Assembly: GCA_944390195.1 (NCBI GenBank)
Contig: CALXOZ010000002.1
Span: 14,380 to 78,379, forward strand
Reading direction: 5' to 3'
Length of the DNA stretch: 64,000 nt
From: an uncultured Alphaproteobacteria bacterium
Lineage (GTDB): Bacteria; Pseudomonadota; Alphaproteobacteria; CAAGCB01; CAG-977
Part shown: one piece after another, positions 1 to 64,000 of the stretch
How the letters are laid out: every line of letters begins with the position of its first letter
Position numbering within the stretch: the first letter of the stretch is position 1
Notes under the pieces: model-generated
Told to the model about the DNA's origin: nothing
The model's input: only the letters and a program-made list of their open reading frames with translations
The model's database searches: none
Made by a program: the position numbers and the translations under genes

Positions 1-835
1 AAAATATGGCGGTTTTGATCATAACGCCCATTCGTTGAAAATCGTAACGCAACTGGAGCAGAAATATCCACGCTTTAACGGTCTTAATTTATCGTGGGAA
101 ACGTTGGAAGGATTGGCAAAACACAATGGTCCTTTAATGGGCGGGGAACGACAAGAACCGCCGCAGGAAATAGCAGAGTATAATTTCGTTCAAGATCTGG
201 AACCGGCAGGTTTCCCCGGAGCGGAAGCTCAAATAGCTTCGTTGTCCGATGATATAGCCTATTGCAATCATGATATAGACGATGGTTTAAAAACGGGCTT
301 GATTTGTACGGAAGAACTTTTTCAAGTCGGTTTTTTCAAAGATCATTACGAGCGGACGAAAAAAGAATATCCTTATGCCGAAGGATCGAGAATTGTTTCT
401 GAAACAATCCGGCGCATGATTAATGATATGATTTTGGATGTTGCGCGAACGTCGGGTGAAATTTTACGGGATTTGCGTCCTGATAGCGTAGAAGATATCC
501 GATCGTGCGGTAAAGCCGTGATTTCTTTTTCGGAAAATATGAAAAAGCAAATGCAAGACTTGAAAAATTTTTTGTTTCCGAATATGTACCGACATTACAA
601 AATCAACCGTATGACCAGTAAAGGAAAAAGGATCGTTAAGGACTTGTTTTTTTTGCTGTTGAATGAAAATGATATTTTACCGCCGTCTTGGCAGTCGAAA
701 GTACGTCTTTGTCCTCAAGGATATGAAGGTGAAAGACACAAGGCTCGTTTAATTGCCGATTTTATCGCCGCAATGACAGACGCTTCCGCTCTTGAACTGC
801 ACGCACGGCTTTTTGATCCACAAGTGAGACTTTAA
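1..835 (+). CDS. dgt: dGTP triphosphohydrolase-like protein, C-terminal part (5' end outside window)
   Basis: The ORF is open to the window start. The C-terminal region matches the dGTPase/HD-associated domain (…LAKHNGP…HDIDDGL…). The stop is at 833-835, directly abutting the argS ATG. Confidence 0.7.
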   Translation, partial: KYGGFDHNAHSLKIVTQLEQKYPRFNGLNLSWETLEGLAKHNGPLMGGERQEPPQEIAEYNFVQDLEPAGFPGAEAQIASLSDDIAYCNHDIDDGLKTGLICTEELFQVGFFKDHYERTKKEYPYAEGSRIVSETIRRMINDMILDVARTSGEILRDLRPDSVEDIRSCGKAVISFSENMKKQMQDLKNFLFPNMYRHYKINRMTSKGKRIVKDLFFLLLNENDILPPSWQSKVRLCPQGYEGERHKARLIADFIAAMTDASALELHARLFDPQVRL

Positions 836-2587
836 ATGAATATTTTTACACATATCAGAACAACTATTTTAGAAACATTACATGAACTGGAAGAATCGGG
901 TAAAATCCCGTCAGGTCTGAACACTTCCCGTTTGGTTGCCGAACCCCCCAGAGATCCTTCTCATGGAGACGCCGCTACAAACGCCGCTATGGTTTTAAGC
1001 GCTCAAGCTAAAATGAAGCCGCGTGAGTTCGCCGCTATTTTGGCGGAAGAATTAAAAAAACTTCCAATCGTTGATCAAGTCGACATAGCCGGTCCGGGGT
1101 TTGTTAATTTGCGTTTATCCGGATCTTTTTGGATGTCGTGTTTAAAAGAAATCCTTGAAAAAGGAGATTCTTTTGGTTGTTCGGATATGGGAAAAGGGCA
1201 AAAGAAGAATGTGGAATTTGTATCGGCGAATCCGACAGGTCCGATGCATATAGGGCACAGCCGCGGCGCCGTTTTCGGAGACGCTTTGGCTTCGTTATTG
1301 GAAAAAGCGGGCTATGAGGTCACACGCGAATATTATATCAATGATGCCGGAGCTCAGGTTGATGTTTTGGCTCATTCCGTTTATTTGCGCTACCAAGAGG
1401 CTTTGGGAAAGGAAATCGGGGCTATTCCGGAAGGATTATATCCGGGAGAATATTTAATTCCCGTTGGCAGACAATTGGCGCAACAAGACGGAGAAAAGTG
1501 GTTGGATAAGCCTCAAGAGGAATGGCTTCCTTATTTCCGTCGCTTTGCTATTGATAAGATGATGGATATGATACGCGATGATTTGTCCGCTTTGGGTATT
1601 GAATTTGATGTGTTTTCTTCTGAACGGTCTTTGGTTGAATCCGGAAAAGTTGAAGAAGTCATCGAGTTTTTACGCGCAAAAGGATTGATCTACGAAGGTG
1701 TTTTAGAACCCCCGAAAGGAAAATTGCCCGACGATTGGGAACCCAGACCGCAAATTTTATTCAAAGCGACACAGTTCGGGGACGATGTCGACCGTGCTTT
1801 GAAAAAATCAAACGGCTTCCAGACGTATTTCGCTTCGGATATGGCTTATCATTTAGATAAATATCACCGTGGTTTTTGTGATATGATTGATGTCTGGGGA
1901 GCGGATCACGCCGGATATGTCAAACGTATGATGGCGGCGGTTAACGCTTTAACGGACGGTAAAGCGAAACTGGATGTGAAATTGTGCCAGATGGTTAATC
2001 TGATGTGTAACGGTGAACCGATGAAAATGTCGAAAAGAGCAGGGCGTTTTGTAACTTTGCGCGATATGGTTGACGCCGTTGGCAAAGATGTCATGCGTTT
2101 TATCATGTTAACACGCAAAAATGACGCTCATTTGGATTTCGATGTTGAAAAAGTCAAAGAACAATCGAAAGACAATCCCGTTTTTTATGTTAATTACGCT
2201 TTTGCGCGCGCCTGTTCCGTTCGCCGCAGAGCAGAAGAAATGTTCCCTGAAAGTGATTTGAGTTTGAATGCGTTGGCAAATGCGGATTTTTCTTTGTTAA
2301 CAGACGAATCGGAAATTACTTTGATCCGCCGGTTGACAGATTTTCCACGCCAAATTGAGATTGCGGCAAGCGCTCATGAACCGCATCGGATCGCTTATTA
2401 TTTGAATGATATTGCTTCAGCGTTTCACGGATTGTGGAATAAAGGGCGGGATAATACAGAATTACGGTTTTTAGAACAAGAAAAACCGGAAATATCCTTG
2501 GCTCGTTTGGCTTTGATTGAGGCTGTGGCAATTGTCATCCGGTCTGGCTTGGGGATTTTCGGTGTTGTTCCTGCAGAGGAGATGTAA
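836..2587 (+). CDS. argS: arginine--tRNA ligase
   Basis: 583 aa. Class I signature HIGH-like '[12 protein letters not shown]' and 'MKMSKRAG' (KMSKS). Length and overall architecture are typical of ArgS. Confidence 0.93.
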
Positions 2588-2615
2588 AGTGGCATTTCAA
2601 GATCAAGATAATGAT

Positions 2616-3500
2616 ATGTATCAAGAAGAGGACTCTTCTTCGTTCCATGTGGGTAAATTGGATCAAAATAAAAAAAGTCCGGCTATTTTTATAGGAATTT
2701 CCATCGGTGTCTTTATCGCGATTTATATTGCAGGGTTGACATTCGGGAAATATGTGTCCGTCTATTACAAGTCGGATAGTACGGATCTGCCGGTTGTTCA
2801 AGCGGATCCTGCTCCGGATGGAAGATTACCGGACACACCGGGAGGAATGGATGTGCCTAATCGGGATAAATTAGTCTATGACCGTTTGAAAAAAAGTGAT
2901 GCGAATTTGCCCGTGGAGCGTTTATTGCCAGCAATGGAAAAACCAGTCCAACCGGAGCCGTCAACTCCTTCCAAAGAGAGCGGTGAGGATAAAGATTTGA
3001 TTGGTCAATTGGCAGCAAATCTTTTAGCTGAAGAGGAAGGACAAGCGGCTGCTGTCGTTTATGAAGAGGATGGAACGCCGGTTGAAGTCATGTTCAAGTC
3101 TCAGCAAACAGAACATTCGCAGGAAAAGCAAGCTGCAGAAGAAAATACTCAAGAAAGCATTAATCAGGGAAATAAAGAAAAAGACCTTAAAGAAGGTACA
3201 GGCGATAAAGATGACGGACAAAGTCCGAAAAACGATATCAGACCTTTTGAACCGGAAGTTTTTTATTCTGTTCAATTGGTGTCGACCCGAACGGATAGTG
3301 CTGCGGAAAAAGAATGGGAACGCCTGTCTGAAAAATTTAAAGGGATTATTTCAGAATTGCCGCACTTTATAACCAAGACGGTTGTTTCAAACGGCACGTT
3401 TTACCGTTTGCGTGTGGGGCAATTTGAAACGCATGAAGAGGCAAAAGCTTTGTGTGATCAGTTGAAAACTAAAAAACAGGAGTGTTTCGTTGTTAAATGA
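2616..3500 (+). CDS. SPOR domain-containing membrane protein
   Basis: N-terminal TM helix (IFIGISIGVFIAIYIAGL), a long acidic/Lys-rich linker, and a C-terminal SPOR fold (VFYSVQLVSTRTDSAAEKEW…FYRLRVGQFETHEEAKALCDQL). The start is uncertain: ATG 2616 or GTG 2589 right after the argS stop. The ORF-track start at 2517 overlaps argS and is rejected. Confidence 0.75.
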   Translation: MYQEEDSSSFHVGKLDQNKKSPAIFIGISIGVFIAIYIAGLTFGKYVSVYYKSDSTDLPVVQADPAPDGRLPDTPGGMDVPNRDKLVYDRLKKSDANLPVERLLPAMEKPVQPEPSTPSKESGEDKDLIGQLAANLLAEEEGQAAAVVYEEDGTPVEVMFKSQQTEHSQEKQAAEENTQESINQGNKEKDLKEGTGDKDDGQSPKNDIRPFEPEVFYSVQLVSTRTDSAAEKEWERLSEKFKGIISELPHFITKTVVSNGTFYRLRVGQFETHEEAKALCDQLKTKKQECFVVK

Positions 3501-4521
3501 GTACCCATCAGCTGTAATTTTCGGCTGTTCCGGTTTGGCTTTGACCAAAGAGGAAAAAGAATTTTTTGAACGTGTCAATCCGCTTGGATTTATTTTGTTT
3601 TCCAGAAACATAGCAACACCGGATCAACTGAAGACTTTAATCCAGTCGTTAAAAGAAACGGTAAAAAGAGAAGACGCCCCCATTCTGATAGATCAGGAAG
3701 GAGGGCGTGTTTCGCGTTTAAAATCAACTTATTGGCAAAAATATCCGCCGGTACGGGTTTTCGGGGATATGTATGAAAAAGATAAAGCTTCAGCCCTGAA
3801 ATCCGTCCACGATGTTTTTCGTTTGATAGGTCATGATTTGCAAAAATTAGGGATTAATGTCGATTGTGCGCCGGTCTTGGATGTTCCTGTCGAAGGATCG
3901 AACGAAAATATATTGGGAGACAGGACTTTTTCAACTGATCCTCATACGATCGGGGTTTTGGGAAATGCCGTTTGTCAAGGGCTGATGGAAGAAGGGGTAT
4001 TGCCCGTCATAAAACATATTCCGGGACATGGTCGGGCTTTTGTGGACAGCCATTTTGAATTGCCGAAAGTCGATGCCGATCTTGAAACACTGAAAAAAAC
4101 GGACTTTATGCCGTTCAAATGTTTGTCATCGGCACCATGGGCAATGACGGCGCATGTTTTGTATACATCTTTAGACGCTCATAAACCGGCTTCTTTGTCT
4201 GAAAAAATCATTCACGACATTATTCGCAATGAAATCGGCTTCAATGGCTTTTTGGTTTGTGACGATTTGTCGATGAAAGCTTTAAAAGGAAGTTTGTCCG
4301 ACTTGACAACCGAAGTGTTGGCGGCAGGATGTGATGCCGTCTTGCATTGTAACGGGAATATGGATGAAATGGACAGGATTGCTTCCGTTATCGAACCGTT
4401 ATCCGCCAGATCCATGGAACGGTTTGTTGCGGCTCAAGAGGCACGCCGGAAAGCTTTGGAACACGCTTGCCCGTTTGATTATAAAGCGGCAAGGGCGGAA
4501 TTGTCGGAAAAAACGGCATGA
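3490..4521 (+). CDS. nagZ: beta-N-acetylhexosaminidase (GH3)
   Basis: 343 aa. 'ILIDQEGGRVSRL' and 'KHIPGHGRAFVDSHFELP' motifs of NagZ. Apparent TTG start overlapping the SPOR gene stop. Confidence 0.88.
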   Translation: MLNEYPSAVIFGCSGLALTKEEKEFFERVNPLGFILFSRNIATPDQLKTLIQSLKETVKREDAPILIDQEGGRVSRLKSTYWQKYPPVRVFGDMYEKDKASALKSVHDVFRLIGHDLQKLGINVDCAPVLDVPVEGSNENILGDRTFSTDPHTIGVLGNAVCQGLMEEGVLPVIKHIPGHGRAFVDSHFELPKVDADLETLKKTDFMPFKCLSSAPWAMTAHVLYTSLDAHKPASLSEKIIHDIIRNEIGFNGFLVCDDLSMKALKGSLSDLTTEVLAAGCDAVLHCNGNMDEMDRIASVIEPLSARSMERFVAAQEARRKALEHACPFDYKAARAELSEKTA

Positions 4522-5207
4522 GTGCTTTTGATACGCTGTTGTCTTTTCTGGAAGCCGCCATACCAGTTGTTTTGGCAATCGTGTTGCATGAAATAGCTCA
4601 TGGTTGTGTCGCCTTTTATTTCGGTGACACAACCGCAAAGGACATGAAACGCTTGTCGTTAAACCCTTTACGTCATGTCGATCCAGTCGGAACGTTGTTG
4701 TTCCCGTTGATATTGATATTGACGAATACGCCTTTTATTTTCGGGTGGGCAAAACCTGTTCCTGTAAATTTCAACCGGTTGAAAAATCCTAAAAAAGATA
4801 TGTTTTGGGTCGCCTTAGCCGGTCCGGCAATGAATTTCATTTTGGCTATGCTGTGTTTTTTGATCATCAGTTTATCCAAAAATGTTTTTCATCTTGCTTT
4901 ATCGAATGGCGTTTTCGCAATTTTAGTCAACATGATTGTGTTTAATTTTTCGATTATGCTGTTTAATTTAATCCCCGTGTTACCGTTGGATGGAGGACGG
5001 ATATTGGTATCTTTGCTGCCTTACCCTTTAGCGTTTCATTTTGCTAAAACGGAAAAATACGGGTTTATAGTCATTGCTTTATTGTTGATTTTTCTTCCGG
5101 TTTTGGGCGATCATACAGGGTATGATTTAAATTTTATAGCTTATTTTTTATCCGGAGGCGTTCGCGCACTGTTTAAGTTTTTTGCCGGATTTTTCGGGTT
5201 GGCATAA
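4518..5207 (+). CDS. site-2 protease family (peptidase M50) membrane metalloprotease
   Basis: 229 aa polytopic membrane protein with 'HEIAHG' (HExxH) in TM1 and a downstream 'LPLDGG' motif. Start ATGA overlaps the nagZ stop. Confidence 0.75.
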   Translation: MSAFDTLLSFLEAAIPVVLAIVLHEIAHGCVAFYFGDTTAKDMKRLSLNPLRHVDPVGTLLFPLILILTNTPFIFGWAKPVPVNFNRLKNPKKDMFWVALAGPAMNFILAMLCFLIISLSKNVFHLALSNGVFAILVNMIVFNFSIMLFNLIPVLPLDGGRILVSLLPYPLAFHFAKTEKYGFIVIALLLIFLPVLGDHTGYDLNFIAYFLSGGVRALFKFFAGFFGLA

Positions 5208-5219
5208 GGAGGCGGAGTT

Positions 5220-5408
5220 ATGAGTATAGGCTTTTTTCAATTACTGATTATTTTATTGATTATATTGGTTTTATTCGGTCGCGGAAAATTGCCGGCATTG
5301 GCGGAAGATTTGGGAAAAAGTGTCAGCTCCTTTAAAAAGGGGTTGAATGAGGGCAAAGAGGATACTGTCATAGAAAAAATAGAAGATAAAACGCCAAAGG
5401 ATGAATAA
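5220..5408 (+). CDS. tatA: twin-arginine translocase subunit TatA
   Basis: 62 aa. N-terminal TM followed by 'FGRGKLPALAEDLGKSVSSFKKG' amphipathic helix. RBS AAGGAGG lies 7 nt upstream. Confidence 0.9.
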   Translation: MSIGFFQLLIILLIILVLFGRGKLPALAEDLGKSVSSFKKGLNEGKEDTVIEKIEDKTPKDE

Positions 5409-5411
5409 TTC

Positions 5412-5672
5412 GTGTTTGGGATCAGTTCGACGGAATTTGCTGTTATAATGGTCATTGCCTTGTTGGTGGTCGGTCCGAAGCAATTGCCGGATGTTTTGCG
5501 TATTTTGGGTAGGCTGTACAGGAAATTGAATTATTTTATAAAGAACGCATCGCAAGTTATTGATGATGCGTTATATGATTCCGATCGGATTGCGGAAAAA
5601 GCTGAAAAAGCCTTGTATGAAGATAAAGATCTGTCAGTGAAGCGAAAGGAAGATAAGATATCGGATGAATAA
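5412..5672 (+). CDS. tatB: twin-arginine translocase subunit TatB
   Basis: 86 aa. 'MFGISSTEFAVIMVIALLVVGPKQLPDVLRILGR' is typical of TatB. GTG start 4 nt after the tatA stop. Confidence 0.85.
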   Translation: MFGISSTEFAVIMVIALLVVGPKQLPDVLRILGRLYRKLNYFIKNASQVIDDALYDSDRIAEKAEKALYEDKDLSVKRKEDKISDE

Positions 5673-6474
5673 TGAAGTGTTACCTCCTGATTTATCAGAA
5701 GAAAATAATTCTTCTGAAAAGGTGATGACATGGGTTGGACACCTGACGGAATTGCGTGAACGCCTTTTAAGAGTGTGTTTGTTTTTTGTTTTAGCCTTTA
5801 TCATTTTATACCCGTGTTCCGATAAGATTTTGAATTTATTAATGTATCCTTTGGCGCGGACGATGCAAAGCACGGGAGGATCTCAGCGTGTGATTTTTAC
5901 CGGTTTGGCGGAAGGCTTTCTCACCCATTTGAAATTGGCCGGTTTTGGTGCCGTTTTACTGACTTTTCCATATCTTGCATATCAAGTCTGGCGTTTTATT
6001 TCGCCGGGATTGTATGAAAGCGAACGCAAATTTGTCCGTCCTGTTTTTATAGCTTCTCCCGTTTTATTTATTTTGGGCGGTGTTTTTGTGTTTTTTGTTT
6101 TAACGCCTGTCGCTTTCAAGTTTTTATTGTCGTTTCAACAGCTGAATGCCGGTGCAGATGTGTTGCCGGTTGTTTTGGAGGCGCGTTTGAGTGAATACTT
6201 GTCTTTTTTGACGAGCCTGATATTGGCATTCGGATTTAGTTTTCAGTTACCGGTTGTTTTGGTTGTATTGGGGCGTCTTGGGATAATAACGGCTCAAGAT
6301 TTAAAGGGCTTCAGACGTTATGCCATTGTTTTTATTTTTATCGCCGGAGCTGTTTTAACGCCTCCGGATGTGGTTAGTCAGTTCGCGTTGGCTTTACCAT
6401 TACTGTTTTTGTATGAAAGCGCTGTTTGGTATATTCAATCCCTTGAAAAGAAAACGGATCAGGGCTATAAGTAA
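5665..6474 (+). CDS. tatC: twin-arginine translocase subunit TatC
   Basis: 269 aa with 6 predicted TMs. 'HLTELRERLLR' N-terminal motif. ATGA overlap with tatB. Confidence 0.9.
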   Translation: MNNEVLPPDLSEENNSSEKVMTWVGHLTELRERLLRVCLFFVLAFIILYPCSDKILNLLMYPLARTMQSTGGSQRVIFTGLAEGFLTHLKLAGFGAVLLTFPYLAYQVWRFISPGLYESERKFVRPVFIASPVLFILGGVFVFFVLTPVAFKFLLSFQQLNAGADVLPVVLEARLSEYLSFLTSLILAFGFSFQLPVVLVVLGRLGIITAQDLKGFRRYAIVFIFIAGAVLTPPDVVSQFALALPLLFLYESAVWYIQSLEKKTDQGYK

Positions 6475-6502
6475 ATAAATTTTTTTCTTTTAGGAGTCAT
6501 TG

Positions 6503-7780
6503 ATGTACGATATTAAATGGATTAGAGAAAACCCGGAGTTGTTTGATAAAGGTCTTGAACGCCGTGGAATGCCGCCCCGTTCGGCTGAAGTTTTGGAATT
6601 GGATAAGAAATATCGTTCGTCTCAGACTGATTTGCAGGAAATGCAGTCTCGTCGAAACGATCTGTCCCGTCAAGTCGCGGAAGTGAAAAAAGCCGGCGGT
6701 GATGCAGACGTTTTGATGCATGAAGTTGGTGCATTGAAACGCAGTATGGCGGATACGGAAGAAGATGTCCGGATTTTATATGAAAAGATTGATGCCATTT
6801 TGGAAACCTTGCCCAATTATCCGGCCGAAGACATTCCTGACGGTTTGGATGAAACGACAAACCGTGAAATTCGTCGTTGGGGGGAACCTCGCCAGTTTGA
6901 TTTCAAACCTTTGGAACATGACGAAATCGGCGCCAAATTGTCCATGATGGATTTTGATCAGGCCGCAAAAGTTTCAGGAGCTCGATTCGTTTATTTGATG
7001 GGCGATTTGGCAAGATTGGAAAGGGCTTTGGCTCAATATATGCTTGACTTGCATCGTGAAAAGCATGGTTATCTTGAAATGGAAGTTCCTTTGATGGTCA
7101 ACAGCGGTGCTGTCTATGGGACGGCTCAATTGCCGAAATTTGCTCAGGACTTGTATCATACGACCGATGATTATTGGTTGATTCCAACAGCAGAAGTCAG
7201 TCTGACGAACTTTGTCGCGGGTAAAGTGGTTGACGAAGCCGTTTTACCGATGCGTTTAACGGCATTGACGCCTTGTTTCCGTTCTGAAGCCGGTGCTGCG
7301 GGAAAAGATACGCGTGGTATGATCCGTCAGCATCAATTTTACAAAGTTGAAATGGTTTCGATTACCACACCGGAACAGTCTTGGGACGAACATGAACACA
7401 TGACCAGTTGCGCCGAAGATGTGTTGAAAGGATTAAACCTGCCATATCGTGTTGTTTGTTTGTCTGCCGGAGATATGGGATTTTCCGCATGTAAAACCCA
7501 CGATCTGGAAGTGTGGATGCCGGGGCAAAACAAGTATCGTGAAATTTCAAGCGTTTCCAATTGCTGGGATTTCCAAGCAAGGCGCATGGATGCTCGTTGT
7601 AAAAACAAAGCCCAAAAAGGAACACGTTTCGTTCATACGTTAAACGGTTCTGGGGTCGCTGTCGGACGTGCTATGATTGCCGTGATGGAAAATTATCAAC
7701 AAGCCGATGGCAGTGTGCTCATTCCCGAAGCCTTGCAAAAATACATGGGTGGGCAAACAGTTATAACCGCTGGAAAATAA
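6503..7780 (+). CDS. serS: serine--tRNA ligase
   Basis: N-terminal coiled-coil arm plus a class II core with motifs 2/3 (…FRSEAG…, …[16 protein letters not shown]…). ATG at 6503 is preceded by AGGAG. Confidence 0.93.
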
Positions 7781-7792
7781 AAAGGGGAAGGG

Positions 7793-8554
7793 ATGGGCAA
7801 TCTTAGTCAGTCCAGAATTCTGATTTGCAATGATGATGGTATTCAGGCAAAGGGAATACAAGTACTTGAAAGGGTTGCCCGTCTTTTTTCCGATGATGTC
7901 TGGGTTGTTGCGCCGCAAACGGAACAAAGCGGGAAATCTCACAGCTTTACAATAGGGACGGATTTAATTGCGAAACGTGTCGCAGAACGGCATTTTTCAG
8001 TTGCTGGAACGCCGACCGATTGCGTATTGTTTGCTTGTAACGTATTAATGAAAGATAAAAAACCCGATTTCGTTTTGTCCGGAATAAACCACGGTGAAAA
8101 TGTCGGTTTGGATTTGCTGTATTCGGGAACGGTCGGTATTGCTTTGGAAGGGGCTTTGCAGGGGGCGAAATCTTTTGCGTTCAGTTTGGCCGGAGCTAAA
8201 AAAACAAGTGATTTCTGGGATATAACGGAACGTCGTGCCGAACAGGTTTTTTCATATTTCGCCGATTTCAGAGAAGCGGATTTTTTAAATGTCAATTTTC
8301 CTGCAACCGCTTCTTTAGCACCTGTAAAATTGACAACGGTTGCGGATCGTAAAATCGGAGATGACATAAAAGTGCTGTTGAATGAAAATGAAAAGATTGT
8401 ATTTTCCATTCAATCGACGCGTTCGGATTATCAAAAAAATGATATGACTGATGCAGAAGCAATAGAAAACGGTTTTGTTTCGATAACTCCGGTTCAAGTT
8501 AAATTATTCCAGCCCGCTTTTTTAAATAATAGCGTTTCTTTGGTTACTGGATAG
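7793..8554 (+). CDS. surE: 5'/3'-nucleotidase SurE
   Basis: 253 aa. 'ILICNDDGIQAKGIQ' N-terminal SurE signature and 'GINHGENVG' motif. Confidence 0.9.
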   Translation: MGNLSQSRILICNDDGIQAKGIQVLERVARLFSDDVWVVAPQTEQSGKSHSFTIGTDLIAKRVAERHFSVAGTPTDCVLFACNVLMKDKKPDFVLSGINHGENVGLDLLYSGTVGIALEGALQGAKSFAFSLAGAKKTSDFWDITERRAEQVFSYFADFREADFLNVNFPATASLAPVKLTTVADRKIGDDIKVLLNENEKIVFSIQSTRSDYQKNDMTDAEAIENGFVSITPVQVKLFQPAFLNNSVSLVTG

Positions 8555-8572
8555 TCTTTGTATGAGAATAAT

Positions 8573-8595
8573 GTCTTTATTATTATAATAAAGAC
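8573..8595. terminator. AT-rich perfect palindrome between convergent surE and an 86-aa gene (possible bidirectional terminator)
   Basis: gtctttattattataataaagac forms a 10-bp stem. There is no strong U-tract. Confidence 0.35.
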
Positions 8596-8674
8596 TGGAT
8601 TTGAAAAAACGCGCCACGAATTAAAATAAAAAACGCAAATTTAAAAGAAATTTTGCAAGGACGACGAAAGTTGT

Positions 8675-8935
8675 TCAGTCTTCCAATTTCATACGCAGAA
8701 AACGCATGAAATCCGCTTTGTCATAAGGGGGATCGAATTTTTCCAACGCCTCATCAACGGCTTTGTTGATTTCGCGTTCGGAGGCATTATCATAAGTCAT
8801 CTTTAATTGGTTGACCAGTTGTTCTCTTTGAGATTCTTGATCAGGCGAAAAAGAATTCTGATCAATATTATTTTGTTGTTGTTTTTGTTGAATTTTTTGT
8901 TGAGCTTCTTCCAACCAAGACATACACCCCTCCAT
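8675..8935 (-). CDS. hypothetical small acidic protein (last gene of the hydF transcript)
   Basis: 86 aa ORF with Gln-rich and acidic composition. It sits tightly downstream of the 95-aa gene (4-nt gap). No recognisable family. Confidence 0.4.
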   Translation of the reverse strand: MEGCMSWLEEAQQKIQQKQQQNNIDQNSFSPDQESQREQLVNQLKMTYDNASEREINKAVDEALEKFDPPYDKADFMRFLRMKLED

Positions 8936-8939
8936 TGTT

Positions 8940-9227
8940 TTAAGGTGTCAATTCCATTCCGGTGTAATAACATTGCCGTGTATCAATATCTCTTTCTTTG
9001 ATTTCATTTAAAGCGGCTTCTCGGATATGCTTATGTCTCCAATTTTTAGTCCCTTGGCATAAATCTTTCAAGGGAGCCTTTTGCGCCCATTCTTTTGCCT
9101 CAATCGGTAGTGCGTATTCTTTTTCATAAAAAGGTTGAAGGGTTGACGGGTCGTTGTGGCCGCAACAGGCAAGCAGACAGCAAGAAGCTACAAAAAGAGT
9201 GTTTTTTAAAAGAATATTTTGACTCAT
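8940..9227 (-). CDS. hypothetical small Cys-rich lipoprotein/secreted protein
   Basis: 95 aa. Signal peptide with lipobox-like LLAC|C and 6 Cys. The start overlaps the hydF stop (ATGA), implying translational coupling. Confidence 0.5.
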   Translation of the reverse strand: MSQNILLKNTLFVASCCLLACCGHNDPSTLQPFYEKEYALPIEAKEWAQKAPLKDLCQGTKNWRHKHIREAALNEIKERDIDTRQCYYTGMELTP

Positions 9228-10419
9228 AGGTACATCTCAAACGGTTTGATAACGCGATCCAAGACCCCCTGCATGGCGGAAAGGGTCATTCCGAAGTTTG
9301 TAACAGGGACATGATTACGCTGGCATTCATGAATTCTCCGTAAAGTTTCCAATCGTGACAGCATACACCCCCCACAGTGAATAACAAGTTTAAATTGATT
9401 AAGATTTTCAGGAAAGTCCGTTCCTGCCGACCATTCAAAAATAATATTCTTGTTCAGAACTTTTTTAATGACGGCGGGAATTTTTTTTCGTGCAATGTCA
9501 TCGTCTTGGACATGGTGAGAACAAGCTTCAGCAATCAAGACACGATCATTGTCCTTGAGAAGTTGCAATTGTTTCGCCCCATCGTAAAAAGATTTGAGAT
9601 CTCCTTTATAACGGGCGAACAAGGTTGAAAAAGTCGTTAAAGGGACGGATTGTGGAACAACGGTATCAACCTGTCGTATCAATTGAGAATCCGTAATGAC
9701 CAAAGACGGCGGGTTTTTGAGATTTTCTAAGATATTTAAAAAATCGGAATGATTCTGAACGACATACGCATAAGCGTGCGCATCCAAGATGTCTCTGATG
9801 ACCTGGACTTGAGGCAGGATCAATCGCCCTTTCGGCGCGGAAGAATCAATAGGAGCGATACAAACGACTGTTTGGTTTTCTTTTATCAGGTCTCGAACCA
9901 GATCCGGATGAGGTTTGAGATGCTTGGATAAGACGTTTTTGATTAAAGTTTTTAATCCGTCGATATTTTGGTGGTTTAAAGCGGAAACGCGAATGGACGG
10001 GAAAGACGGGGATTCAGATGGATTTAAGCTGTTTTTATCACTTTTATTAAAGACGACAATAAAGGGGATTTTTAAATCGTCGAACTTTTTGATTAAATCC
10101 AGTTCATGTGTTTGGATTCCCGTTTCGTCGACAACCAATAAAGCGATATCGACTTTGTTAAGGATTTTTTTTGTGGCGGCGATTCTCAAAGATCCGATTT
10201 CTGCAGTGTCATCTATGCCGGCGGTATCAAAGAAAGTAACCGGACCGACTGGGATTAATTCATAAATTTTTGAAACGGCGTCGGTTGTCGTTCCGGGAGT
10301 GTCGGAAACGATTGAAACCTGTTGATTGCACATAGCGTTTAACAAAGAAGATTTTCCGGCGTTTCTTCTGCCAAACAAGCCAATATTGATCCGTTCGCCA
10401 CGAGGTGCTGTCTGCATGA
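9224..10419 (-). CDS. hydF: [FeFe]-hydrogenase maturation GTPase HydF-like
   Basis: G1 'GRRNAGKSS', G3 'DTAG', G4 'NKSD'. The C-terminal 'CSHH-(about 45 aa)-HCGGC' matches the HydF FeS-binding motif CxHx44-53HCxxC. Start taken at the second ATG (MQTAPRG…) with an AAAGGA RBS; the ORF track extends to 10444. Confidence 0.75.
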
Positions 10420-10529
10420 TAAATCCTTTAAAAAAAAGAATCACTTTTCTCTTTCTTTATACCTTTTTTTAGCTTTTATCTGAAAAAATATTTTCAAATA
10501 AATTTTTTATTTTTCAGGTGTAGTTTAAT

Positions 10530-11465
10530 TTGATTAAAAATAAATATATAAAGTCTGTTTTTGCATATGGGGCAATATTTTGTTTTTTGACAGGAATGTC
10601 CGATTCCGTAATGGCGGGTGCTTTTACCGATCCGGCAGACAATGCCTATTCGTTGAAAAAAGTTTTCACCCGTCCTTATTTGCAAAATACTCCGATTCCA
10701 AAAGTGTGGCAGGTTGATGCATCTTCTCCAAATTTCAAAGGGGCTCTGCTGGATTCTCTAACACCGCAAACACAAACGGAATTGCAACTGGACTCTTTGT
10801 TACGCGAACTTGATGCTTTGGATCGTCAGAACGATTATCGGAATATGGCGGTTGTTTCACCTTTTTTTGATATGAAAGCCGTTACCCGTCTTTTAAATGA
10901 AATGGTTCCTGTCGTGGAACAGGTTCAAAGGGAAACGTTGTCCGATTTAAAAGAAGTGGAAAAACGGTCGGAAAGATATCAACAAGAAAGTTTGAAGACG
11001 GAAGAAACACAATTCAATCAGTCGTTGGTTGATTTGTCTTCTTTTTTCGCTTCTTTGAGTGAAACGGCTCGTATGGACGTGGAAATGGATTTTTTGGAAA
11101 AATCGCTTGAAGATACTTGTGAAACACAGATGCTTTTCGATTTGAACAATTCGTTTTTGTCCGAAAACATTTTAAATAAAGCCGAAAATATCCATTTGTC
11201 GGAAACTGAAGATGTGCAAATACGCAACCAGACAGAAGAAATTTTTTATTCGTTGTTGATTAACGATATGATGGATCTGTCAACGGGAATAGGGACTTTC
11301 GAACAAGATAGCTCCTTTTTTGCACCGGATGATAATAAAAATATTTCAAAATCCGCCTCTTTGCTTGACAGAACGAATAAAACTGATCAAATTCAAAATG
11401 ATGATCCTGCATCAAAAAAACAATCTTTATTTAAAAAGCTGGAAAAATTTTTAAAAAAGAAGTAA
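10530..11465 (+). CDS. hypothetical secreted acidic protein
   Basis: 311 aa. With the TTG start there is a signal peptide (KNKYIKSVFAYGAIFCFLTGMSDSVMA|GA). The mature part is acidic and low-complexity. Located 18 bp upstream of the TolC-like gene. Confidence 0.5.
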   Translation: MIKNKYIKSVFAYGAIFCFLTGMSDSVMAGAFTDPADNAYSLKKVFTRPYLQNTPIPKVWQVDASSPNFKGALLDSLTPQTQTELQLDSLLRELDALDRQNDYRNMAVVSPFFDMKAVTRLLNEMVPVVEQVQRETLSDLKEVEKRSERYQQESLKTEETQFNQSLVDLSSFFASLSETARMDVEMDFLEKSLEDTCETQMLFDLNNSFLSENILNKAENIHLSETEDVQIRNQTEEIFYSLLINDMMDLSTGIGTFEQDSSFFAPDDNKNISKSASLLDRTNKTDQIQNDDPASKKQSLFKKLEKFLKKK

Positions 11466-11482
11466 AAACTTAAGGACGTAAG

Positions 11483-13525
11483 ATGAAGAAAAAGTTGGAT
11501 ACCTTTTTAATGCAAAAGAAAATTTTGAAAAGAACGTCCTTTTTGACGGCGTCGGCAATAGCCTTATTCATAGGGGCTTGTACCGTAGAACCCGAACCGT
11601 TGAGCGATTGGGAGCGTGCCGTCCGTGTTGATCAGGATATTCAGGAAATGTTCCAAGATCAACGTTCTCAAAGGATCGTAGAACCGTTGACCTTATATGA
11701 TGCTATGGCAAGGGCTTTGAAGTATAACTTGAAAGCTCGATTGAAAATGATGCAAACGGCTTTGGCGACAAAACAATATGACAAAGTAACTTTGGATATG
11801 TTGCCACAAGTTTCTCTTGGCGCCGGTTATTCGGGCAGAAACAATTATGAAGCCGTCGTTTCAAAATCCATGCAAAACGGGCTTGTATCTCAAGATGCCG
11901 AAGCTTATAGCGCAAAAACGCACGGTGTCGCAAATGCTCAGATCAGTTGGAACATTTTGGATTTCGGCGTCAGCTATTATCAGGCAAAGCAAGACGCAAA
12001 CAACATCTTGATCGCCAAAGAACAAAGACGTAAACAAGTCCAGTCTTTGTTGCAGGAAGTACGGGCTGCTTATTGGCGGGCTCTGGCTGCTGAAAGGTTG
12101 TCCGGAAAAATCGATGATTTGATGGAAGAAGCGACATTCGTTCTGGAAAAATTACGTTCAACGGAAAACCAGACAAGCGGGGATTCAACTGTTTTGTTGA
12201 ATTATCAAATGGCGTTGATGGAAACAATGCGCGATTTGAGCGAAATGAAAAAAGAGTTGATGATCTCGCGTGAACAATTGGCCTCTTTGATGAATCTCAA
12301 ACCGGGAACACGCTACAGGTTGGTCGGACCGGAAAATGGTAATTTCGTGTTGCCGGAAATCAGATCCAGTCTGGATCGCTTGGAATGGCTCGCCTTGATG
12401 AACCGTCCGGAATTAAGAGAAGAAGATTATAAACTTCAAAACACTCGTATTGCTGCAAAAAAGGCTTTATTAAAATTATTGCCCGGTCTGAACCTTTCCA
12501 TATCGGCAAATTATGATTCCGATGACTTCCTCGCCAATAATTCATGGTTGGAAGCGGCGGCTATGTTAGGGTGGAATTTGTTAAATCCTGCTCAGATGCA
12601 ACGTACGCTGGCGTATGGCGAAGTCAAAGAAGCCGTCGATAATTTAAATCGGCAGGTCATTGCTATGACGGTTTTGACGCAAACGCATGTCGGATGGGGT
12701 AGATACCAAACAGCCAAAGAAACTTATCAATTAAGCGTCGAAATTGCCGATGTTGCCCGTAAGTTGGCAGAACAAGCGTCCGATAACGTAAAAACAGATG
12801 TTTTAGCTGAGGCGGAAAAAATATCCTCTGCCGCCAGAGCTCTGTTCGCCGAATTGCGTTCATCAATGAATTTCGCCGAATTGCAAGACGCGACAGGTTA
12901 TGTGTTTGTAACTTTGGGGTTGGATCCTTTACCGGAAAACTTCGCTTCCAGTGATATAAATTCAATTTCTTCAGCTTTGCAACGTGTCATGACGGCTTGG
13001 GATATGGGGCGTTTCACAAACGAAGATTATCCTCGTTTGCCACCTGTTCCAAGGCATAGACCGCCAGTATATATTGATGCGAAGTTCCCGGCTAAAAAGG
13101 TTACGGAAAATACACGCTTTATTGTAACAATAGATCCGAATGTCTTTGCAGAAGCCGATTTAGGGCAAGATGTCGTTTATACCGCAACTTTGAGAAATGG
13201 AGCAAAGTTGCCGTCTTGGTTGTTCTTTGATTCAAAAACGCTCACCTTGTCCGGTAGACCTCCTGCAAATTCGGAAGGAATATATGAAATAAAGATAATG
13301 GCTAAAAATAAAAAGAAAATGAGTGCCTATATCTTTATGACCATTCAGGTTCAACGCGGATACAAGACAATTCTGGATATGAGAGGGGCGGAACCCGATT
13401 CTATTGTGACAGTCATTCAACGTTGCGACGGATCCGAATTGTGTGAAGATTATCAAAATATCCGTCAAATTGATATGTTCCCGGAACCTGTAACGGTTTC
13501 TCCGTTACCAATGCCGAAAAAGTAA
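11483..13525 (+). CDS. TolC/NodT-family outer-membrane efflux lipoprotein with C-terminal cadherin-like (He_PIG/putative Ig) domain
   Basis: 680 aa. Lipobox FIGAC. Residues about 60-480 carry outer-membrane-factor repeats (LTLYDAMARALKYNL…, …LLPGLNLS…). The C-terminal about 200 aa contain 'VYTATLRNGAKLPSWLFFDSKTLTLSGRPPANSEGIYEIKIMAKN', which matches the He_PIG/dystroglycan-type cadherin-like consensus (PSWLxFDxxTxTLSGxP…GxYxIxI). Confidence 0.75.
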   Translation: MKKKLDTFLMQKKILKRTSFLTASAIALFIGACTVEPEPLSDWERAVRVDQDIQEMFQDQRSQRIVEPLTLYDAMARALKYNLKARLKMMQTALATKQYDKVTLDMLPQVSLGAGYSGRNNYEAVVSKSMQNGLVSQDAEAYSAKTHGVANAQISWNILDFGVSYYQAKQDANNILIAKEQRRKQVQSLLQEVRAAYWRALAAERLSGKIDDLMEEATFVLEKLRSTENQTSGDSTVLLNYQMALMETMRDLSEMKKELMISREQLASLMNLKPGTRYRLVGPENGNFVLPEIRSSLDRLEWLALMNRPELREEDYKLQNTRIAAKKALLKLLPGLNLSISANYDSDDFLANNSWLEAAAMLGWNLLNPAQMQRTLAYGEVKEAVDNLNRQVIAMTVLTQTHVGWGRYQTAKETYQLSVEIADVARKLAEQASDNVKTDVLAEAEKISSAARALFAELRSSMNFAELQDATGYVFVTLGLDPLPENFASSDINSISSALQRVMTAWDMGRFTNEDYPRLPPVPRHRPPVYIDAKFPAKKVTENTRFIVTIDPNVFAEADLGQDVVYTATLRNGAKLPSWLFFDSKTLTLSGRPPANSEGIYEIKIMAKNKKKMSAYIFMTIQVQRGYKTILDMRGAEPDSIVTVIQRCDGSELCEDYQNIRQIDMFPEPVTVSPLPMPKK

Positions 13526-13556
13526 TCTAAAAAAATTCTAAATTCATATATTTATA

Positions 13557-13590
13557 TCTTCTCCTGTAAAAAGCGGGAGAAGATTTTTTT
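13557..13590 (+). terminator. rho-independent terminator after the TolC-like gene
   Basis: tcttctcc-N11-ggagaaga stem followed by T7. Confidence 0.7.
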
Positions 13591-13603
13591 ATGAAAATTC
13601 ACT

Positions 13604-13788
13604 AATTCTAAAAAATATTGTGTATTTTGGGGTATCTCGATAACCTATAATAGATCTGTCTCAATCAATCGCTTCTTTTCGTTGAAAGGAAAACATTCCG
13701 CTTAATAATGTCAAGCCAGCTTGCCTTTCTATTGTGATAAAACCGAACCGATCTGTGTATAAACTCGTTTAAATTCCTTCCACAGCTT
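13604..13788. repeat. composite repeat copy 1 (unit A 106 bp directly abutting unit B 76 bp)
   Basis: A (aattctaaaaaatattgtgtattttggggtatctcgataacctataatagatctgtc…ccgcttaataat) is identical to 14568-14673. B (aagccagcttgcctttctattgtgataaaaccgaaccgatctgtgtataaactcgtttaaattccttccacagctt) is about 97% identical to 14826-14901. Confidence 0.9.
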
Positions 13789-14567
13789 TCAGATTTATTG
13801 TATATTCCCGCTTGAGGGGCGAAGGACATTTTTTTGATTCAAGTGTTTTCAGATTTATAAGTATATGAAATTCCGGTTGAGAAAGCGGTTTTCCATTTTT
13901 TTAAAGATAATGAAAATTAAACTTTCTTTGTTTTGATGCTTATAAAAAACTATTAATCTGCCAGTTTTTTTGAAATTCTTTTATTGTGAAAGCCTGTCAT
14001 ATGCCAAAATAAAAAATTTAAATTGAAATGCTGTAAACTTGGTTTATGACTTTTAGTGCTTCAGATCCTGAGGACTGAAATTCTTACAGGATATTGGTAT
14101 TAAATCACTATTTGAAATATTTTTGATTCTATATCCCTATATCAAAATCACATGGATATAACATGATAATAAAATATTTCACACAATAAATTGTATGTAA
14201 AAAATTTTAAAGACAATTTGTTTGAATGAAGCTTTATTCAAAAATATAAATCTTTTTAAGAAAGTTATTAATAAAAGAAAACATTCCTTATAAAACGTTA
14301 GTTTCTGTTTTGTGTATAACTTCCCATATTGCCATCTAGACTTGAATAGCGTTTTATTTGGCTGGATGCGTAATTTGTTACTTATAACCGTAAACAGAAA
14401 AATGTCTGATGTAGTATGTTATTCCCAACTGTTTTATATATATAAGGTATCTGGCGATGATTTATGTTTTTGTCTGCCGTATCTTTAAATACCATTGCTT
14501 TAAAACCGTTTATTGCGATATTTAAAATTCATGTTCTATTCATAGATCATCAAACTTATATTTCAGA

Positions 14568-14901
14568 AATTCTAAAAAATATTGTGTATTTTGGGGTATC
14601 TCGATAACCTATAATAGATCTGTCTCAATCAATCGCTTCTTTTCGTTGAAAGGAAAACATTCCGCTTAATAATCAACTTTAGTATGTCGTTATTTGCATC
14701 GCTGAATTTGATCGCAAGCTTTTTCCATAAAAGCGTTCTAAGACAGCGCCGACGTTCTTCTTGCAAAGACGGCGATGTATTTGGACGATCTGTCTTGAGT
14801 CTTCCATGAAAAGGTTAAGCCCGCTTGCCTTTCTATTGTGATAAAACCGAACCGATCTGTGTATAAACTCGTTTAAATTCCTTCCACAGCTTCCAGAAAG
14901 C
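14568..14901. repeat. composite repeat copy 2 (unit A and unit B split by a 152-bp unique insert)
   Basis: Same A and B units as 13604-13788, with 14674-14825 inserted between them. Both copies lie inside a 2.3-kb gene-free AT-rich block. Confidence 0.9.
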
Positions 14902-15475
14902 GTGCATAAGATATCTGCTGACCTGTTTTTATCGACGATGCGTGCTATCGCATAAGCGCTAATAACTTCGTGCAAGTTTTATACCGTACAATCATAGCCA
15001 TCTGAAAGCCATCTTTCTTTACTTTTCGGAAAATAACCTGATGATATTTCTATCAATGCTAGATTAAATTGCAGAAATCTTCGGTCTCACCGGTTGCTTA
15101 GGTCTTAAAGAAGTGTTACACACAATAGTGTGGGAGTTTTTTAGGGGGAGGGAGATGGCTATTCTTTCAATTTTCTCTAAAGTTCTTTTTTGTTTGAAGA
15201 TGGGCAATCTCAAAATGATCTTTATTATTGGTTACTTCTAACAAAACGACGGATTTTTTTGTCTGAAATGCGGATTAAAATTGTAATAAGATTTTTTCTT
15301 TGTTTCTCGGGATAACAGTGTCAGCATTATATAAACTGTAAGCTGTCATCTTTTTATAATCTTCTTTTTTAACTTCGATGTGCTGTAAAAGATGACGATC
15401 ATTGAGATGATTTTCTGAATATTTTCTCTGTTTTTTACCGTTTTTCGCCATAATATAGAGCAAACACAGCAAACA

Positions 15476-15510
15476 CATCATTCATTATAATTACTCTTGA
15501 CGTTAATGTC
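15476..15510. repeat. about 35-bp repeat D (second copy at 42866-42900)
   Basis: atcattcattataattactctt(tt)gacNtNaatgt is present in two distant gene-free regions. Confidence 0.6.
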
Positions 15511-15554
15511 TATCTGCCGGGCAGAATTTCATTCTATATCAAAAGATCGGTTTT

Positions 15555-15665
15555 GTGCGTAATTGCGAATGCGTTTAGCAACGATTTTTACGATTTTCAA
15601 TGATGTTTCCGTTAATAAAATTGCACGTTCGATATATCAGCTAAATGTCCTAAGCAGTAGGAATC
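15555..15665 (-). pseudogene. decayed fragment of the GGDEF-domain gene (paralogous to 20534-20645)
   Basis: About 110 bp alignable to the intact gene at 20534-20645 in the same orientation. Minus-strand translation gives RDS-YCLGHLADISNVQF* versus parent RDSDYLGRLADIEFAILL, with in-frame stops. Confidence 0.75.
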
Positions 15666-15693
15666 TCTTGACTATAAACTTGCCGGAATCACA

Positions 15694-15747
15694 TGCATAA
15701 AGAAGTCATGAATTTTTAATAAAAACGTATCATCTATAAATTTCCGA
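15694..15747. repeat. 54-bp perfect direct repeat C, copy 1 (flanks 15823-16521 gene)
   Basis: tgcataaagaagtcatgaatttttaataaaaacgtatcatctataaatttccga is identical to 16705-16758. Confidence 0.9.
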
Positions 15748-15822
15748 CAGGCGCGAAAGTTTCCTTATAAAAAAACAAGACCAATAATAAAATTGGTCTT
15801 GATAATAATCGATATAAATAAC

Positions 15823-16521
15823 TTAACGTCCTTTTGCAGCATTCATTGCTGCTATGTTTATAGGATTTAAAGTTTTGTTGTTCTTTTTTTCTCTTTGATC
15901 AACCGTTTTAAAGGAGCTCGGTGTAACAATTAAAAGTTCCTCTTTGACAGATTTCGGATTTTGCTTATACATTTCATATTCCTGCGCTGAAAGAGGCATG
16001 GCAATATAATAAGTCAACTTAGTTCCCGCACGTTCAGGGAAATAACCGTTGCGTTTATCCATAGCTGAATGAACATTTTGATGAATATCTCTGTTAGGCG
16101 TATTCGGAAGGGGCATCATACAACGCCAATCATGGATTGATGATAACACTTCGTTTCCGAATTGAACGGGACCCTTTTTAAAAGAACCACTGATAGCGCG
16201 CGGAAACAAATGGTGATAATTATAACCATTCGGAGTTTTTCCGTTGGCGACAAATTCAAAAATCTGTTTATCTGTCATTCCTGCTTGACGTAAACGTGAT
16301 ATTCCTTCTTTATTTTCCGATCCGTCAGGATTATAAACAGTATCTTTGAGCAACTGCGCTCTAACCTGTTTATATTCTTCATAAACCTTTTTGTTTTCTT
16401 CCGGAGATATACGAATTCCTTTTACAGGAACCCATTTGAAAACGAACTCTGGGCTATTGATGTTGTTTTGAAAAGAGGGCTTTTTTCCTTTGCTTTTGCG
16501 TTTTGTATGTATATATGTCAT
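15823..16521 (-). CDS. hypothetical protein with HH-hydrophobic-P / N…H motif (possible HNH-fold, AHH-like nuclease)
   Basis: 232 aa with a basic N-terminus. 'NGYNYHHLFPR…GNEVLSSIHDW' resembles the [A/L/S]HH-hh-P…N…H arrangement of HNH-superfamily toxin nucleases. No other homology recognised. Flanked by repeat C. Confidence 0.45.
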   Translation of the reverse strand: MTYIHTKRKSKGKKPSFQNNINSPEFVFKWVPVKGIRISPEENKKVYEEYKQVRAQLLKDTVYNPDGSENKEGISRLRQAGMTDKQIFEFVANGKTPNGYNYHHLFPRAISGSFKKGPVQFGNEVLSSIHDWRCMMPLPNTPNRDIHQNVHSAMDKRNGYFPERAGTKLTYYIAMPLSAQEYEMYKQNPKSVKEELLIVTPSSFKTVDQREKKNNKTLNPINIAAMNAAKGR

Positions 16522-16704
16522 GAATTAATTCCTTCTATTAAAAGGCATTATGACTGAAAAAAATTTTTTTGTCCAGTTTTTTGTGAAATAAAAGAAAAAT
16601 ATATGGACAAAATTTTTCAATTTGCAGTGATTATCTCATTAAAGAGAAATTAAAAAAAAAGATGAACAAATTTTATGTTTTTTAATTAAATAGAAAATTA
16701 CAAC

Positions 16705-16758
16705 TGCATAAAGAAGTCATGAATTTTTAATAAAAACGTATCATCTATAAATTTCCGA
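16705..16758. repeat. 54-bp perfect direct repeat C, copy 2
   Basis: Identical to 15694-15747. Confidence 0.9.
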
Positions 16759-17295
16759 GATATCCCGAGGTATGTGATTTTTTAAGGACATTGTAGATAC
16801 GATTGTTTCACAAGATGTCGTTTTAAAAATTCTTCTAGAACATATCAAAACAACTTGTAAAAATAACACAAGACAATCTTATCGTCCTGTTGTTGAAAAT
16901 TTTTCTTCTTGTTATTAAAAATTGGAGATATTCCATAAACATATGAGTTATGATCTTGATCAATTCAAGCTGAAATTCACTGAAGGGCTGAATGTTTATT
17001 TCCCCAACTACGGAGCAGATTGTTTTTCATAAGAAAAGTTTGTTGGGATACATCTTTTTTTATTTATATTGTATTTGTTTATTTATATACGGGAACAATC
17101 TTTGATTTAAGCTGTTGTGGTCTAGGTTCAGTTTATAATTAAAGCAATAGAAATTTGCGCTATCGTCTGAAAAAAGGATTCTGAAAAAAGGATATTGTGC
17201 CGATAAGTTAAAAAGCGCAAAAAGTTGTGAATGCGTAAAATAAAAGACTCCGGTTGAAACGGTCGGTTAAAAATTTTATGAAGGAAAAACTTTTT

Positions 17296-17323
17296 CAGGC
17301 GTGGCCGGTAAAGGCGACGCCTG
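17296..17323 (-). terminator. putative terminator hairpin downstream of pntB
   Basis: caggcgt-N14-acgcctg stem about 35 nt past the pntB stop, followed on the minus strand by gaaaaagttttt. Confidence 0.4.
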
Positions 17324-17358
17324 TTGCATAAATGTTTTTCAATATGGAATTTGTTTTT

Positions 17359-18753
17359 TTATTCTTTTAGGTAATGATTAATTTCTTCGGTGACTTTTTT
17401 TGCATCACCTAACAACATCATCGTGTTTTGAGCATAAAAGACGGGATTGTCAATACCGGAATATCCGGTTCCTTTTAATGAGCGCTTGACTATAATGACA
17501 TGATGAGCCTTTTCCACATCCAAAACGGGCATACCGAAAATAGGGCTGGAAGGGTCTGTTTTTGCCAATGGATTAGTTACGTCATTAGCTCCGATGACAT
17601 AAACGACGTCCGTTTCCGTAAAAGCTGAATTAATATCTTCAAGCTCAAAAACGTCTTCATAGGGAATTTTTGCTTCTGCCAGTAATACATTCATGTGCCC
17701 TGGCATTCGTCCTGCGACGGGATGAATGGCATATTTTACATCAATTCCGTCTTTTTTCAGTAACGTTGCCATTTCTTCCAAGCCGAACTGTGATTGGGCA
17801 ACAGCCATTCCGTACCCCGGAACGATAATCACTTTTCGAGCATTTTTTAACAAGACGGCAGCATCTTCAGCGGATCCGATATGAGCCGGTTTTTCTTCAT
17901 TTTGTGTTTCATGATCAACCTGATTTTGTTTTAATCCCGCAAACAAAACATTAAAAATCGAACGATTCATTGCTTTGCACATAATGTAGGATAAAATTGC
18001 TCCTGAAGAACCGACTAAGGCTCCGGTAATGACCAATAAACTGTTTTTAAGTGTGAAACCGATTCCCGCCGCAGCCCAACCGGAATAAGAGTTCAACATG
18101 GAAATGACGACAGGCATATCCGCTCCTCCGACAGGCAGAATAAGCAAAAAACCTAAGGCGAAGGATAATAATGTTACAATGAAAAAGGAAATTCCGGATT
18201 GCGTTTTTGTGAAATGAGCAATTAAGATGATCAAGACAATACATAATGCAATATTCAAGATGGATTGTCCTTTGAAGCGAAGTGGTTTTCCAGACAACAG
18301 CCCTTGCAACTTTGCGAAAGCGACGACCGATCCAGAAAACGTCAAAGCACCGATAGCAACGCCTAAAGCCATTTCAATCAAGCTTGAAACAGCTATGGCA
18401 CCGGATGATCCTATACCGTAAGTGCTTGGAGACAAAAACGAAGCCCAAGCCACAAAGACGGCTGCCAATCCGACCAAGCTGTGGAAAGCGGCGACCAATT
18501 GGGGAAGGGCGGTCATCGCTATGCGTTTTGCAATGATCAATCCGATTACGGCACCGATTGCAATGGCGGCAATGATAAAGCTGTAAGATGAAACAACAGG
18601 AGAAAATAAAGTGGCACAAACAGCGATGATCATTCCCGCTATGCCAAAGACGTTTCCCTTGATTGCTGTTTTAGGCGATGATAATCCGCGCAAGGAAAGA
18701 ATGAAAAAAACAGCGGAAATCAGGTAAAGAAAAGCGCTATAATTGACGGTCAT
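17359..18753 (-). CDS. pntB: NAD(P) transhydrogenase subunit beta
   Basis: 464 aa. N-terminal polytopic membrane domain plus C-terminal NADP(H)-binding dIII (…VIIVPGYGMAVAQ…GANDVTNP…). Confidence 0.92.
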   Translation of the reverse strand: MTVNYSAFLYLISAVFFILSLRGLSSPKTAIKGNVFGIAGMIIAVCATLFSPVVSSYSFIIAAIAIGAVIGLIIAKRIAMTALPQLVAAFHSLVGLAAVFVAWASFLSPSTYGIGSSGAIAVSSLIEMALGVAIGALTFSGSVVAFAKLQGLLSGKPLRFKGQSILNIALCIVLIILIAHFTKTQSGISFFIVTLLSFALGFLLILPVGGADMPVVISMLNSYSGWAAAGIGFTLKNSLLVITGALVGSSGAILSYIMCKAMNRSIFNVLFAGLKQNQVDHETQNEEKPAHIGSAEDAAVLLKNARKVIIVPGYGMAVAQSQFGLEEMATLLKKDGIDVKYAIHPVAGRMPGHMNVLLAEAKIPYEDVFELEDINSAFTETDVVYVIGANDVTNPLAKTDPSSPIFGMPVLDVEKAHHVIIVKRSLKGTGYSGIDNPVFYAQNTMMLLGDAKKVTEEINHYLKE

Positions 18754-18757
18754 GTTT

Positions 18758-19180
18758 TTATCCTTTTTTCTTTTTGAACAAAGAAAGCATTCTTTCCGTT
18801 ACGGCAAAACCGCCAAAGATATTGATGCTGGCAAGCAAAACCGCTAAGAAACCGAGAAATTTAGAAACGGAAAAACTTTCAGGTCCGGCAGCAATTAAAG
18901 CGCCGACAATGATTACCGACGAAATGGCATTTGTCACAGACATCAAAGGCGAATGAAGGGCAGGGGTGACTTTCCATATGATATAGTATCCGACAAAGCA
19001 TGCCAAAACGAAAACGGTAAGCAAAAAAACAAAATCGTTCCCGCTGACAGACGATGAATTTAAAATATGTTCCGTGAGGTTCTGCAGATGTGTTCGAGCA
19101 TTTTCCAACTGTTGAGTTGCTTGTGACACACTTTGAGTAACAGCATTAAGTTCTTCTGTAACATTACCGGGCATTTGCAT
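18758..19180 (-). CDS. pntAB: NAD(P) transhydrogenase subunit alpha part 2 (membrane)
   Basis: 140 aa with about 4 TMs. Three-gene pntAA-pntAB-pntB arrangement is typical of alphaproteobacteria. Confidence 0.8.
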
Positions 19181-20294
19181 TCCCTCCTAATAAGATTTTT
19201 CCGTCTTTTACGACACAGGTGGCGCGATAAATTTCATCATCAAAATTTATAGTGACGCTTAAATCGTCTTTTTTAATCATCGGGGTGATAAAATTGTAAA
19301 TATTCTTTGAAAACAAAAGGCTGGAAGTTGAACTTAATCTGGATGCTGCATTGGATTGTCCCAAAACAATTACACCATCGACAATATTTGTCTGACCATA
19401 TATGGTTTCAGTGCAATTTCCTCCCTGCTGTGCCGCAAGATCAAAAATGACACTTCCCTTTTTCATTAAACTCAACATATCCCGTGTAATTAAAACAGGA
19501 GCTTTTTTGCCCGGTACTAAAGCGGTGGTAATAACAATATCCATTTTTGATATGACGCTTTTTAAGGCTTGATATTGGTTTTGACGGGATTGTTCGTCTA
19601 ATTCCTTGGCATAAACAGTGTTGTCAGAGTTTTGTTGGATATGTTCTATTTCCAGAAACTTTGCCCCTAAAGATTCAACCTGTTCTTTTACCGTTGGTCG
19701 GACGTCAAAAGCCGTTACAACAGCTCCAAGACGTTTTGCCGTGGCGATGGCCTGTAATCCGGCGACACCCGCCCCAAGAACCAACACCTGAGCCGGAGAA
19801 ACCGTTCCGGCGGCTGTCATCATCATCGGAACGGCGCGTTTATAGGCGTTTATTGCATCAAGAACGGCTTTATATCCGGCTAAATTGCTTTGTGATGACA
19901 GGACATCCATATTTTGCGCTCTGGAAATACGGGGTAACAATTCCAAGGCAAAGCAGGTTAGTCCTGTTTTTGCGGCATGAGTTAATGTTTCTGGATTGGT
20001 TAAAGCATCCATCAAACAAACCAAAACAGCCTTTGGCGGCATAAAATGAATTTCCTCGATCGTTGGTGGCTGAATTTTTATAATGATATCAGATTGTTCT
20101 ACTGTTGAATTAAAGCTATCTTTTAAAATTGCGCCTGCATTTTGAAACTCTTCGTCCGATATTTCAGAGGCTATTCCCGCGTCTGTTTGAATGACGACGG
20201 AAATCCCAGTTTGTGTTAATTTTTTTACAGTTTCAGGTGATGCAGCAACGCGAAATTCACCTTCTGCGGATTCTTTTGGAACAGCTATTTTCAT
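19164..20294 (-). CDS. pntAA: NAD(P) transhydrogenase subunit alpha part 1 (dI, NAD(H)-binding)
   Basis: 376 aa. Alanine-dehydrogenase/PNT N- and C-domains. '[22 protein letters not shown]' Rossmann motif. Confidence 0.9.
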
Positions 20295-20347
20295 AGAAGA
20301 CCGTCTCCTTTTTGTTTAATTGAACGGGCGGTACTTCTGTACCTGTT

Positions 20348-21487
20348 TTATGCCGGAGATTCTGCTACGGCAATATTGTTTTGTCGTTCTTTGGTTGAAC
20401 GCAAGGCATTAAAAGCGCGTAATAAAAGCGAATCGATTGTTTCATCCGTATCTGTTCGTGTCGCGATGCTTATACTTGTGGTAACGGTGATTTTTATATT
20501 TCCGACCATCAGATTTGATTTCATGACTTCATCGCGAATGCGCTCAGCAACGATTTTTGCGCCTTCCAATGGTGTTTCCGGTAATAAGATCGCAAATTCG
20601 ATATCGGCCAAACGTCCTAAGTAATCGGAATCCCTGATGGAATTTTGACAAGCTGTTACGGCGACTTTTATTGCTTCATCGCCGAATGCCGACCCGTGCT
20701 CGTTATTTAAAGCTTCGAAACGGTCAATGGTCATTAAAAGAACGGACAAGTTCCGTTTATAACGTCTTGCCCGTTTCATTTCTTTTGCTCCGTCTTCCAA
20801 GAACTGACGTCTGTTCAATACGCCGGTAACAGGATCGATTACAGTCATTTGACGTAATTCTTCTTCCAATTGTTTGCGCGGTGTTATATCGAACCCGACA
20901 GAACGGATTTCAGCCGGACGTCCATCGGGCCCGTAAATAATCCGGTTTGTCCATGAAATCCAAACTCTTCTGCCGTTTTTGCAAATATTTTCATTTTCAT
21001 TATCGACATACAGGCGCGGGTTGTTTTTAATGCGTTCAATCAAATTTGTTAAAGTTTGTCCGCGGGAATCTTTAGTTGGAACGATGGTACCGATAATATT
21101 TTTACCGATGAGTTCACTTTTATCGTTATAACCGTAAAATTCGCAGGCATAATCATTAACAGACAGGAGTATACCGTCTTTATCCATACAGATAAATAAA
21201 CTTTTCGTACCGGGGGAAGAGTATGGATCGAACTGGCGATGGCGTTCTTTTTTCATATCTTCCAATTCCTTTTGTACGGAAATTAAAGTATTTTGTAATT
21301 CAACGACTTTGTTTTTCAAGGCAATTTTTTTTGTTCTGCAAGATAAAAAGCGATAAAACAAATATATCAATGCAAAACTTAACACGAAACACAAAACAAC
21401 GGGCAATGATATAAACCCTGATGACTGAGATATTTTTCCTTCGGGCAGAAGAATTGTTTGAAAGTTGAAATAGGCTGAAAACGGCAT
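20348..21487 (-). CDS. membrane-anchored PAS–GGDEF-domain protein with degenerate active site (ADIEF instead of GG[DE]EF)
   Basis: 379 aa. N-terminal TM, PAS-like region, and a GGDEF fold recognisable by 'IDRFEALNNEHGSAFGDEAIK' and 'RYKRNLSVLLMTIDRF'. The signature reads 'GRLADIEFAILLPE'. Confidence 0.75.
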   Translation of the reverse strand: MPFSAYFNFQTILLPEGKISQSSGFISLPVVLCFVLSFALIYLFYRFLSCRTKKIALKNKVVELQNTLISVQKELEDMKKERHRQFDPYSSPGTKSLFICMDKDGILLSVNDYACEFYGYNDKSELIGKNIIGTIVPTKDSRGQTLTNLIERIKNNPRLYVDNENENICKNGRRVWISWTNRIIYGPDGRPAEIRSVGFDITPRKQLEEELRQMTVIDPVTGVLNRRQFLEDGAKEMKRARRYKRNLSVLLMTIDRFEALNNEHGSAFGDEAIKVAVTACQNSIRDSDYLGRLADIEFAILLPETPLEGAKIVAERIRDEVMKSNLMVGNIKITVTTSISIATRTDTDETIDSLLLRAFNALRSTKERQNNIAVAESPA

Positions 21488-21707
21488 TCAAATCCCCTTG
21501 TTTTTTTATCTTATTGAATTTTATCACTTTTTAGACTGTTTCTGCAATCAATTTTTCAAAATGGGGGTGTTTTGACAATTCGAAGATACTCTACAGCTAA
21601 AAAGAGGTATTTTATTTTTATGACAAAAGTTATATAACAGCTGATTGAAAAAAGATTGTATATAAGTTGCGGTTCGGGTATCTTCGGCCTGCTTGCTGGA
21701 GGAAAAT

Positions 21708-23153
21708 ATGACTGAAAAAAAAGTTTCTGCTTTAGAAGCCGTTTCGGATACTTATCACTACGGGTTTGAAACTGAAATTGACTCTGAAACTGCTCCGAAG
21801 GGGTTGAATGAAGACATCATACGATTTATTTCCAAGAAAAAAAACGAACCGCAATGGTTGTTAGATTTTCGTTTGAAAGCTTTCCGGCATTGGCTGACGA
21901 TGAAAGAACCGACTTGGGCAAAGATTACTTATCCCCCGATTGATTATCAGGATATTTATTATTATGCGGCTCCGAAAAGAGCTTCCGCCCCTAAAAGCCT
22001 TGATGAGGTCGATCCGGAATTGTTAAAAACATACGATAAGTTAGGGGTGCCGTTGCATGAACGTGAAATCTTGGCGGGTGTTGCTGTTGACGCCGTGTTT
22101 GACAGTGTTTCCGTCGCAACGACTTTTCGTGATAAATTAGCCCGACAGGGGATTATTTTCTGCTCTATTTCCGAAGCTGTTCAAAATCATCCGGATTTGG
22201 TGAAAAAATATTTGGGTTCTGTTGTTCCTTATACGGATAATTTCTTTGCCTGTTTGAATTCGGCTGTTTTTACGGACGGGACTTTTGTCTATATTCCTAA
22301 AGGTGTCCGTTGTCCGATGGAATTATCAACTTATTTTAGAATTAACGCTAAAAAATCCGGACAGTTTGAACGCACAATGATTATTGCCGACGATCATTCC
22401 TATGTCAGTTATCTGGAAGGATGCACCGCTCCTCAACGCGATGAAAACCAGTTGCACGCCGCTATTGTGGAAATCATTGTGATGAATAACGCCGAAGTGA
22501 AATATTCCACTGTTCAAAATTGGTTTCCGGGGGATAAGGAAGGAAAAGGCGGCATATATAATTTCGTAACCAAAAGGGGGGTGTGCAAGGGAGTTAATGC
22601 CAAACTGTCTTGGACACAAGTTGAAACAGGATCCGCTATTACTTGGAAATATCCATCTTGCGTTTTATTGGGAGACAATTCCGTCGGTGAATTTTATTCC
22701 GTGGCGATTACAAACAATTTCCAGCAAGCCGACACGGGAACGAAAATGATCCACATTGGTAAAAACACGTCTTCCACAATCGTGTCAAAAGGGATTTCTG
22801 CGGGAAAATCACAAAATACATATCGCGGCTTGGTTCAGATGGGAAAAAATGCCGATCATGCAAGAAACTTTTCTCAATGCGATAGTTTACTCATCGGTTC
22901 TTGTTGCGGAGCCCATACTTTACCTTATATGATAAGTAACAATCCTTCCGCACAGGTCGAACATGAAGCGACAACTTCTAAAATCAGCGATGACCAGCTG
23001 TTTTATTGCCGTCAAAGGGGGATTAATGCCGAAGATGCCGTTTCTTTGATTGTTAATGGTTTTTGTAAAGATGTTATGCAAAAGTTGCCAATGGAGTTTG
23101 CTGTGGAAGCAACTCGCTTAGTCGCGGTTACTCTTGAAGGAAGCGTCGGTTGA
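21708..23153 (+). CDS. sufB: Fe-S cluster assembly protein SufB
   Basis: About 480 aa SufB/SufD family with a conserved C-terminal beta-helix. ATG 21708 is preceded by GGAGG; the track's upstream extension uses TTG. Confidence 0.9.
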
Positions 23154-23169
23154 ACAAGGAGAAAATATA

Positions 23170-23934
23170 ATGTCAGCATGGCTGAAAATAAAAGATTTAT
23201 GTGTGAAAGTTGCGGATAAACCGATTTTAAACGACCTTTCTTTGTCCATAAACGCCGGAGAGGTTCATGTCATCATGGGACCAAACGGTTGCGGAAAAAG
23301 CACGCTGTCCAATGTTTTGTGCGGTAATCAAAACTACGAGGTAACCGGAGGCTTTATTGATTTTAAAGATAAAAATCTCTTGGAAATGAATGTCGAAGAA
23401 CGAGCTTGTGCGGGTATATTTTTGGCTTTTCAACATCCAGTTGAAATCCCCGGCGTATCAATGGCGACCTTTATGAAATATGCTTTGAACGCTAGACGAA
23501 AAGCCCAAGGAAAACAGGAACTTGACGCAGTCAGTTTCATAAAACGGATTAAAGTGCGTGCGCAGGCTTTGGGGATTTCGGACGAAATGTTAAAAAGACC
23601 CGTTAATGTGGGGTTTTCTGGCGGAGAAAAAAAACGTTTGGAAATTTTTCAAATGGCAGTGCTGGAACCGGATTTTTGCATTTTGGACGAAATGGATTCT
23701 GGGCTTGATGTCGATGCGGTCAAGGTGGCGGGGAACGGTGTGAAAATCATGCGTTCTGAACAAAGGTCTTTTTTGGTCATCTCGCATAATATCAGGTTTT
23801 TAAAAGAACAAATCCAACCCGATAAAATCCATGTCATGGTTCATGGACGCATTGTCGCCCAAGGTGGTATGGAACTGTTGGATGAAATTGATAAAAACGG
23901 ATTTTCCGCTTTTCTGAAAGAGGCGGTGGCATAA
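23170..23934 (+). CDS. sufC: Fe-S cluster assembly ATPase SufC
   Basis: Walker A 'GPNGCGKST', ABC signature 'FSGGEKKR', Walker B 'ILDEMDSGLD'. AAGGAG RBS. Confidence 0.93.
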   Translation: MSAWLKIKDLCVKVADKPILNDLSLSINAGEVHVIMGPNGCGKSTLSNVLCGNQNYEVTGGFIDFKDKNLLEMNVEERACAGIFLAFQHPVEIPGVSMATFMKYALNARRKAQGKQELDAVSFIKRIKVRAQALGISDEMLKRPVNVGFSGGEKKRLEIFQMAVLEPDFCILDEMDSGLDVDAVKVAGNGVKIMRSEQRSFLVISHNIRFLKEQIQPDKIHVMVHGRIVAQGGMELLDEIDKNGFSAFLKEAVA

Positions 23935-24662
23935 TGATAAAAACCCTTTCAAAACAGCGTCTGTTGACAATTGATTCCGGTCAATCCGTTGTTTTTTTTG
24001 AAAAACAACTTGCGCCTAAAACACAAATCACCATAGCCAAAAATGCTCATGTTAAACATTATCGTCTGCATGAAATGACAGATCACTCTTTGTTTGTACG
24101 TTTGGAAGATAATGCCAGTTATGAACTGATCACATTGCATCGAGGCGATGGGAATTTGACACTTTATTTCGATTTGTCTGGGAAAAACGCGTTTTGTCAA
24201 AGCAATATCGTGTATGTGTTATCGGAAAACAAAAATACATTAATTCATTGTGATGTCCATCATAATGCGGATGACACTGTTTCCCGCCAATTCGTCAAAG
24301 GAGCTGTTTGCGCCAATGCAAAAGCCGTCTTCCAAGGAGGCATCTTCATTCCTTATAATAAAAAAGGAATAGATGGCATGCAACAACATCGGGCTTTGTT
24401 GTTAGGGAAAAACGCTTGCGCTCAAGCCGTTCCGCAATTGGAAATATATGCGGATGATGTAAAATGTGCTCATGGTTCCGCAATCGGTTTCTTAGATCAA
24501 GAACAGATGTTTTATTTGCAATCCAGAGGCCTTGATGAAGAACAGGCTCGAACTTTGCTGACGACGGCGTTCTTAAATGAAATACTGGACGATATTGAAG
24601 ATGATGAAGTGCGTGAAGAACTAAAATCTTTGGCGCTTGAAGAGGTCTGTCATGGCAATTGA
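23934..24662 (+). CDS. sufD: Fe-S cluster assembly protein SufD (short form, C-terminal core only)
   Basis: 242 aa. Matches the conserved SufD C-terminal region (…QQHRALLLGKNACAQAVPQLEIYADDVKCAHGSAIG…). Lacks the usual N-terminal about 180 aa. Coupled ATGA with sufC. Confidence 0.7.
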   Translation: MIKTLSKQRLLTIDSGQSVVFFEKQLAPKTQITIAKNAHVKHYRLHEMTDHSLFVRLEDNASYELITLHRGDGNLTLYFDLSGKNAFCQSNIVYVLSENKNTLIHCDVHHNADDTVSRQFVKGAVCANAKAVFQGGIFIPYNKKGIDGMQQHRALLLGKNACAQAVPQLEIYADDVKCAHGSAIGFLDQEQMFYLQSRGLDEEQARTLLTTAFLNEILDDIEDDEVREELKSLALEEVCHGN

Positions 24663-25872
24663 TGTTGAAAAAATCAGATCTGATTTTCCGGCTTTATCTT
24701 TGACAATGCACGGTAAGCCATTGATTTTTTTAGATAGCGCCGCTTCCGCTCAAAAACCGCTGTGTGTCTTGGATGTGATCAAGAATCAATATGTTAATGA
24801 ATATGCCAATGTTCATCGTGGCGTTTACAGATTGTCCGAAAAAGCGACATTGAATTTTGAACAGGCGCGTCAAAAAGTCCGTCATTTTATTAATGCGGCA
24901 AGTGATAAAGAAATTGTTTTTACCAGGGGAGCGACAGATTCCATTAATCTGGTTGCTTATACATGGGCGGCGTCCAATTTAAAAGACGGAGATGAAATCA
25001 TTTTATCGCAAGCCGAACATCATTCAAATATTGTTCCTTGGCAGATTTTGCAAAAAAGAATTAATTTCAAAATCAAAATCGTTCCTGTCGACGATAATGG
25101 CGACTTTATTTTTGAAGAATATTTGAAGTTGCTTAATGAAAAAACAAAGCTTGTTTCTGTGATGCACGTTTCCAACGTATTGGGAACGGTTTTTCCTGTT
25201 AAAGAAATTATCCGGTCGGCACATGAACAAGGGGCGGTCGTTTTAATTGACGGATGTCAAGGGGCGACTCATATGCCTGTGGATGTCCAAGATCTGGAAT
25301 GTGATTTTTATGTTTTTTCCGGTCATAAACTTTATGGTCCGACGGGGATAGGGGTTTTGTACGGGAAACTGTCTTTATTAAAAGAGATGCCTCCGTTTGA
25401 AGGCGGGGGCGACATGATTAAAAGCGTTTCTTTTGAAAAAAGCGTCTGGGCGGAGCCTCCCGCCCGTTTTGAAGCCGGTACGCCTGCAATCATGCAGGCA
25501 GTGGGGTTAGGGCATGCTATTGATTATGTCAATAAAATCGGTATGGATGAAATCGAATTGCATGAAAGACAATTATGCCAGCTATTGCAAGGGGAAATGT
25601 TAAAAATTCCAGGCATCAGAGTAATCGGAAATTCGAATGACAAGGCGGCTGTTGTCAGTTTTGTTGCCGATTTCGCTCATCCGCAAGATATGGCGATGAT
25701 TCTCGACCAAGAAGGCATTGCTGTCAGAACAGGACACCATTGTGCACAACCTTTGCATGAACGTTTTGGCGTTTCCGTAACCGTCAGAGCTTCACTGGGA
25801 GTTTATAATACTCAAAGTGATATTGAGAATTTCATCAAAGCGGTTCATAAAGTTAAGCGGTTCTTCACTTGA
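24652..25872 (+). CDS. sufS: cysteine desulfurase SufS (class II aminotransferase V)
   Basis: 407 aa. PLP-Lys region '…FSGHKLYGPTGIG…' and active-site Cys loop '…RTGHHCAQPLH…'. Confidence 0.92.
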   Translation: MAIDVEKIRSDFPALSLTMHGKPLIFLDSAASAQKPLCVLDVIKNQYVNEYANVHRGVYRLSEKATLNFEQARQKVRHFINAASDKEIVFTRGATDSINLVAYTWAASNLKDGDEIILSQAEHHSNIVPWQILQKRINFKIKIVPVDDNGDFIFEEYLKLLNEKTKLVSVMHVSNVLGTVFPVKEIIRSAHEQGAVVLIDGCQGATHMPVDVQDLECDFYVFSGHKLYGPTGIGVLYGKLSLLKEMPPFEGGGDMIKSVSFEKSVWAEPPARFEAGTPAIMQAVGLGHAIDYVNKIGMDEIELHERQLCQLLQGEMLKIPGIRVIGNSNDKAAVVSFVADFAHPQDMAMILDQEGIAVRTGHHCAQPLHERFGVSVTVRASLGVYNTQSDIENFIKAVHKVKRFFT

Positions 25873-25890
25873 TTTTATAGGAGAAAAAAC

Positions 25891-26046
25891 ATGATGGATG
25901 AAAAAAAAGGTTGCGGTTGTTCTTCTTCAAAATCCACAGACAAAAAAACAGTTCATGCCGACGCGGATCAAAACAAGCAAAAGCATGCTATGGGTGATAA
26001 AAACGCCGATCATATGAAAGAAGTGAAAAACGCTCCTAAAAAATAA
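25891..26046 (+). CDS. small Cys/His/Lys-rich ORF (51 aa), not in the ORF track
   Basis: AGGAG RBS 8 nt upstream of ATG. MMDEKKGCGCSSSKSTDKKTVHADADQNKQKHAMGDKNADHMKEVKNAPKK. It fills the sufS–sufT gap. Confidence 0.5.
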   Translation: MMDEKKGCGCSSSKSTDKKTVHADADQNKQKHAMGDKNADHMKEVKNAPKK

Positions 26047-26142
26047 ATTTTCATTTTGCGTGCTTCTCTATAAAGATAAAGATTGAAAATTGATAAAAAG
26101 CGTTGCATAAAGTCTTTAAAGATTCTTTGTGGAGAAATGGGG

Positions 26143-26772
26143 ATGGAAGAAAAAAAGCTTTCGGATCAAAAAGAATCAACAGCCTCTGATAATGCGGAGG
26201 CTGTTAATTTGTCGACACTTGACAATGAAGACAAGTTGAAAAAGTTGTCCAGTTTTTCAGGGACAATAGAAATTTCATTGCCGATCGGTCGTCAAGATGA
26301 AAAACAACAAGAAAACCTTTCCTTTTCAAAGTTTGATGACATTTCGGCAGATGAGTTTAAAGACTTTGAGGATTTGTTATGGGGTGGCAATATGCCAGAC
26401 GCTCCGGTTTTAAATTTCGGAGACGAGTATGTTGTAACAGAAGGTGAAACTCTGGAAGACGGGAAAAAACAATCAGATATTGATGAAATCATTCAGGCAA
26501 TACGGACTGTCGAAGATCCAGAGCTGATGTTGAATGTTTATGATCTGGGATTGATCTACCGGTTGGATAAATTAAAAAACGGAGATGTTGAAATCGATAT
26601 GACTGTAACGGCTCCGTCATGTCCCGTTGCCGGGGTCATGCCGAAACAGGTTGCTCAAGCTGTTTCAAAATTGGAAGGAACAGGGAAGGTAACCGTTAAG
26701 TTGGTATGGGAGCCGGTATGGACAATTGATAAAATGACGGACGAGGCAAAATATATTTTAAATATGTTTTAG
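26143..26772 (+). CDS. sufT: SufT/DUF59 (MIP18-family) Fe-S assembly protein with N-terminal acidic extension
   Basis: C-terminal 'VEDPELMLNVYDLGLIYRL…MTVTAPSCPVAG' DUF59 core. The N-terminal about 110 aa is acidic and low-complexity. Confidence 0.75.
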   Translation: MEEKKLSDQKESTASDNAEAVNLSTLDNEDKLKKLSSFSGTIEISLPIGRQDEKQQENLSFSKFDDISADEFKDFEDLLWGGNMPDAPVLNFGDEYVVTEGETLEDGKKQSDIDEIIQAIRTVEDPELMLNVYDLGLIYRLDKLKNGDVEIDMTVTAPSCPVAGVMPKQVAQAVSKLEGTGKVTVKLVWEPVWTIDKMTDEAKYILNMF

Positions 26773-26777
26773 ACAAT

Positions 26778-27224
26778 CTAATTGATCTGATTGATCCAGT
26801 CTATGTCTTCGTTCATTTTCAATTCATGTGGAATTTTAATATATTTACTTTCCAAATAGTCAATCATCAACGGACTGAGATATTCTATTCCGGCAAACAT
26901 CAAGCTGCGATTGAAGTCTTTGGTTAAGAAGAATTCGACAATTTCCCATTTGTCCTGATCAACAGCCAAAGAGACGGCATTTTTTCCATTTGAAATGATA
27001 AAGGCTGGATCTGCGCCGTTTTCCATTAAATATTGAACAATTTCCAGACAATCATTATCAACCGCTTTATACAATAAAGCGCAAAGAACTTCTTTGTTGA
27101 AAGAGATGTTATCAAACACAGATTGTATTTGAGATCTTGAAATATTTTTGCCTTTCAATAATTCTTCAAATTTTTCTTCAAAAGACATACCTTTTACTCT
27201 GATACAACTATTTGATTTAAACAA
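26778..27224 (-). CDS. ankyrin-repeat protein
   Basis: About 140 aa with at least 2 ANK-like repeats (LCALLYKAVDNDCLEIVQYLMENGADP…NGKNAVSLAVDQDKWEIVEFFL). Located 12 bp downstream of the 405-aa gene on the same strand. Confidence 0.65.
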   Translation of the reverse strand: MFKSNSCIRVKGMSFEEKFEELLKGKNISRSQIQSVFDNISFNKEVLCALLYKAVDNDCLEIVQYLMENGADPAFIISNGKNAVSLAVDQDKWEIVEFFLTKDFNRSLMFAGIEYLSPLMIDYLESKYIKIPHELKMNEDIDWINQIN

Positions 27225-27235
27225 AAGAGAAGATG

Positions 27236-28453
27236 TTACCTGTTTTTGTTATTTTTCAAAAGCGTCAAAAGAGCGGGGTGAACTTTTCTATCCGAAGTGT
27301 CTTTCAAAGATCTGTTTTGATCGGAAGCATTTTCAGAAGCAGCACGTCTTCCATACATACTGCCTCTGGACGGAAGATCGACATAACTTTTATCTTCCTG
27401 TTTTCCGGTTAAATTTTTTCTGGATTGGAAGAAAAGGTCGGCTGCATTTTTTGTTTCGGTTGATATTCCGCACATTTTTGGGTCATCCAATATATTGGGG
27501 TTATCTTTAAAATAGCATTGACCGTTTGATGTTTGGCAAAACATTTCGACGATTTCTTTGGAAGACATATTTCCTTCAAAAGGAAGCTCTTCAAATGTTT
27601 TCAATTGATCGTCTTTTTTTTGGAAAGCGATGCTTGTCAAATTAAAATAGAGATAATCTTCTTCATAGATATCAACTGTATTTTTTTGTTCAAACCATCC
27701 TTTAAAGGCGTCTTGCATTGTTTTGCTTTGATTTTCAATGACTTTTTCAACAGGCGCATCTTTTGACGGGGCAGAAATGGCATTTGCGATTAAAGGATAA
27801 GAGGAACAGAATTTTTGCCAGACTTTGGAATCTCTTGTTGTAGCTCTGATTTCTAAAGCGACTTGTGCGGCGGTAGCTTGAGCATCAGCTTCGGCGGCGC
27901 GATTCAACTTGACCTCGGTAGCAAGATCTTTCTGGCACAACATATCGGGAAGCCCGCGAGAATGTTGATAGACGTGTCTGACTTCATGTGCCAAAGTTGT
28001 TTTTAATTTTGCATCACTGCAACACGGGTTGATCATGACAATATTTTTTGTCGGATCGAAATACCCGTAACCGGTATCCTGATAATCGAAGCCTATTTTT
28101 GTGCCGTGTTCAGCAGCGTTTTGTAGCAAACTTCTTCCGGTTTCCGAATTTTTTGCAATGGAATTGATCAAAGCGGTCAGACGTTTTTTTTCATTTTTCG
28201 ATCCTGTCAATTCAATATCAACGACAGGAGGTTCATTTTTATAAAAACCGCGGACGAAAGGGGAGGAATAAAGTGTATGAAAAAAAGATTTTTTCATTTC
28301 ATGTTTTTTTTGTTCGATTTTCATCAGAGTTTCTATAAGATGACTATTTCCTTCAATATTTTGAGGGGATGAAAAAATTTGATTAAGCATGGAAGGATTT
28401 TTTGGTTTTCCTTGTGTTTTATTTTCTTGATGAATTTGATCGAAAAAAGACAT
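27236..28453 (-). CDS. hypothetical protein with HExxHxxQ zinc-metallopeptidase-like motif (DUF4157-like) and about 240-aa unknown C-terminal region
   Basis: 405 aa. '…GYGYFDPTKNIVMINP…TTLAHEVRHVYQHSRG' resembles the DUF4157 pattern (G..F/Y…I.……LLAHELTHVVQ). No signal peptide. The C-terminal region is unrecognised. Confidence 0.5.
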   Translation of the reverse strand: MSFFDQIHQENKTQGKPKNPSMLNQIFSSPQNIEGNSHLIETLMKIEQKKHEMKKSFFHTLYSSPFVRGFYKNEPPVVDIELTGSKNEKKRLTALINSIAKNSETGRSLLQNAAEHGTKIGFDYQDTGYGYFDPTKNIVMINPCCSDAKLKTTLAHEVRHVYQHSRGLPDMLCQKDLATEVKLNRAAEADAQATAAQVALEIRATTRDSKVWQKFCSSYPLIANAISAPSKDAPVEKVIENQSKTMQDAFKGWFEQKNTVDIYEEDYLYFNLTSIAFQKKDDQLKTFEELPFEGNMSSKEIVEMFCQTSNGQCYFKDNPNILDDPKMCGISTETKNAADLFFQSRKNLTGKQEDKSYVDLPSRGSMYGRRAASENASDQNRSLKDTSDRKVHPALLTLLKNNKNR

Positions 28454-28539
28454 GAAAATTTCCTCTTATCCTGATTTTATCAAGGATAAAAATTATACAA
28501 TAAATATATTTTTTTTTAAAGGGTAATTTTGATTGAAAT

Positions 28540-29637
<1,098 letters not shown>

Positions 29638-29820
29638 TTATACACCATTCTGGATGAATATTTTCTAGAAACAGAATAGTCGTGAGAGGTAAGCAATTTA
29701 TTAATAATAGCCGGTTTATTGAAATTATTTTTAAAAAAGTTCTTGTTTTCTTTATACTTTTTTAACTAATTCCCGTTTTTGTATTTTATTTAAATAATTT
29801 TTTCTTTAAAAAAGTGTATG

Positions 29821-29835
29821 TTAAAGGCTTATTAA
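29821..29835. promoter_or_regulatory. TTAA-N7-TTAA (CtrA-box-like) about 200 bp upstream of ccrM
   Basis: ttaaaggcttattaa. CtrA is the known regulator of ccrM in alphaproteobacteria. In AT-rich DNA such a match can arise by chance. Confidence 0.25.
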
Positions 29836-29877
29836 ATTTTTTCAATAGCTTATTTGTGAATAAAAGGTTAACAATCA

Positions 29878-29887
29878 GGGGGGGGGG
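29878..29887. repeat. G10 homopolymeric tract
   Basis: 10 consecutive G in an AT-rich intergenic region upstream of ccrM. It is the only long G/C run noticed. Confidence 0.9.
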
Positions 29888-29929
29888 TATGGACGGTAGG
29901 AACGGTTTGTTTTACATCATACCCTAATG

Positions 29930-30222
29930 ACGTTTAGCGCTTTCTTGCACTTCTTTGATGGTTTCCGTACGTCTTACAAAATTTTAACAAGATCGAAACC
30001 GCTTCCGATGATTAGTTATGCGAATTTGTTGCAAGCTTTCCAACAACATTTAATCGTGAAAACGCTTTGTGTCGGATTATCCTGTTTTGTGCGATACGGC
30101 TCAAAGTCCGGACGTTTTGTCCTAAATCTGTAAAGCGGTTACCCCGTATTACGCAAGATGTGTCGCAATCGTTTAGGAAGCTATGGATAAGTACACTAAA
30201 ATCACCGCTCGTCGATATCATT
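29930..30222 (+). pseudogene. decayed internal fragment of the pyruvate:ferredoxin oxidoreductase gene (paralogous to nifJ 33520-33812)
   Basis: About 290 bp collinear with nifJ. Translation gives FLHFFDGFRTSYKILTRSKP… versus parent FLHFFDGFRTSHEINKIETVSDDQLREFVEG…; other segments match nearly base for base (gatcgaaacc, gaaaacgctttg). Contains indels and a stop. Confidence 0.85.
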
Positions 30223-30399
30223 GTTTAAAAATTGATAATTCTTTTATTTGTCCGGTTAAAAGAACGGAGGGATTTGTTTTTTTGAAAATTTTAGGTATAT
30301 GCCAAAATTCCCACCTTTGGTAAAAGGGTTTTGATAAAGCTGTTTTTATCGTTCAAACGAACATGAAAAAATCTTTAAGATAAAAAGTGAAACGTAGCA

Positions 30400-31017
30400 T
30401 CATTTTAGATAAGCTTTGATGGGAGCATAGGATTTTCTATGATGAATGCAAACTCCGTGTTCTTTCAACCCTTTTTGATGCAATTTGGTTCCGTATCCGG
30501 CGTTTTTTTCCCATCCGTAATAAGGAAAATCCTTTGCCAAACAGCTCATGATGTTGTCTCTGGTTACTTTCGCTATGATAGAGGCCGCAGCAATTGATAA
30601 GCTTAAGGCGTCTCCTTTGACGATTGCCCGAGCCGGACAGGGGAGGAGCGGTGGAACTTTGTTGCCGTCAACCAATGCGAATGAGGGCACGCAGGGCAGG
30701 TTTTCGACAGCTCGCCGCATAGCTAAAAAAGTTGCCTGTAAAATGTTTAAACGGTCTATTTCTTCAACGCTAGCGATACCGCAACCGATCAAGGCGGAAC
30801 AGGAATGTAAACTTTCAAACAGTTCTTCGCGTTTGTGACGGGAAAGTTTTTTTGAATCATCTAAAGCCTGTGATAAAAAAACGGGTATTTCCAGATCCGG
30901 AAAAACCACCGCTGCGGCGACGACGGGACCCGCCCAAGGTCCACGACCGGCTTCGTCAATGCCGGCGATTAAAGAGTGGATATTTATTATTGAGGCTTCA
31001 TATTTGAAATCAGGCAT
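30400..31017 (-). CDS. rnhB: ribonuclease HII
   Basis: 205 aa. 'IAGIDEAGRGPWAGPVVAAAVV' catalytic N-terminus. Confidence 0.9.
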   Translation of the reverse strand: MPDFKYEASIINIHSLIAGIDEAGRGPWAGPVVAAAVVFPDLEIPVFLSQALDDSKKLSRHKREELFESLHSCSALIGCGIASVEEIDRLNILQATFLAMRRAVENLPCVPSFALVDGNKVPPLLPCPARAIVKGDALSLSIAAASIIAKVTRDNIMSCLAKDFPYYGWEKNAGYGTKLHQKGLKEHGVCIHHRKSYAPIKAYLK

Positions 31018-31024
31018 GGTTTTA

Positions 31025-32431
31025 TTATTGATCCGTTTTTTTGTTTTTTAATAAATCTTTATAAAATGCCGAATTTTTCAGCATTTCTTTTTTCATATGC
31101 TGTATACCGTATTTTTCAATCAAAGTCTGTTCTTGAGACAACAATGACCTTCCCAACCCAAATCCTTTTTCCGGCAAAGGGAAACCGGCGGCTTCCAATA
31201 AAGTGGGAGTCAAATCCAGCATGGAAAACGATCTGTTTGCGGACAAGGGGGTGGGGATATTGATAAAGCGGTTGAAAATCAATCGGTGACGATTTTTTTC
31301 CAATGTTTCATATAAAGGGTTTTGGCGTGCCAGATGGTCTCCGACAACGGCAATGACGGTGTCATGAAACAAAGGTGTTTTTTTTATAAAATCAATGAAA
31401 TCGGAAATTTGTCGATCCGTACAAAAAACGATCCGTGCAAATTCATTAAAGGTGTTATTAGCGGTTTGACAGTTTTTTTCCAAATATCCGACAGGTTCAT
31501 GGGTATTAATTGTCAAAATTCCCATAAAAAAAGGCGATTTTTTTTGTGATAATTCTAAAATTTTTTCTTTTGCGACTTCGAAAGTTTTAGAATCTTTAAC
31601 GGCGGAAAAATCGGTTAAACCGTTATCATCTTCATTTCTGCGTAAGGTTGTCGCTCCGATGACATTTTTTATTCCGTGTTCTTTTAAGAGATTGACTTTA
31701 TTTGAAAAGTGTTCGGTTTCGCTGAAATAAAAATAAGTGTCGTATCCTGCTTTGTTTAAAACGTCGGTTAAACAGAGGGCGGAAGGGAAGGTGAATTTGA
31801 TATGATTTCTGGAAAATTCCGGCAAGACGGGCATGACGGGAATGGCGCAAAGGGCGGCGGTCAATGCTGATATCGTGTTGTCTGTGCCGTCTGTTTGCAG
31901 AAACTCTGAAAAAGACAGCCCGGCTTGTTTTGTTAATTCCGGTAATAACGAATTCGGGAACAAATCAGGATTTGCGTAAGATTGTTCAAGGGATTCCGCA
32001 AAGATCAGGATCAGGTTTTTTTTCCGTTCCGGAAGATTGTCATTTTTTAAAGAATAAAAAATGTAGTTATCTTCGTAAAAAGAGGTTTTTTGAAAAAAGA
32101 TAATGAATAAATCCTGTATACCAATTCTGAAAAAAGACAAATAAATAAAAAATATTCCCGAGAATGTCATTAATATGTTTCTGACAAGTTTTTTTGAAAC
32201 ATGGAGTTGCTTTAAAAGGGCGGGGATCAAACACCACGAGCTCGTAACAATGAAAAGCGTCATTAAGAGTGTTTGAATAAAATATTTTTTTTCAATATTC
32301 AGGAAACTTTTAAAAAAATCACCGTACATCACCAGATAACTGAAAACAGTTGTCGGTTTTGCCGCCAGAAAGTCAAGAAATGACAGGACAACAACCGAGA
32401 GGCACAGCAGGGTGAAGATAAAAAGTTTCAT
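31025..32431 (-). CDS. sulfatase-family (alkaline-phosphatase superfamily) membrane protein, LTA-synthase/phosphoglycerol- or phosphoethanolamine-transferase-like
   Basis: 468 aa. About 5 N-terminal TMs, then a periplasmic domain with 'ILTINTHEP', 'VVGDH', 'DLTPTLLEAAG' motifs. Confidence 0.55.
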   Translation of the reverse strand: MKLFIFTLLCLSVVVLSFLDFLAAKPTTVFSYLVMYGDFFKSFLNIEKKYFIQTLLMTLFIVTSSWCLIPALLKQLHVSKKLVRNILMTFSGIFFIYLSFFRIGIQDLFIIFFQKTSFYEDNYIFYSLKNDNLPERKKNLILIFAESLEQSYANPDLFPNSLLPELTKQAGLSFSEFLQTDGTDNTISALTAALCAIPVMPVLPEFSRNHIKFTFPSALCLTDVLNKAGYDTYFYFSETEHFSNKVNLLKEHGIKNVIGATTLRRNEDDNGLTDFSAVKDSKTFEVAKEKILELSQKKSPFFMGILTINTHEPVGYLEKNCQTANNTFNEFARIVFCTDRQISDFIDFIKKTPLFHDTVIAVVGDHLARQNPLYETLEKNRHRLIFNRFINIPTPLSANRSFSMLDLTPTLLEAAGFPLPEKGFGLGRSLLSQEQTLIEKYGIQHMKKEMLKNSAFYKDLLKNKKTDQ

Positions 32432-32592
32432 ATAAAACCTGAAAAAGGTCGAGCTGTAAAAGTTGTTTGCAAACGGTGTTTTTTACGAAAGTTATCCGAT
32501 TTTTTTTACTCTGCCAACATGAATTTATGAAAAAATCAACTTTTTTTCATCTTGTCGATATCTAGATTTATCCATATCTTAAAGTTCCTATA

Positions 32593-32859
32593 TTGAAAAG
32601 GTGTTTCATGTGGAAAAGGACGCAACCGAGAGATCCCGAATATGTCAAGAAATTTTGGCCTGTTTTTTTACTGTGCCTGTTTTTCGGGATATTGGGATTG
32701 CACCGGTTTTACACAGGATATACAAAAGAGGGACGCTTTTTTTTATTGTGCGGCTTTAGCGGTGTTGGCGCAATTATATCAGGGTCATGGGCCTTGTTTG
32801 ATCTTGTGATGATTTTGTCGCGCCGATACAGAACACCGAACGGTCGTTGTTTGGAATGA
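32593..32859 (+). CDS. TM2 domain-containing small membrane protein
   Basis: 'FFGILGLHRFYTGYTKEG…GVGAIISGSWALFD' TM2-domain pattern. Start possibly at 32608. Confidence 0.6.
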   Translation: MKRCFMWKRTQPRDPEYVKKFWPVFLLCLFFGILGLHRFYTGYTKEGRFFLLCGFSGVGAIISGSWALFDLVMILSRRYRTPNGRCLE

Positions 32860-33020
32860 GGCTGAAGAAAAAACGTAAAAAGAGGTTGAAGAAACAATTC
32901 AACTGCGTTAAAGTTAAGCCCGCAAATCGGGGGAGTTTTTCTTGACGTCTGATTTGCCGATGTCGGGAAAACATTCCCTTCTATTTAAATCTTTCATTTT
33001 ATTTCTTGGAGAAAAAATCC

Positions 33021-36578
<3,558 letters not shown>

Positions 36579-36598
36579 TGTGCTAAACATAAAGAAAA

Positions 36599-36623
36599 GC
36601 CCCGAGAGATCGGGGCTTTTTTT
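36599..36623 (+). terminator. rho-independent terminator after nifJ
   Basis: gccccga-gaga-tcggggc followed by T7. Confidence 0.85.
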
Positions 36624-36628
36624 ATCAC

Positions 36629-37105
36629 TTATTCCAATTCCGCGGCGATCGCTTTGCGACGTTCCTTTCTTTTTTCACGCTGTCTGCGTTGCAGCATTTC
36701 TTTTGAAGAGGAAACCTCCTGACGTTCAAGCCATTCTTCCTGTCCGGCTTCCGTGTGTTCGTAATAAAAAACAAGATCGCGTTCGTTAATGGTCTTTGCG
36801 TCTATGACCGCCTGAGGGATCCCCCAAATCGGCGAAATCGGCCATAACAGTAAATTCATGACACCGTAAATGCTCTGAGAACCGTCCGCACCGTTCCCCA
36901 TTCCCAAATAAAAATTTCCGAACCCCGGCAAGATATTTAAAGCGCCCGCCAATAAAGGACTGGCGGGTTTGACCCATTCTCCGGTCGGTTTGTCAACGGA
37001 AATACCGTCGGCTTTCAAATCCCGCAGGACTATTCTTTCATGTCCCGACAAAGTCGTGCAACCGGCGGTAAAGCATAATAAAACACCAAGTAAAGTTTTT
37101 TTCAT
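36629..37105 (-). CDS. hypothetical lipoprotein
   Basis: 158 aa. Lipobox FTAGC after a signal peptide. Gly-rich amphipathic middle. Lys/Arg/Glu-rich C-terminal tail. Confidence 0.55.
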   Translation of the reverse strand: MKKTLLGVLLCFTAGCTTLSGHERIVLRDLKADGISVDKPTGEWVKPASPLLAGALNILPGFGNFYLGMGNGADGSQSIYGVMNLLLWPISPIWGIPQAVIDAKTINERDLVFYYEHTEAGQEEWLERQEVSSSKEMLQRRQREKRKERRKAIAAELE

Positions 37106-37138
37106 TTCTGAAGATCCTTTGAATTTAATGAAACAAAA

Positions 37139-37158
37139 CCCACCTTTTTCAAGGTGGG
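37139..37158 (-). other. stable hairpin plus U-tract (minus strand) 33 nt upstream of the lipoprotein start; attenuator or end of an unannotated minus-strand transcript
   Basis: cccacctt-tttc-aaggtggg. On the minus strand it is followed by ttttgtttcat. No CDS lies between it and udp (37160-37490). Confidence 0.3.
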
Positions 37159-37492
37159 CGGATTTTCAGAAACCGTTTACATCTAAAGACGGCTTGGCTT
37201 ATTGAGCACGAAGCCTTATTCGCCAAAATCCGCCCGCATAGGAACAGATTTGGCGTATAATTTATTGGCCGCCATACACAATGCGGCTAGATGTAATAGG
37301 GTTTCTAACGCCCTGTGCCGATCAAAACCCAGCACGACAAGATGCTATCAAAGAAAAGAAAGATATCAAAGAAAAAAATCATCGCTTTTGTTTGTTTTTA
37401 AATAACAGTTTGTTTTATGTTTTTTTTTCATATACACTGGTCTGAACAATATGAATTCATCATATTTTTCTTTTATTTGAAGAGAGGTTTTT

Positions 37493-38266
37493 ATGCAAAA
37501 ACTGGAAAAGCAGTTTCATATCCATTGTGTCGAAGGTGATGTCGGGCGTTATGTCATTTTACCGGGGGATCCGGGACGCTGTGAATCGATCGCCAAATTG
37601 TTTGACAATCCGCATCATGTTGCGCAAAACCGAGAATACAACATCTATACGGGGACTTTATTAGGGGAAAAGGTTTCTGTTTGTTCAACGGGGATCGGCG
37701 GTCCTTCGGCTTCTATCGCCATGGAAGAATTGCACAATATCGGCGCTGACACCTTTATTCGTACGGGAACGTGCGGCGGGATTGACTTGGACGTTCAGTC
37801 CGGCGATATCGTTGTGGCAACAGGCGCAATCCGTTTTGAACATACTTCCGTCGAATACGCGCCGATCGAATATCCGGCCGTTGCCAATCTGGATATCACG
37901 ATTGCTTTGCGCCAGGCTGCTTTGGCTATGGGCAAAACAACCCATACTGGTGTCGTACAATGTAAGGACGCTTTCTACGGTCAACATAGTCCGGCTAAAA
38001 TGCCCGTTTCCTATGAATTGTTGCAAAAATGGGAAGCGTGGAAACGTTTGGGCGTTAAAGCCAGTGAAATGGAATCTGCGGCTTTGTTTGTCGTCGCGGA
38101 CGCATTGAAATGCCGTTGCGGGTCTTGCTTCCATGTGATCTGGAACCAAGAACGCGAAGCCGCCGGATTGGATCAGAAAATGTCCGAAGACACTTCTGCC
38201 GCCGTTCGTGTCGCCGTCGATGCTTTGAAGATCATTATCGAACAAGATCGAGCGTCTAAAAAATAA
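37493..38266 (+). CDS. udp: uridine phosphorylase (PNP/UDP family 1)
   Basis: '[13 protein letters not shown]' and '[18 protein letters not shown]' are near-identical to enterobacterial Udp motifs. Confidence 0.85.
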
Positions 38267-38284
38267 ATATCGTGAAAAATAATA

Positions 38285-38320
38285 AAACAGACAAAAAATC
38301 TTTTGTCTGTTTTTTTATTT
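38285..38320 (+). terminator. rho-independent terminator after udp
   Basis: aaaacagacaaaa-aatc-ttttgtctgtttt followed by T-run. Confidence 0.8.
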
Positions 38321-38400
38321 AAAAATACAGATAAAAAAGAATTTAAAATTAATTCTGTTTTTCATTTTTTGATACTAGCATTAATATTTTTTATTCTTTC

Positions 38401-38772
38401 ATGGAGCTTGCCCTGATGTTATTAAATGAAATTCCTTCACCTGCTTTTACCATTAATAAGGAGGGAAAGATTTCTATTTTTATTCCGGAATTGGCGGGAG
38501 AAGCGGAAAAACCGGAAATTGGTTATTTTCTTGAAAACGCTTTGTTTTTCAAACGAACGCCTGATTCCGGTTGTGCGATAACAGGCGTTTCCGACGATGT
38601 AATGGATTTTTTACGAAATTCTGAAAAGTGTTTGATCGTTGAAATTGATCTGGACAAGGTTGTTGATTTTGACGAAGGAAAAATAACGGATCCGGTCGGA
38701 ATGTTCAAACGTTATTATGAAGTATCGGTTGACAGATCGTCTTTTCCGGAAAAGAGAGAAGATACAATTTAA
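38401..38772 (+). CDS. hypothetical protein
   Basis: 123 aa ORF with no recognisable motifs. Start may be ATG 38416. Confidence 0.4.
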   Translation: MELALMLLNEIPSPAFTINKEGKISIFIPELAGEAEKPEIGYFLENALFFKRTPDSGCAITGVSDDVMDFLRNSEKCLIVEIDLDKVVDFDEGKITDPVGMFKRYYEVSVDRSSFPEKREDTI

Positions 38773-38948
38773 AAGCATTTTTTATTATAATGAATTAAAA
38801 GTCTTCTATTTGTCTATATTTTTTCATTTTAAAATAAAAACAACACTATTTCTTATACTGATCGAAGAAAAAAGTTGAACTGTTTTGTCTAATAATGTTA
38901 TCCTGAAATCTCGGGTTGGTTGTTCTGACAGGTCAAAAGGGGAAAAAA

Positions 38949-40109
38949 ATGGCAAATGTAGCGGCATTTTATCTTTTAAATCAAAGCGGAGCCTTTAAGG
39001 GGTTGTTTTCGTTTGAAAATTCTGAAGGTTTTGTTGCTCGTCCGGATCGTTATCGCAATGCCGGAATGAATGATGACATTTTAGAATCCTATTTGGCGGG
39101 GGCTTGTAAAATGAAATTGTCAGGGGCGTCTAATATTACCAATGTTTTCGGAGAAGCTGCCCGTTCCAATTTAAAGAATGTGCCTGATTACAAACAATTT
39201 GCCGCAAAACAGGTTGAAATGATTGAACCGCCGTCTTTTTTGGAAAAAATGATGGTGATTAATAAAAGTGTCGCTCAATCCAAATTGGGAAAAGTTGCAG
39301 GAAAAGCAACATTGGGAGCTGTTCCCGTCGCTTTGACATTGGTTGCCATGTCCGCTCGAGCATACGGAGCCACACGTCATTTCGTAATGGAAAAATTAAA
39401 TCTTAATAAAACAAATCAAAAATCTTTTTCAGATCGATTGAAGGAAATTAAAAACCGTATCGGATATAAAAACGATCTGAAAAAAATTAATAATATGGAA
39501 AAGTTGCAAAAAACAGGCGATCTGTTGAATCGTTTGCAATGGCAAGCGGGCACTGTTTCAAGTTATAATAAAGATTTTTCGGAATTGCAGAAAATTTCTT
39601 CAACTCATCCGTTGTTGGTCAATTATATGGAAGGTTTCGCCTTGATTGACGACAAAGGGAAGGGAAAGTTGTTGGCGGATCGTTATATCATTCCGCAAAA
39701 TAAAGATAATTATCCCATTTATTCAAATTGGGACGCCCAAAGAAAAATCGATCAATTACCTCCTTTGAAAGCTGGAGATCTTCGCGATGATATCACACGC
39801 CATATAAAAGCTGTCGAAATGATAGATCCTCCGACAAAAACGGAATTGAAATTGATAAGAAAGATAAAGCGATTCAATCTCTTAAAAGAACAAAAAAGTG
39901 TGGATTCCCCCATATTGGCTGTTGTTAACAAATCTCTTGAAAAGATGATGACTTGTTATGTTGCGGAAAAACAGAAAAAAGACTCATCCCTCAATGCTCA
40001 AGAAGGCATGTTGGGAAGGTTAAAGGATCTTCAAAGGCGCGATCAGGCTCAAGACCGTTTGAACAAGTTGTGTGCTTTGGAAAAAAAGTTGAAAAAAAAC
40101 GGTAGATAA
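38949..40109 (+). CDS. hypothetical protein (no signal peptide; Lys-rich, possibly secreted effector-like)
   Basis: About 386 aa from ATG 38949 (AAGGGG upstream); the track starts at 38916. No family recognised. Confidence 0.5.
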   Translation: MANVAAFYLLNQSGAFKGLFSFENSEGFVARPDRYRNAGMNDDILESYLAGACKMKLSGASNITNVFGEAARSNLKNVPDYKQFAAKQVEMIEPPSFLEKMMVINKSVAQSKLGKVAGKATLGAVPVALTLVAMSARAYGATRHFVMEKLNLNKTNQKSFSDRLKEIKNRIGYKNDLKKINNMEKLQKTGDLLNRLQWQAGTVSSYNKDFSELQKISSTHPLLVNYMEGFALIDDKGKGKLLADRYIIPQNKDNYPIYSNWDAQRKIDQLPPLKAGDLRDDITRHIKAVEMIDPPTKTELKLIRKIKRFNLLKEQKSVDSPILAVVNKSLEKMMTCYVAEKQKKDSSLNAQEGMLGRLKDLQRRDQAQDRLNKLCALEKKLKKNGR

Positions 40110-40821
40110 AGTTTCTACTTTGTTAAAAAAGAAACTCCTGCGCAAAACGCGGGGAGGGGGCTTTGCATACGGAAGTGGCTCTTATTCCATTAGCTTAAGA
40201 CATTCCTTCGTATATATTTCATTACTTGCCAACTATAAGCCAGCCGGACGCATTCGATTCCGGTTGACTAAAAAGTATCCTCTTCCAGCAGATTTATGAA
40301 CTATCTGTCAATTATTCGCATACTCTGTTTATATGCTCTGCTTTATATCAAAACTCTTGGCGGTATTTACATTTCATGTTGCCTTGATTTTTTCAGATCA
40401 TCAGATCGCTTTTACATTTCGGAAAATCCGAAAAGTCGGACATCTTTATTACTGACGTGGTTTCTTCCGATATTCGGACGTGATTCTGAAAACTACAGTA
40501 TAAGATATTCATCATCCTCCGCTTATATGATTTTTGTAACATTTTCCCAATATCATAGTGTCGTCATGAAAGATTTCATGAAATATTTTTCGATGCAATT
40601 TTCTCTTAAAAACAATAAAACCAAACTGTTTTGTGTTGTGTAACGGTTTATCAAAATTACCATATTATTTTTTCGATTTTACTGTCTGGTAGCCATTATG
40701 TCAAAAAAGCATTTATATACGACTGAAAGCTTTTTTTTAAAGCGCGTCACATTTGGAAAGGAGGATTTTTATACAACAAAAAAAGCGGCTTTTTAACCGC
40801 TTTTTTATTAAAGGAAAATTG

Positions 40822-41706
40822 TCAGAATTCGTATTTAATATTAAATCCTAAGCTGAATGCCCCCTGATTGTCAGGAGCGTAAGGTTCTTTTATTCTGTTC
40901 GTACTGGCTAAAACATAATCAAGCGTAGCGCCCAGAGCTAAATTTTGATATGTTCGTATATAACCGCCGGCAAAAAATGTAAGATCCCTGTTACGGACAT
41001 GATCTATAGTATCCCAAGTATATCTTAATCCGACATCGGCAGTCGTATGTTGTGCAGCCAAAATATGCAGGGCACCTTCAATGTTGAATTGATCGTATTG
41101 TTGATCGTTGCCGTAATCAACATTGTGATAATCAAAGCGTGTATAGGCAAAGACATTTTCTCCGGTTTCCGTTCCGGCCATCAAGTATAAATGAGTATCT
41201 TTTTGATCTTCGTTGATAACCCCTTTCCATTTTGTATAATTTGTCCTGGTAACGTCCGCCCCGATTTGAACACGCCAAGCTTCGTCAATAGTGTTGACTT
41301 TCGTTCCAAGCGTCCATTCCCAATCACGGAAAGAAGCGGCTCCTTCCTTTTTTGTCCAGTCATATCCGAAACTGCCATAGACAGCCCATGTTCCCGTAAT
41401 TCCGTATGTCAAAGTCTCAGATGCTTTCAAGCTTTTGGCATTTTTTAAAAAACGATACCCTGTCGATGCCACGGGAGCATTAATAGAAGTATTTAATTTT
41501 TCACGGGAATAACTGATTCTGGTGTCTGCCATAAATCCTCTTTCCGGAATGTAAAAGGGATTGGTTATATCAACATAGCTATGATCCGGTTGATAAGAGG
41601 CTGTGTCATTTTGTTTTTGCCCGTATACTTGTTGTTGAGTTTGCTCTTGGGCTTGCGCTGAAAAAGCAACAAAGCTGAACAGAGTTGCCAATAAAATTTT
41701 TTTCAT
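40822..41706 (-). CDS. outer-membrane beta-barrel protein (porin-like), family unassigned
   Basis: Signal peptide with AQA|QE cleavage site. Alternating amphipathic beta-strands. C-terminal 'KYEF' with terminal Phe. Confidence 0.65.
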   Translation of the reverse strand: MKKILLATLFSFVAFSAQAQEQTQQQVYGQKQNDTASYQPDHSYVDITNPFYIPERGFMADTRISYSREKLNTSINAPVASTGYRFLKNAKSLKASETLTYGITGTWAVYGSFGYDWTKKEGAASFRDWEWTLGTKVNTIDEAWRVQIGADVTRTNYTKWKGVINEDQKDTHLYLMAGTETGENVFAYTRFDYHNVDYGNDQQYDQFNIEGALHILAAQHTTADVGLRYTWDTIDHVRNRDLTFFAGGYIRTYQNLALGATLDYVLASTNRIKEPYAPDNQGAFSLGFNIKYEF

Positions 41707-41841
41707 CTAAAAAAACCTTTCTTTATATCTGACAGCGCATAGGATATGTTGAAAAAATTAACCTTTTATTGAAAAAAATAAAAACTTTTGATTTTTTATG
41801 TAATACGTTTTACTCTTACGCATAAAAAAAAGGGGACTGAA

Positions 41842-42528
41842 ATGGGTAAATTGAGTTTGTGGTTTAAAAAGAAAATTTACGGGTACGATTTGCCTGATTA
41901 TAAGAAAGCTCAGGAATGGAAAATAAAACCTTCAGACCGGTTTTTATTATTGGCACCACATGCCGATGATGAAACAATAGGATGTGGAGGCTTTTTATTA
42001 AAATATGGTTCTCAGTGCGATGTCGTTTTGTTGACGGATGGTAGATATGGCGATAACGAAGTCGATCCGGAAAAAATGATAGAAATCCGTAAAAAAGAAT
42101 TTCAAAATGTCATGAGTTCTTATGCTGTAAAAAGCATTCAGATGTTGAATATAGAAGACGGGCGATTGATTGATTCCTTTAAAGACTTTTCCACACTGAA
42201 TTTTAAAGGTTATGATTATGTTTTGATGCCTCATCCAATGGACTTTCACAAAGACCATATTGCCGTTGCATGCTTGTTCAAGCGTTTATGCCGTACACGT
42301 CCTTTCAATGGTCGGGTCGTGTATTATGAAGTATGGAATACGTTGGGGCGACCAACCCATTATGTTGATATCTCCGATGTCATTGAAGAAAAAGAGCGTT
42401 TGATTAATATGTATTCTTCACAAACCAAGAATATCAATTATGCTTCGCGCATTTTGGGGCTGAACCATTATCGGGGAATGCGCCATCACGTCAAATTTGA
42501 AGAAGATTTTCAAATAGAAAAAATATAG
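41842..42528 (+). CDS. PIG-L/LmbE-family N-acetylglucosaminyl deacetylase
   Basis: 'LLLAPHADDETIGCGG' (AHPDDE motif) and 'HPMDFHKDH'. Start at ATG 41842 after AAGGGG. Confidence 0.7.
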   Translation: MGKLSLWFKKKIYGYDLPDYKKAQEWKIKPSDRFLLLAPHADDETIGCGGFLLKYGSQCDVVLLTDGRYGDNEVDPEKMIEIRKKEFQNVMSSYAVKSIQMLNIEDGRLIDSFKDFSTLNFKGYDYVLMPHPMDFHKDHIAVACLFKRLCRTRPFNGRVVYYEVWNTLGRPTHYVDISDVIEEKERLINMYSSQTKNINYASRILGLNHYRGMRHHVKFEEDFQIEKI

Positions 42529-42561
42529 TTAAAGACCGTTTTTATAAATAGGTTTTCAGAA

Positions 42562-42594
42562 AACAGGAATCATGCTTAACGCGGGATTCCTGTT
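42562..42594 (+). other. 10-bp-stem hairpin downstream of the PIG-L gene (possible terminator lacking a U-tract)
   Basis: aacaggaatc-N13-gattcctgtt. Confidence 0.3.
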
Positions 42595-42865
42595 TCGGGT
42601 CTGATGGCGATACTTGTCTGAACGGCGTTTTGTTCGCTTTTATGCGGCATTTGAATCTCGTATTATCTATCATCACAACACTTATAAATCATCATTCAGT
42701 ACTTATCTTGAGAGGTATATAAAACGCTTTAGTTTTCAGGACATTTACTTAAATTTTCTTGAAATTTTTTTCTGCTTCTTTACCGTTTTTCGATATAAAA
42801 CAATTTACGACTTCACGATTGCCAAACTAATATTCGATGCTTCATGTCGTACACAGAGTGTATTT

Positions 42866-42900
42866 ATATCATTCATTATAATTACTCTTTTGACTTCAAT
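42866..42900. repeat. about 35-bp repeat D, copy 2
   Basis: See 15476-15510. Confidence 0.6.
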
Positions 42901-43324
42901 GTTCGCCGGCTTACCGGACGGCTATGAGCTTACCGAAACATTTGACTGGCGCGCGGTCTTTATGTATTTGACAGAAGAAAATATTTGAAAAATCTTTTTT
43001 ATTTAATTAGATAACAATCAATATTATATTTTTTGTTTAAAAAAAATTTATCTATTTATCAAAGCTGAGTGGAAGATTTCTACGGATCCTGCAAGGCGTT
43101 TTAAAAAACATTTAATTTCATAATGTTATATTGTTTTTCTGATAAAAAAGATCAAGAGCCTTCTTCATTTTTTGTATCATATACCGGATAACGTAAAACA
43201 GAGCTTCTTTACATCTTTATGTTTTATTCCATATGATCCGTTTGCATTTTCATCGGTCTGGTTTATTATAAAACGGTTGTTTCATTGAAAAAAAACTGTG
43301 TGTTTATAAAGGGAAAAAACAAGT

Positions 43325-44308
43325 ATGTTTAAAAGAGTGGGACTGTTTATTATTATAAATTTTGTTGTTTTGCTTACGATCGGTGTTTTAATCCGTTTGT
43401 TCGGTGTTGACAGATGGTTGACATCCGGAGGCATAAATTACTCTCAGTTACTTGCTTTTTCCGCTATATTCGGTTTTACAGGCTCTTTTATTTCATTGAT
43501 GATGTCGAAATCCATCGCCAAAATGTCAACAGGAGCCAGAACGATTTCAGATCCTCGAAATCAAGAGGAGGTTTGGTTGCTGACAACAGTTCGGGAATTG
43601 TCTGACAAGGCGGGAATAAGAATGCCGGAAGTTGCGATTTATTCTGGATCTGCGAACGCTTTTGCCACGGGGGCTTTTAAAGACGACGCTTTGGTTGCAG
43701 TTTCAAGCGGATTAATGCAATCAATGACATATGCGCAAATTCGCGCTGTTTTAGCTCATGAAATATCTCATGTAAAGAACGGGGATATGGTAACAATGAC
43801 TTTGGTTCAAGGCGTTTTAAATACATTTGTTTTCTTTTTTGCCCGAGTTGTCGCCGTTTTTTTGAACTCAAAAAGAGACAGTGATACGGATCAACGCCGT
43901 TCCGGAGGGATAGGATATTATTTTACGGTTCAAATATTTGAAATGGTTTTTGGTATCTTGGCCAGTATTGTCGCTTGCGCTTTTTCCCGTCACAGGGAAT
44001 ATCGTGCGGACGCCGGTGCGGCAGAGCTGTTGGGAAGCCCGAAAGATATGATTGAAGCGTTACAAGCGCTAGGGGCGACAGATGTCGAACCATTGCCCTC
44101 AGAGATGAAATCTTTTGGGATTGTCGATTTGCCTTCTTTTCTGGAACTGTTTTCGACACATCCGCCATTATCAGCAAGAATAAAGGCTTTGGCGGGGACA
44201 AATCCGCCTTCACACTCCGCGCGACAAAGCCCTAAAGAACCGAAATCCTCTTCGGGAGGACTTTTCGGTTCCATATCGTCTTCATCCAAACAAACACCGT
44301 GGGATTAA
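43325..44308 (+). CDS. htpX: protease HtpX-like (peptidase M48)
   Basis: N-terminal TMs, 'LAHEISHVKNGD' HExxH, downstream 'EYRADAGAAEL'. Ser/Gly-rich C-terminal tail. Confidence 0.85.
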   Translation: MFKRVGLFIIINFVVLLTIGVLIRLFGVDRWLTSGGINYSQLLAFSAIFGFTGSFISLMMSKSIAKMSTGARTISDPRNQEEVWLLTTVRELSDKAGIRMPEVAIYSGSANAFATGAFKDDALVAVSSGLMQSMTYAQIRAVLAHEISHVKNGDMVTMTLVQGVLNTFVFFFARVVAVFLNSKRDSDTDQRRSGGIGYYFTVQIFEMVFGILASIVACAFSRHREYRADAGAAELLGSPKDMIEALQALGATDVEPLPSEMKSFGIVDLPSFLELFSTHPPLSARIKALAGTNPPSHSARQSPKEPKSSSGGLFGSISSSSKQTPWD

Positions 44309-44967
44309 ATTATTTGCGATAACGTTTTAAAAACGGCTACGAACATTTCTGTTGTAAGCTTTCCTGTATTAACGTTGTAACGAGAAGAATGGTAAGTGTC
44401 CAATAAATTGATCTGTCGCCCGTTCCAGTCGAAAGTGTGCAAAACATTATGAGCAAACTTAAAAGCGGATTTTTTTTGTCCTAGCACGGATAATACGGCG
44501 TTATGAGCCAAGCCCCCCAAAGCCAGTATCACTTTCAGATTTGGCATGGAGCGGATCTCGTTTTCAAGGAAAGCGCCGCAACAACGAACTTCCTGTCCGG
44601 TCGGCTGATTTTGAGGGGGAACACAGCGTACGGCGTTTGTCAGTCGGGCTTTGATCAATTGAACCCCGTCATCGCAACGGGCTTGGTATGTTCCGGTTGA
44701 AAATCCGAAATCATGCAGGCAGGAATACAATAAATTTCCGGCGAAATCCCCTGTAAACGGGCGTCCTGTACGGTTGGCCCCCTTTAACCCCGGAGCCAAT
44801 CCCACAATCAGAAGAGGGGCTTGCAAGTTACCGAAAGAAGGAACGGGAGCGTTAAAAAAATCAGGATAAAGTTGTCTGTTTGTGTTTAAAAAATCAACCA
44901 ATCTGGGGCATAGATGGCATGTTTTATCAGGATTTGTAAAATTATGGCACATAATCGGTTGTTTCAT
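44305..44967 (-). CDS. uracil-DNA glycosylase superfamily protein, family 4/5 (UdgB-like)
   Basis: 'GLAPGLKGANRTGRPFTGDFAG' motif A/B region. N-terminal Cys (CHLCP) consistent with a 4Fe-4S UDG. Confidence 0.75.
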   Translation of the reverse strand: MKQPIMCHNFTNPDKTCHLCPRLVDFLNTNRQLYPDFFNAPVPSFGNLQAPLLIVGLAPGLKGANRTGRPFTGDFAGNLLYSCLHDFGFSTGTYQARCDDGVQLIKARLTNAVRCVPPQNQPTGQEVRCCGAFLENEIRSMPNLKVILALGGLAHNAVLSVLGQKKSAFKFAHNVLHTFDWNGRQINLLDTYHSSRYNVNTGKLTTEMFVAVFKTLSQII

Positions 44968-45577
44968 CCAAATTCAAATTTTCATCAATATCACGGAACA
45001 AAATTGATTGCGCTTTTGAAAAATCCGGTTCGTCCTTGTTTGAAGATTGCGGGCTGCGCGAGATATTTTGAGCCAGATCGGAAAGATCTGTAAAATGATC
45101 CGCCTGCCGCCTGAGTTCGTCAGCGACCATCGGAGGCTGAGATTGAACCGTCGATACAACTGTAACACGGACACCTTTGCGTTGAACGGCTTCGACAAGA
45201 CTTCGGAAATCACCATCTCCCGAAAACAAGATGGCATGGTCGATGCTTTCCGCTATTTCCATTAAATCGACTGCCAATTCGATATCCATGTTTCCTTTGA
45301 TTTTACGGCGTCCCGTCGCATCTGTAAATTCTTTTGTCGGCTTTGTTACCATTGTATAACCATTATAATCCAACCAGTCAACCAAAGGACGAATAGGCGA
45401 ATATTCTTGATCTTCGACAAGTGCGGTATAATAAAAAGCGCGGATCAAACGTCCTTTTGTGGAAAAAAAATCCAATAGCTTTTTATAGTCGATATCAAAT
45501 CCCAAAGCTCTTGCCGCAGCATATAAATTTGAACCGTCAATAAACAAAGCAATTCTTTCACCGGCATAACAACGCAT
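44942..45577 (-). CDS. NYN/LabA-like (DUF88) domain protein
   Basis: 'RIALFIDGSNLYAAARALGFDIDYKKLLDFF' PIN-like NYN core. Acidic C-terminal tail. Confidence 0.7.
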   Translation of the reverse strand: MRCYAGERIALFIDGSNLYAAARALGFDIDYKKLLDFFSTKGRLIRAFYYTALVEDQEYSPIRPLVDWLDYNGYTMVTKPTKEFTDATGRRKIKGNMDIELAVDLMEIAESIDHAILFSGDGDFRSLVEAVQRKGVRVTVVSTVQSQPPMVADELRRQADHFTDLSDLAQNISRSPQSSNKDEPDFSKAQSILFRDIDENLNLDETTDYVP

Positions 45578-45788
45578 TAATATAATCCTTTCAAAAATAT
45601 ATATTTTTTAAATCATCTTAACAGAATAAAACTAAAAATCAGATCTGCCAAGCTGATTTTATTTCCATAACGGATCTCAAAAAACACTTTAGTTTTAATC
45701 AGAATAAACTTGCATTTTAAAGCTGTTTGACGATATAACAGTAATCCTGAAGGATTTTGTGTACACTCTTGAATTTGAAAGTAAAAAA

Positions 45789-46178
45789 ATGGCTCGTGTT
45801 ACTGTGGAAGACTGTATTTTAAAAGTTCCAAATCGTTTTGAATTGGTTTTATTGGCGGCTCAACGTGCAAAAAATATCAGTGCAGGGGCTCCCTTAACTG
45901 TTGAACAAGACCGTGATAAAAACCCTGTCATAGCGTTGCGTGAAATTGCCGAAGAAACAATCAATCTTTCGGAATTGGAAAATACTCTGGTTACAGGTAT
46001 GCAAAAATTTGTTAAAGAGGAAGATGTTTCCGCTAATGAGGAAGAAGACATGAAAGCCGCTGATGCTGAATTGGCTGCTTTAGATGCGGAATTTTCTTAT
46101 ATTAACGATACGGAAGCCGCTGTCGAACAGGCGGGGTCTTTTGAAGTTGCCGAAGTAACTGAAGCAAATGAAGAATAA
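45789..46178 (+). CDS. rpoZ: DNA-directed RNA polymerase subunit omega
   Basis: '[30 protein letters not shown]' canonical RpoZ N-terminus. Acidic C-terminal extension. Confidence 0.9.
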
Positions 46179-46213
46179 TTCCGTTTCTCTTTAGCTTTAA
46201 AGGGAAGGTAGGT

Positions 46214-48364
46214 ATGCTGAGGCAGTTTGAGCTGGTTGAACGTGTCCGGTCTTATGATCCGGACGTTGATGAAGAAGGGTTGGACAGAGCGTATGTTTTT
46301 GCCGTTAAAATGCACGGTTCCCAGAAACGCGCCTCAGGCGATCCGTATTTTTCTCATCCTGTCGAAGTTGCCGGTATTCTGACAGAATATAAGTTGGATT
46401 ACGCCTCTATCGTAACAGCATTGTTGCATGATACGATAGAGGATACAGCAGCTTCTTATGACGACATCAAGCAAATGTTCGGAGAAGAAGTTGCAAAACT
46501 GGTTGAAGGCGTTACGAAATTAAGCCGTATCCAATTGCAATCGGATCAAACGAAACAAGCTGAAAATTTTCGCAAGCTTTTGCTTGCCATGTCGGAAGAT
46601 ATTCGCGTTCTGTTGGTGAAGTTGGCAGATCGGGTTCATAATATGCGCACTTTGCAATATCATAAAAAACCCGAAAAACGCCAACGCATCGCTCGCGAGA
46701 CAATGGAAATCTATGCCCCCTTGGCGGAACGCATCGGCATGCAGGAAATGAAAAACGAACTGGAAGAACTCGCTTTCAAAGAATTGTATCCGGAAGCTTA
46801 TGAATCCATAAACGTTCGTTTGTCTTTTTTGCGTGAACAGGGGGGGGATCTTGTCGCACGCATTATAGAAACATTGAAAAACGACCTGCAAGACTCCGGC
46901 ATTCAATGCGAAGTAACGGGAAGGGAAAAATCCCCTTATTCAATTTGGCGGAAAATGCAGCGCCAAAATGCAACGTTTGAACAGCTCTCTGATATTATGG
47001 CTTTTCGCGTCATTGTTCCGACTGTTGCGGATTGTTATCACGTTTTAGGGATTATCCATACGAAATATCCGATGGTTCCCGGACGTTATAAGGATTATAT
47101 TTCCACGCCCAAGCCAAACGGTTACAAGTCTTTGCATACAGGGGTGATCGGACCGGAAAAACATCGTATTGAAATCCAGATCCGTACACGGGAAATGCAC
47201 GAAATTGCAGAAATAGGTTTGGCAGCCCATTGGCGTTACAAACAAGGCGATTATAAAACAGACGGTCGACAATTCGCTTGGTTGAGGGAATTGTTGGACA
47301 TTATGGAACAATCTGACAATCCTGAAGAGTTTCTGGAACATACAAAAATGGAAATGTATCAGGATCAGGTTTTTTGCTTTTCCCCGAAGGGCGACTTGAT
47401 CACTTTGCCTAAAAATGCGACAGCCATTGATTTTGCATATGCAGTGCATTCAGGGGTTGGGAACAAATGTGTCGGTGTGAAAATAAACGGGAAGATCCGT
47501 CCGTTGCGAACGGTTTTAACGAACGGCGATCAGGTCGAAATATTGACATCAAAGACACAGACACCGTCTCCGGAATGGGAGCGTTTTGCTGTAACGGGAA
47601 AAGCGCGGGCGGCTATCAGACGTTTCGTAAGGGCTCAAAAACGGGAGCAATACTTGGAAGTCGGACGCCAGATATTGATCCGTTCTTATAAAGCGGAAGG
47701 TTACGAGTATTCGGATAAAAGTTTGGAAAACGTTTTAACGAATTTCAAACAGGCGACGGTTGAAGATTTGATTGCCGCTGTTGGTGAAGGGGTCATTCAA
47801 CCCAACGATGTCGTGGAATCAGTTTTTCCGGGACATAAATCCCGTTTCGTTCGTGTTGTTGACGCCATAAAGCGTGGTGCGAAGAAGATCAGCGATAAAA
47901 GCCCAGACAAAAAACAAAGTCCGATTAAAGGGTTGATCCCTGGTTTGGCAATTAATTTCGCAAAGTGTTGCCATCCGTTACCGGGGGATCGCATCGTTGG
48001 TATCGTTACGACGGGAAAAGGCGTAACGATCCATACGATTGATTGCGTAACGTTGGAAAGATTTTCCGGTGAACCGGAACGTTGGTTGGATGTTTCTTGG
48101 AATGAGGAAGTTACTTCCGCCGAAAGCCATGTTTCCCGATTGCGTATTGTTTTGGTTAATCAACCGGGCAGTCTGGGGACTTTGTCGAATGTGATTGCAA
48201 AAAATCACGGGAATATTGCGAACTTGAACATTTTGGAAAGGACGCCCAGTTTTTTTGATTTAAGTGTTGATGTTGAAGTTCACGATGTCCGTCATTTGAA
48301 TGATATTATGGCCGCTTTACGAGCCAGTCCGGGGATCAGCTCAGTACGTCGGGCGCAAGATTGA
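46214..48364 (+). CDS. spoT: bifunctional (p)ppGpp synthetase/hydrolase (RSH; SpoT/RelA)
   Basis: 716 aa with HD hydrolase (HGSQKRASGDPYFSHP), synthetase, TGS and ACT domains. Confidence 0.93.
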   Translation: MLRQFELVERVRSYDPDVDEEGLDRAYVFAVKMHGSQKRASGDPYFSHPVEVAGILTEYKLDYASIVTALLHDTIEDTAASYDDIKQMFGEEVAKLVEGVTKLSRIQLQSDQTKQAENFRKLLLAMSEDIRVLLVKLADRVHNMRTLQYHKKPEKRQRIARETMEIYAPLAERIGMQEMKNELEELAFKELYPEAYESINVRLSFLREQGGDLVARIIETLKNDLQDSGIQCEVTGREKSPYSIWRKMQRQNATFEQLSDIMAFRVIVPTVADCYHVLGIIHTKYPMVPGRYKDYISTPKPNGYKSLHTGVIGPEKHRIEIQIRTREMHEIAEIGLAAHWRYKQGDYKTDGRQFAWLRELLDIMEQSDNPEEFLEHTKMEMYQDQVFCFSPKGDLITLPKNATAIDFAYAVHSGVGNKCVGVKINGKIRPLRTVLTNGDQVEILTSKTQTPSPEWERFAVTGKARAAIRRFVRAQKREQYLEVGRQILIRSYKAEGYEYSDKSLENVLTNFKQATVEDLIAAVGEGVIQPNDVVESVFPGHKSRFVRVVDAIKRGAKKISDKSPDKKQSPIKGLIPGLAINFAKCCHPLPGDRIVGIVTTGKGVTIHTIDCVTLERFSGEPERWLDVSWNEEVTSAESHVSRLRIVLVNQPGSLGTLSNVIAKNHGNIANLNILERTPSFFDLSVDVEVHDVRHLNDIMAALRASPGISSVRRAQD

Positions 48365-48365
48365 C

Positions 48366-48776
48366 ATGATTATTGGTGTGGGAACGGATCTGGTCGATAT
48401 CAGACGGATACAACATTGTATTGAACGTTTCGGATCGGTTTTTTGTAACAGGATTTATACACAGGCAGAACAGATTGTATGTGAAAGCCGTATAGGCAAA
48501 AAACGCTTTTGCGCTTATGCAATGCGTTTTGCGGCGAAAGAGGCTTGTTCCAAGGCTTTGGGGACGGGGATAAGACAGGGTGTTTTTTGGCGTGATATGG
48601 AAAATGGGAATTTACGGAGCGGTCAACCGGTTATGAATTTAAAGGCTGGAGCATTAAGACGTTTAAATTCTTTGATCCCTGAAGGCTTTAAACCGCAAAT
48701 TAATGTTTCTTTGACAGATGAATATCCCTATGCTATGGCGTTTGTCATTATCAGTGCGGAATTGAACGAAAGATAA
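48366..48776 (+). CDS. acpS: holo-[acyl-carrier-protein] synthase
   Basis: 'MIIGVGTDLVDIRRI' AcpS N-terminus. Immediately follows spoT; pdxJ, usually between them in alphaproteobacteria, is absent. Confidence 0.85.
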   Translation: MIIGVGTDLVDIRRIQHCIERFGSVFCNRIYTQAEQIVCESRIGKKRFCAYAMRFAAKEACSKALGTGIRQGVFWRDMENGNLRSGQPVMNLKAGALRRLNSLIPEGFKPQINVSLTDEYPYAMAFVIISAELNER

Positions 48777-48780
48777 GATC

Positions 48781-49521
48781 ATGGAAGAAAAAAATACACA
48801 AGGCGGATTTTGGGAAACGGTCAGGATTTTTATTTATTCGGCTCTTATTGCTTTGTTTGTGCGAACCGTTTTTGCAGAACCGTTTAATATTCCATCGGGT
48901 TCGATGATACCGACGTTACTGGTCGGAGATTATTTGTTTGTTTCAAAAATGTCTTACGGTTACAGCCGTCATTCTTTGCCTTACAGTCTGCCCTTGATTA
49001 AAGGCCGTTTGTTCTATGAAGAACCTAAACGCGGAGATGTGTTGGTTTTTAAGATGCCTTCCGACAATAAGACGGATTATATTAAACGTTTGATCGGTCT
49101 TCCCGGAGACAAAGTTCAAATGAAAAACGGGCGTTTGTTTATCAATGGTAATATGGTTGAACGTCAAAGCGAAGGCGAATATGTTATGCGTGATGATTCG
49201 GGAAAGGCATTGCGCTTTAAAAAGTATACTGAAATTTTACCTGAAGGCGTAAAACATTCGATTTTAGAAGCTTCGGATTCTTCCATGTTTGACAATACGG
49301 AAGAATTCACCGTTCCAGAGGATCATTTTTTCATGATGGGGGACAACAGGGATAATTCTTTGGATAGCCGGTCGATAAAAGTCGGTTTTGTCCCGAAAGT
49401 CAATCTGGTGGGTAAGGCGAAATTTTTGTTTTTTTCAAATGACGGGTCGGCGGCTTGGTGGCAAATTTGGAAATGGCCGATGGCTGTGCGTTGGAAACGT
49501 TTATTTCGTGGTATAAAGTGA
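48781..49521 (+). CDS. lepB: signal peptidase I
   Basis: 'PSGSMIPTLLVGDYLFVSK' (catalytic Ser box), 'KRLIGLPGD', 'GDNRDNSLDSR'. Confidence 0.92.
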   Translation: MEEKNTQGGFWETVRIFIYSALIALFVRTVFAEPFNIPSGSMIPTLLVGDYLFVSKMSYGYSRHSLPYSLPLIKGRLFYEEPKRGDVLVFKMPSDNKTDYIKRLIGLPGDKVQMKNGRLFINGNMVERQSEGEYVMRDDSGKALRFKKYTEILPEGVKHSILEASDSSMFDNTEEFTVPEDHFFMMGDNRDNSLDSRSIKVGFVPKVNLVGKAKFLFFSNDGSAAWWQIWKWPMAVRWKRLFRGIK

Positions 49522-50183
49522 TGGGAAATTATACGGATCTTTACCCTCTTTTAGGATATTCCTTTAAAAAAGGGAAACTGCTCAAACAGGCATTGACCTT
49601 AGGGTTCGGAAATCATTTTTCCGGCTATGAGCGCTTGGAATTCTTAGGAGACCGTGTTCTGGGTGTTGTAATAGCCGAAATGCTTTACTGTCATTTTCCA
49701 AATGAAAATGAAGGTGATCTGGCACGTCGTTTTTCCGATTTGACACGGGCGGAAACATTGGCTTTGATTGCTCTAAAATTGAAATTTGACAAGCATCTGT
49801 TTTTGGCAAGCCCTTCAAACAAGCCTGATATAACGAAAGCGGTTTTATCCGATGTGTGCGAAGCCGTTATAGCCGCGTTATTTTTAGATGGCGGTTTTGA
49901 TGTGGCGCGTCAATTTGTTGTGCGTTATTGGTCGGAACAAATGAATATGTTTACAGCACCTCCGGTTGATTCAAAAACGAAATTGCAAGAATGGGCACAA
50001 GCAAGAGCCTTACCTTTGCCGCAATATACACAATTAGACCGGACAGGCCCCGATCATGAACCGCTCTTTACTATGCAGGTTTGTGTTAACGGTTATGAAC
50101 CTGTATGCGCAAAAGGAAAATCCAAACGTGAAGCTTGTCAGTTGGCGGCGGCAGAGTTATTAAAAAGGTTGGAAGGCAAATGA
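49521..50183 (+). CDS. rnc: ribonuclease III
   Basis: 'ERLEFLGDRVLGVVIAEMLY' RNase III signature plus a C-terminal dsRBD. The start overlaps the lepB stop by 1 nt. Confidence 0.92.
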   Translation: MGNYTDLYPLLGYSFKKGKLLKQALTLGFGNHFSGYERLEFLGDRVLGVVIAEMLYCHFPNENEGDLARRFSDLTRAETLALIALKLKFDKHLFLASPSNKPDITKAVLSDVCEAVIAALFLDGGFDVARQFVVRYWSEQMNMFTAPPVDSKTKLQEWAQARALPLPQYTQLDRTGPDHEPLFTMQVCVNGYEPVCAKGKSKREACQLAAAELLKRLEGK

Positions 50184-51079
50184 CTGACATTGAAACGAAA
50201 TGCGGCTTTGTTACGTTATTGGGGGCTTCAAACGCCGGCAAATCGACATTGGTGAATTATATGGTCGGAACAAAGGTGTCCATTGTAACACCGAAAGTTC
50301 AAACGACACGATCACTTGTGCGCGGTATTTTTGTAAAAGACAACTGTGAAATCGTGTTAGTGGATACGCCGGGCATTTTCAAACCGAAACGCCGTTTGGA
50401 CAGAGCCATGATCGCAGCTGCATGGCAAGAAGCTGAATATACGGATATGCGGTTGTTATTGGTGGATGCCAAACGCGGTGAAAATGACGACACATATTCA
50501 ATCATTGATTCTTTGAATAAGAACAAACAGCGTTCTGTTTTGGTTTTAAACAAATCCGATCTTGTAAAGCAGGACAAGTTATTAAAGTTATCCGAGAAAT
50601 TGAATAAAGCTGGATTTTTTTGCGAAACTTTTATTCTTTCCGCAATGACAGGGGAAGGGGTTGGACAGTTGGAAGATTATTTAATTTCCAATATGCCAGT
50701 CGGTCCTTTTATGTTTCCTGAAGATCAGGTTTCGGATTTGCCGAACCGGCTGTTAGCGGCGGAGATCACTCGGGAAAAGCTTTACATGAACCTTAATCAG
50801 GAGCTGCCATACATCAGTACTGTGCAAACGGATTCATTCAAAGAAAACGGGAATGCAATCCGCATAGATCAAACGATATATGTTGAAAAACCTAACCAGA
50901 AACAGATTGTTTTGGGCAGACACGGATCAATGATAAAAAAAATCGGCATGCAGTCGAGGGAAGAATTAGAAAAGTTGTTTGATTGTCGTGTCCATTTGTT
51001 TTTATTTGTCAAAGTTCGAGACAGATGGACGGAAAATCCCGAGCATTATCGTGATTGGGGATTGGATTTTAATGCCTGA
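50180..51079 (+). CDS. era: GTPase Era
   Basis: G1 'GASNAGKST', 'DTPG', 'NKSD', C-terminal KH domain. ATGA overlap with rnc. Confidence 0.92.
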   Translation: MTDIETKCGFVTLLGASNAGKSTLVNYMVGTKVSIVTPKVQTTRSLVRGIFVKDNCEIVLVDTPGIFKPKRRLDRAMIAAAWQEAEYTDMRLLLVDAKRGENDDTYSIIDSLNKNKQRSVLVLNKSDLVKQDKLLKLSEKLNKAGFFCETFILSAMTGEGVGQLEDYLISNMPVGPFMFPEDQVSDLPNRLLAAEITREKLYMNLNQELPYISTVQTDSFKENGNAIRIDQTIYVEKPNQKQIVLGRHGSMIKKIGMQSREELEKLFDCRVHLFLFVKVRDRWTENPEHYRDWGLDFNA

Positions 51080-51821
51080 ATGGTTTGATAATGCTATTAT
51101 CATCAGTGTTAAGAAATTCGGGGAACAAGACGGTATCATTTCTTTTTTGACAGGAAATCATGGTCGGTATGTCGGGCTATGTAAAGGGGCTTTTTCAAAA
51201 AGACTGGTTGGAACCGTCCAGCTTGGGAACTTGGTACAAATAAAATGGAATGCGCGTTTGGAAGAACATTTGGGCAAGGTGAAAGTCGAATTGGAAAGTG
51301 CTTATGCCTCACGTTTTTTTTCAGATTCCGGACGTTTACTGACATTATCCTGTTTATGCGGGATGTGCTCTTTATTGCCGGAACGCGAGAATGTAACAGA
51401 TTTTTTTGAAAAGACATTACAACAAATTATTTTGTTGGAAACCGAAAATTTTCAGGAACGTTACGCTAGATGGGAAGTGGAGTTGTTAAAAACATTAGGT
51501 TTCGGATTGGACTTATCTTCCTGCGCTTTGACAGGGACAACAGAGGATTTGGTTTACGTTTCTCCAAGAACAGGGCGGGCAGTATGTCGTTCGGCGGGGT
51601 TGGCTTGGAAAGATAGATTATTACCTTTACCCACGTTCCTGAAAGCTGATAATCTGGCTGCAAGTAATACTCTGGAAGTAAAAAAAGCTTTAGATTTAAC
51701 AGGATTTTTCCTTGAAAATCATGTTTCAAAAACGCTAGACTGCTCTATTCCGGCAGTCAGACGACGATTGGTTTATTATTTACAAACGAACAGACTTGTT
51801 TCAGGTGTTGAAAATGAATGA
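51072..51821 (+). CDS. recO: DNA repair protein RecO
   Basis: N-terminal OB fold (…IISVKKFGEQDGIISFLTGNHGRYVGL…) and C-terminal Cys cluster. Overlaps the era stop. Confidence 0.85.
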   Translation: MPEWFDNAIIISVKKFGEQDGIISFLTGNHGRYVGLCKGAFSKRLVGTVQLGNLVQIKWNARLEEHLGKVKVELESAYASRFFSDSGRLLTLSCLCGMCSLLPERENVTDFFEKTLQQIILLETENFQERYARWEVELLKTLGFGLDLSSCALTGTTEDLVYVSPRTGRAVCRSAGLAWKDRLLPLPTFLKADNLAASNTLEVKKALDLTGFFLENHVSKTLDCSIPAVRRRLVYYLQTNRLVSGVENE

Positions 51822-54030
51822 AAGTGAACAAATAAAAGAGACAAAAATGGCGGAAGCTTTGGCTGAACGCTATCTTGCTTATGCGATGTCAACAATTGTC
51901 TCCCGTTCATTGCCGGACGTGCGCGATGGGTTGAAACCAGTTCATCGCCGGTTGTTATATGCCATGAACGCACTGCATTTAGATCCTGAATCCGGATTTA
52001 AAAAATGTGCGCGTGTCGTCGGAGACGTTATTGGTAAATACCATCCTCACGGAGATACCGCCGTTTATGAAACAATGGTTCGTTTGGCTCAAGATTTCGC
52101 CGTTCGCTATCCTTTGGTTGAAGGACAAGGAAATTTCGGCAATATTGACGGAGACAGTGCCGCAGCCATGCGTTATACGGAAGCGCGCTTGACCGAAGTT
52201 GCCAAAGCTATTATGGACGGATTGAATGACGGTACGGTTGATTTCCGTCCGACGTATTCGGGGGAAGATATAGAACCTGTGATCATGCCATGCGCTTTTC
52301 CTAATTTGTTGGCGAACGGGTCGGCTGGAATTGCTGTCGGTATGGCAACGAATATAGCTCCGCATAATGTCGGAGAGCTTGCCGACGGATTGCAGTTGTT
52401 GATAAAAAAGCCGGATTGCAGTGTTGACGATTTGATGAAATTCATTCATGGACCGGATTTCCCGACGGGAGGGGAAATTGTTGAGCCATATGAAACTTTG
52501 TTGAAAATATACCAAACCGGACGCGGGGCAATGCGTGTCAGAGCAAAATGGGAAAAAGACGAACTGTCCCACGGTATGTATCAGATTATTGTTACCGAAA
52601 TTCCTTATATGGTGAAAAAATCGGAATTGATCAGTAAGACGGCTAAATTGTTATTAGAAAAAAAACTACCCTTTTTGGCCGATATCCGAGATGAATCCGC
52701 TGAAAACGTCCGTATTGTTTTGGAACCCAAAAACCGTAATATCGAACCTGAACAATTAATGGCTCATCTGTTCCGTTTGACCGATATGCAAGTCAATTTC
52801 AGTATGAATATGAATGTATTGGATAAAGACGGTGTACCGCGTGTAATGAATTTAAAACAGATTTTGCAGGCTTTTCTCGATCATCGACAAGAAGTCCTGA
52901 TCCGGCGTTCCAAGTTCCGGTTGGATAAGATCAATCATCGCATGGAAGTTTTGGAAGGATTTTTAATCGCCTTTTTAAATCTGGACGAAGTCATTCGTAT
53001 TATTCGTGAAGAAGATGATCCGAAAACGTCTTTGATGAAAGCGTTTCATTTGACGGAAGTCCAAACGGAGGCGATTCTGAATATGCGTTTACGATCCTTG
53101 CGCAAACTTGAAGAATTTCAAATCAAGTCCGAACATGAAGAATTGGCTGCCGAAAAAGAAAAATTAGAAGCTTTATTGAATAATGAAATGTTGAGATGGA
53201 AAGAAATTTCATCAGAAATTTCTTTAATGAAAAAAAAGTTCGGGCAGGGGACAAAACTCGGGAAACGGCGCACGGTCATATCTGGAGCTCCAGAGGAAAT
53301 TGAAATTCCTTTGGAAGCATTAATCGAACGTGAACCAATTACAGTTATTTTATCTGAAAAAGGGTGGATCAGGTCTGTAAAAGGACACATTCAATTAGAT
53401 GACGATATCAAATTCAAAGAAGGCGATCGGTTACAATGCGGCCTTCAAGCTCAAACGACGGATAAGATTTTAATGTTTGCAACAAACGGTCGATGTTATA
53501 CTTTGTCTGCCGATAAATTGCCTCGGGGCAGAGGGTTTGGAGAACCTGTCAGATTGTCGATAGATTTGCCAGAAGAAGATGAAATCATTTCTATGACGAT
53601 TTTTCACTCTGGAGAAAAAAGGCTAGTTCTTTCCAAAAAAGGGAAAGGATTTATTATTAAAGAAGACGATTTACTTGCGCAAACGAGAAACGGCAAGATC
53701 GTTTTAAATTTGATGCCGCAAGACAAAGCCTATCTTAACTTACCGGTAAAAGGGGATACTGTCGCCGTTATCGGAGACAATCGAAAGTTATTGATTTTTG
53801 ACTTGTCCGAAATTCCGGAAATGACACGAGGGCAAGGGGTGTTCGTTCAAAAATATCCTAAAGGTGTTGGTTTGTCAGACATAAAGTTGTTTAATAAAGC
53901 TGATGGATTAGCCTATCCTTGTGGTGGGGGGACAAGAATAGAAACAAACTTGCTGGGGTGGATCGGACATCGCGCTCAAATAGGAAAATTGCCACCTGTG
54001 GGCTTTCCTAAAAGCAATAAGTTTTCATAA
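51814..54030 (+). CDS. parC: DNA topoisomerase IV subunit A
   Basis: GyrA/ParC N-terminal breakage-reunion domain (…[28 protein letters not shown]…). C-terminal beta-pinwheel lacking the GyrA box, hence ParC. The paralog gyrA (58545-61334) carries QRRGGKG. Confidence 0.88.
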   Translation: MNESEQIKETKMAEALAERYLAYAMSTIVSRSLPDVRDGLKPVHRRLLYAMNALHLDPESGFKKCARVVGDVIGKYHPHGDTAVYETMVRLAQDFAVRYPLVEGQGNFGNIDGDSAAAMRYTEARLTEVAKAIMDGLNDGTVDFRPTYSGEDIEPVIMPCAFPNLLANGSAGIAVGMATNIAPHNVGELADGLQLLIKKPDCSVDDLMKFIHGPDFPTGGEIVEPYETLLKIYQTGRGAMRVRAKWEKDELSHGMYQIIVTEIPYMVKKSELISKTAKLLLEKKLPFLADIRDESAENVRIVLEPKNRNIEPEQLMAHLFRLTDMQVNFSMNMNVLDKDGVPRVMNLKQILQAFLDHRQEVLIRRSKFRLDKINHRMEVLEGFLIAFLNLDEVIRIIREEDDPKTSLMKAFHLTEVQTEAILNMRLRSLRKLEEFQIKSEHEELAAEKEKLEALLNNEMLRWKEISSEISLMKKKFGQGTKLGKRRTVISGAPEEIEIPLEALIEREPITVILSEKGWIRSVKGHIQLDDDIKFKEGDRLQCGLQAQTTDKILMFATNGRCYTLSADKLPRGRGFGEPVRLSIDLPEEDEIISMTIFHSGEKRLVLSKKGKGFIIKEDDLLAQTRNGKIVLNLMPQDKAYLNLPVKGDTVAVIGDNRKLLIFDLSEIPEMTRGQGVFVQKYPKGVGLSDIKLFNKADGLAYPCGGGTRIETNLLGWIGHRAQIGKLPPVGFPKSNKFS

Positions 54031-54066
54031 CATCATTTCGTATTAAAAAAAAGGACGCGCATCGTT

Positions 54067-54618
54067 ATGCGTAAAATAGATGTAATATTATTGTTTGTTT
54101 TTTTGTTTTTTACGACATTTCCCTGTTTTGCGGATACTCAAAAGGAAGGGACATTTGATTTTTTGGAAAAAGATATAAAAAAAATATTAATATCAAAAGA
54201 CTGGGATATTTATCTGCCGGTTAACACATGGCACAACCGTGAAATGTATGATAAGAAAAAAACGGATTCTTATAATGAAAAACCGTGGGGGTTCGGTTTC
54301 GGAAAACATATTTATGAAGACGATATCTTACGTGGATTGTATTTTATGGTTTTCAGTGATTCTCACAGCAAACCGGAACCGATCTTAGGTTATTTGCGAC
54401 AATGGAATTATTATTTTGATGAAAACAAAGATTTCTCTGTCGGAGCCGGATATACTCTAGGCGTTACATTCAGAGACGATTACAATTATTTACCGATACC
54501 TGTCATTTTGCCGATTTTTGGCTTTCAATATAAAAAACTGGCTGTTCAAGCGACATACATTCCAGGGCCGTATAATATGTTCAACGTATTGTTTACTTGG
54601 GTCAGAATTGAGCTGTGA
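54067..54618 (+). CDS. pagP: lipid A palmitoyltransferase PagP
   Basis: 183 aa with signal peptide. '…LPVNTWHNREMYDKKKTDSYNEKPWGFGFG…YTLGVTFRDDYNYLPIPVILP…TYIPGPYNMFNVLFTW…' is collinear with E. coli PagP (…[30 protein letters not shown]…TYIPGTYNNGNVYFAW…). Confidence 0.85.
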   Translation: MRKIDVILLFVFLFFTTFPCFADTQKEGTFDFLEKDIKKILISKDWDIYLPVNTWHNREMYDKKKTDSYNEKPWGFGFGKHIYEDDILRGLYFMVFSDSHSKPEPILGYLRQWNYYFDENKDFSVGAGYTLGVTFRDDYNYLPIPVILPIFGFQYKKLAVQATYIPGPYNMFNVLFTWVRIEL

Positions 54619-54799
54619 AAAAATAAGAAAATTTTTCATTATCGTATCGTAGGAAAACATATCTTTTATTTGAAGCGAAATATTTATCTTATTTTTTCAA
54701 AAAGATTGCTGTTGATCATTTCTAGGTGGGCATTATTAAGTAATTCAAAATTATAAAAATGATTCTATCATAAGTGGAAAAATCGATCATACGCTTTTA

Positions 54800-54950
54800 C
54801 ACAAAAAACGACCATAACGGACTTCAATACGCCTTGCATAAGGAATTTATTTGAACATTGATGACAAAACGAAGTTCAATGCGACATTTGACGAATTGAT
54901 AGCTACAAATACCAAGTTCCAATTGAAAAACGTCAGTGTTCTTATCTAAA
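54800..54950 (+). pseudogene. decayed inverted fragment of the ADP-forming acetyl-CoA synthetase gene
   Basis: Translation ALHKEF/GIYLNIDDKTKFNATFDELIATNTKFQLKNVSVLI* versus parent ALHKTEMKGIYLNIDDEAKFNAAFDELTATIAKFQLKNASVLIQ (parent encoded on minus at about 55980-56110). The fragment is on the plus strand and has an indel and a stop. Confidence 0.85.
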
Positions 54951-55588
54951 ATTCGCTGATATCTTGGAACGTATGAAAAATTCTTAAATGACTTTCAGTT
55001 CAAATTTAGAATAAGATTGATGGAAAAAATGAATAGGAATTTAAAACTTAAAAAATAATATAAAATGCACAGAATAGAACTGTTTCATCAACTTTATGCA
55101 AAGAAATTTTCTAACAACTTTTTAAAAAAAAGCATATTTGGATTATTTTTTCAAAAACGACAAAAACTTAACGCATCTGAAAAAATGAAAAATTTTTCTG
55201 TTTTCCAATTTTTCGGAGATGTAGAGATTTAAGACTTTTATGAAAAAGTAAAGGGAAAAAATTACTGCCTTAGCTATATTTATAATTGCAGATAAATATC
55301 AGCTAAACTTTTTTATAAATTACTAGGACACTCTATTCCAAATTAATGCGAAAAAACGAAATGAACTTATATACAGTCAAAAGCTCTGAATAATTCGTAA
55401 GCTAGATAAACTCGAATAAGTAACACAAAACTTCTAAAACATATCCAGATAAAAATTTAAAGCTGTATAAGAAAGTTAGAAGTTGAACTTTGTTGAAGCT
55501 TCAGCGTTTTATGATGATATATAAAAAAAACTTTTCCGCTTTTCAAACATTTCGAGCAGAATAGAACGTGTTCTTTTTGTCCCGACCA

Positions 55589-55608
55589 CCCCCGCAATTA
55601 TGCGGGGG
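55589..55608 (-). other. GC-rich hairpin 18 nt downstream of the acetyl-CoA synthetase stop (possible terminator without U-tract)
   Basis: cccccgca-atta-tgcggggg. Confidence 0.3.
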
Positions 55609-55625
55609 TAGAAAAGGAAAAAGTT

Positions 55626-57707
55626 TTATTTTAATAACATTTTAAAATCGACGACGACAGCACGGTCTTTTGTTACCAGAACTGGATTTCCGTCAATGGA
55701 TTTTATTTCCGGAATTTCCAGAACCAATTGTTGAACCTTCTTTAACGTTTCAGCCAAAGGTCCGACCGCTTTAGGTTCTTCTCCTCTAACACCATTCAAA
55801 ATCGTTCCGATTTTTGTTTCTTTGATCATTGCGTCAAAATCATCAGCAGGAAGAATACGCATTGTCGTATCCCGCATGACTTCCGTATAGATGCCGCCCG
55901 TTCCAAAGATCATGACACGACCGAAATTTTTATCAGAATTAACACCGATAATCGTTTCAGAAGCCTTGACGATCATTTCTTGGATAAGGACACTGGCGTT
56001 TTTCAATTGGAACTTGGCAATTGTCGCCGTCAATTCATCAAACGCCGCATTGAACTTCGCTTCGTCATCGATGTTCAAATAAATTCCCTTCATTTCCGTT
56101 TTATGCAAAGCGTCAGGAGCGGAAAGCTTCAACACGACAGGAGAGGGGAAAAGCTTTTTACAAAATGCCAATGCTTCATTTTTATCCGTAAAGTTACCGC
56201 ATTTCGGATAGTCGATTCCGTAATGATCCATGATTTTGTTCATTGTTGTTTGCGGTAAGGAAGCTAAACCGTCATTTACGGCTTTTTTAATTTCCTCTTT
56301 AATTTCGGACGGGACGTCATGACATTCGACTTTTACATCAGGCATTCCTCTGAACGCCATTTGGGCTTTCATCAAACCGAGCAAGCGGATACAATCTGTC
56401 GGATAATCATATGCAAGGATATTTTGAGCTTTTAACATATTAACAGCTTCTCTAACGCGTTCTCCGCCGATAAAGGAGCAGAAAATGTTAATATCTTTAA
56501 ATTGAGGAGCCAGTTTGATAATAGCTTCAGCCGTTTCTTTGGGTTCTGTCGACATTTGAGGCGTCAATAGAACGATGATGTTTTTATATTCACCAGATTC
56601 GCATAAAACGCGCAAAGCGTTTTCATAACGATCCGCTTTTGCGTCTCCGACGACATCAATCGGGTTTCCGACGGAAGCTTCCGGCGTTAAAACGGCGCGT
56701 AATTTTTCGATTGTTTTTTCACTTGGGCGAGCCAAATCCAGATGAGCATCTTCGCATAAATCAGAAGACAAAACACCGACGCCACCTGCATTTGTCAATA
56801 TTCCAACAGAACCGGAAAAATCGGTATGGTTGACATGTTGCAACAATTCCAAAGCTCCGAACAATTCGCGAGTTGTATAAACTTGAATGGCGCCGCTACG
56901 TTGCAAAGCAATTTCCAAAACGCGGTAATTGGGAGCCAGAGACCCTGTATGTGACAAGCTGGCCGCTTGAGCTTTGCTGGATTTTCCGGGTTCCATGATA
57001 ACACATGGTTTCGTTTTGCTGACTTCTTTCAAGATACGCAAGAACTCTTGCCCTTTTTTCAGTCCTTCCAGATAGAAAACGAAAGCTTTTGTGTTCGGAT
57101 CGTGTTGAATGGCTTCCAACAAAGAAGCTTCGTTCAAATCCGCTTTATTCCCGATGGAGATGAAATGAGAAAATCCGATTCCCTTTTCTTCAGCCCAGTC
57201 GAGAATGGCGCTGCAATAGGCTCCCGACTGTGAAATGAAAGCGACATTTCCTTGTAAGGGGAAACAGGGAGCAAAACTTGCATTTAATTTATCGAAAGTG
57301 GAAATATGTCCCAAGCAGTTCGGACCCAACAAATTAATATTGTTATCCAAACATTTTTTTGCGATTTTCAATTCCAGTTCTTTATTTCCAGCTTCTCCGA
57401 ACCCTGCAGTGATGATACTGATATTTTTAGCTTTGTTAACAATTGCATCATCGACGGCGGCTTCGCAAAAACGAGCGGGAACCAATAAGACGACAAGGTC
57501 TACGGGATTGGGAATATCGCGTACGGAAGCAAAACATTTTTTACCTTTGAGTTCTTGTCCGGCCAACTTCGGATTGACACCGTAAAGATCTCCTTGGAAA
57601 CCGGCTTCAATCAGATTTTTAAAAACAACGGCTCCCAATTTTGATTCGTCAGCGGAAACACCGACAACCGCAATGGAATGCGGATTGAAAAATGTACTTA
57701 AAGACAT
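55626..57707 (-). CDS. acetate--CoA ligase (ADP-forming), fused alpha-beta subunits (Acd / NDP-forming acyl-CoA synthetase)
   Basis: About 694 aa. N-terminal CoA-binding 'IAVVGVSADESKLG', succinyl-CoA-synthetase-like flavodoxin and ligase-CoA domains, and a C-terminal ATP-grasp part. Start chosen at the second ATG after AAGGGA. Confidence 0.88.
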   Translation of the reverse strand: MSLSTFFNPHSIAVVGVSADESKLGAVVFKNLIEAGFQGDLYGVNPKLAGQELKGKKCFASVRDIPNPVDLVVLLVPARFCEAAVDDAIVNKAKNISIITAGFGEAGNKELELKIAKKCLDNNINLLGPNCLGHISTFDKLNASFAPCFPLQGNVAFISQSGAYCSAILDWAEEKGIGFSHFISIGNKADLNEASLLEAIQHDPNTKAFVFYLEGLKKGQEFLRILKEVSKTKPCVIMEPGKSSKAQAASLSHTGSLAPNYRVLEIALQRSGAIQVYTTRELFGALELLQHVNHTDFSGSVGILTNAGGVGVLSSDLCEDAHLDLARPSEKTIEKLRAVLTPEASVGNPIDVVGDAKADRYENALRVLCESGEYKNIIVLLTPQMSTEPKETAEAIIKLAPQFKDINIFCSFIGGERVREAVNMLKAQNILAYDYPTDCIRLLGLMKAQMAFRGMPDVKVECHDVPSEIKEEIKKAVNDGLASLPQTTMNKIMDHYGIDYPKCGNFTDKNEALAFCKKLFPSPVVLKLSAPDALHKTEMKGIYLNIDDEAKFNAAFDELTATIAKFQLKNASVLIQEMIVKASETIIGVNSDKNFGRVMIFGTGGIYTEVMRDTTMRILPADDFDAMIKETKIGTILNGVRGEEPKAVGPLAETLKKVQQLVLEIPEIKSIDGNPVLVTKDRAVVVDFKMLLK

Positions 57708-58028
57708 CATTTTCCCTTTCAAAAACTTTAAGTGTAACTGGGTTGTAATATGAAATGGTTATACACGAAAAGTCAAGGTAATTTTGAGCTTTTTCATAAT
57801 ATGAAACAATAAAAAATTCAGATGTTTTTTTTGGCGTATGGACAAATGGAAAATGCTCAGAGGAACATAACCATTTAAATAATGAAAAAAGTGAAAAATG
57901 ATAAATAACTAATTGATTTTTATAAAAATTGATTTAAAAAACGCTTTTAAAAAAAGAAAAGCTTTTTTTTCCGTCTTTTTCGGTGTAAAAAGAGGATACT
58001 ATTGTTATTGATAATGTGAGATATGGAA

Positions 58029-58505
58029 ATGGCTGGAAGCGTCAATAAAGTGATTTTAATCGGAAATGTCGGCAGAGACCCTGAGATCCGTCAATCGGCG
58101 GATGGAAGGAAAATTGTTAATTTTTCTGTTGCGACATCAGATGTTTGGAAAGATAAAAACGGCGAACGCCAAGAAAGAACAGAATGGCATCGTGTCGTTA
58201 TTTTCAATCAGTCTTTGGCCGATATCGCCGAACGCTATGTGAAAAAAGGAACGAAGCTGTATATAGAAGGGTCTTTGCAAACCAGAAAGTGGACGGATGG
58301 CAACGGTATCGAAAAGTACACAACTGAAGTTGTCTTAAGTAATTTTAAAGGTGAGCTGGCTCTGTTGGATGCAAAGAATTCTTCTTCGATGGATGCGACT
58401 TTTGGAACGGCGGGAACAGGGTTTGATGCTCATCCATCTGTTGCAAGCTGGGATTCCTCCAAACCTACCGAAGGTAATTCTTTTGACGATGAAATTCCTT
58501 TTTAA
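58029..58505 (+). CDS. ssb: single-stranded DNA-binding protein
   Basis: OB fold 'NKVILIGNVGRDPEIR…TEWHRVVIF'. Acidic C-terminal tip 'DDEIPF'. Confidence 0.92.
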   Translation: MAGSVNKVILIGNVGRDPEIRQSADGRKIVNFSVATSDVWKDKNGERQERTEWHRVVIFNQSLADIAERYVKKGTKLYIEGSLQTRKWTDGNGIEKYTTEVVLSNFKGELALLDAKNSSSMDATFGTAGTGFDAHPSVASWDSSKPTEGNSFDDEIPF

Positions 58506-58544
58506 GCAGCTTGAAGTGTAAAAACAAAAAACAGGATTGAAACT

Positions 58545-61334
58545 GTGGAAAATACTGTAAAAGATTCTTCGGTCGTTGTTGTCGGTATCGAAGAAGAAAT
58601 GAAGCGTTCTTACTTGGATTACGCGATGAGCGTGATCGTTTCGCGTGCCTTACCTGATGTTCGTGACGGATTAAAGCCGGTACACCGCCGTATTTTATAT
58701 TCCATGCACGAAAACGGATACGACTACAATAAACCGTTCCGCAAGTCAGCGCGTATCGTCGGAGATGTCATGGGGAAATATCACCCTCATGGTGATGCCG
58801 CAATCTATGATGCCATGGTTCGTATGGCTCAAAGCTTTTCCATGAGCCTGCCATTGATCTCTTCTCAAGGTAATTTCGGCTCCATTGACGGAGATCCTCC
58901 TGCGGCAATGCGTTATACCGAAGCCCGTCTGGCTTTATCCGCCCACAATTTATTGGATGATATTGATAAAGACACGGTTAATTTTTCCCCAAACTATGAT
59001 GAAACCGTTCTTGAACCGTCTGTTTTACCGGCTCGTTTCCCCAATATTTTAGTCAACGGAGCCGGTGGGATAGCTGTTGGTATGGCGACAAACATTCCCC
59101 CGCACAACTTGGGAGAAGTGATTGATGCCGCTATCGCTTGTGTTGATCACCCCGATATTTCCGATGAAGAATTGTTGCAGATTGTCCCTGGACCCGATTT
59201 TCCGACAGGCGGTATAATTCTTGGACGATCCGGATCCAGAGCTACAGAGCTGACAGGGCGCGGATCGATCATCATGCGCGGCAGAACGCATATTGAAGAA
59301 ATCCGTAAAGACCGCTGGGCAATCATTATAACAGAAATACCGTATCAAGTGAATAAATCCGCCATGATTTCCCGTATTGCGGAATTGGTGAGAGATAAAA
59401 CAATTGACGGTATTTCCGATATCCGTGATGAATCCGACCGTCAGGGAATACGCGTCGTTATTGAAATAAAGCGTGATTTTCATCCCGAGATCATTTTAAA
59501 CCAACTGTTCCGTTACACGTCTTTGCAGACAAGTTTCGGAGCCAATATGATTGCTTTGAATGCCGGACGACCGCAATTGATGAATTTGCGTGAAATGCTC
59601 GGAGCCTTCATTGCCTTTCGTGAAGAAGTCATCCGACGCAGAACGATTTACGAGTTGAACAAAGCGCGTGATCGGGCGCATTTATTGGTCGGTTTGGCAA
59701 TAGCTGTGGAAAACCTTGATTCCGTGATCGAATTGATTCGAAGCGCTCCGAACAGAAATGCCGCAAAAGAAAGTTTGATGAAACGTTCTTGGCCGGCTCA
59801 TCAAATCGTTCCGTTAATAGATCTGATCGACGATCCCGAATATGAAGCGGTTGACGGTGTTTGCAAACTGTCTGAAAAACAAGCGGATGGTATACTGGAC
59901 TTGCGTTTACACCGATTGACAGGTTTGGAACGTGAAAAAATCCATAATGAACTGCGCGAATTAGGCAGTATTATCAAAGAACTCTTATCTGTTCTGGCTT
60001 CGCGAGAAAAGTTATATGGTATCATGCGTGAGGAACTGGTTAAAGTGAAGGAAGAATTTTCCACACCGCGCCGGACAACGATAGAAGAAATTGAATTTGA
60101 ACATGATATCGAAGACCTCATTCAACGCGAAGATATGGTTGTAACCGTTACCAATACAGGGTATATCAAACGTGTTCCGTTGTCTTCATACCGTGCTCAA
60201 AGGCGTGGAGGAAAGGGACGTACGGGCATGAACACGCACGAAGAGGATTATATTACGAATTTGTTCGTTGCCAGTACGCATACACCTGTTTTGTTCTTTT
60301 CAAATGCCGGTTTGGTTTACAAAATGAAAGTTTACCGTTTACCGGTCGGCTCGCCGCAATCAACGGGCAAAGCTTTAATTAATTTGTTGCCCTTAAAGCA
60401 GGATGAGCGAATTACGACGATTATGCAGTTACCGGAAGACGAAAACGAATGCGATAATCTGGATGTCATGTTTGCAACGCGTTCTGGGAACGTACGGCGG
60501 AACAAACTATCCGATTTTGTCGATGTAAAAGCTAACGGTAAAATCGCAATGAAGTTGGATGAAGGCGATACGTTGATAGATGTGAAAATTTGTACGGACG
60601 ACCAAGATGTCTTGTTGGCGGCAAAAGGTGGAAAGTCGATCCGTTTCCCTGTTTCCGAAGTTCGTGTTTTTTCCGGAAGGACATCGACGGGAGTTCGCGG
60701 CATTCGGCTTGGAAAGGGCGACGAGGTTATTTCCATGTCTGTTTTGCGTCATACGGAAGCGGATATGGAAAAACGTTACGCTTATTTGAAGATGGCAAAA
60801 GCTTTGCGACGTTCGGACGAAAGTGAAGAAAATACAACGGACGACCCTGAAGCCGTATCATCGTTGACCTTATCCGAAGAAGAATTCCAAAAAATGCAGT
60901 CCGAAGAGGAATTTATTTTAACAGTAACGGACAGTGGCTATGGAAAAAGGACTTCGGCTTACGAATACCGCATTACGGGAAGAGGCGGTCAAGGGGTTAC
61001 CAATATAGATAACACGAAAAGAAAAGATAGTGTTGTCGCTTCGTTTCCCATAACAGATACAGCTCATGTCATGCTTGTAACGGATGCGGGCAAGTTAATC
61101 CGTATGCCTGTAAAAGATGTCCGTATTGCGGGCAGGAATACGATGGGGGTCATTATGTTCCGTTTGTCCGATGTTGAACATGTTGTGTCTGCGACATGTA
61201 TAGAAGATTATGAGGAGGAAACTCCGGAAGAGGAGGAAGAAGGATTAGAAGATGCCCTTCAAACGTTGCCGGAGAATGAATCGGAAGAGGCTCAAAAAAT
61301 GAATGAGAGTTCAAAGGAAAATCAGGATGACTGA
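58545..61334 (+). CDS. gyrA: DNA gyrase subunit A
   Basis: 929 aa. N-terminal domain with active-site region. GyrA box '[10 protein letters not shown]'. An acidic insertion in the CTD (…[34 protein letters not shown]…) and a long acidic C-terminal tail. Confidence 0.93.
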
Positions 61335-61839
61335 GCGCATAGGAGTATATCCCGGTACATTTGACCCGATCACCTACGGTCATATGAATTTAGTCGAACG
61401 GGCGGCGAGCTTGGTTGATAAGCTGATTATAGGAGTGGCGGTAAATCAACATAAAAATTCGCTTTTCAGTTTGCAGGACCGTTTGGATATGACGGAAGAG
61501 GCGGTTGACAAGTTTCGCAAAAAAAGTGTTATTATCGTAAAACCATTGATAGATACATTGTTGGTTAATTTTGCGAAAGAAAATAATGCTGAAGTCATTT
61601 TTCGCGGGTTGAGAGCCGTTTCAGATTTTGAATATGAGTTTAAAATGTGCGTTATGAACCGGCGTTTACAAGAAAGCATAGAAACGGTTTTTTTGATGGC
61701 TTCGGAAAAACATCAGTTTGTTTCTTCTGTTTTTGTGAAAGAAATTTGTAAGCTTGGCGGCGATATTTCCACTTTTGTAACGCCGGCAGTAGGTGAAAAA
61801 CTGATATCCCGATATAAAGAATTAGGAGAAATCAAATGA
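61327..61839 (+). CDS. coaD: phosphopantetheine adenylyltransferase
   Basis: '[21 protein letters not shown]' (T/HxGH nucleotidyltransferase motif). Overlaps the gyrA stop. Confidence 0.9.
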
Positions 61840-62306
61840 GTTCGAATGATCAAAATACATTATTGTTAGAATTGAAAAACGGTGTTGTTGAAATTCAAAT
61901 GCGTCCGGATTTAGCTCCTAATCATGTAGCTAGAATTAAAGAATTAGTTCGTGACGGTTTTTATGACGGATTGAAATTTCATCGAGTGATTGAAGGTTTT
62001 ATGGCTCAGACAGGTTGTCCGAAAGGGACAGGGACAGGGGGAAGCGGTAAAAAACTTAAAGCGGAATTTTCCAAAGAACCTCATGTTCGCGGGACGTGTT
62101 CCATGGCAAGAGCGATGGATATTAACAGCGCCGACAGTCAATTTTTCATTTGTTTTGATGATTGTCCATGGTTGGATCAACAATACACCGTTTGGGGAAA
62201 AGTAACAAAAGGAATGGAGTATGTTGACCAAATCAAAAAGGGAAGAGGCGATAATGGTATGGTAAACGATCCGGATGTCATTGTATCACTGAAATTGGTA
62301 GAGTAA
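61836..62306 (+). CDS. ppiB: peptidyl-prolyl cis-trans isomerase, cyclophilin type
   Basis: 'FHRVIEGFMAQTGCPKGTGTGGSG' and 'GTCSMARAMDINSADSQFFICF'. Confidence 0.9.
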   Translation: MSSNDQNTLLLELKNGVVEIQMRPDLAPNHVARIKELVRDGFYDGLKFHRVIEGFMAQTGCPKGTGTGGSGKKLKAEFSKEPHVRGTCSMARAMDINSADSQFFICFDDCPWLDQQYTVWGKVTKGMEYVDQIKKGRGDNGMVNDPDVIVSLKLVE

Positions 62307-62597
62307 TAAGGAATAGGGTGAAAGAAAAATTGTTCAATTTTTGTTTTAGATGTGTAAGAAAGCAGTCTTTTCCTTAATTGTTTCGCAACGCAAAAGAAAA
62401 TATCAATGAGAGAAGGAAAATTGAATTGATATCGGAAAGAAAACAAGAATATGAAAGTAACAAATAATAAAAAATAGCTGAAGGGGTCAGTAACGTTTTT
62501 TTTGTGTTGAATAAAAATAAAGATAACAAGATGAAAAGAGGATCAAAGCAATTTTTTATAAGTTTTTTATGAATAAGTCAGAGTTCTATAGTTTTAA

Positions 62598-62627
62598 AAA
62601 CGCCTGTTTGATCAGGCGTTTTTTTTA
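62598..62627 (+). terminator. rho-independent terminator of the ssb–gyrA–coaD–ppiB transcript
   Basis: aacgcctg-tttgat-caggcgtt followed by T9. Confidence 0.8.
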
Positions 62628-63615
62628 TTGCAGAGGATAAATTCATATAATTTTGATTTTTAATTACCTAAGCCAGATATGAAGAAACTTTTTTTTTGAA
62701 GAGCATCAAAGAATAAGAAATTATTCGTTATTGGGTTGATCCAATAAATTTCAAATGACGATTAAGTAAGTTTGGCTAAGGAATATCCAAAAAAAAGAAT
62801 AAAGATTAGAAAAGAAAACTTCCGCCGGATCAGGGGGAAAAAAGAGAAGGATGCTGAAGTTATCGAAAGCCAGATTTTAGAGATCTTGTAAATTTATCAT
62901 GAAATTTGTTTGTAAATTTATTTTGTTTTATTAGCGAAAGCCGCAAAAATGTCTGTTATTTTACGTTAATAACAAAAAAAACAAAAGTCGCATAATACAT
63001 CTTAATAAAAATGTTGATAATTTTTTAATAAGTTTGATAACAGTATTTTTTATTGTTTGTTTCCAATATCTTACTCATGTGCAATTTTTTTATGATATTA
63101 TATGATTGTCGCATAATGTATATTATGTTAAATAAGAAAAAAGTTATCAAACGAATAACAAAATGTTATATATTGAAATTAAAAAAAATTACAGCATGAA
63201 GATGATTTTGCAACATATTGAAATTTAATGATTTTTTTTCAGAAATAAAAAAATAGGCTCAAAATTAAAAAAAACTCTAAAAAGATGTCTTGATTGCTTT
63301 AAAAACAGAATAAAAAAAATTTTCTTTGTTAACACCCTTACCAAATCGAAAGAACAGATTTATAAAATTTTATGAGTGGATAGTATCCGGTCGAATACTG
63401 GAATTTATTTTATAAATAAATCAAGTTTTGATAAAAATATTTCCTTTTAAGTTTCAGCTACAGATAATGAATATGTTTCGGGTACGGATGGCGAAACAGT
63501 CACGATAAATACGAAAGAAACGATTTTAAAGTTGCCTTTTTAAAATCGTTTCACATCATTTATTTCAATATTTGTAAAGAGCTATAATCTATTTTATATT
63601 CGCCCTGCTCTTGTT

Positions 63616-64000
63616 TTAAATTTCAATTTCCATACCATCATATCCCGGTTCAATTCCGACAGGTAAAGAATTACATAAAGATTGGTAATCCAGATTAATA
63701 GACATATGCGTTAAAATAGTTCTTTTTGGTTTGATGATTTTTACCCATTCCAAGACACGATTTATAGAGGCATGACTAGGATGGTCTTTATCCGATAAAC
63801 AGCCGACAACCCACGTATCAATTCCTTTTAAAATCGAAAGCGCAGATTCATATAAATGAACGACATCGGTTGAATAACCGAATTTATTGATTCTGAATCC
63901 TAAACTTGTCGTCCATTCATGATCTTGTGTAAAAGGAATAATTTTTATCCCTTTTATATAAAAAGGTTCTCCCGGTTTGATCAAGTTAGGTTCCAGCCAT
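63616..64000 (-). CDS. MBL-fold metallo-hydrolase, C-terminal part (5' end beyond window)
   Basis: ORF open to the window end, with stop at 63616. The C-terminal region is typical of beta-lactamase-fold hydrolases (…WVVGCLSDKDHPSHASINRVLEW…). Confidence 0.55.
   Translation of the reverse strand, partial: WLEPNLIKPGEPFYIKGIKIIPFTQDHEWTTSLGFRINKFGYSTDVVHLYESALSILKGIDTWVVGCLSDKDHPSHASINRVLEWVKIIKPKRTILTHMSINLDYQSLCNSLPVGIEPGYDGMEIEI

Follow-up and report, generated by a model that had tools for sequence, protein, structure and literature searches.

The hydF gene analysed here is probably canonical, with its partner genes hydA, hydE and hydG located elsewhere in the genome, and the small acidic protein encoded downstream of it (ORF3) is probably a HydF-linked accessory. 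We assign this combined reading a probability of roughly 75%. The gene lies in a 64-kb stretch of DNA, the whole of which is referred to here as the window, where it would head a short conserved operon, hydF-ORF2-ORF3, near serS and apart from other hyd genes. In the established pathway, HydF accepts the [2Fe] precursor that two radical-SAM enzymes, HydG and HydE, produce, and passes it on to apo-HydA.

The three open reading frames of the operon are arranged head to tail on the minus strand (9224-10444, 8940-9227 and 8675-8935), as reported in a preliminary description of this DNA. With the start codons preferred below, the features of the locus are:

9224..10417, minus strand: hydF, on the basis of TIGR03918, Pfam domains, PDB alignment, invariant motifs and rough dN/dS
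8940..9227, minus strand: ORF2, a predicted lipoprotein of 95 aa with a signal peptide, lipobox Cys22 and a ~60-aa helical domain containing two invariant Cys
8675..8923, minus strand: ORF3, an acidic protein of 82 aa (pI 4.6), putatively cytoplasmic and helical, behind GGAGG
10418..10529, no strand assigned: AT-rich, divergent intergenic region, the presumed hydF-ORF2-ORF3 promoter, from gene layout only
8573..8595, no strand assigned: perfect AT-rich palindrome with 11-nt arms, GTCTTTATTAT-A-ATAATAAAGAC, in the space where surE and ORF3 converge

HydF and its relatives

The hydF frame encodes 397 aa from an ATG at 10417, or 406 aa from a GTG at 10444. The ATG is more likely to be the start, because it is used in public gene calls and conserved in homologues and because the alignment with solved structures runs from residue 6 onward. 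Against the NCBIfam equivalog TIGR03918, the protein scored 511.6 bits, as compared to a cutoff of 325.55, over profile positions 2-392 of 392. Pfam detected an N-terminal P-loop GTPase domain (MMR_HSR1, 1.2e-22). The search of the C-terminal domains that the preliminary description had proposed returned both HydF_dimer (PF18128, 1.4e-36, profile positions 1-99 of 99) and HydF_tetramer (PF18133, 4.4e-46, profile positions 2-118 of 118). Three solved HydF structures, PDB 5LAD, 3QQ5 and 5KH0, aligned with the window HydF from end to end (E 1e-88 to 1e-90). The TIGR03918 score, the two HydF-specific domains and the full-length structure match together rule out a Der/Era-like GTPase.

A protein search that returned the best 120 matches, each of at least 51% identity, placed the window HydF in a tight group of ~55 clusters at 64-76% identity, hereafter the clade. 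Those of its members that bear a name are called "MAG: Alphaproteobacteria bacterium". Outside the clade, the best of the matches listed reach 55% (among them Desulfovibrionaceae and Shewanella). In an all-against-all comparison, nearly all of the outgroup HydFs scored higher against one another than against the clade, and P0101/P0111 represented a sister HydF lineage. A public HydF (P0001), which differs from the window protein at one residue and is encoded on contigs of metagenomes assembled at ENA, served as its stand-in in the locus look-up; a scan of genome contigs with HydF gave two loci. Relatives are already labelled HydF by the NCBI pipeline. Some of their contigs are named after human-gut or rumen samples, and the host is an uncultured gut or rumen alphaproteobacterium.

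The GTPase motifs of the window protein are GRRNAGKSS (G1), GTTTD (G2), DTAG (G3) and NKSD (G4). Its [4Fe-4S] ligand motif, CxHx(46-53)HCxxC, reads C299-S-H-H ... H347-C-G-G-C, which bears out the C-terminal FeS motif (CSHH…HCGGC) noted earlier. In an alignment of 55 clade clusters of 394-421 aa, the G1-G4 motifs and the FeS ligands were unchanged, and the hydF frame was unbroken and full length in all of them. Rough dN/dS values of ~0.1-0.3 for hydF, ORF2 and ORF3, with synonymous sites saturated, indicate that all three genes are likely to be under purifying selection. On this sequence evidence, the window gene is a true, intact, full-length HydF and an ordinary member of a known family, and its predicted role is the canonical one, namely to hydrolyse GTP and to bind the [2Fe] precursor and transfer it.

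The HydFs of Thermotoga maritima, T. neapolitana and Thermosipho melanesiensis (5LAD, 3QQ5, 5KH0) have a three-domain architecture in common with the window HydF (GTPase, dimerisation and tetramerisation/[4Fe-4S]), and likewise the G1-G4 and CxH...HCxxC motifs. Unlike these proteins, the window HydF is at most 55-59% identical to HydFs outside its own alphaproteobacterial clade, among the matches listed, and its gene is not beside hydE or hydG but is followed by lineage-specific small genes.

In a further lineage (L031-L034), Q replaces H ahead of CxxC (IIQCGAC) and CSHN replaces CSHH. These sequences suggest a different fourth ligand of the [4Fe-4S] cluster. The same proteins carry a Lys-rich C-terminal extension of ~20 aa.

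The operon and its two small proteins

The hydF stop codon and the ORF2 start codon overlap as ATGA (CTATGAGT), as previously described, and ORF3 starts 16 nt past the ORF2 stop codon. The three genes are probably co-transcribed. For ORF3, the preliminary description had given a length of 86 aa, which corresponds to a start at 8935. The start at 8923 (MSWL...), giving 82 aa, is most likely the correct one, because GGAGG lies 7 nt upstream of it, because public gene calls begin there and because it is conserved in all homologues; the acidic character of the protein was confirmed, and its length is revised accordingly.

Upstream of the operon, 10418-10529 separates hydF from the oppositely oriented genes for a 311-aa secreted protein and an OEP/He_PIG lipoprotein. 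No sigma-70-like site was detected there by a consensus scan. These two divergent genes (10530-13525, plus strand) encode, in order, the 311-aa protein, which matched no known family, and a lipoprotein of 680 aa in which a TolC-like OEP domain is fused to a He_PIG Ig domain. They keep their position beside hydF in most relatives. Across the clade, the OEP protein is 67-83% identical and the 311-aa protein is fast-evolving (26-40%).

At the other end, the palindrome at 8573-8595 may, tentatively, serve as a bidirectional terminator. Its stem is not G+C-rich, and a G+C-based terminator scan made no call there. In L007, L015, L038 and L039, a TPR-repeat gene of ~230 aa follows right after the hydF operon in the same orientation, downstream of ORF3 or ORF2. 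The window does not contain this gene, and the convergent surE comes after ORF3 instead.

ORF2 is a predicted exported lipoprotein restricted to the clade. Its family comprised 57 clusters among 5.8 billion proteins, every one of them from these alphaproteobacteria, and many share contigs with HydF clusters. The N-termini show a positive N-region, a hydrophobic core and the lipobox [LAS][ASTF][GAS]C with an invariant Cys (39/39 aligned homologues), and are followed by a variable linker and a mature domain of ~60 aa that is ~85% conserved. The description of ORF2 as lipoprotein-like was therefore apt. The accompanying term "Cys-rich" was not, since the only conserved Cys residues in the alignment are that of the lipobox, C57 and C86. 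The AlphaFold model of ORF2 is all-helical, with pLDDT 93-98 over residues 31-80. ORF2 had no Pfam, NCBIfam, PDB-sequence or PDB-fold match. An identity as the HydB small subunit was considered and dropped because of the lipoprotein signal and the lack of a family match. Since ORF2 would be exported and HydF cytoplasmic, the two are predicted to be unable to contact each other.

ORF3 belongs to a family of 30 clusters at 50% identity, all of 79-89 aa, and has no signal peptide. The alignment showed an N-terminal MSWLEEA, a core Y-x-NAT-x-REI-x-KA-x-D and a C-terminal KLED as conserved motifs. The predicted structure consists of an N-terminal helix and a three-helix bundle (pLDDT 82-90). No curated Pfam or NCBIfam family scored above threshold and no PDB sequence or fold matched; both small partners are in this respect uncharacterised, as had been said of them.

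The preliminary description had also proposed a look at the two small ORFs beside hydF in other genomes. In all clade loci examined, ORF2 immediately followed hydF, the two genes overlapping by 4-17 nt or standing 1 nt apart, and the hydF-ORF2 coupling followed by ORF3 recurred in relatives with 64-76% HydF identity. In L015, different genes occupy both flanks and hydF-ORF2-ORF3 are still together. No ORF3 was seen in one subclade (L009, L013 and L038) up to 10 kb from hydF, and hydF can thus do without it as a neighbour.

Outside the clade, the sister lineage L016 has the order serS / TM1266-like gene / hydF / ORF3 homologue, without ORF2, and its ORF3 homologue is 39% identical. In the third lineage (L031-L034), the order is serS / hydF / ORF3, with HydF 47-49% and SerS ~62% identical to their window counterparts. 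The ORF3 homologue begins 0-1 nt past hydF in these two lineages, the L016 pair having no gap. A scan of JGI metagenomes with the ORF3 alignment gave 18 loci, and hydF (or hydF-ORF2) was immediately upstream of ORF3 in 14/14 of those with enough upstream sequence. L031-L034 are among these metagenome loci. Because ORF3 adjoins hydF outside the clade too and ORF2 is limited to the clade, ORF3 is, to judge from these gene orders, the older partner of hydF, and ORF2 was inserted between the two in one clade.

ORF3 resembles the TM1266-like protein (PF21699) of L011 and L016 in its size (~80 aa), in having no assigned role and in being encoded tight against hydF. However, there is no BLAST similarity between them, neither ORF2 nor ORF3 matched the PF21699 profile, and the TM1266-like gene lies upstream of hydF whereas that of ORF3 lies downstream. 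L016 holds both genes, and thus ORF3 is not a replacement for the TM1266-like protein. No TM1266-like ORF was found in the window or the clade loci, although one precedes hydF in L016, and this absence counts against the favoured reading.

It could be argued that HydF is canonical and that ORF2 and ORF3 merely share its transcript in a compact genome, with no role in maturation. This would agree with the predicted export of ORF2, with the loss of ORF3 beside hydF in one subclade and with the fact that neither protein matches a known hyd accessory family. Moreover, serS has stayed beside hydF to the same degree with no functional tie between them, so that in this region, which rearranges slowly, a conserved neighbourhood carries less weight than it seems to. 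On the other hand, in none of the 14 testable loci did ORF3 lie anywhere but right behind hydF, a range that covers three lineages and HydF identities down to 47%; the hydF-ORF3 block has been inverted relative to serS, and relocated in L015, as one unit; and a gap or overlap of 0-17 nt has been maintained. We regard a chance association as unlikely and infer a physical or functional link between HydF and ORF3.

Gene content of the window and the absence of other hyd genes

Pfam confirmed both metabolic enzymes named in the preliminary description, a PFOR at 33006-36578 and an ADP-forming acetyl-CoA synthetase at 55626-57722. The 30 large ORFs scanned were of housekeeping and anaerobic-metabolism types and further included argS, tatABC, serS, surE and pntAB, a SUF system (sufBCD, sufS and one Fe-S assembly protein), a CcrM-type methylase carrying a RAMA domain, relA/spoT, parC and gyrA. 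The presence of PFOR, ADP-forming acetyl-CoA synthetase and SUF supports a fermentative, ferredoxin-generating context. Rfam and tRNA scans of the window found nothing.

Several other observations were made in the window. A ~200-nt element occurs twice, at 13598-13793 and 14562-14897, with 95-98% identity, the second copy being split by ~137 nt. Both copies lie between the OEP/He_PIG gene and the gene for a 232-aa protein, where 2.3 kb at ~32% G+C contain few ORFs. The element had no Rfam match and may represent either a repeated non-coding RNA or a small mobile element. A gene for a DUF6782 putative metallopeptidase is located at 27236-28453 on the minus strand; its paralogues cluster around hydF in relatives, including three in tandem upstream of hydF in L015 (5864-9847). 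Toward the right-hand end of the window (61800-64000), G+C falls to ~30%, and public contigs of the same species (L035) continue past this end with genes for a metallo-beta-lactamase-fold protein, tatD and holB.

The earlier statement that hydA, hydE and hydG are absent from the window agrees with our results. The six-frame translation of the 64 kb contained no HydA H-cluster motifs, no window ORF of at least 100 aa contained the CX3CX2C radical-SAM motif, and Pfam scans of the 30 large ORFs found none of the three genes. There were no other hyd genes in the ~2.3 kb past the right-hand end, and hydA, hydE and hydG were likewise not seen in ~25 related loci over the 10 kb flanking hydF on each side. 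A standard hyd gene cluster, that is, a radical-SAM maturase or H-cluster gene beside hydF, is absent from the window and from the related loci. In an outgroup alphaproteobacterium (L011), hydE is the only hyd gene close to hydF, and its other neighbours there include TM1266-like and aspartase-like genes.

A comparable separation has been documented in bacteria that possess [FeFe] hydrogenases. In Clostridium acetogens with active enzymes, the locus tags of hydE, hydF and hydG are thousands apart (PMC9431212, Table 3). Similarly, the gut alphaproteobacteria CAG:239 and CAG:977 have HydE, HydF, HydG and two types of HydA with distant accession numbers (PMC4967309, Table 1). As seen around the window hydF, hydF is far from hydE, hydG and hydA in both cases despite the hydrogenases, and the setting of the CAG genomes is akin to that of the window, an anaerobic gut organism with PFOR. 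In contrast, those genomes were searched whole, whereas the window hydF is judged from 64 kb. The CAG:239 and CAG:977 HydFs were not among the best 120 matches to the window HydF (all of at least 51% identity) and thus belong to a different HydF lineage. In a survey of 1,466 genomes, HydF was found in 200, of which 189 had HydE, 179 HydG and 191 HydA (PMC3226654, Table 3).

Because hydE, hydF and hydG are known to be scattered in hydrogenase-bearing bacteria (PMC9431212, PMC4967309), their absence from 64 kb does not make this hydF an orphan, as the preliminary description had called it. It is most likely that hydA, hydE and hydG lie elsewhere on the chromosome.

A true orphan would nevertheless be conceivable if hydA, hydE and hydG had been lost or were never present, in which case HydF and ORF3 might form a GTP-dependent Fe-S scaffold or carrier for some other client. 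Consistent with this idea, no hyd gene besides hydF was found in the 64 kb or in the ~25 neighbourhoods of 10 kb either side, and a lineage-specific ORF3 is present in place of the TM1266-like, aspartase-like or hydE neighbours of L011. The clade HydF is on a long branch, with at most 55-59% identity outside the clade among the matches listed, and ~5-10% of HydF genomes in the older survey were without detectable HydE or HydG (PMC3226654). However, the neighbourhoods represent a minor fraction of each genome, all residues required for the canonical role are invariant, and the TIGR03918 score is far over its cutoff. The sister lineage retains a TM1266-like hyd accessory beside hydF, and PFOR requires a sink for reduced ferredoxin. 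To our knowledge, no function of HydF other than hydrogenase maturation is on record. Ordinary dispersal of the hyd genes is favoured because of the documented scatter, the base rate in the survey, the invariant residues, the TM1266-like gene in the sister lineage and the need of PFOR for a sink, and an orphan HydF appears improbable.

Still less probable is the specific proposal that, in a lineage without hydA, hydE and hydG, HydF and a dedicated 80-aa ORF3 serve some client that is not an [FeFe] hydrogenase, as an Fe-S scaffold driven by GTP. For the repurposing of HydF as a scaffold, which the preliminary description had raised, the sequence offers no hint; the GTPase and FeS-ligand residues are those found throughout the 55 clade clusters.

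Finally, a decaying, non-functional hydF left behind after loss of the hydrogenase, for which the absence of hyd neighbours is the sole point, is very improbable and is effectively refuted by the invariant catalytic and ligand residues in an intact, full-length frame across the clade, by dN/dS of ~0.1-0.3 and by the conservation of hydF between lineages whose synonymous sites are saturated.

Proposed roles and significance

Under the favoured reading of a canonical HydF with dispersed partner genes, HydF would be a GTPase of the cytoplasm, with its [4Fe-4S] site in the C-terminal part, and would carry out its canonical role in maturation. ORF3 is most likely an accessory that binds HydF, perhaps as an adaptor or by controlling the loading of the scaffold or the release from it. 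ORF2 would be an exported, disulfide-stabilised lipoprotein that is co-expressed with HydF but located in another compartment. ORF3 is a plausible candidate for a HydF accessory in one alphaproteobacterial group, and the hydF-ORF3 pairing appears to be undescribed, as it is represented by no curated family and no mention of it was found in the literature searched.

The window hydF fits earlier reports of gut alphaproteobacteria that have the machinery for [FeFe] hydrogenases with its genes scattered. If whole genomes of this group were in truth to hold no hydA, hydE or hydG, this would be a much more interesting finding, and a HydF scaffold for something other than a hydrogenase, if real, would be the first such role for HydF. 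The steps by which the precursor is handed over from HydG and HydE to HydF and then to HydA are incompletely understood, and ORF3, if it is a true HydF accessory, would be a new component of the maturation pathway.

Follow-up and report, generated by a model that had tools for sequence, protein, structure and literature searches.

A conserved fusion of a TolC-family outer-membrane factor to a He_PIG Ig-like domain, paired with an acidic Sec-signal protein, in uncultured Alphaproteobacteria

The window analyzed here is a 64,000-nucleotide stretch of DNA from an uncultured Alphaproteobacteria bacterium, in which a gene for an acidic protein (the upstream gene, UP) is followed on the same strand by a gene for an outer-membrane factor (OMF). 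The features of this locus are collected in Table 1. The OMF ORF, at 11483-13525 (+), encodes one intact 680-aa lipoprotein with an ATG start preceded by AAGGA, and consists of a lipid-anchored TolC-family OMF, a Pro-rich linker, a He_PIG domain and a tail with a Cys pair.

Table 1. Features of the UP-OMF locus, in window coordinates.
Feature	Position	Strand	Evidence or remark
UP, 311 aa, acidic, predicted all-helical, Sec-type signal peptide	10530..11465	+	TTG start, AGGTG before start
Predicted Sec signal peptide of UP, aa 1-29	10530..10616	+	read from sequence
Lipoprotein signal peptide of OMF	11483..11581	+	lipobox LFIGA-C33
OMF (TolC-family) core, aa 34-510	11582..13012	+	Pfam OEP, AlphaFold, Foldseek
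Pro-rich linker, aa 511-536, RFTNEDYPRLPPVPRHRPPVYIDAKF	13013..13090	+	7 Pro in 26 residues
He_PIG Ig-like domain (dystroglycan-type cadherin-like), aa 537-624, predicted periplasmic	13091..13354	+	Pfam PF05345
C-terminal tail, aa 625-680, then stop codon	13355..13525	+	two further strands, Cys pair, Pro-rich end
Terminator-like hairpin, 12-bp stem and T run, 30 nt past the OMF stop	13556..13594	+	marks operon end
AT-rich stretch, GC about 0.32	13595..17358	.	where L015 and L013 have three partner genes
232-aa ORF, lineage-specific paralogue family	15823-16521	-	sole ORF in the AT-rich stretch

Pfam OEP (PF02321) matched the 680-aa protein in two stretches (80.3 bits against a cutoff of 22; E = 2e-22). 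The AlphaFold model (pLDDT 80) showed a canonical OMF fold to about residues 478-507 with its elements in the expected order: two OEP repeats, four beta-strands, long helices, and an equatorial helix (residues 492-507) ending at W506/G509, which are conserved in the fused OMF and in unfused relatives alike. When this model was searched with Foldseek, TolC, OprM, OprJ and SilC were matched with E about 1e-13 and target-normalised TM-scores of 0.57-0.73, and the score against TIGR01844, the type I secretion TolC subfamily of NCBIfam, was 32.2 bits where the cutoff is 225. The lipobox cysteine C33 is invariant in 80 homologues, and the protein is predicted to be lipidated, as a NodT-type lipoprotein.

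Past the core, the linker shows strong conservation across the fused clade: R510, F511, T512, E514, D515, P521, V522, P523 and P527 are invariant or nearly so. The region that follows scored 53.2 bits (cutoff 24; E = 4e-14) with Pfam He_PIG (PF05345), the match extending over positions 10-95 of the 96 in the profile, and was modelled by AlphaFold as a beta-sandwich at residues 538-647 with pLDDT 85-94; dystroglycan was matched both by fold (Foldseek, E about 3e-5) and by sequence (E = 2e-3). C648 and C654 in the tail are invariant and are, besides the lipobox C33, the only cysteines of the protein; they probably form a disulfide, compatible with a periplasmic location. A sequence-only reading of this DNA had proposed an OMF with a C-terminal He_PIG domain and about 200 extra residues. 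The domain searches and the fold model agree with that layout, and the extension measures ~170-196 residues beyond the unfused relatives, whose ends fall close to W506/G509, about 25-33 residues past the conserved P484. The doubt raised there, that the C-terminal region might not be Ig/cadherin-like at all, is answered by the profile match and the beta-sandwich, and the judgement that the architecture is unusual stands; no paper in the literature searched connects He_PIG with TolC.

The same reading had suggested looking for the fusion in relatives and had allowed that the ORF could be two genes split by a sequencing frameshift. Fused full-length orthologues of 665-698 aa were present in about 34 protein clusters with 39-83% identity, from at least 15 GTDB species of uncultured gut, rumen and faecal Alphaproteobacteria, and the fusion is ancestral to this clade. 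An identical gene pair, with the 680-aa gene intact, was found on 15 independent metagenome contigs. The core, the linker, the He_PIG domain and the tail all show pN far below pS (about 0.2 versus about 0.65 in the He_PIG domain), indicating purifying selection throughout. Because the intact pair recurs, the fused orthologues are full-length and pN is so low, a frameshift or two-gene artefact is ruled out. All organisms with the fused OMF are uncultured, and the more distant fused OMFs of L011 and L012 are true orphans that lack a UP gene. An apparent fusion in Pokkaliibacter (L037) was rejected, tblastn having joined adhesin repeats to a neighboring OMF.

In the AlphaFold model the chain past the last long helix ends at the periplasmic equatorial domain, in line with the location described for OMF C-termini (PMC8277102). 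One relative of the same subfamily, P0090, carries a peptidoglycan-binding SPOR domain at the position of He_PIG, and the other C-terminal extensions of the subfamily (P0039, P0058, P0061, P0070, P0074, P0106, P0113 and P0114) showed no Pfam domain. From the OMF topology, the SPOR domain in P0090 and the invariant Cys pair, we infer that the He_PIG domain is almost certainly periplasmic, where it would be tethered next to the alpha-barrel at its equatorial belt. The sequence-only reading had instead seen a surface-exposed adhesin module that couples export to surface binding. He_PIG/cadherin-like domains are indeed typical of surface adhesins, and the giant adhesins near unfused OMFs, described below, are built from them. 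However, the 26-residue linker spans at most about 90 Å while the path to the channel mouth and out is about 190 Å, and a surface route would need the domain to enter the periplasmic channel mouth and then travel about 140 Å. With the C-terminus on the periplasmic side and a SPOR domain at the same place in a relative, a surface location is very improbable, and the proposed coupling to surface binding is not supported.

UP fits the description of an upstream acidic, secreted protein of no known family that had been given for it. Its predicted signal peptide has an n-region KNKYIK, an h-region VFAYGAIFCFLT with a hydrophobic maximum of 2.05 at residues 10-21, and an inferred cleavage site between VMA and G, which aligns with the site between AAA and DSF in homologues. 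The protein has a pI of 4.6, matched no Pfam or NCBIfam family and no RTX profile, and belongs to a family with only 26 representatives among 1.84 billion proteins. AlphaFold modelled it with pLDDT 66.6 and pTM 0.26, a 95-residue helix at residues 111-205 reaching pLDDT about 90 and the remainder being of low confidence, and a fold search with this model against the PDB returned no meaningful match. The two genes are separated by 17 nt, each with its own Shine-Dalgarno sequence, and in relatives they overlap by 4 bp. UP evolves fast, and yet at least 10 species keep the two genes side by side on the same strand, in many cases with an overlap. UP is acidic in every case (net charge -1 to -62). 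The He_PIG domain has a net charge of 0 to +8 in loci with a UP gene, against -2 or -3 in the two orphan loci that lack one, a correlation that depends on just those two loci.

Comparison with relatives placed the OMF in a distinct TolC subfamily with unfused members in Pseudomonas, Pectobacterium, Dickeya, Stutzerimonas and Indioceanicola. The unfused members lie directly 3' of giant DUF4347/Ig-repeat adhesins that bear an N-terminal 'LEPRxxFDGA' motif; in Pectobacterium, Stutzerimonas and Indioceanicola the giant DUF4347 adhesin is immediately 5' of the OMF. A giant ORF was present in 56 of the 68 unfused loci and the LEPRxxFDGA motif in 36, in an ORF ending about 50 nt before the OMF. Where the flanks allow, unfused OMFs adjoin HlyD-type adaptors and an M50-metalloprotease-HlyD fusion without any ABC transporter in the cluster; the partner genes encode two HlyD-type proteins and a HlyD fusion whose M50 domain is akin to the daptide HExxH metalloprotease. 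This LEPR adhesin/M50-HlyD/OMF set is apparently undescribed as a secretion gene set, no description having been found in the literature searched. The He_PIG domain of the fused OMF resembles the He_PIG repeats of the giant adhesins; an origin of the OMF tail from the adhesin C-terminus was discarded, the similarity being limited to the He_PIG domain.

The full set also occurs together with the fused OMF in five gut-MAG loci (L013/14, L015, L023, L024 and L031), each with genes for an acidic LEPR protein, OMF-He_PIG and three adaptor-type proteins in that order, the last three immediately 3' of the OMF. The LEPR protein of these complete fused loci is small (370-380 aa) and very acidic. At the profile level these proteins are homologues of UP, with 'LEPR[YH]M[YF]DAAG' where the signal peptide would be, and on this profile-level homology UP corresponds to the gene that encodes the LEPR-leader cargo in the relatives. 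An HMM of the adhesin N-termini matched LEPR-type UPs only. The idea that UP is a miniaturised giant adhesin was dropped when neither the UP profile against adhesins nor the adhesin C-terminal profile against UPs gave a match; UPs and giant adhesins share just the short N-terminal LEPR motif, and this only in LEPR-type UPs. Among the 16 loci with a readable UP N-terminus, in which the leader pattern was scored, the complete loci all had a LEPR-type UP (5/5) and those in which no partners were seen all had a Sec-signal UP (11/11, of which L022 and L025 are without downstream flank). A neighbor-joining tree implies at least 2 independent losses with leader swaps, a result that is either of interest or due to imprecision in the tree.

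In the window the OMF is likewise directly 3' of the cargo-position gene, UP lacks LEPRxxFD(G/A)A, and the M50-HlyD and HlyD genes are absent from the 64 kb. The absence of an adjacent ABC, RND or MFP partner and an opposite-strand neighbor had both been pointed out from the sequence. No ABC, RND or adaptor gene adjoins the pair, the large window ORFs scanned against Pfam included no such protein, tblastn with the three partner genes of the relatives found no homologue across the window, and the next downstream ORFs are on the opposite strand. The partners in L015 and L013 encode HlyD-type proteins of 203-222 aa and 449 aa and an M50+HlyD protein of 698-703 aa. The gene order in L015 is OMF, MFP, 449, M50, PNTB; the PNTB gene of the window lies at 17359-18753, and the flanks match L015. 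Pseudogene remnants of the partners were sought by tblastn at 13.6-17.3 kb and none was found. Gene order around the locus is otherwise rearranged relative to L013 and L015, as seen for the DUF6782 and sulfatase genes. In the lineage of the window, the locus lacks the three inner-membrane/periplasmic genes, and in UP a Sec signal replaces the LEPR leader. Together, these results suggest that the OMF and its acidic partner are the half that has survived from a larger secretion gene set, which is complete in close relatives.

With three genes deleted and AT-rich filler after the OMF, the pair might be a decaying remnant, two leftover genes of a deleted operon that no longer function. We consider this extremely improbable, since at least 10 species have both ORFs in intact form, every segment of the OMF shows a pN far lower than pS, and the ribosome-binding sites, the terminator and the gene overlap are preserved, in addition to the identical pair on 15 contigs. 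The system could alternatively still be complete, its M50-adaptor and HlyD-type genes merely relocated in the genome and the OMF working as in the relatives. The genome was examined over 64 kb only and local gene order differs from that of L013 and L015, both of which leave room for relocation. However, a search with the L013 M50-adaptor through 5.8 billion clusters yielded only 5 M50-adaptor clusters at ≥47% identity, none assignable to two-gene lineages; those with context examined (P0150, P0152 and P0154) came from complete or partner-bearing loci, and the next-best match came from an unrelated genome context. Sampling of the two-gene lineages is good, their OMF clusters having as many as 80 members each, and a LEPR-dependent system is not expected to handle a cargo with a Sec signal for a leader. 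Relocation thus appears a poor prospect.

The reading we favor, and to which we give an even chance, is that the pair is a streamlined two-gene module. UP would have been a cargo of the leader-dependent system that now reaches the periplasm via Sec and has kept its functional tie to the OMF. From there, a second step could release it or display it by way of the channel, or the two could form a complex within the periplasm; the He_PIG domain, which is mildly basic, is a possible docking site for the acidic helical UP. The swap of leader for signal peptide coincides without exception with the loss of the inner components, which argues that UP must still exit the cytoplasm and stay linked to the OMF. 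Against the two-gene reading, the channel of an OMF is shut at rest and normally needs an adaptor protein to open it, and we know of no precedent for adaptor-free export of a periplasmic protein through an OMF.

The OMF might instead be a generalist orphan channel that serves unlinked ABC, RND or MFS pumps, as E. coli TolC does, with He_PIG as a periplasmic brace or envelope contact and UP as an accessory periplasmic protein or an inherited neighbor. Genes of the tolC type are often unlinked to their pumps (PMC8277102), the orphans L011 and L012 indicate that a fused OMF can persist alone, and the SPOR fusion in P0090 and the decoration of TolC by YbjP (see below) are similar arrangements. This alternative deserves weight but is rather unlikely, given that UP-OMF adjacency is kept in at least 10 species despite the fast evolution of UP and that the leader change follows the inner-component loss so strictly.

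Beyond the two-gene module itself, we entertain, as a doubtful extension, that the locus may record a natural conversion of leader-dependent, envelope-spanning secretion into export by Sec followed by an adaptor-free TolC-like channel with an Ig docking domain. The parent system would then be undescribed machinery for LEPR-leader giant adhesins across Proteobacteria, made of the M50-metalloprotease-adaptor, HlyD-type adaptors and the OMF without an ABC transporter, and in the last step the channel would carry the cargo across or onto the outer membrane.

OMFs are regarded as bare exit ducts to which adaptors give specificity, and if a conserved OMF bears a folded Ig-like domain on its periplasmic side, this would be a new way of building recognition of partner or cargo into the duct itself. 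The LEPR adhesin, the M50-adaptor fusion, the HlyD-type proteins and a dedicated OMF, without an ABC transporter, point to a widespread gene set, which is found in culturable Pseudomonas, Pectobacterium and Dickeya and is therefore open to genetic testing. The gut-alphaproteobacterial clade amounts to a comparative experiment, with the same OMF and cargo family present with and without inner components and the leader changing in step, and can reveal the roles of the leader and of the M50-adaptor proteins.

Among known systems, enteroaggregative E. coli (EAEC) Aat uses the TolC-like AatA to export the Sec-dependent dispersin Aap, and the heat-stable enterotoxin is likewise delivered by Sec and exported in a TolC-dependent manner. 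Both are precedents for a Sec-signal protein that crosses the outer membrane via a TolC-family channel in a second step, although they need inner-membrane ABC and adaptor parts (AatPBCD, MacAB) of which none is linked in the window. LapA/LapEBC and SiiE/SiiCDF type I secretion share with the loci described here a dedicated TolC-like OMF beside an acidic, repeat-rich or elongated exported protein and HlyD-type adaptors, the latter in the relatives. In contrast to these systems, the clusters examined here have an M50 intramembrane metalloprotease-adaptor fusion and no ABC transporter, and the recognition motif LEPRxxFDGA is N-terminal whereas the RTX-type signal of type I systems is C-terminal. 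With no ABC gene at the window locus or in the clusters of the complete relatives, neither falls under classical type I secretion.

In structure, the OMF shares with TolC/NodT-type OMFs (TolC 1EK9, OprM, OprJ and SilC) a protomer that has a pair of OEP repeats and is built from four strands, two long helices and two helix pairs. It has an N-terminal lipobox in common with OprM/NodT, its equatorial C-terminal segment is likewise of the TolC/NodT type, and its sequence identity to solved OMFs is just 12-17%. To our knowledge, no solved OMF carries a folded Ig-like domain of about 170 extra residues. AatA has a C-terminal equatorial extension (PMC8277102). In the YbjP-TolC complex (PDB 9v52, 9tg4; PMC13082787) the outer face of the OMF bears, on its periplasmic part and in 3:3 stoichiometry, an accessory domain of globular shape, a possible structural analogue of the tethered He_PIG domain. 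YbjP, however, is a separate DUF3828 lipoprotein that is neither Ig-like nor fused to TolC, and its interaction is dispensable for efflux. The unfused OMFs of the subfamily show 36-42% identity over the whole core, its conserved W506/G509 end included, and likewise lie directly 3' of a cargo gene. They stop about 25-50 residues past P484 and their cargo is an adhesin of 2000-4500 aa, whereas in the window the OMF carries the He_PIG domain and the gene at the cargo position encodes a 311-aa helical Sec-signal protein.

A TolC-type outer-membrane factor (OMF) carrying a C-terminal cadherin-like He_PIG domain had been proposed by the sequence-only reading, and Pfam, AlphaFold and Foldseek all confirmed this architecture. 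Pfam detected two OEP stretches (E 2e-22) in the 680-aa protein and He_PIG at aa 537-623 (53 bits vs a cutoff of 24; E 4e-14), and the N-terminus is a lipobox, LFIGA-C33, whose cysteine is invariant in 80 homologues. In the AlphaFold model, built on an 80-sequence alignment (pLDDT 80), the first half comprises helices, two strands, a 73-residue helix, a 35-residue helix and then the equatorial segment, and the second half helices, two strands, a 66-residue helix and a 39-residue helix reaching aa 478, which is the canonical OMF order; a helix (492-507), coil and a beta-sandwich (538-647; pLDDT 85-94) follow. Foldseek matched the OMF part to TolC, OprM, OprJ, SilC, CusC and others (E ~1e-13) and the C-terminal part to the dystroglycan Ig-like domain (E ~3e-5); dystroglycan was also returned by a sequence search of solved structures. 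Since unfused relatives stop 25-33 residues past the conserved P484, near the conserved W506/G509, the true extension spans about aa 511-680, with a 26-residue Pro-rich linker, He_PIG and a 56-residue tail in which two strands and a pair of invariant Cys residues are followed by a Pro-rich end. The protein is annotated only as 'TolC family protein', and we could not find an OMF of this architecture described in the literature; it is an OMF-family member whose domain architecture is apparently new.

Fifteen independent metagenome contigs carried the identical pair of genes, the 680-aa one being called intact. A search among relatives, which the sequence-only reading had proposed, recovered full-length fused orthologues in ~34 clusters (665-698 aa; 39-83% identity), all from uncultured Alphaproteobacteria. 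When a single genome was scanned for each GTDB species, 15 species had the fusion; all are MAGs from gut, rumen or faeces, among them UBA6411, UBA2903, HGM16787, UMGS1574, 'Acetobacter sp. CAG:977' and sheep rumen and horse faeces isolates. Synonymous divergence greatly exceeded non-synonymous divergence in each of the core, linker, He_PIG and tail segments (He_PIG: pN ~0.2 vs pS ~0.65). This intact recurrence, the breadth of orthologues and the low non-synonymous divergence rule out two genes joined by a frameshift.

The domain had been suggested to act in surface adhesion. Both ends of OMF chains are periplasmic, the C-terminus lying in the equatorial belt, mid alpha-barrel (PMC8277102), and the AlphaFold model agrees with that topology. 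To reach the surface, we infer, He_PIG would have to travel down to the channel mouth and then through a ~140 A tunnel on its 26-residue linker. P0090 (679 aa), which belongs to this OMF subfamily, has a peptidoglycan-binding SPOR domain at the C-terminal position of He_PIG, an arrangement that, like the invariant Cys pair of the tail, is consistent with a periplasmic He_PIG. Several others in the subfamily, among them P0113 and P0114 (~644 aa) and P0074 (599 aa), are extended at the C-terminus by 100-180 aa that have no Pfam match. Because of the periplasmic chain end, the short linker, the SPOR domain and the Cys pair, the surface-adhesion interpretation is not supported and should be dropped.

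Over the core, the fused OMF is 36-42% identical to its nearest unfused relatives, ~500-aa 'TolC family proteins' from Pectobacterium, Dickeya, Pseudomonas, Stutzerimonas and Indioceanicola. Directly upstream of the unfused OMF, every annotated context examined had a 2200-4500-aa protein in which an N-terminal DUF4347 is combined with numerous repeats of the He_PIG, Cadherin, PATR or Big type. Of the 68 unfused loci, 56 have a giant ORF (1200 aa or longer), and 36 have the motif LE[PA]RxxFDGA (LEPR) near the start of the ORF ending ~50 nt before the OMF, most of the others running off the 8-kb flank. Where flanks sufficed (Stutzerimonas L007, Indioceanicola L009), the clusters also encode one or two HlyD-type adaptor-like proteins (~270 and ~440 aa) and a ~700-aa protein joining an M50 intramembrane metalloprotease to a HlyD-type barrel-sandwich region. 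Among NCBIfam families, the M50 domain came closest to the daptide HExxH metalloprotease (E 7e-42 to 7e-47), scoring below the family cutoff. No ABC transporter lies in these clusters, and a literature search found no description of the gene set. Outside the window, the set of LEPR adhesin, OMF, HlyD-type protein(s) and M50-HlyD is widespread among unfused relatives (L001-L003, L007-L010, L033-L096).

In the window, the upstream protein (UP) gene and the OMF gene lie on one strand, divergent from hydF. Their co-orientation, the 17-nt gap and the hairpin after the OMF gene make the pair look like a bicistronic operon. The claim that UP is a secreted acidic protein of no known family held: it has a predicted Sec signal peptide (n-region KNKYIK, hydrophobic core, VMA|G), a pI of 4.6 and no family in Pfam or NCBIfam. 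It is predicted to be all-helical, with a 95-residue helix at pLDDT ~90 (overall 66.6), and nothing in the PDB matched its model. When 1.84 billion representative proteins were searched exhaustively with a profile, the family numbered only 26 members. P0144 and P0147 (373 and 377 aa), among the most distant, lack a signal peptide and start with '...LLALEPRYMYDAAG...', the same motif as the giant adhesins. An HMM from 36 adhesin N-termini matched exactly the six LEPR-type UPs (five loci plus P0147, a duplicate of the UP of L013) and no Sec-type UP.

Elsewhere the window consists of the housekeeping DNA of an anaerobe (SurE, PFOR, SpoT, GyrA/ParC, transhydrogenase and Suf genes); the encoded PFOR and HydF indicate an anaerobic lifestyle for this alphaproteobacterium. 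The two small ORFs beside hydF are conserved together with it at every related MAG locus (54-73% identity). Both lack a Pfam family, and the 95-aa product has a hydrophobic Cys-rich N-terminal stretch, CCLLACC, that resembles a lipoprotein signal. A conserved PAS-GGDEF gene lies a few kb away from the OMF in the window and likewise in L004, L015 and L016; cyclic-di-GMP regulates several adhesin secretion systems.

Features of the UP-OMF locus and its surroundings (window positions)
Feature	Position	Strand	Remarks
Two small ORFs	8675-8935 and 8940-9227	-	86 and 95 aa; directly downstream of hydF
hydF	9224-10444	-	TIGR03918, E 1e-153
UP ORF	10530-11465	+	311 aa; TTG start; AGGTG 8 nt before start
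OMF-He_PIG ORF	11483-13525	+	680 aa; ATG start; AAGGA 8 nt before start
Strong terminator-like hairpin	13556-13584		12-bp stem and T run; 3' of OMF gene
AT-rich stretch	13600-17350		GC 0.32; replaces the three partner genes of L015
ORF in AT-rich stretch	15823-16521	-	232 aa; no Pfam family
PAS-GGDEF diguanylate cyclase gene	20348-21487	-	
DUF6782 putative metallopeptidase gene	27236-28453	-	Single copy in window; 14 kb from UP-OMF locus
PFOR gene	33006-36578		Local GC high, ~0.50
Two GyrA/ParC-type topoisomerase subunit A paralogues	51796-54030 and 58545-61334	+	Within 7 kb of each other

Some relatives have a complete locus. L013, the context of P0147, runs LEPR-type UP, fused OMF (681 aa; 68% identical to that of the window), 222-aa HlyD-type, 449-aa HlyD-type and 703-aa M50+HlyD protein, and L015, L023, L024 and L031 carry the same five genes. 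L015 shares both flanks with the window (HydF and two small ORFs on one side; PNT transhydrogenase genes, a GGDEF gene and SufB on the other), whereas in the window ~3.8 kb of AT-rich DNA with one lineage-specific ORF takes the place of the three downstream genes. The family of this ORF also has four tandem paralogues at the equivalent place in L004 (247-290 aa; 47-65% identity). Two or three tandem DUF6782 copies lie directly upstream of UP-OMF in complete-system relatives (L013 5252-7771; L015 13-3996). As the sequence-only reading had noted, no partner genes adjoin the pair: tblastn with the relatives' three partner proteins gave no match anywhere in the 64 kb. The UP was LEPR-type in 5/5 complete loci and Sec-type in all 11 loci with a scorable UP N-terminus and no partner genes seen (two of these have no downstream flank and were scored for UP type only), a perfect split across all scorable loci. 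A whole-database search with the L013 M50-adaptor gave only five clusters of at least 47% identity; those with contexts examined (P0150, P0152, P0154) come from loci that are complete or bear partner genes, and the next-best match (40%) came from an unrelated genome context. We thus see no sign, which is not proof, that two-gene lineages retain partner genes elsewhere. Complete loci also bear the fusion, so it is older than the loss of the inner components. They form one clade within the fused clade in an approximate neighbour-joining tree, which implies, within that approximation, more than one loss.

Together, these results place the fused OMF in a subfamily dedicated to LEPR-motif cargo, with the UP gene in the cargo position and homologous to LEPR-bearing proteins; in the lineage of the window the inner components are absent at the locus and a Sec signal peptide replaces the leader. 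Of more interest as a lead is the wider context, testable in Pseudomonas and Pectobacterium, which can be cultured. It combines an ABC-less M50-adaptor/OMF gene set for giant adhesins with a LEPR leader, which seems not to have been described, and a clade with the set reduced to Sec-signal cargo and a decorated OMF. UP would be a former cargo that now reaches the periplasm via Sec, and the retained, translationally linked OMF may still act on it, either by releasing it or placing it on the surface as a second step, or by forming a periplasmic complex with it. A candidate docking site is He_PIG, which would be tethered next to the barrel. UP is always acidic (net charge -1 to -62), and He_PIG has a net charge of 0 to +8 in every locus with a UP gene, and of -2 and -3 in L011 and L012, two more distant fused OMFs that are orphans without a UP gene; this pattern is a weak hint in favour of docking. 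The main rival, which we consider possible but rather unlikely, is that the OMF persists, like E. coli TolC, as a generalist duct that serves unlinked pumps, with He_PIG as a brace or envelope contact. In that role, He_PIG would be comparable to YbjP, a lipoprotein that decorates TolC (PMC13082787).

Follow-up and report, generated by a model that had tools for sequence, protein, structure and literature searches.

Perfect 54-bp direct repeats around a conserved gene with an AHH/DUF2380-like core in an uncultured alphaproteobacterium: most likely a young duplication scar at an old locus

Background

Two identical 54-bp sequences that lie in the same orientation on either side of a single gene raise the question of whether the gene has moved, or can still move, as a cassette, or whether the repeats arose around a gene that was already in place. 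Such a pair is found in the window studied here, by which we mean the whole stretch of 64,000 nucleotides (64 kb) from an uncultured Alphaproteobacteria bacterium, and the gene that it encloses encodes a protein of 232 aa, below called HH232. A preliminary description had considered an excisable cassette, a target duplication left by an integrated element and a promoter duplication, and had compared the protein with toxin nucleases. On the whole, our analysis favours another reading, to which we give a probability of about 0.6. According to it, HH232 would be an old, vertically inherited AHH-like nuclease gene, and the repeats would be the scar of a young local duplication, without function of their own, in a spacer filled with debris.

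Results and discussion

The repeats and the transcription unit between them

The 54-mer TGCATAAAGAAGTCATGAATTTTTAATAAAAACGTATCATCTATAAATTTCCGA occurs on the plus strand as two exact copies (0 mismatches), A and B, in direct orientation and with a start-to-start distance of 1011 bp, and in 100 shuffles the control gives 0 matches. The copies and the elements between them are as follows.

15694-15747, no strand assigned: 54-bp direct repeat copy A, which starts about 19 bp past the T-tail of the HH232 terminator and is invariant across the strain contigs covering it
15776-15801, minus strand: intrinsic HH232 terminator, with TTTTTTT after a 10-bp stem
15823-16521, minus strand: HH232, 232-aa gene, a lineage-specific conserved protein with a probable AHH/DUF2380-like core (H103 H104 F106 P107 ... 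H130 ... H147 xxx H151)
16547-16575, minus strand: sigma-70-type promoter of HH232, TGGACA-17-CATAAT, which aligns with the same element in 9 related species
16569-16610, minus strand: candidate operator, inverted half-sites TTGTCCA (16610-16604) and TGGACAA (16575-16569), a pair kept upstream of HH232 by at least 16 of 22 species
16705-16758, no strand assigned: 54-bp direct repeat copy B, located 183 bp before the HH232 ATG and about 95 bp before the conserved promoter/operator region

Read along the minus strand, the order is the pntB stop codon (17359), 600 bp of AT-rich DNA, copy B, the promoter, a GAAGGA ribosome-binding site (16535-16530), HH232, the terminator, copy A and a further spacer. 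The repeats enclose one complete transcription unit, from promoter through terminator, in which HH232 is the only long ORF. The gap from its stop codon to copy A is 75 bp, and this, with the 183 bp on the other side, agrees with the geometry first described (about 75 bp downstream and about 185 bp upstream of a lone minus-strand gene). Identity between the copies breaks off sharply at both ends, save for a ragged 'ACA' on one side. The 54-mer has neither a palindrome nor terminal inverted repeats, it folds as RNA worse than most shuffled sequences (z = +1.5 on both strands), and an Rfam scan gives no match at it; Rfam and tRNA scans of the region as a whole return nothing relevant.

The regulatory region of the gene is conserved. 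Upstream regions of ten species align on a promoter of the form TGGACA/TAGACA-17-CATAAT/CATACT, and at least 16 of the 22 species have the half-site pair TTTGTC[CT]A ... T[AG]GACAAA ahead of the gene, regardless of which neighbour lies upstream; these inverted half-sites make a candidate operator. Both the promoter and the half-sites lie between the repeats and outside the 54-mer, and 0 of the 17 promoter-like sites predicted in the region fall inside either copy. Given these sites and the position of the conserved promoter (16575-16547), the proposal that the repeats are a promoter duplication is not supported.

The locus in related species

A scan of one genome per GTDB species gave 22 loci that encode relatives of HH232, all of them from uncultured Alphaproteobacteria of human gut, rumen or horse faeces; an exact-sequence lookup of the PntB of the window returned no record. 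In about 12 of the 22 species the gene order is GGDEF gene, pntA1, pntA2, pntB, HH232 and a convergent 680-aa OMP gene, which is also the order in the window. The spacers of the relatives are short, with about 140 bp from pntB to the gene and usually about 100 bp from the gene to the OMP gene; in the window they measure 837 bp (pntB to HH232) and about 2.3 kb (HH232 to the OMP gene). Identity to the relatives is 58-72% for HH232, 67-72% for PntA1 and 79-85% for PntB, each being lower in more distant relatives. The divergence of HH232 tracks that of its neighbours PntA1 and PntB and therefore fits vertical descent, and, judged by these alignments, HH232 appears to be vertically inherited.

The repeats have a different distribution. 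Neither the spacers of the window nor the 54-mer within them show detectable similarity to the 22 related loci, and the relatives have no flanking repeats of 21 bp or more. The longest one among them, of 20 bp, occurs in a buffalo-rumen MAG (L024) and consists of repeated terminators between tandem paralogs. This genome has four tandem HH232 paralogs, all of which retain the His set, and therefore the gene can expand by tandem duplication. Since relatives have HH232 at the same locus without repeats, and the repeats stand in DNA that is new in the species, the gene is older than the repeats. No outgroup keeps any of the spacer DNA of the window.

Species-specific spacer DNA

The spacers that distinguish the window from its relatives contain the following features.

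13605-13792, no strand assigned: MITE-like insertion of 188 bp, in the strain of the window only; the element copy spans 13598-13793
14562-14897, no strand assigned: longer copy (336 bp) of the same small MITE-like element, in all strains
15275-15481, minus strand: 68-aa ORF, probably not a gene, in species-specific spacer and absent from relatives
15562-15668, minus strand: frameshifted GGDEF-domain pseudogene fragment, 80% identical to 20531-20632, adjoining copy A
16759-17358, no strand assigned: species-specific spacer between pntB and copy B, where relatives have about 140 bp in total from pntB to the gene

The source region of the GGDEF fragment (20531-20632) lies within an intact 379-aa PAS-GGDEF gene at 20348-21487. 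We considered whether the 54-mer continues this fragment and rejected it, the local alignment score of 7 being below the shuffle mean of 8.4. The 188-bp copy is a recent insertion in the strain of the window, because it is absent from all other strains, which show a clean empty site. Elsewhere in the window, spacers hold two further gene-fragment copies, one at 29942-30221 from inside a 1190-aa gene and one at 54842-54949, inverted, from inside a 698-aa gene. The G+C content of the spacers is 22-34%, compared with 40-46% for the genes. Those flanking the repeats hold only short broken ORFs, and ORF calls with Pfam, NCBIfam and PHROG searches detect no recombinase or transposase ORF between or beside the repeats. 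By tblastn no remnants of a second HH232 copy are found in the spacers, blastn against plasmids and phages gives zero hits, and there is no match in IMG/VR or JGI metagenomes. Overall, the new spacer DNA looks like debris.

The 68-aa ORF had been pointed out as a possible partner or immunity gene. The reading frame is there, and the strongest promoter-like site of the region ends 3 bp before its ATG. Its role as a partner does not stand, since it lies in species-specific spacer, has no counterpart in relatives and varies among strains (58, 65, 67 and 68 aa, including a 9-bp indel); searches of Pfam, NCBIfam, PHROGs, PADLOC and PDB sequences find no family match for it above threshold.

A spacer of this kind could also have received the repeats as members of a low-copy dispersed family, similar to REP or MITE ends, two of which would flank the gene by chance. 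Two facts speak for such a family: a second small mobile element is repeated in this spacer, with one insertion specific to a strain, and the window is only 64 kb of the genome. Against it, there are just two copies of the 54-mer in the window, a third being absent when 3 mismatches are allowed and also by low-stringency blastn, where the next best match reaches 72% over 44 bp (E 0.03). Searches of JGI metagenomes and IMG/VR give zero hits for the 54-mer, which moreover shows neither terminal inverted repeats nor predicted structure, and its copies are 100% identical and equally oriented while the other repeats in the window are 75-98% identical. We consider membership in a dispersed family improbable. 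The preliminary description had itself named a generic dispersed repeat as the result that would speak against it, and within the 64 kb no such dispersal is seen.

Strain contigs of the same species

Contigs of the same species were gathered in three ways, namely through the exact protein (L001-L006), from the OMP gene side (L029-L035) and from the pntA1 side (L037-L044). All ten that span the locus (L001, L002, L004, L005, L006, L029, L030, L031, L037 and L038) have both perfect 54-mers. The ten come from different samples and different assemblers, and some of them were fetched via neighbouring genes rather than via HH232. Because both perfect copies recur in these contigs, the repeat pair is not an assembly artefact, and this explanation is ruled out. 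The spacing of the repeats is 1009-1011 bp among strains, a variation of 1-2 bp that small indels account for, among them one of a single base at 16652. Two rearranged forms can be defined by their junctions: a deletion form with a single 54-mer would read ...GGAATCACA + 54-mer + GATATCCCGAGG..., and a tandem or circular form would read ...AAATTACAAC + 54-mer + CAGGCGCGAAAG.... Neither a deleted nor an amplified form is present among the ten spanning contigs. One further contig, L034, was taken up as a candidate excision product lacking HH232 and was rejected, as its flanks are unrelated on both sides and its break lies at 15293 and not at the repeat; it is possibly a chimera.

Within the 108 bp of repeat, strain variation is zero. 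The neighbouring spacers have about 15 variable sites in 783 bp, from which about 2 variants are estimated for 108 bp, and the absence of SNPs in the repeats is thus unremarkable. In HH232 itself the strain differences are clustered SNP patches, mostly synonymous, and this pattern is that of recombination under purifying selection.

These data bear on a regulatory reading, in which the 54-mer would be a duplicated cis-regulatory element (bound by a regulator or nucleoid protein, or acting as an insulator, an enhancer or an UP-like element) whose two copies would stay identical through selection or gene conversion. It would agree with the invariance of both copies in the covering strain contigs, with their similar distances upstream of two minus-strand ORF starts (183 bp for HH232 and 212 bp for the 68-aa ORF), and with the signs of regulation that the gene shows in its conserved inverted half-sites. 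However, the number of SNPs is within expectation, the downstream copy would serve an ORF that is not a credible gene, and the 54-mer is missing from all relatives, which keep a different promoter/operator. In addition, its internal features (promoter-like sites, palindrome, RNA folding, Rfam) give no sign of such an element. A cis-regulatory role is quite unlikely in our estimate, and we infer that the 54-mers are neutral, without a function of their own.

The strain contigs also bear on the cassette, in which a small unit carrying a nuclease gene would be mobile or excisable, with the repeats as its att-like ends or as a long target duplication. Perfect direct repeats that bracket exactly one complete transcription unit are what such a unit would present, the spacer region demonstrably receives small mobile elements, and toxin-type nuclease genes are often mobile (PMC8546572). 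In the relatives, however, the gene occupies the same locus in about 12 species that have no repeats, its divergence follows that of its neighbours, and its promoter/operator is orthologous to theirs; no integrase or transposase ORF lies inside or adjoining the unit, nothing in it resembles plasmids, phages or viral contigs, and the locus is filled in 10 of 10 spanning strains, including those sampled through flanking genes. A comparison of related strains, as the preliminary description had recommended, reveals no presence/absence polymorphism among the ten, and the location is unchanged in about 12 related species. With an ancestral gene, no recombinase and one structure in all ten strains, the excisable cassette and the target duplication are abandoned here as very improbable origins.

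The HH232 protein and its nuclease-like core

HH232 has homologs in 46 clusters, of which the named few are all from the same Alphaproteobacteria group and all called 'hypothetical protein', and none has a Pfam domain. Searches of Pfam, NCBIfam, PHROGs, PADLOC and PDB sequences with HH232 give nothing above threshold. An exhaustive HMM search of 1.84 billion representatives returns only the own family, with no modular relatives; the lone hit outside it, P0049 (3237 aa, 21 stretches), was judged spurious, being a plant NLR-like sequence made of tandem repeats. Invariant in the alignment are N101 Y102 H103 H104 P107 R108, H130 D131 W132 R133, H147, H151 and R157 N158 G159. The AlphaFold model is confident (pLDDT 86.8, pTM 0.78) and places the HH pair at the end of a strand (100-104), a hairpin at 119-126 and H147 and H151 on a helix (146-158), with both tails disordered; Foldseek finds no significant match for it in PDB and BFVD.

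The protein had been likened to AHH/LHH-type HNH-fold toxin nucleases, and a profile search had been suggested as the check. No curated model reaches threshold. The protein of the window has no hit to the AHH and DUF2380 models at E ≤ 1, and below threshold Pfam AHH (PF14412) is seen in 1 of 38 family members (E 0.0074) and Pfam DUF2380 (PF09533) in 3 of 38 members and in the consensus, which scores 13.5 bits against a cut-off of 26.3. For DUF2380 a profile was built from pMF1.20 of EU137666, with 32 relatives collected and 26 sequences aligned (pMF1.20 and 25 others), and hhalign of the HH232 family against this DUF2380/SitA6 profile gives 90.5% probability, E 1.3e-6 and a score of 49.3 over 38 aligned columns. 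It pairs YHHLFPRA..F..G..IHDW..DIHxNVH with RHHIFPQA..F..G..VHxW..AxVHARIH, and the invariant H103, H104, F106, P107, H130, H147 and H151 align with invariant DUF2380 columns. As controls, reversed DUF2380 reaches 0.2% (score 14.1) and the best of 60 column shuffles 3.2% (score 23.6). Because the probability of 90.5% comes with matching invariant columns and the controls reach at most 3.2%, the core of HH232 is very probably homologous to AHH/DUF2380 nucleases. The homology is confined to the core and does not extend to the basic N-tail, the strand-helix domain at the N-terminus, the C-terminal domain or the conserved C-tail ...AAKGR. HH232 is thus probably a divergent, stand-alone AHH-like nuclease family, its nuclease activity being presumed from the core.

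Toxin or cellular enzyme

The toxin part of the first guess fared otherwise than the catalytic core, which hhalign upholds. Neighbour clustering of the 22 loci shows no conserved adjacent partner or immunity gene; in most syntenic loci the gene is followed, at about 100 bp, by the convergent OMP gene and preceded by pntB. No delivery or signal module is recognised, no family member having a Pfam domain, and at its N-terminus HH232 has a disordered, basic tail (MTYIHTKRKSKGKK...) that lacks any hydrophobic stretch. It is unusual for a nuclease of this type to lack an immunity gene.

HH232 could still be a true secreted or delivered toxin, with its basic N- and C-tails as the secretion signal and with an immunity factor that is encoded elsewhere or is unneeded. 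Its core is homologous to toxin nucleases, its extreme termini are conserved around disordered linkers, one rumen species has the tandem four-gene expansion, and the strains show mosaic recombination tracts. On the other hand, besides the missing partner gene, delivery domain and hydrophobic stretch, the protein keeps 58-72% identity across species at a fixed position, where polymorphic toxins are typically variable and patchy, and the exhaustive search yielded no modular relatives. A delivered toxin is therefore unlikely, and from the sequence comparisons we rate above it a stand-alone AHH-like nuclease that may have a lineage-specific cellular role.

A bolder version of the cellular reading is that HH232 represents a new functional class of AHH-type nuclease, regulated, immunity-less and part of the core genome of gut Alphaproteobacteria, which would be controlled via the TTTGTCCA/TGGACAAA operator and for which the 54-bp repeats would be a built-in switch of recombinational loss and amplification. 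If so, it might serve stress-induced DNA or RNA processing, or have a self-directed or defence role. We hold this, too, to be unlikely.

Origin of the repeats

Returning to the favoured reading, a duplication scar at an old locus, the events may have run as follows. HH232 would be an old gene on the chromosome of a gut and rumen clade of Alphaproteobacteria, with its own promoter, candidate operator and terminator and, at its centre, a divergent AHH/DUF2380-type His-Me-finger core (HH on a strand, His130, HxxxH on a helix). In this one species, two short ancestral spacers would have filled with the GGDEF fragment, MITE-like elements and anonymous AT-rich DNA, and the 54-mers would have come to lie at the inner edges of this debris, in direct orientation, around the unit of promoter, gene and terminator. 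The likeliest route is probably a tandem duplication of the unit of about 1 kb, followed by loss of all but 54 bp of one copy; alternatively, the second 54-mer may be a short templated copy. Identity over 54 bp suffices for RecA-dependent recombination to delete or re-amplify an enclosed gene occasionally. As a side effect, then, the identical direct repeats may offer a RecA-dependent substrate for deleting or re-amplifying HH232.

Two observations are counterpoints to a scar. Both copies stand at the inner borders of the new DNA, which is a neat geometry for an accident, and the lack of any variant in 108 bp, though not significant, could point to gene conversion or constraint.

Taken as a whole, the feature is most likely a real but ordinary duplication scar around a modestly interesting nuclease-like family. 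The practical outcome is a negative one, in that an apparent mobile toxin cassette would turn out to be a fixed ancestral gene together with a young duplication in a degraded spacer. What is gained is that a family without annotation (46 clusters, 'hypothetical', no Pfam domain) is now tied, very probably, to the AHH/DUF2380 nuclease core. It would be an unusual case of a toxin-type domain in a conserved stand-alone chromosomal gene that has no immunity gene and has its own promoter and a candidate operator. The significance of HH232 is modest, and it opens no long-standing question.

Comparison with known systems

The closest known relatives of the core belong to DUF2380 (PF09533, TIGR02269), the SitA6 lipoprotein toxin family of Myxococcales. 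Common to both is the core (R/Y)HH(I/L)FP(Q/R)A ... (I/V)H(D/E)W ... (I/V)HxxφH, in which the invariants match, and the proteins are of similar size, about 230 aa. Unlike these toxins, HH232 has no lipoprotein signal peptide, escort region or adjacent immunity gene (the equivalent of pMF1.19/SitI6), its core has two insertions of 8 and 6 residues, and its N- and C-terminal domains are unrelated. SitA6 loci are present in several copies and often lie on mobile DNA, while HH232 is usually single-copy and keeps a fixed position. Cleavage of DNA in vitro has been demonstrated for the DUF2380 protein pMF1.20, of plasmid pMF1 (PMC6091211), and the literature describes the SitA6 toxins as AHH nucleases (PMC8546572, PMC12077181).

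With the AHH family (PF14412; HNH/EndoVII, His-Me finger) HH232 shares an 'xHH' that closes a strand and, downstream, a helix carrying His ligands. It differs in the longer spacing from HH to HxxxH (43 residues), and it has neither an immunity partner nor the architecture usual for polymorphic toxins. Among PDB folds, the best coherent match by Foldseek is the atypical HNH DNase effector Rhs2-CT (Serratia marcescens; PDB 8cm0 / 9t38), with a TM of 0.48 on target, probability 0.54 and E of about 0.9, which is not significant. Like HH232, Rhs2-CT has a His-His pair on a beta-strand, and there the pair is needed for DNase activity (bioRxiv 10.1101/2025.10.28.685041). Unlike HH232, it forms the C-terminal tip of an Rhs protein of a T6SS, is paired with an immunity protein and uses EF-Tu as a cofactor.

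The repeats, for their part, compare best with known marks of genome rearrangement. Tandem and short segmental duplications leave scars in bacterial intergenic DNA. The present case differs from them in that only 54 bp of the presumed second copy are left and that the ten strains include no amplified or deleted variants. It resembles them in its identical direct repeats about 1 kb apart, between which lies a unit that homologous recombination can amplify or delete, and in the other fragment duplications present in the same window.

Conserved surroundings of HH232

The gene of HH232 (the 232-aa minus-strand protein) has a pair of inverted half-sites on its 5' side and, on the other, a convergent gene for an outer-membrane protein (OMP); in L024, a locus of a related species, HH232 itself is present as several paralogs.

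16569-16610, minus strand: inverted half-sites TTTGTC[CT]A ... T[AG]GACAAA, upstream of HH232
11483-13525, plus strand: 680-aa TolC/OEP-like OMP with a He_PIG Ig-like domain
L024:2738-6735 (buffalo rumen MAG JAFZYY010000001.1): four tandem HH232 paralogs, between pntB and the OMP gene

The half-site pair is seen in the window and, at loci L007-L022 and L027 of related species, within 260 bp 5' of the gene; at least 16 of 22 species keep it there, whatever the upstream neighbour, with a spacing of 45-49 bp in the relatives versus 35 bp for the window's pair. Of the two half-sites, the right one overlaps the -35 box, and the pair is a candidate operator for a regulator. On the convergent side, the OMP gene is preceded by that of a 311-aa protein, in which no Pfam domain was found, and this conserved gene pair adjoins HH232 in about 12 species. 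The L024 paralogs share 56-63% identity with the HH232 protein of the window, and in all four the invariant histidines are retained, as is the ...AA(K/R)xGR tail at the C-terminus.

Variation among strains

Contigs of the same species from other samples differ from the window both inside HH232 and in its spacer, where the window has a small non-coding element in two copies.

13605-13792: 188-bp copy, equal to the longer one with an internal deletion
14562-14897: 336-bp copy

Since the 188-bp copy is missing, leaving a clean empty site, in all other strain contigs covering the site (L002, L029-L035), the element is MITE-like and moved recently in the window's strain. Within HH232, L031 has 10 SNPs in 46 bp (15901-15946), and L029-L031 have 9 changes within a 40-bp stretch (16327-16366); these differences are clustered and mostly synonymous, which indicates recombination tracts imported from a divergent allele. 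One scaffold, L034 (ERZ16268078 scaffold_11997), is about 99% identical to 10341-15293 over 4.9 kb that comprise the OMP gene, the gene of the 311-aa protein and the spacer. Its flanks are very AT-rich, unrelated to the window on both sides, and carry an aminotransferase gene absent from the window. L034 represents either a strain with a rearrangement here or a chimera made in assembly.

Gene fragments in spacers

Copies of gene fragments are found in several spacers:

15562-15668: frameshifted GGDEF-domain pseudogene fragment, 80% identity to 20531-20632
29942-30221 versus 33525-33803: direct intergenic copy from within a 1190-aa gene, 82-93% identity
54842-54949 versus 55980-56087: inverted intergenic copy from within a 698-aa CoA-ligase-like gene, 87% identity

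The stretch matched by the first lies inside the intact gene of a 379-aa PAS-GGDEF protein, on the upstream side of pntA, and in three relatives (L019, L022 and L027) a GGDEF gene is directly upstream of HH232, with no intervening pntAB. The window's genome seems to accumulate short gene-fragment copies.

Follow-up and report, generated by a model that had tools for sequence, protein, structure and literature searches.

A tandemly expanded family of putative zinc metallopeptidases in uncultured gut Alphaproteobacteria, with an arginine-ended tail and a separately conserved ankyrin-repeat neighbor

Judged by its profile match, the 405-aa protein encoded between a suf operon and a ccrM gene in an uncultured alphaproteobacterium is a member of DUF6782, a zincin-fold family. 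The family is massively expanded in tandem within its lineage. The adjacent gene for a 136-aa ankyrin-repeat protein is conserved separately from DUF6782, and is not an obligate partner nor, in all likelihood, an antidote. An earlier note, made from the sequence alone, had framed the two genes as a DUF4157-type toxin and an ankyrin immunity protein, and this framing does not hold. We lean slightly towards a reading in which the DUF6782 gene was vertically inherited and encodes a zinc endopeptidase, with the C-terminal tail serving as a sorting tag for Sec-independent export and the ankyrin gene standing apart.

On its own, the 405-aa gene adds one member to a catalogued domain whose function is unknown. 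The family context (restriction to one lineage, long arrays, strict catalytic residues and an Arg-ended tail) is what stands out, and it is absent from the searchable literature, where no paper mentions DUF6782 or PF20573.

Locus and gene order

We refer to the whole 64-kb stretch of DNA that was analysed as the window. The genes at the locus and the signals ahead of the 405-aa gene are as follows.

26083–26772 (+): SufT-like FeS_assembly_P gene, last of the convergent suf operon; downstream flank and synteny anchor.
26778–27188 (−): gene for a 136-aa ankyrin-repeat protein, true ATG at 27188 (Ank and Ank_3 profiles, homologues, AlphaFold2, Foldseek).
27236–28453 (−): gene for a DUF6782-family putative zinc metallopeptidase, 405 aa, ATG start, stop included (ORF, PF20573).
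28461–28466 (−): Shine-Dalgarno-like AGAGGA, 7 nt ahead of the ATG of the 405-aa gene (sequence reading).
28492–28520 (−): sigma-70-like promoter match TTTAAA-17-TATAAT in the ccrM/DUF6782 spacer (consensus scan, 10/12, a match to pattern only).
28540–29625 (−): ccrM-type N6-adenine methyltransferase gene, upstream flank and synteny anchor (ORF; orthologues with N6_N4_Mtase and RAMA).

The two genes are indeed wedged, as first described, between the sufBCDS-sufT-like operon (21693–26772, +), which is convergent with them, and ccrM. The 405-aa ORF with its HExxHxxQ motif is intact and contains GYFDPTKNIVMINPCCSDAKLKTTLAHEVRHVYQH; a 100% identical copy of the protein is present in two independent metagenome assemblies. 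Composition does not clearly mark the pair as foreign, since other parts of the window are similarly low in GC: the pair lies at ~31–43% with a minimum of 0.31 over the ankyrin gene, and the window ranges roughly over 23–50% with similar lows elsewhere. A tblastn search for a mobile-element origin gave no match in 72,556 plasmids, 50,697 phages and the IMG/VR contigs, and Rfam and tRNA scans of the window returned nothing.

The order ccrM-[0–4 DUF6782]-Ank-suf is kept in related metagenome-assembled genomes (MAGs) of gut and rumen Alphaproteobacteria, and the fuller arrangement rnhB-ccrM-[DUF6782 ×1–4]-Ank-sufT was found at seven loci (L003, L005, L009, L012 and L073–75). Identity to the related MAGs is 70–90% for the neighboring ccrM, rnhB and suf genes, and 78–90% for ccrM itself in related loci. 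In a tree of DUF6782 copies the clades follow array slot; given this clustering and the conserved gene order, we consider the copies vertically inherited. Most likely the interval between ccrM and Ank/suf is one old array slot, of which the window genome has retained a single DUF6782 copy. The statement that neither gene belongs to the conserved backbone is thus right for Alphaproteobacteria at large but wrong for their own lineage, where both are syntenic and conserved. Conserved vertical synteny of both genes is an outcome that the earlier note had itself set against its reading.

Family assignment

Profile searches, which the earlier note had proposed for both proteins, placed DUF6782 and Ank/Ank_3 above cutoff and eCIS_core, the DUF4157 profile, below it. 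Against Pfam DUF6782 (PF20573) the 405-aa protein scores 144.4 bits (E 4.7e-42; gathering cutoff 27 bits) over residues 77–315, covering profile positions 16–240 of 241. The same profile is matched by 74/74 diverse relatives, one of which bears the NCBI product name ‘DUF6782 family putative metallopeptidase’. This catalogued putative metallopeptidase family has the same invariant HExxH...E...D, length class and host lineage as the 405-aa protein; apart from a disordered N-terminus of ~60 residues, longer than in most members, nothing sets the window copy apart.

The proposal that the C-terminal ~240 aa are unrecognisable fails on this evidence. In addition to the profile match to residue 315, the family alignment is conserved and collinear up to about residue 365, and AlphaFold2 is confident (pLDDT >85) over about residues 70–370, so that the body of ~300 residues is one conserved family domain. 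W253, Y263 and Y314 are ≥90% conserved among the 74 representatives, and the motifs CYF and FF..R..TG..D.SY..LP.RG are conserved among the closest orthologues. Longer family members carry no informative domain fusions. The conserved ‘LPxRG’ close to the C-terminus might suggest a sortase-like motif, a reading that was rejected because no hydrophobic segment follows it.

Membership in DUF4157/eCIS_core (PF13699) was rejected. That profile gives 13.5 bits (E 0.084) against a cutoff of 22, through a local match that spans just 17 residues (151–167) in the active-site helix, and at E ≤0.01 it matches 0/74 of the relatives that DUF6782 matches without exception. The two families do resemble each other in an HExxHxxQ helix following a beta strand that ends in ‘...NP’, and both fall in the zincin superfamily; DUF4157/eCIS_core proteins, however, carry a variable C-terminal toxin module, whereas in DUF6782 the region past the HExxH helix is conserved.

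Active site and predicted fold

The description of the 405-aa protein as metallopeptidase-like holds up: it is a zincin-type HExxH protein. Two motifs define the putative metal site.

27965–27988 (−): active-site helix motif H156-E157-x-R159-H160-x-x-Q163 (HEVRHVYQ; conservation in the family).
27881–27892 (−): E188-A-D190-A (‘EADA’), with E188 as the inferred third zinc ligand (invariance, spacing).

All 74 representatives, of 20–47% identity, have H156, E157, H160, E188 and D190, and R159 and Q163 are ≥90% conserved among them. Among 149 single-domain copies at the loci described below, HExxHxxQ is kept in 148, as is E[AGS]D[AS] at 24–33 residues past HExxH (mode 28). E188 lies 28 residues beyond H160, a gluzincin or IrrE-like spacing, and its role as third zinc ligand is read from the predicted zincin fold, whose layout (beta-sheet, HExxH helix, helix with third ligand) is present in the model.

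Single-sequence and profile searches found no relative of solved structure. Foldseek placed IrrE closest to the model (probability 0.96), followed by selecase and abylysin, and a PHROG ‘metallo-protease’ profile matched at E 1.9e-6. By profile and fold together the best characterised neighbor is Peptidase M78/ImmA-IrrE (COG2856), although the 405-aa protein scores only 16.6 bits (E 0.0069) against the Peptidase_M78 cutoff of 22 bits, and the matches at E ≤0.01 in 8/74 relatives (best 1.5e-5) are all sub-threshold. M78/IrrE proteins share with DUF6782 the HExxH followed by a Glu ~28 residues on, the IrrE ligand positions used for this comparison being those of the literature. They differ in that DUF6782 adds a helical subdomain of ~150 residues, a basic tail and massive tandem arrays, and has no gene for an HTH repressor substrate alongside: the window copy is flanked by ccrM and Ank, and the recurrent neighbors of arrays have no Pfam HTH match of the ImmR/DdrO type. 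The minimal zincins (Wss1/SprT, selecase, abylysin) have catalytic modules of ~110–130 residues, compared with ~300 in DUF6782 with its own helical domain, and are just 10–25% identical in sequence.

Family expansion

We found DUF6782 at 70 loci in 26 MAG assemblies, with a domain count of at least 155, largely in head-to-tail arrays of up to 10 genes. With the exception of one evidently mislabelled bin, the record titles of these loci name Alphaproteobacteria, Rhodospirillales or Rhodospirillaceae from gut, rumen or faeces. In every collection searched the family turned up nowhere but in uncultured Alphaproteobacteria of gut, rumen and faeces; among 1.84 billion proteins it forms 804 clusters at 50% identity. 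We presume the lineage to be RF32/CAG-239, on which the literature returned community surveys only.

The ankyrin-repeat gene

The neighbor had been called a small ankyrin-repeat protein, which the analysis bears out. Pfam matches are weak but real (Ank_3 23.8 bits against a cutoff of 22.3, Ank 22.3 against 21.1), with Ank_2 slightly short at 25.9 against 27.3. The AlphaFold2 model (pLDDT 87) has an ankyrin-like predicted fold, matching DARPins and V-1 in Foldseek with probability 1.0 and TM 0.57–0.66. PADLOC gave the protein a weak match to PDC-M72A (E 2e-4) that runs across the ankyrin repeat.

A longer ORF of 148 aa from a TTG start reaches 27224 (26778–27224, −). We rejected it as an ORF-calling artefact: of 38 homologues found, 34 are full-length at 133–136 aa, 31 of those exactly 136, and the aligned full-length homologues start at ATG 27188 (MSF...). 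Since the homologues begin there, the gene spans 26778–27188, leaving 47 nt between its start and the upstream stop. The earlier placement of a co-oriented gene 12 bp downstream is therefore correct in orientation and not in distance (47 nt rather than 11–12). The gene may be co-transcribed with the DUF6782 gene.

The two genes are separable in both directions. At the same site, L079 and L080 have ccrM-Ank-...-sufT without DUF6782, and L016 has ccrM-DUF6782-sufT without Ank; Ank is likewise not adjacent to the dozens of DUF6782 genes in arrays. Copy numbers do not match, most assemblies having at least 4–14 DUF6782 domains per genome compared with the one or two Ank genes seen. Nor does divergence: related Ank proteins are 59–64% identical to the window copy, DUF6782 proteins 40–51%, so Ank is the slower-evolving of the two, the opposite of what a co-diversifying immunity gene would show. 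Because the genes are separable and their copy numbers unmatched, a toxin–immunity pair is unsupported.

C-terminal tail

Past the conserved body the protein ends in a short basic tail, and the window encodes a similar tail on an unrelated protein.

27239–27292 (−): disordered basic tail DRKVHPALLTLLKNNKNR-COOH, a short amphipathic stretch, basic residues and a terminal Arg (pLDDT, family statistics).
15823–16521 (−): unrelated 232-aa lineage-specific protein with an HNH/AHH-like motif and a like tail, ...NPINIAAMNAAKGR (tail PSSM score 16).

AlphaFold2 gives pLDDT <50 for residues 376–405. The terminal Arg is present in 121/149 locus copies and in 112/149 representatives of DUF6782 (about 75–80%), and R405 is ≥90% conserved in alignment A3. 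Across the 149 locus copies the last 12 residues carry an average net charge of +3.2, compared with 0 for the whole proteins.

A position-specific scoring matrix (PSSM) of the tail gave eight non-DUF6782 proteins at ≥10 bits, against expectations of 0.4 for shuffled tails and 0 for internal windows. These represent at least two unrelated families without Pfam matches, including the HNH/AHH-like 232-aa family and K/E-rich proteins of 550–824 aa. The 232-aa protein, whose score is the best in the window, has no Pfam family above cutoff, and the terminal Arg is found in 42/42 of its full-length homologues.

No N-terminal or transmembrane hydrophobic segment was found in 118/121 DUF6782 representatives or in the window protein, in a scan that scored the envelope proteins of the window as expected.

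Proposed mechanism and alternatives

In the mechanism that we slightly favor, the DUF6782 protein, which the scan shows to have neither a Sec/Tat signal nor a transmembrane segment, is synthesised in the cytoplasm. The invariant H156, E157, H160, E188 and D190 and the predicted zincin fold suggest that it acts as a zinc-binding endopeptidase, in which the helical C-terminal subdomain of ~150 residues may shape the choice of substrate, paralogue diversification leading to different specificities. Because unrelated lineage-specific families carry the tail, we read it as a candidate sorting tag for one common machine. It is probably for export, by analogy with VirB/D4 type IV secretion substrates, which have Arg-rich C-terminal signals (PMC10025392). 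The favored route would thus be Sec-independent, and export would make the DUF6782 proteins a diversified repertoire of secreted or injected peptidases. The 405-aa peptidase itself may have a host- or competitor-directed role.

The resemblance to the VirB/D4 substrates VirF, VirE2, VirD2 and VirD5 lies in an unstructured, net-positive C-terminus with Arg, borne by otherwise unrelated proteins. We compared the tails of pTiC58 VirD2, VirD5, VirE2 and VirE3; those of VirD2 and VirD5 read as Arg-rich and R-terminated. The DUF6782 tail differs in its nearly invariant last Arg after a short Ala/Leu-rich amphipathic stretch. Such a last residue and preceding Ala/Leu-rich helix are atypical of known type IV secretion signals. 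A tblastn search with pTiC58 VirB1/4/8/9/10/11, VirD4 and TraG found no type IV secretion system in the window or in 1.14 Mb of related loci, a sample of a few percent of those genomes. Its VirB11-like matches are a T2SSE/T2SSF pair; substrates of that pair would need signal peptides. That the lineage has a Sec-independent sorting system of its own, with a short amphipathic and basic Arg-ended signal and with a large, fast-diversifying cargo that includes dozens of DUF6782 zinc peptidases per genome, HNH/AHH-like proteins and 550–824-aa K/E-rich proteins, is a tentative proposal that we hold to be rather doubtful. If true, common but unstudied bacteria of the animal gut would possess both an arsenal of effectors and an export signal that have yet to be described.

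The original reading, in which a contractile injection or polymorphic-toxin system would have the protein as its DUF4157-type cargo or toxin and the ankyrin neighbor would supply immunity, is almost certainly wrong. It draws on the likeness of HExxHxxQ to the DUF4157 active-site helix, on the co-orientation and closeness of the two genes with no terminator match in between, and on a second, rearranged context (L022, L077) where Ank lies within ~2.5 kb of DUF6782 genes. Against these stand the failed eCIS_core assignment, a C-terminal part conserved family-wide where the cargo/toxin architecture (an N-terminal peptidase plus variable toxin) would have it polymorphic, and the independence of the two genes in occurrence, copy number and conservation. 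The arrays also lack small interspersed genes, PADLOC found no anti-phage defence match for the peptidase, and no eCIS, T6SS, T4SS or polymorphic-toxin genes were seen in the window or among recurrent array neighbors, nor injection-system genes in the sampled related loci.

A regulatory protease of the ImmA/IrrE (M78) type that acts in the cytoplasm, with paralogue-specific intracellular or foreign targets and with the tail as a ClpXP/Lon-type degron or docking peptide that keeps levels low, is unlikely but deserves the most attention among the alternatives to export. Sequence and fold both point to M78/IrrE proteins as the closest relatives that have been characterised, the HExxH-to-Glu spacing agrees, there is no signal peptide, no exporter was found in the sequence sampled, and ClpX recognises some basic C-terminal motifs. 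Yet every M78 match is below cutoff, and neither next to the window copy nor within the arrays is there a gene for an HTH or repressor partner. The tail recurs in lineage-specific families that Pfam leaves unannotated and that are not regulators, and dozens of fast-diverging tandem paralogues are atypical for housekeeping regulators. We regard as improbable a non-peptidase function, in which the HExxH/Glu metal site would serve other chemistry (Fe/2-oxoglutarate-type oxidation, as in ChlH-like HExxH proteins) or binding: the structural and profile neighbors are mostly true peptidases, the invariant HExxH general-base Glu and downstream Glu ligand make up the canonical gluzincin set, and RiPP or biosynthetic context is absent from the neighborhoods. 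Quite improbable, too, is a tail that plugs the active-site cleft until removed, as in minigluzincin zymogens, so that the peptidase would be latent at whatever site it acts. Foldseek ranks the abylysin zymogen and selecase among the nearest folds and a flexible Arg-ended peptide could mimic product, but a like tail occurs on non-peptidase families (the 232-aa and 550–824-aa proteins) and in the model the tail is undocked.

Should the tail prove to be an export signal, it would offer a simple sequence rule for listing the secreted or injected proteins of these bacteria, and a lead towards the machine that reads it. Equally, a basic tail of this kind could act as a degron or could tether the protein to a membrane or a partner; in that role it would still mark a co-regulated set of lineage-specific proteins.

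Gene layout

The best-supported account of the 405-aa gene is that it encodes a predicted zincin endopeptidase of the DUF6782 family. The protein has no Sec signal, and its basic, Arg-terminated tail, common to unrelated families, would act as a sorting tail. The gene lies among the following features.

30400–31017 (-), rnhB, upstream of the 405-aa gene on the same strand
28540–29625 (-), ccrM, upstream on the same strand
28520–28492 (-), sigma-70-like pattern match TTTAAA-17-TATAAT, in the intergenic spacer that separates ccrM from the 405-aa gene
Seven bases before the ATG of the 405-aa gene (-), AGAGGA, in the same spacer
27236–28453 (-), 405-aa ORF, intact, containing '...GYFDPTKNIVMINPCCSDAKLKTTLAHEVRHVYQH...'
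26778–27224 (-), co-oriented downstream ORF (Ank) as first called, its start later corrected to 27188
Ending at 26772 (+), sufB-sufC-sufD-sufS-sufT-like operon, downstream of and convergent with the pair

No terminator-like site was found between the 405-aa gene and Ank. A protein identical to the 405-aa one, though annotated as two residues longer at its N-terminus, occurs with the same neighbours on contigs of two separate metagenome assemblies. The two genes have a GC content of ~31–43%, with a minimum of 0.31 at Ank; sub-windows across the 64 kb range from ~23% to 50% and similar lows occur elsewhere, so there is no clear compositional sign of a foreign island at the pair. We take the remaining window to be ordinary chromosome (argS, tatC, serS, surE, pntAB, suf, PFOR, relA/spoT, lepB, rnc, era, recO, parC, ssb, gyrA etc.), its genes having been recognised mostly by eye from translations, with some checked against Pfam. 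The SufT-like FeS_assembly_P protein at 26083–26772 (+) has an N-terminal extension of ~100 residues. An AT-rich 2.3 kb stretch at 13530–15820 (24–41% GC) holds no ORF above 100 aa and gave no Rfam or tRNA match; inside it is a direct repeat of ~200 bp (13598–13793 versus 14562–14673 plus 14811–14897, 95–98% identity).

Family assignment and fold

Pfam matched residues 77–315 of the 405-aa protein to DUF6782 (PF20573, 'putative metallopeptidase family') at E 4.7e-42 and 144 bits, while eCIS_core, the Pfam model for DUF4157, reached 13.5 bits against a cutoff of 22, over residues 151–167 only. Peptidase_M78 and M76 were both sub-threshold, NCBIfam and PADLOC added nothing, and the PHROGs 'metallo-protease' family matched at 1.9e-6. 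When 74 DUF6782 representatives with 20–47% identity to the window protein were aligned and each scanned against Pfam, all 74 matched DUF6782 and none matched eCIS_core at E ≤ 0.01; their other matches were to DUF3920 (9), Peptidase_M78 (8), SprT-like (3) and M91 (2). These counts place the protein, with very little doubt, in DUF6782, and confine its likeness to DUF4157, the family to which the earlier note had likened it, to the active-site helix. A search of the literature library for DUF6782 or PF20573 found no paper mentioning either; it is a catalogued but unstudied family.

An AlphaFold2 model built from an alignment of nine close relatives has pLDDT above 85 over residues ~70–370 and disordered ends (1–60 and 376–405). 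It comprises the following elements.

Residues 119–141, three-stranded sheet
Residues 147–165, HExxH helix
Residues 177–206, long helix bearing E188
Beyond the E188 helix, an additional helical subdomain

H156, E157, H160, E188 and D190 are invariant in the 74 representatives, with conservation of at least 90% at R159, Q163, W253, Y263 and Y314. Family-wide conservation, which takes in the last three of these, and the confident fold therefore make the C-terminal 240 aa, which the earlier note found unrecognisable, part of one family domain rather than a variable toxin module. From its residues and the model, the window protein is probably catalytically competent. One otherwise intact copy (related locus L004, 10781–11899) has AYESRH in place of AHExRH, the sole such case among 149 copies; having lost the first zinc-binding His, it may be a pseudo-enzyme.

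The ankyrin gene

Full-length homologues of Ank, of which 34 were found, are 133–136 aa long (31 are exactly 136) and those aligned begin at the ATG at 27188 (MSF...), so the true gene is 26778–27188 (-), with a 47-nt gap to the upstream stop. The earlier description of a co-oriented ankyrin gene 12 bp downstream thus holds for orientation and fold and fails for the gap. Conservation is very strong over the C-terminal 80 residues, the AlphaFold2 model has a pLDDT of 87, and Foldseek matched it to DARPins and to V-1, a small ankyrin protein (probability 1.0, TM ~0.6). What the earlier note observed is largely correct: the two genes exist, as do the HExxH-type motif and the placement between the suf operon and ccrM, and the smaller protein has an ankyrin fold. 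No signal peptide was found in Ank, a small ankyrin protein that is conserved and specific to the lineage, with no feature pointing to an immunity function.

Synteny and inheritance

The order rnhB-ccrM-[DUF6782 x1–4]-Ank-(AMP deaminase)-sufT-sufSDCB-GGDEF recurs in seven related loci fetched from other assemblies (L003, L005, L009, L012, L073–L075). In a neighbour-joining tree the DUF6782 copies at the ccrM site cluster by array slot, not by genome, and the window copy joins that of L005 in a sister group to the Ank-proximal slot clade. The array is thus an old one passed on by vertical inheritance, of which the window genome has kept one slot. The 405-aa gene is accordingly no foreign insertion: it occupies a slot that an expanded family has conserved and inherited vertically.

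Identity of window proteins to orthologues in related loci
CcrM, 78–90%
SufS, 69–82%
SufT, 55–69%
Ank, 59–64%
DUF6782, 40–51%

Nor are the two genes an obligate toxin–immunity pair: L079 and L080 read ccrM-Ank-AMP deaminase-sufT with no DUF6782 gene, L016 reads ccrM-DUF6782-sufT with no Ank, and Ank is absent from the many DUF6782 arrays elsewhere. L022 and L077 show a second, rearranged context, where DUF6782 genes again lie no more than ~2.5 kb from Ank, which one rearrangement of the ancestral locus would account for. The AMP-deaminase-family gene found between Ank and sufT in several related genomes (e.g. L073 12550–14055) is absent from the window.

Distribution of DUF6782

A pattern-limited scan of one genome per GTDB species yielded 70 DUF6782 loci in 26 assemblies, all uncultured 'Alphaproteobacteria', 'Rhodospirillales' or 'Rhodospirillaceae' MAGs plus one evidently mislabelled bin, with sources such as human gut, rumen and horse faeces. 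That bin, CAVCSV01 (L010, L035, L077), is titled 'Limosilactobacillus gorillae' and contains alphaproteobacterial ccrM and rnhB, DUF6782 arrays and the Ank gene; by its gene content this title is almost certainly an error. Among the ORFs of every locus retrieved by then, a profile search picked out 175 with DUF6782, many in head-to-tail arrays of 4–10 genes, and some adjacent genes are fused into two-domain proteins of ~700 aa (L003 4910–7033, L009 6789–9032, L011 6885–9011, L073 10001–12127; representatives P0002, P0003). All but two of the 26 assemblies have at least 4–14 domains each, a lower bound that counts only what the scan fetched. HMMER, run exhaustively over 1.84 billion cluster representatives, returned 804 clusters at E ≤ 1e-3, or 359 at the stricter E ≤ 1e-10, and plasmids, phages and IMG/VR contigs gave no match. 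Next to one array, L062 2034–5264 (-) encodes 1076 aa starting '...DYILGLDLGSTSLGWSVVELD', with a by-eye likeness to the Cas9 RuvC-I motif, and is followed by two small ORFs.

The C-terminal tail

DUF6782 proteins end in ~30 disordered residues whose sequence is poorly conserved but whose format is shared: a short Ala/Leu/Val-rich stretch leads to basic residues and a terminal Arg (...HPALLTLLKNNKNR, ...PPSLVAAMNKLRQGR, ...ALSPAVLSALSARRSR). Of 149 single-domain locus copies, 121 end in Arg and 13 in Lys, and the net charge of the last 12 residues averages +3.2 versus 0 for whole proteins. Representatives at ≤50% identity are Arg-terminated in 112 of 149 cases, and across the 74 aligned sequences conservation of the terminal Arg equals that of the near-catalytic positions. 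A Sec-type hydrophobic segment is absent from the window protein and from 118 of 121 representatives, on a test in which the window's envelope proteins scored as expected. In the three exceptions (P0120, P0135, P0139) an additional N-terminal segment carries a hydrophobic anchor or signal-like stretch; they form a minor, possibly membrane-attached subfamily.

When a PSSM of the last 18 residues was scored on 858 further gene-like ORFs from the loci and window, eight reached at least 10 bits (0.4 expected from shuffling the same tails; none from internal windows). These eight belong to unrelated families, plus singletons, none with a Pfam match above cutoff. One family, of ~230–290 aa with an HNH/AHH-like 'NYHHLFP...IHQNVH' motif, includes the 232-aa window ORF at 15823–16521 (-) ('NGYNYHHLFP...DIHQNVH'), which has the highest tail score in the window and a basic tail of the same kind ending GR. 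It matches no Pfam family above cutoff (AHH at E 0.011 in an orthologue); a database search found 46 relatives, and all 42 full-length ones end in Arg (e.g. ...SVADIAKLKTAKGR). Another family, K/E-rich, 550–824 aa long, with an Arg-terminated tail of this kind and without Pfam match, adjoins many DUF6782 arrays (L019 942–3344, L020 3077–5272, L025 3304–5415, L027 1985–3970, L044 1208–3397, L070 2019–4493 and others), usually beside a gene for a ~120-aa lipoprotein.

The 397-aa window protein at 38916–40109 (+), with no Pfam match, ends '...LNKLCALEKKLKKNGR' (tail PSSM 6.4–7.5) and may be a further tail-bearing protein. A ~197-aa family without Pfam match, every member ending '...LR', lies directly upstream of one conserved DUF6782 paralogue group (L053, L055, L047, L061, L058, L056, L045, L040). 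In L053 its gene (7363–8004) overlaps the DUF6782 start (8001–9011) by 4 nt, as also in L055, which suggests translational coupling; the family may be a true partner of that group.

What might read the tail

In VirB/D4 type IV secretion substrates the known signal for translocation is an unstructured, Arg-rich C-terminus (PMC10025392), and the tails of VirD2 and VirD5, read directly from pTiC58, are Arg-rich and Arg-ended. DUF6782 tails resemble these, but their fixed terminal residue and preceding amphipathic stretch are not classic type IV features. Tblastn with pTiC58 VirB1/4/8/9/10/11, VirD4 and TraG found no type IV secretion genes in the window and 1.14 Mb of related loci, a small fraction of the genomes. 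We give somewhat less than an even chance to the tail being an export signal. It could alternatively be a C-terminal degron for an AAA+ protease, or a tether to a membrane or partner. An autoinhibitory plug, which the peptidase would carry against its own active site, is a poor fit, since the tail also occurs on non-peptidase families.

The sole find of the tblastn search was a T2SSE/T2SSF pair that precedes one DUF6782 paralogue group by ~4 kb. In L053 it consists of a T2SSE ATPase (2108–3799) and a T2SSF platform protein (3818–4912), of type II secretion or type IV pilus kind, which occur also in L055 and L040.

Follow-up and report, generated by a model that had tools for sequence, protein, structure and literature searches.

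Gene remnants in Rickettsia are reportedly the subject of classic work by Andersson and Andersson. Such remnants lie in the intergenic DNA of Rickettsia and of other reductively evolving bacteria (PMC2374718, PMC1779305), and the pseudogenes catalogued in prokaryotes include both duplicated (non-processed) copies and the products of failed transfers (PMC522871; for their dynamics see PMC2916853 and PMC6054270). The locus described here is an intergenic piece of nifJ (the gene for pyruvate:ferredoxin oxidoreductase, PFOR) in a 64-kb window, by which we mean the whole stretch of DNA that was analysed (64,000 nucleotides). It resembles the Rickettsia remnants in being a short, AT-enriched leftover with stops and indels, placed in an unusually long spacer of an alphaproteobacterial genome, apparently eroded by deletions and detectable only against an intact copy. 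The difference lies in the parent: in Rickettsia the remnant is as a rule all that a lost gene has left behind, recognised through the orthologue of another species, whereas here nifJ stands intact 3.6 kb away in the same genome, which argues that the relic comes from an extra copy and not from gene loss. With the duplicated pseudogenes of prokaryotes it shares the character of a disabled copy of a resident gene with a neutral, AT-biased spectrum of changes, but in comparison with typical annotated pseudogenes it is far more truncated and is one of three within 64 kb. With about 13% relic-specific divergence, it is also rather old for a class of sequence that bacteria are said to lose fast (PMC2916853, PMC6054270).

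We consider it probable (at about 0.82) that the lineage once had an additional copy of its own nifJ and that this stretch is what is left of it, without function and in neutral decay. As a type of feature it is a fresh example of something already known, i.e. ordinary genomic debris that involves no new mechanism. The features on which the argument turns are the following:

28540..29625, minus strand: gene for a CcrM-like N6-adenine DNA methyltransferase, left neighbour of the relic spacer (Pfam N6_N4_Mtase and RAMA)
29784..30395, no strand assigned: species-specific insertion of ~610 bp that holds the relic (from the spacer alignment against L043)
29872..29895, plus strand: possible remnant of the nifJ upstream element (parent 32924-32949, AAATCGGGGGAGTTTTT..TTGACG), weak
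29942..30221, plus strand: core relic, decayed nifJ codons 169-261 (end of PFOR domain I and linker to domain II)
30246..30266, plus strand: possible remnant of the last seven nifJ codons (parent 36553-36573, 17 of 21 bases), weak
30400..31017, minus strand: ribonuclease HII gene (rnhB), right neighbour of the relic spacer (Pfam RNase_HII)
33021..36578, plus strand: intact nifJ, pyruvate:ferredoxin (flavodoxin) oxidoreductase, 1185 aa (TIGR02176 equivalog and Pfam domains)
33525..33803, plus strand: parent segment of the relic within nifJ (GC 0.48-0.49)

Self-BLAST of the window aligned 29942-30221 with 33525-33803, both on the plus strand, at 82.9% identity over 281 columns (3 of them gap columns; E 9.9e-77), and the MAFFT alignments of relic and nifJ agreed with this result. 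Under a sequence-only pair model both copies scored 277 bits, against 12 bits for the best unrelated match in 952 kb of related DNA, so that the objection of an identity no better than that of shuffled controls fails widely. The significance of the match was judged by BLAST and cmsearch statistics, and substitutions were counted by hand on printed alignments. The homology ends sharply on both sides, and the limits given in the original prediction (29930-30222 against about 33520-33812) lie within about 10 bases of the true ones. The placement upstream of nifJ also stands, the predicted distance of 3.3 kb being only approximate: homologous bases are offset by 3,583 bp, and 2,800 bp separate the end of the relic from the nifJ ATG (33021).

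The relic comprises 93 of the 1185 nifJ codons (8% of the protein), without start codon context. It differs from its parent by 45 substitutions, one 2-base insertion and one 1-base deletion (hand count on the alignment), and carries three in-frame stops (CAG>TAG twice, CAG>TAA once). The match that had been noticed at the protein level (FLHFFDGFRTS…) is visible and is spread over three frames (FLHFFDGFRTS.., NKIETASDD*LCEFV..TTFNRENAL, DYPVL..AQSPDV and PYYA..AIV*EAMDKY.KIT). Thus identity, stops and frameshifting indels bear out the earlier description of a decayed, non-functional partial copy in the orientation of its parent. A functional PFOR (TIGR02176) was rejected as a reading of the relic, since the small part of the protein that is covered is interrupted. 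The product of 33021-36578 itself scores 1774 bits against the TIGR02176 equivalog (cutoff 911) and holds the Pfam domains POR_N, PFOR_II, POR, EKR, Fer4 and TPP_enzyme_C.

The way in which the relic has changed was compared with that of the working gene. Its 45 substitutions fall near evenly on codon positions 1/2/3 (13/12/20), and over the same 279 bases the functional nifJ of the window differs from that of L043, another species, at 1/2/13 sites (both hand counts); a spectrum as flat as that of the relic suggests that it was a working gene for little or no time. Read in the direction from nifJ to relic, 32 changes are GC>AT, 11 are AT>GC and 2 are G/C swaps, so that 23.5% of GC sites have changed vs 7.7% of AT sites. 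The implied equilibrium GC is near 25%, close to the 26% of the adjacent spacer, and the relic itself stands at 0.41. An AT bias is general in bacterial mutation, and the spectrum of the relic matches it (PMC2936535). Within the species, 4 of 280 relic sites are polymorphic (three of the four through CpG transitions), as are about 2% of the remaining spacer and 1 of 279 sites in the parent segment, a comparison of little power considering that the sample is small and nearly clonal. On these counts the changes look like those of unconstrained sequence, and an origin as the relic of a duplication, which the original prediction had proposed, fits the lack of codon-position bias, the 3:1 excess of GC-to-AT changes and the spacer-like polymorphism.

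Pseudogene-derived regulatory RNAs, acting as decoys or antisense, are best known from eukaryotes. The relic is like them in having long stretches that would pair with the parent mRNA or share its sequence, and in occupying a position that is potentially transcribed. Its neighbours lie on the other strand and rnhB is not followed by a terminator, so that transcription running on from rnhB could yield an RNA antisense to nifJ (83% complementary to the nifJ mRNA, with perfect runs of up to 17 nt) that would damp or titrate PFOR; alternatively, a plus-strand transcript might serve as a decoy. In its most developed form, this proposal would have a 280-nt read-through antisense pair with the nifJ mRNA and so tie PFOR output to the expression of a cell-cycle-type methylase operon, and a broader version would see in the three relics of the window a lineage-specific copy-and-paste process acting on highly expressed genes. 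Antisense transcription is made plausible by the orientation and by the lack of predicted terminators (terminator-like sites in the relic spacer: 0), and the relic is fixed in all conspecific contigs examined. Promoter-like hexamers also exceed those of shuffles (12 vs 3.6), but this is expected of AT-rich DNA and every match is weak (9/12). Moreover, the folding of the relic is no better than that of shuffles on either strand (z 0.22 on the plus and 0.14 on the minus strand), and Rfam gave no match to it, either at the gathering score or at E<=1. Excess conservation was not found: the relic is 17% diverged from nifJ through unconstrained, AT-biased substitutions with unbiased codon positions, has acquired stops and indels, is as polymorphic as the neighbouring spacer and is absent from the nearest other species examined. 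It thereby differs from pseudogene-derived regulatory RNAs, which it does not seem to match in above-neutral conservation, structure or defined transcription signals. The RNA-level element or decoy that the original prediction had allowed for gains no support from these results, we hold any such role to be very improbable, and the relic appears to be without present function.

The relic is real and fixed in the sampled population. It recurs, with the same stops and indels and at about 99% identity, on six further contigs (L161, L162, L163, L166, L168 and L169) that extend far enough, were read by alignment and stem from six samples and two sources (ENA and Logan), and for a seventh contig (L167) the gene table shows the same gap of 776 bp. 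The conspecific contigs (from the samples behind L161-L171) were obtained by exact-protein look-up with the RNase HII of the window, which occurs identically on conspecific contigs, and with two variant proteins of its 90% cluster. When metagenomes were scanned with RNase HII for contigs of the species, distant relatives only (identity 60% or less) were recovered, and exact-protein look-ups of the nifJ and methylase products of the window returned no record. An assembly artefact, in which nifJ-like reads of a co-occurring strain had been joined into the spacer as a chimera, could be imagined, considering that the window is probably metagenome-derived, that a suspicious G10 run lies nearby and that nifJ is mosaic relative to L001 (another of the related species). 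However, the same junctions and the same 45 substitutions on six further contigs show that the relic is no such artefact, and a chimera would bring an intact-looking allele, not stops, indels and AT-biased decay; we give this explanation hardly any credence.

Two irregularities were seen among the conspecific sequences. The G10 run (29878-29887) is present in the window and in L162, while five other conspecific contigs read GGGGTGTTTTTT at this place; the run of ten may reflect variation between strains, or an artefact of sequencing or assembly. In L169 the sequence diverges left of the relic flank (7195-7311 of the contig, from ~29803 in the window) and ends after 117 bases that have no match in the window, a departure that would fit a structural variant as well as a chimeric end of the contig. 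The nifJ of the same contig is split into two ORFs of 951 and 228 aa.

The setting of the relic corresponds to what had been predicted, i.e. a gene-free, AT-rich stretch: it sits in a 775-bp spacer without genes (29626-30399), bounded on the left by the CcrM-like gene (best NCBIfam match CcrM, at 581 bits and so below the cutoff of 830) and on the right by rnhB, whose stop codon abuts the spacer. Past rnhB follow a sulfatase-family gene, a small TM2-domain gene and nifJ. The two nearest species that share this gene order, L043 and L040, have 164 bp and 93 bp, respectively, between the ccrM-like gene and rnhB, and in L001 this spacer is filled by a second sulfatase-family gene. The homology of the window to the L043 spacer ends at 29783, which leaves ~610 extra bases before the end of rnhB. 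The relic is absent at this spacer in L001, L043 and L040, the nearest other species examined. A weak extra match in L008 (16488-16714, E 0.047) was discarded, as it lies inside an unrelated ORF and aligns poorly. The original prediction had also asked whether relatives carry another intact PFOR at this site; neither such a gene nor a second, relic copy of nifJ was found in 49 related loci of other species (0/49), within the stored flanks of up to 10 kb on each side of nifJ.

Sulfatase-family (phosphoglycerol-transferase-like) genes are gained and lost often around rnhB (L001 6007-7377; window 31025-32431). One of them lies between rnhB and nifJ in both the window and L001, the second occurs in L001 only, and L043 and L040 have none. 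That the spacer of the window might be the remnant of the L001 sulfatase-family gene was rejected after BLASTP of all three minus-strand frames against that protein (best E 2.7). At the other end of the spacer, the 85 bases upstream of the CcrM-like gene (29626-29710) are strongly kept in four species, unlike the remaining spacer, and may represent a regulatory leader of that gene.

The recognisable nifJ core makes up 280 of the ~610 inserted bases, and the other 330 (29784-29941 and 30222-30395) are AT-rich and have no match or further copy elsewhere in the window or in the 165 fetched loci besides the conspecific contigs. An insertion of this size, rather than one of 280 bp, indicates that the event brought or left more than the recognisable piece. 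Two short scraps within it resemble the flanks of nifJ. On the right, 25 bases beyond the core, 30246-30266 matches the last seven nifJ codons; it was the best spacer match of a profile built from the nifJ flanks of four species (R3), with strand and order as expected (E 0.018 in a 0.8-kb search), and MAFFT independently placed it at the nifJ 3' end. On the left, the resemblance shows better in the form that is commoner among the conspecific contigs (CAATCAGGGGTGTTTTTTTATGGACG), where CAATCAGGGGTGTTTTT, ~50 bases left of the core, agrees with the upstream element AAATCGGGGGAGTTTTT (32924-32940) at 14 of 17 positions (L161). For this match 0.09 chance occurrences are expected per 4-kb locus, the R3 profile gives E 0.069 in a 0.8-kb search, and MAFFT places it likewise. 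Both are about 81-82% identical to their parents, similar to the core, and are collinear with it on the same strand; they are short (17 and 21 bases) and marginal, their E values are roughly calibrated, and they were chosen after being noticed. Taken together, the two collinear scraps tip the balance slightly towards a longer original insert, which may have comprised the entire gene from the upstream element to the 3' end and would later have been cut by large internal deletions.

A serious alternative is that only ~280 bp of nifJ were ever copied, as a patch that was dead on arrival, for instance by template switching or by break repair using nifJ 3.6 kb away as an ectopic template; the result would be equally non-functional. 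Both ends of the homology are sharp, the flat codon-position spectrum leaves no period as a working gene, the other two relics of the window are also short (107-108 bp, one of them inverted), and none of the conspecific contigs holds a longer intermediate form, all of which would suit a short patch. The length of the insertion speaks against it, as do the collinear scraps of the nifJ upstream element and 3' end on either side of the core, so that we regard a patch of this kind as possible, at odds well short of even. As to the route by which an extra copy would have arrived, a simple tandem duplication is unsupported, since the repeated spacer sequence expected at its junction is missing beside the relic (only 15-19-base matches between the right flank and the left spacer were seen, at 79-80% identity). 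Convincing flanking repeats, as hallmarks of a mobile element (MITE, IS or cassette), were not found either.

The likely source of the copy can be read from relic-only model scores, which were 200-201.5 bits for the nifJ alleles of the window and L001, 192 for L043, 165 for L040, and lower for more distant species. They point to the lineage's own nifJ allele group as the source. A distant foreign donor allele was rejected, as the resident and L001 alleles come first in this ranking. About 7-8 of the 45 relic differences match states of the L001, L043 or L040 alleles, which suggests that some of the divergence arose on the nifJ side, and about 37 changes (13%) are specific to the relic.

The most interesting by-product of the analysis is a similarity of nifJ between species far above that of its neighbours. 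The nifJ protein of the window is 99% identical to its counterparts in L001 and L043 (two other species), and the gene is 100% identical at the DNA level to that of L001 (10001-13561) over about 400 bp (roughly 33300-33720), with 93-95% on either side. Its neighbours are far more diverged between species (rnhB 78% at the protein level; the ccrM-like gene 91-92% at the protein and about 80% at the DNA level), and nifJ has a GC content of 0.50 inside a window of 0.40. The closest nifJ loci come from metagenome-assembled genomes of human and animal guts, labelled Alphaproteobacteria or Rhodospirillaceae. Considering that nifJ is much more alike between species than the genes around it, it looks to have been recently swapped between species by recombination.

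Such an exchange opens another path to the relic, by which a nifJ fragment from a related species would have lodged illegitimately in the spacer as debris of a horizontal transfer that either failed or was additive. A major share of the pseudogenes of prokaryotes is known to go back to failed transfers (PMC522871), and the relic states that agree with L001, L043 or L040 rather than with the resident allele could be counted in its favour, beside the apparent exchange of nifJ itself. The same states are, however, equally explained by later changes in the resident nifJ; with the resident and L001 alleles jointly nearest to the relic a foreign donor is unneeded, and the other two relics of the window each stem from a neighbouring gene, which speaks for copying over short distances. 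We therefore think a foreign origin unlikely and retain the reading of the relic as a decayed extra copy of the lineage's own gene.

That this is one of three such cases in the window, as the original prediction had it, was upheld; 15562-15668 and 54842-54949 are likewise relics of nearby genes:

15562-15668, same orientation as its parent (20531-20635): second relic, 107 bp at 79% identity
54842-54949, inverted relative to its parent (55980-56087): third relic, 108 bp at 87% identity

The second lies in a gene-free stretch, 5 kb from an internal part of the PAS-GGDEF diguanylate cyclase gene (20348-21487) from which it derives, and its differences are GC-to-AT biased (17 vs 5). The third lies in a 1-kb gene-free stretch about 1 kb from an ADP-forming acetyl-CoA synthetase-like gene (55626-57722), and has a 13-bp deletion and GC-to-AT biased changes. 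Of the three relics in the window, two have core fermentation genes as their parents (PFOR and the ADP-forming acetyl-CoA synthetase-like gene). To judge from these three, partial copies evidently arise locally in this lineage and are slow to be removed.

Other repeats were recorded in the same window. Near-identical direct repeats (95-98%) occur at 13598-13793 and 14562-14897, within a gene-free stretch of 2.3 kb. A perfect 54-bp direct repeat (15694-15747 and 16705-16758) flanks an ORF of 232 aa (15823-16521) that has no Pfam match, and the pair could mark a mobile or recently duplicated unit. Furthermore, 52009-52187 matches 58749-58927 over 179 bp at 72% identity; both segments lie in long ORFs (51796-54030 and 58545-61334), and are probably parts of paralogous genes rather than a parent and its relic.

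In the scenario that we favour, an extra copy of nifJ would have landed between rnhB and the ccrM-like gene after the species had split from its nearest sampled relatives. Freed from coding constraint, the copy would then have gathered stop codons and small indels along with point mutations biased towards AT. Two big deletions may have left the ~0.3 kb core and two tiny flanking scraps. What remains would be drifting toward the roughly 26% GC of the surrounding spacer, and its persistence may be attributed to slow deletion in a lineage that carries several such relics.

As a neutral relic, the sequence has its value mainly as a marker and a yardstick. It reads out the mutational spectrum of a gut alphaproteobacterium that is uncultured (GC-to-AT changes in excess by about 3:1, and an equilibrium GC near 25%) and shows a lineage that tolerates old junk DNA. 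For annotators it carries the warning that long AT-rich spacers here contain gene debris and not unknown genes. Three relics in 64 kb suggest frequent local partial duplications combined with slow deletion, i.e. a genome style that would be closer to that of Rickettsia than to that of typical free-living bacteria.
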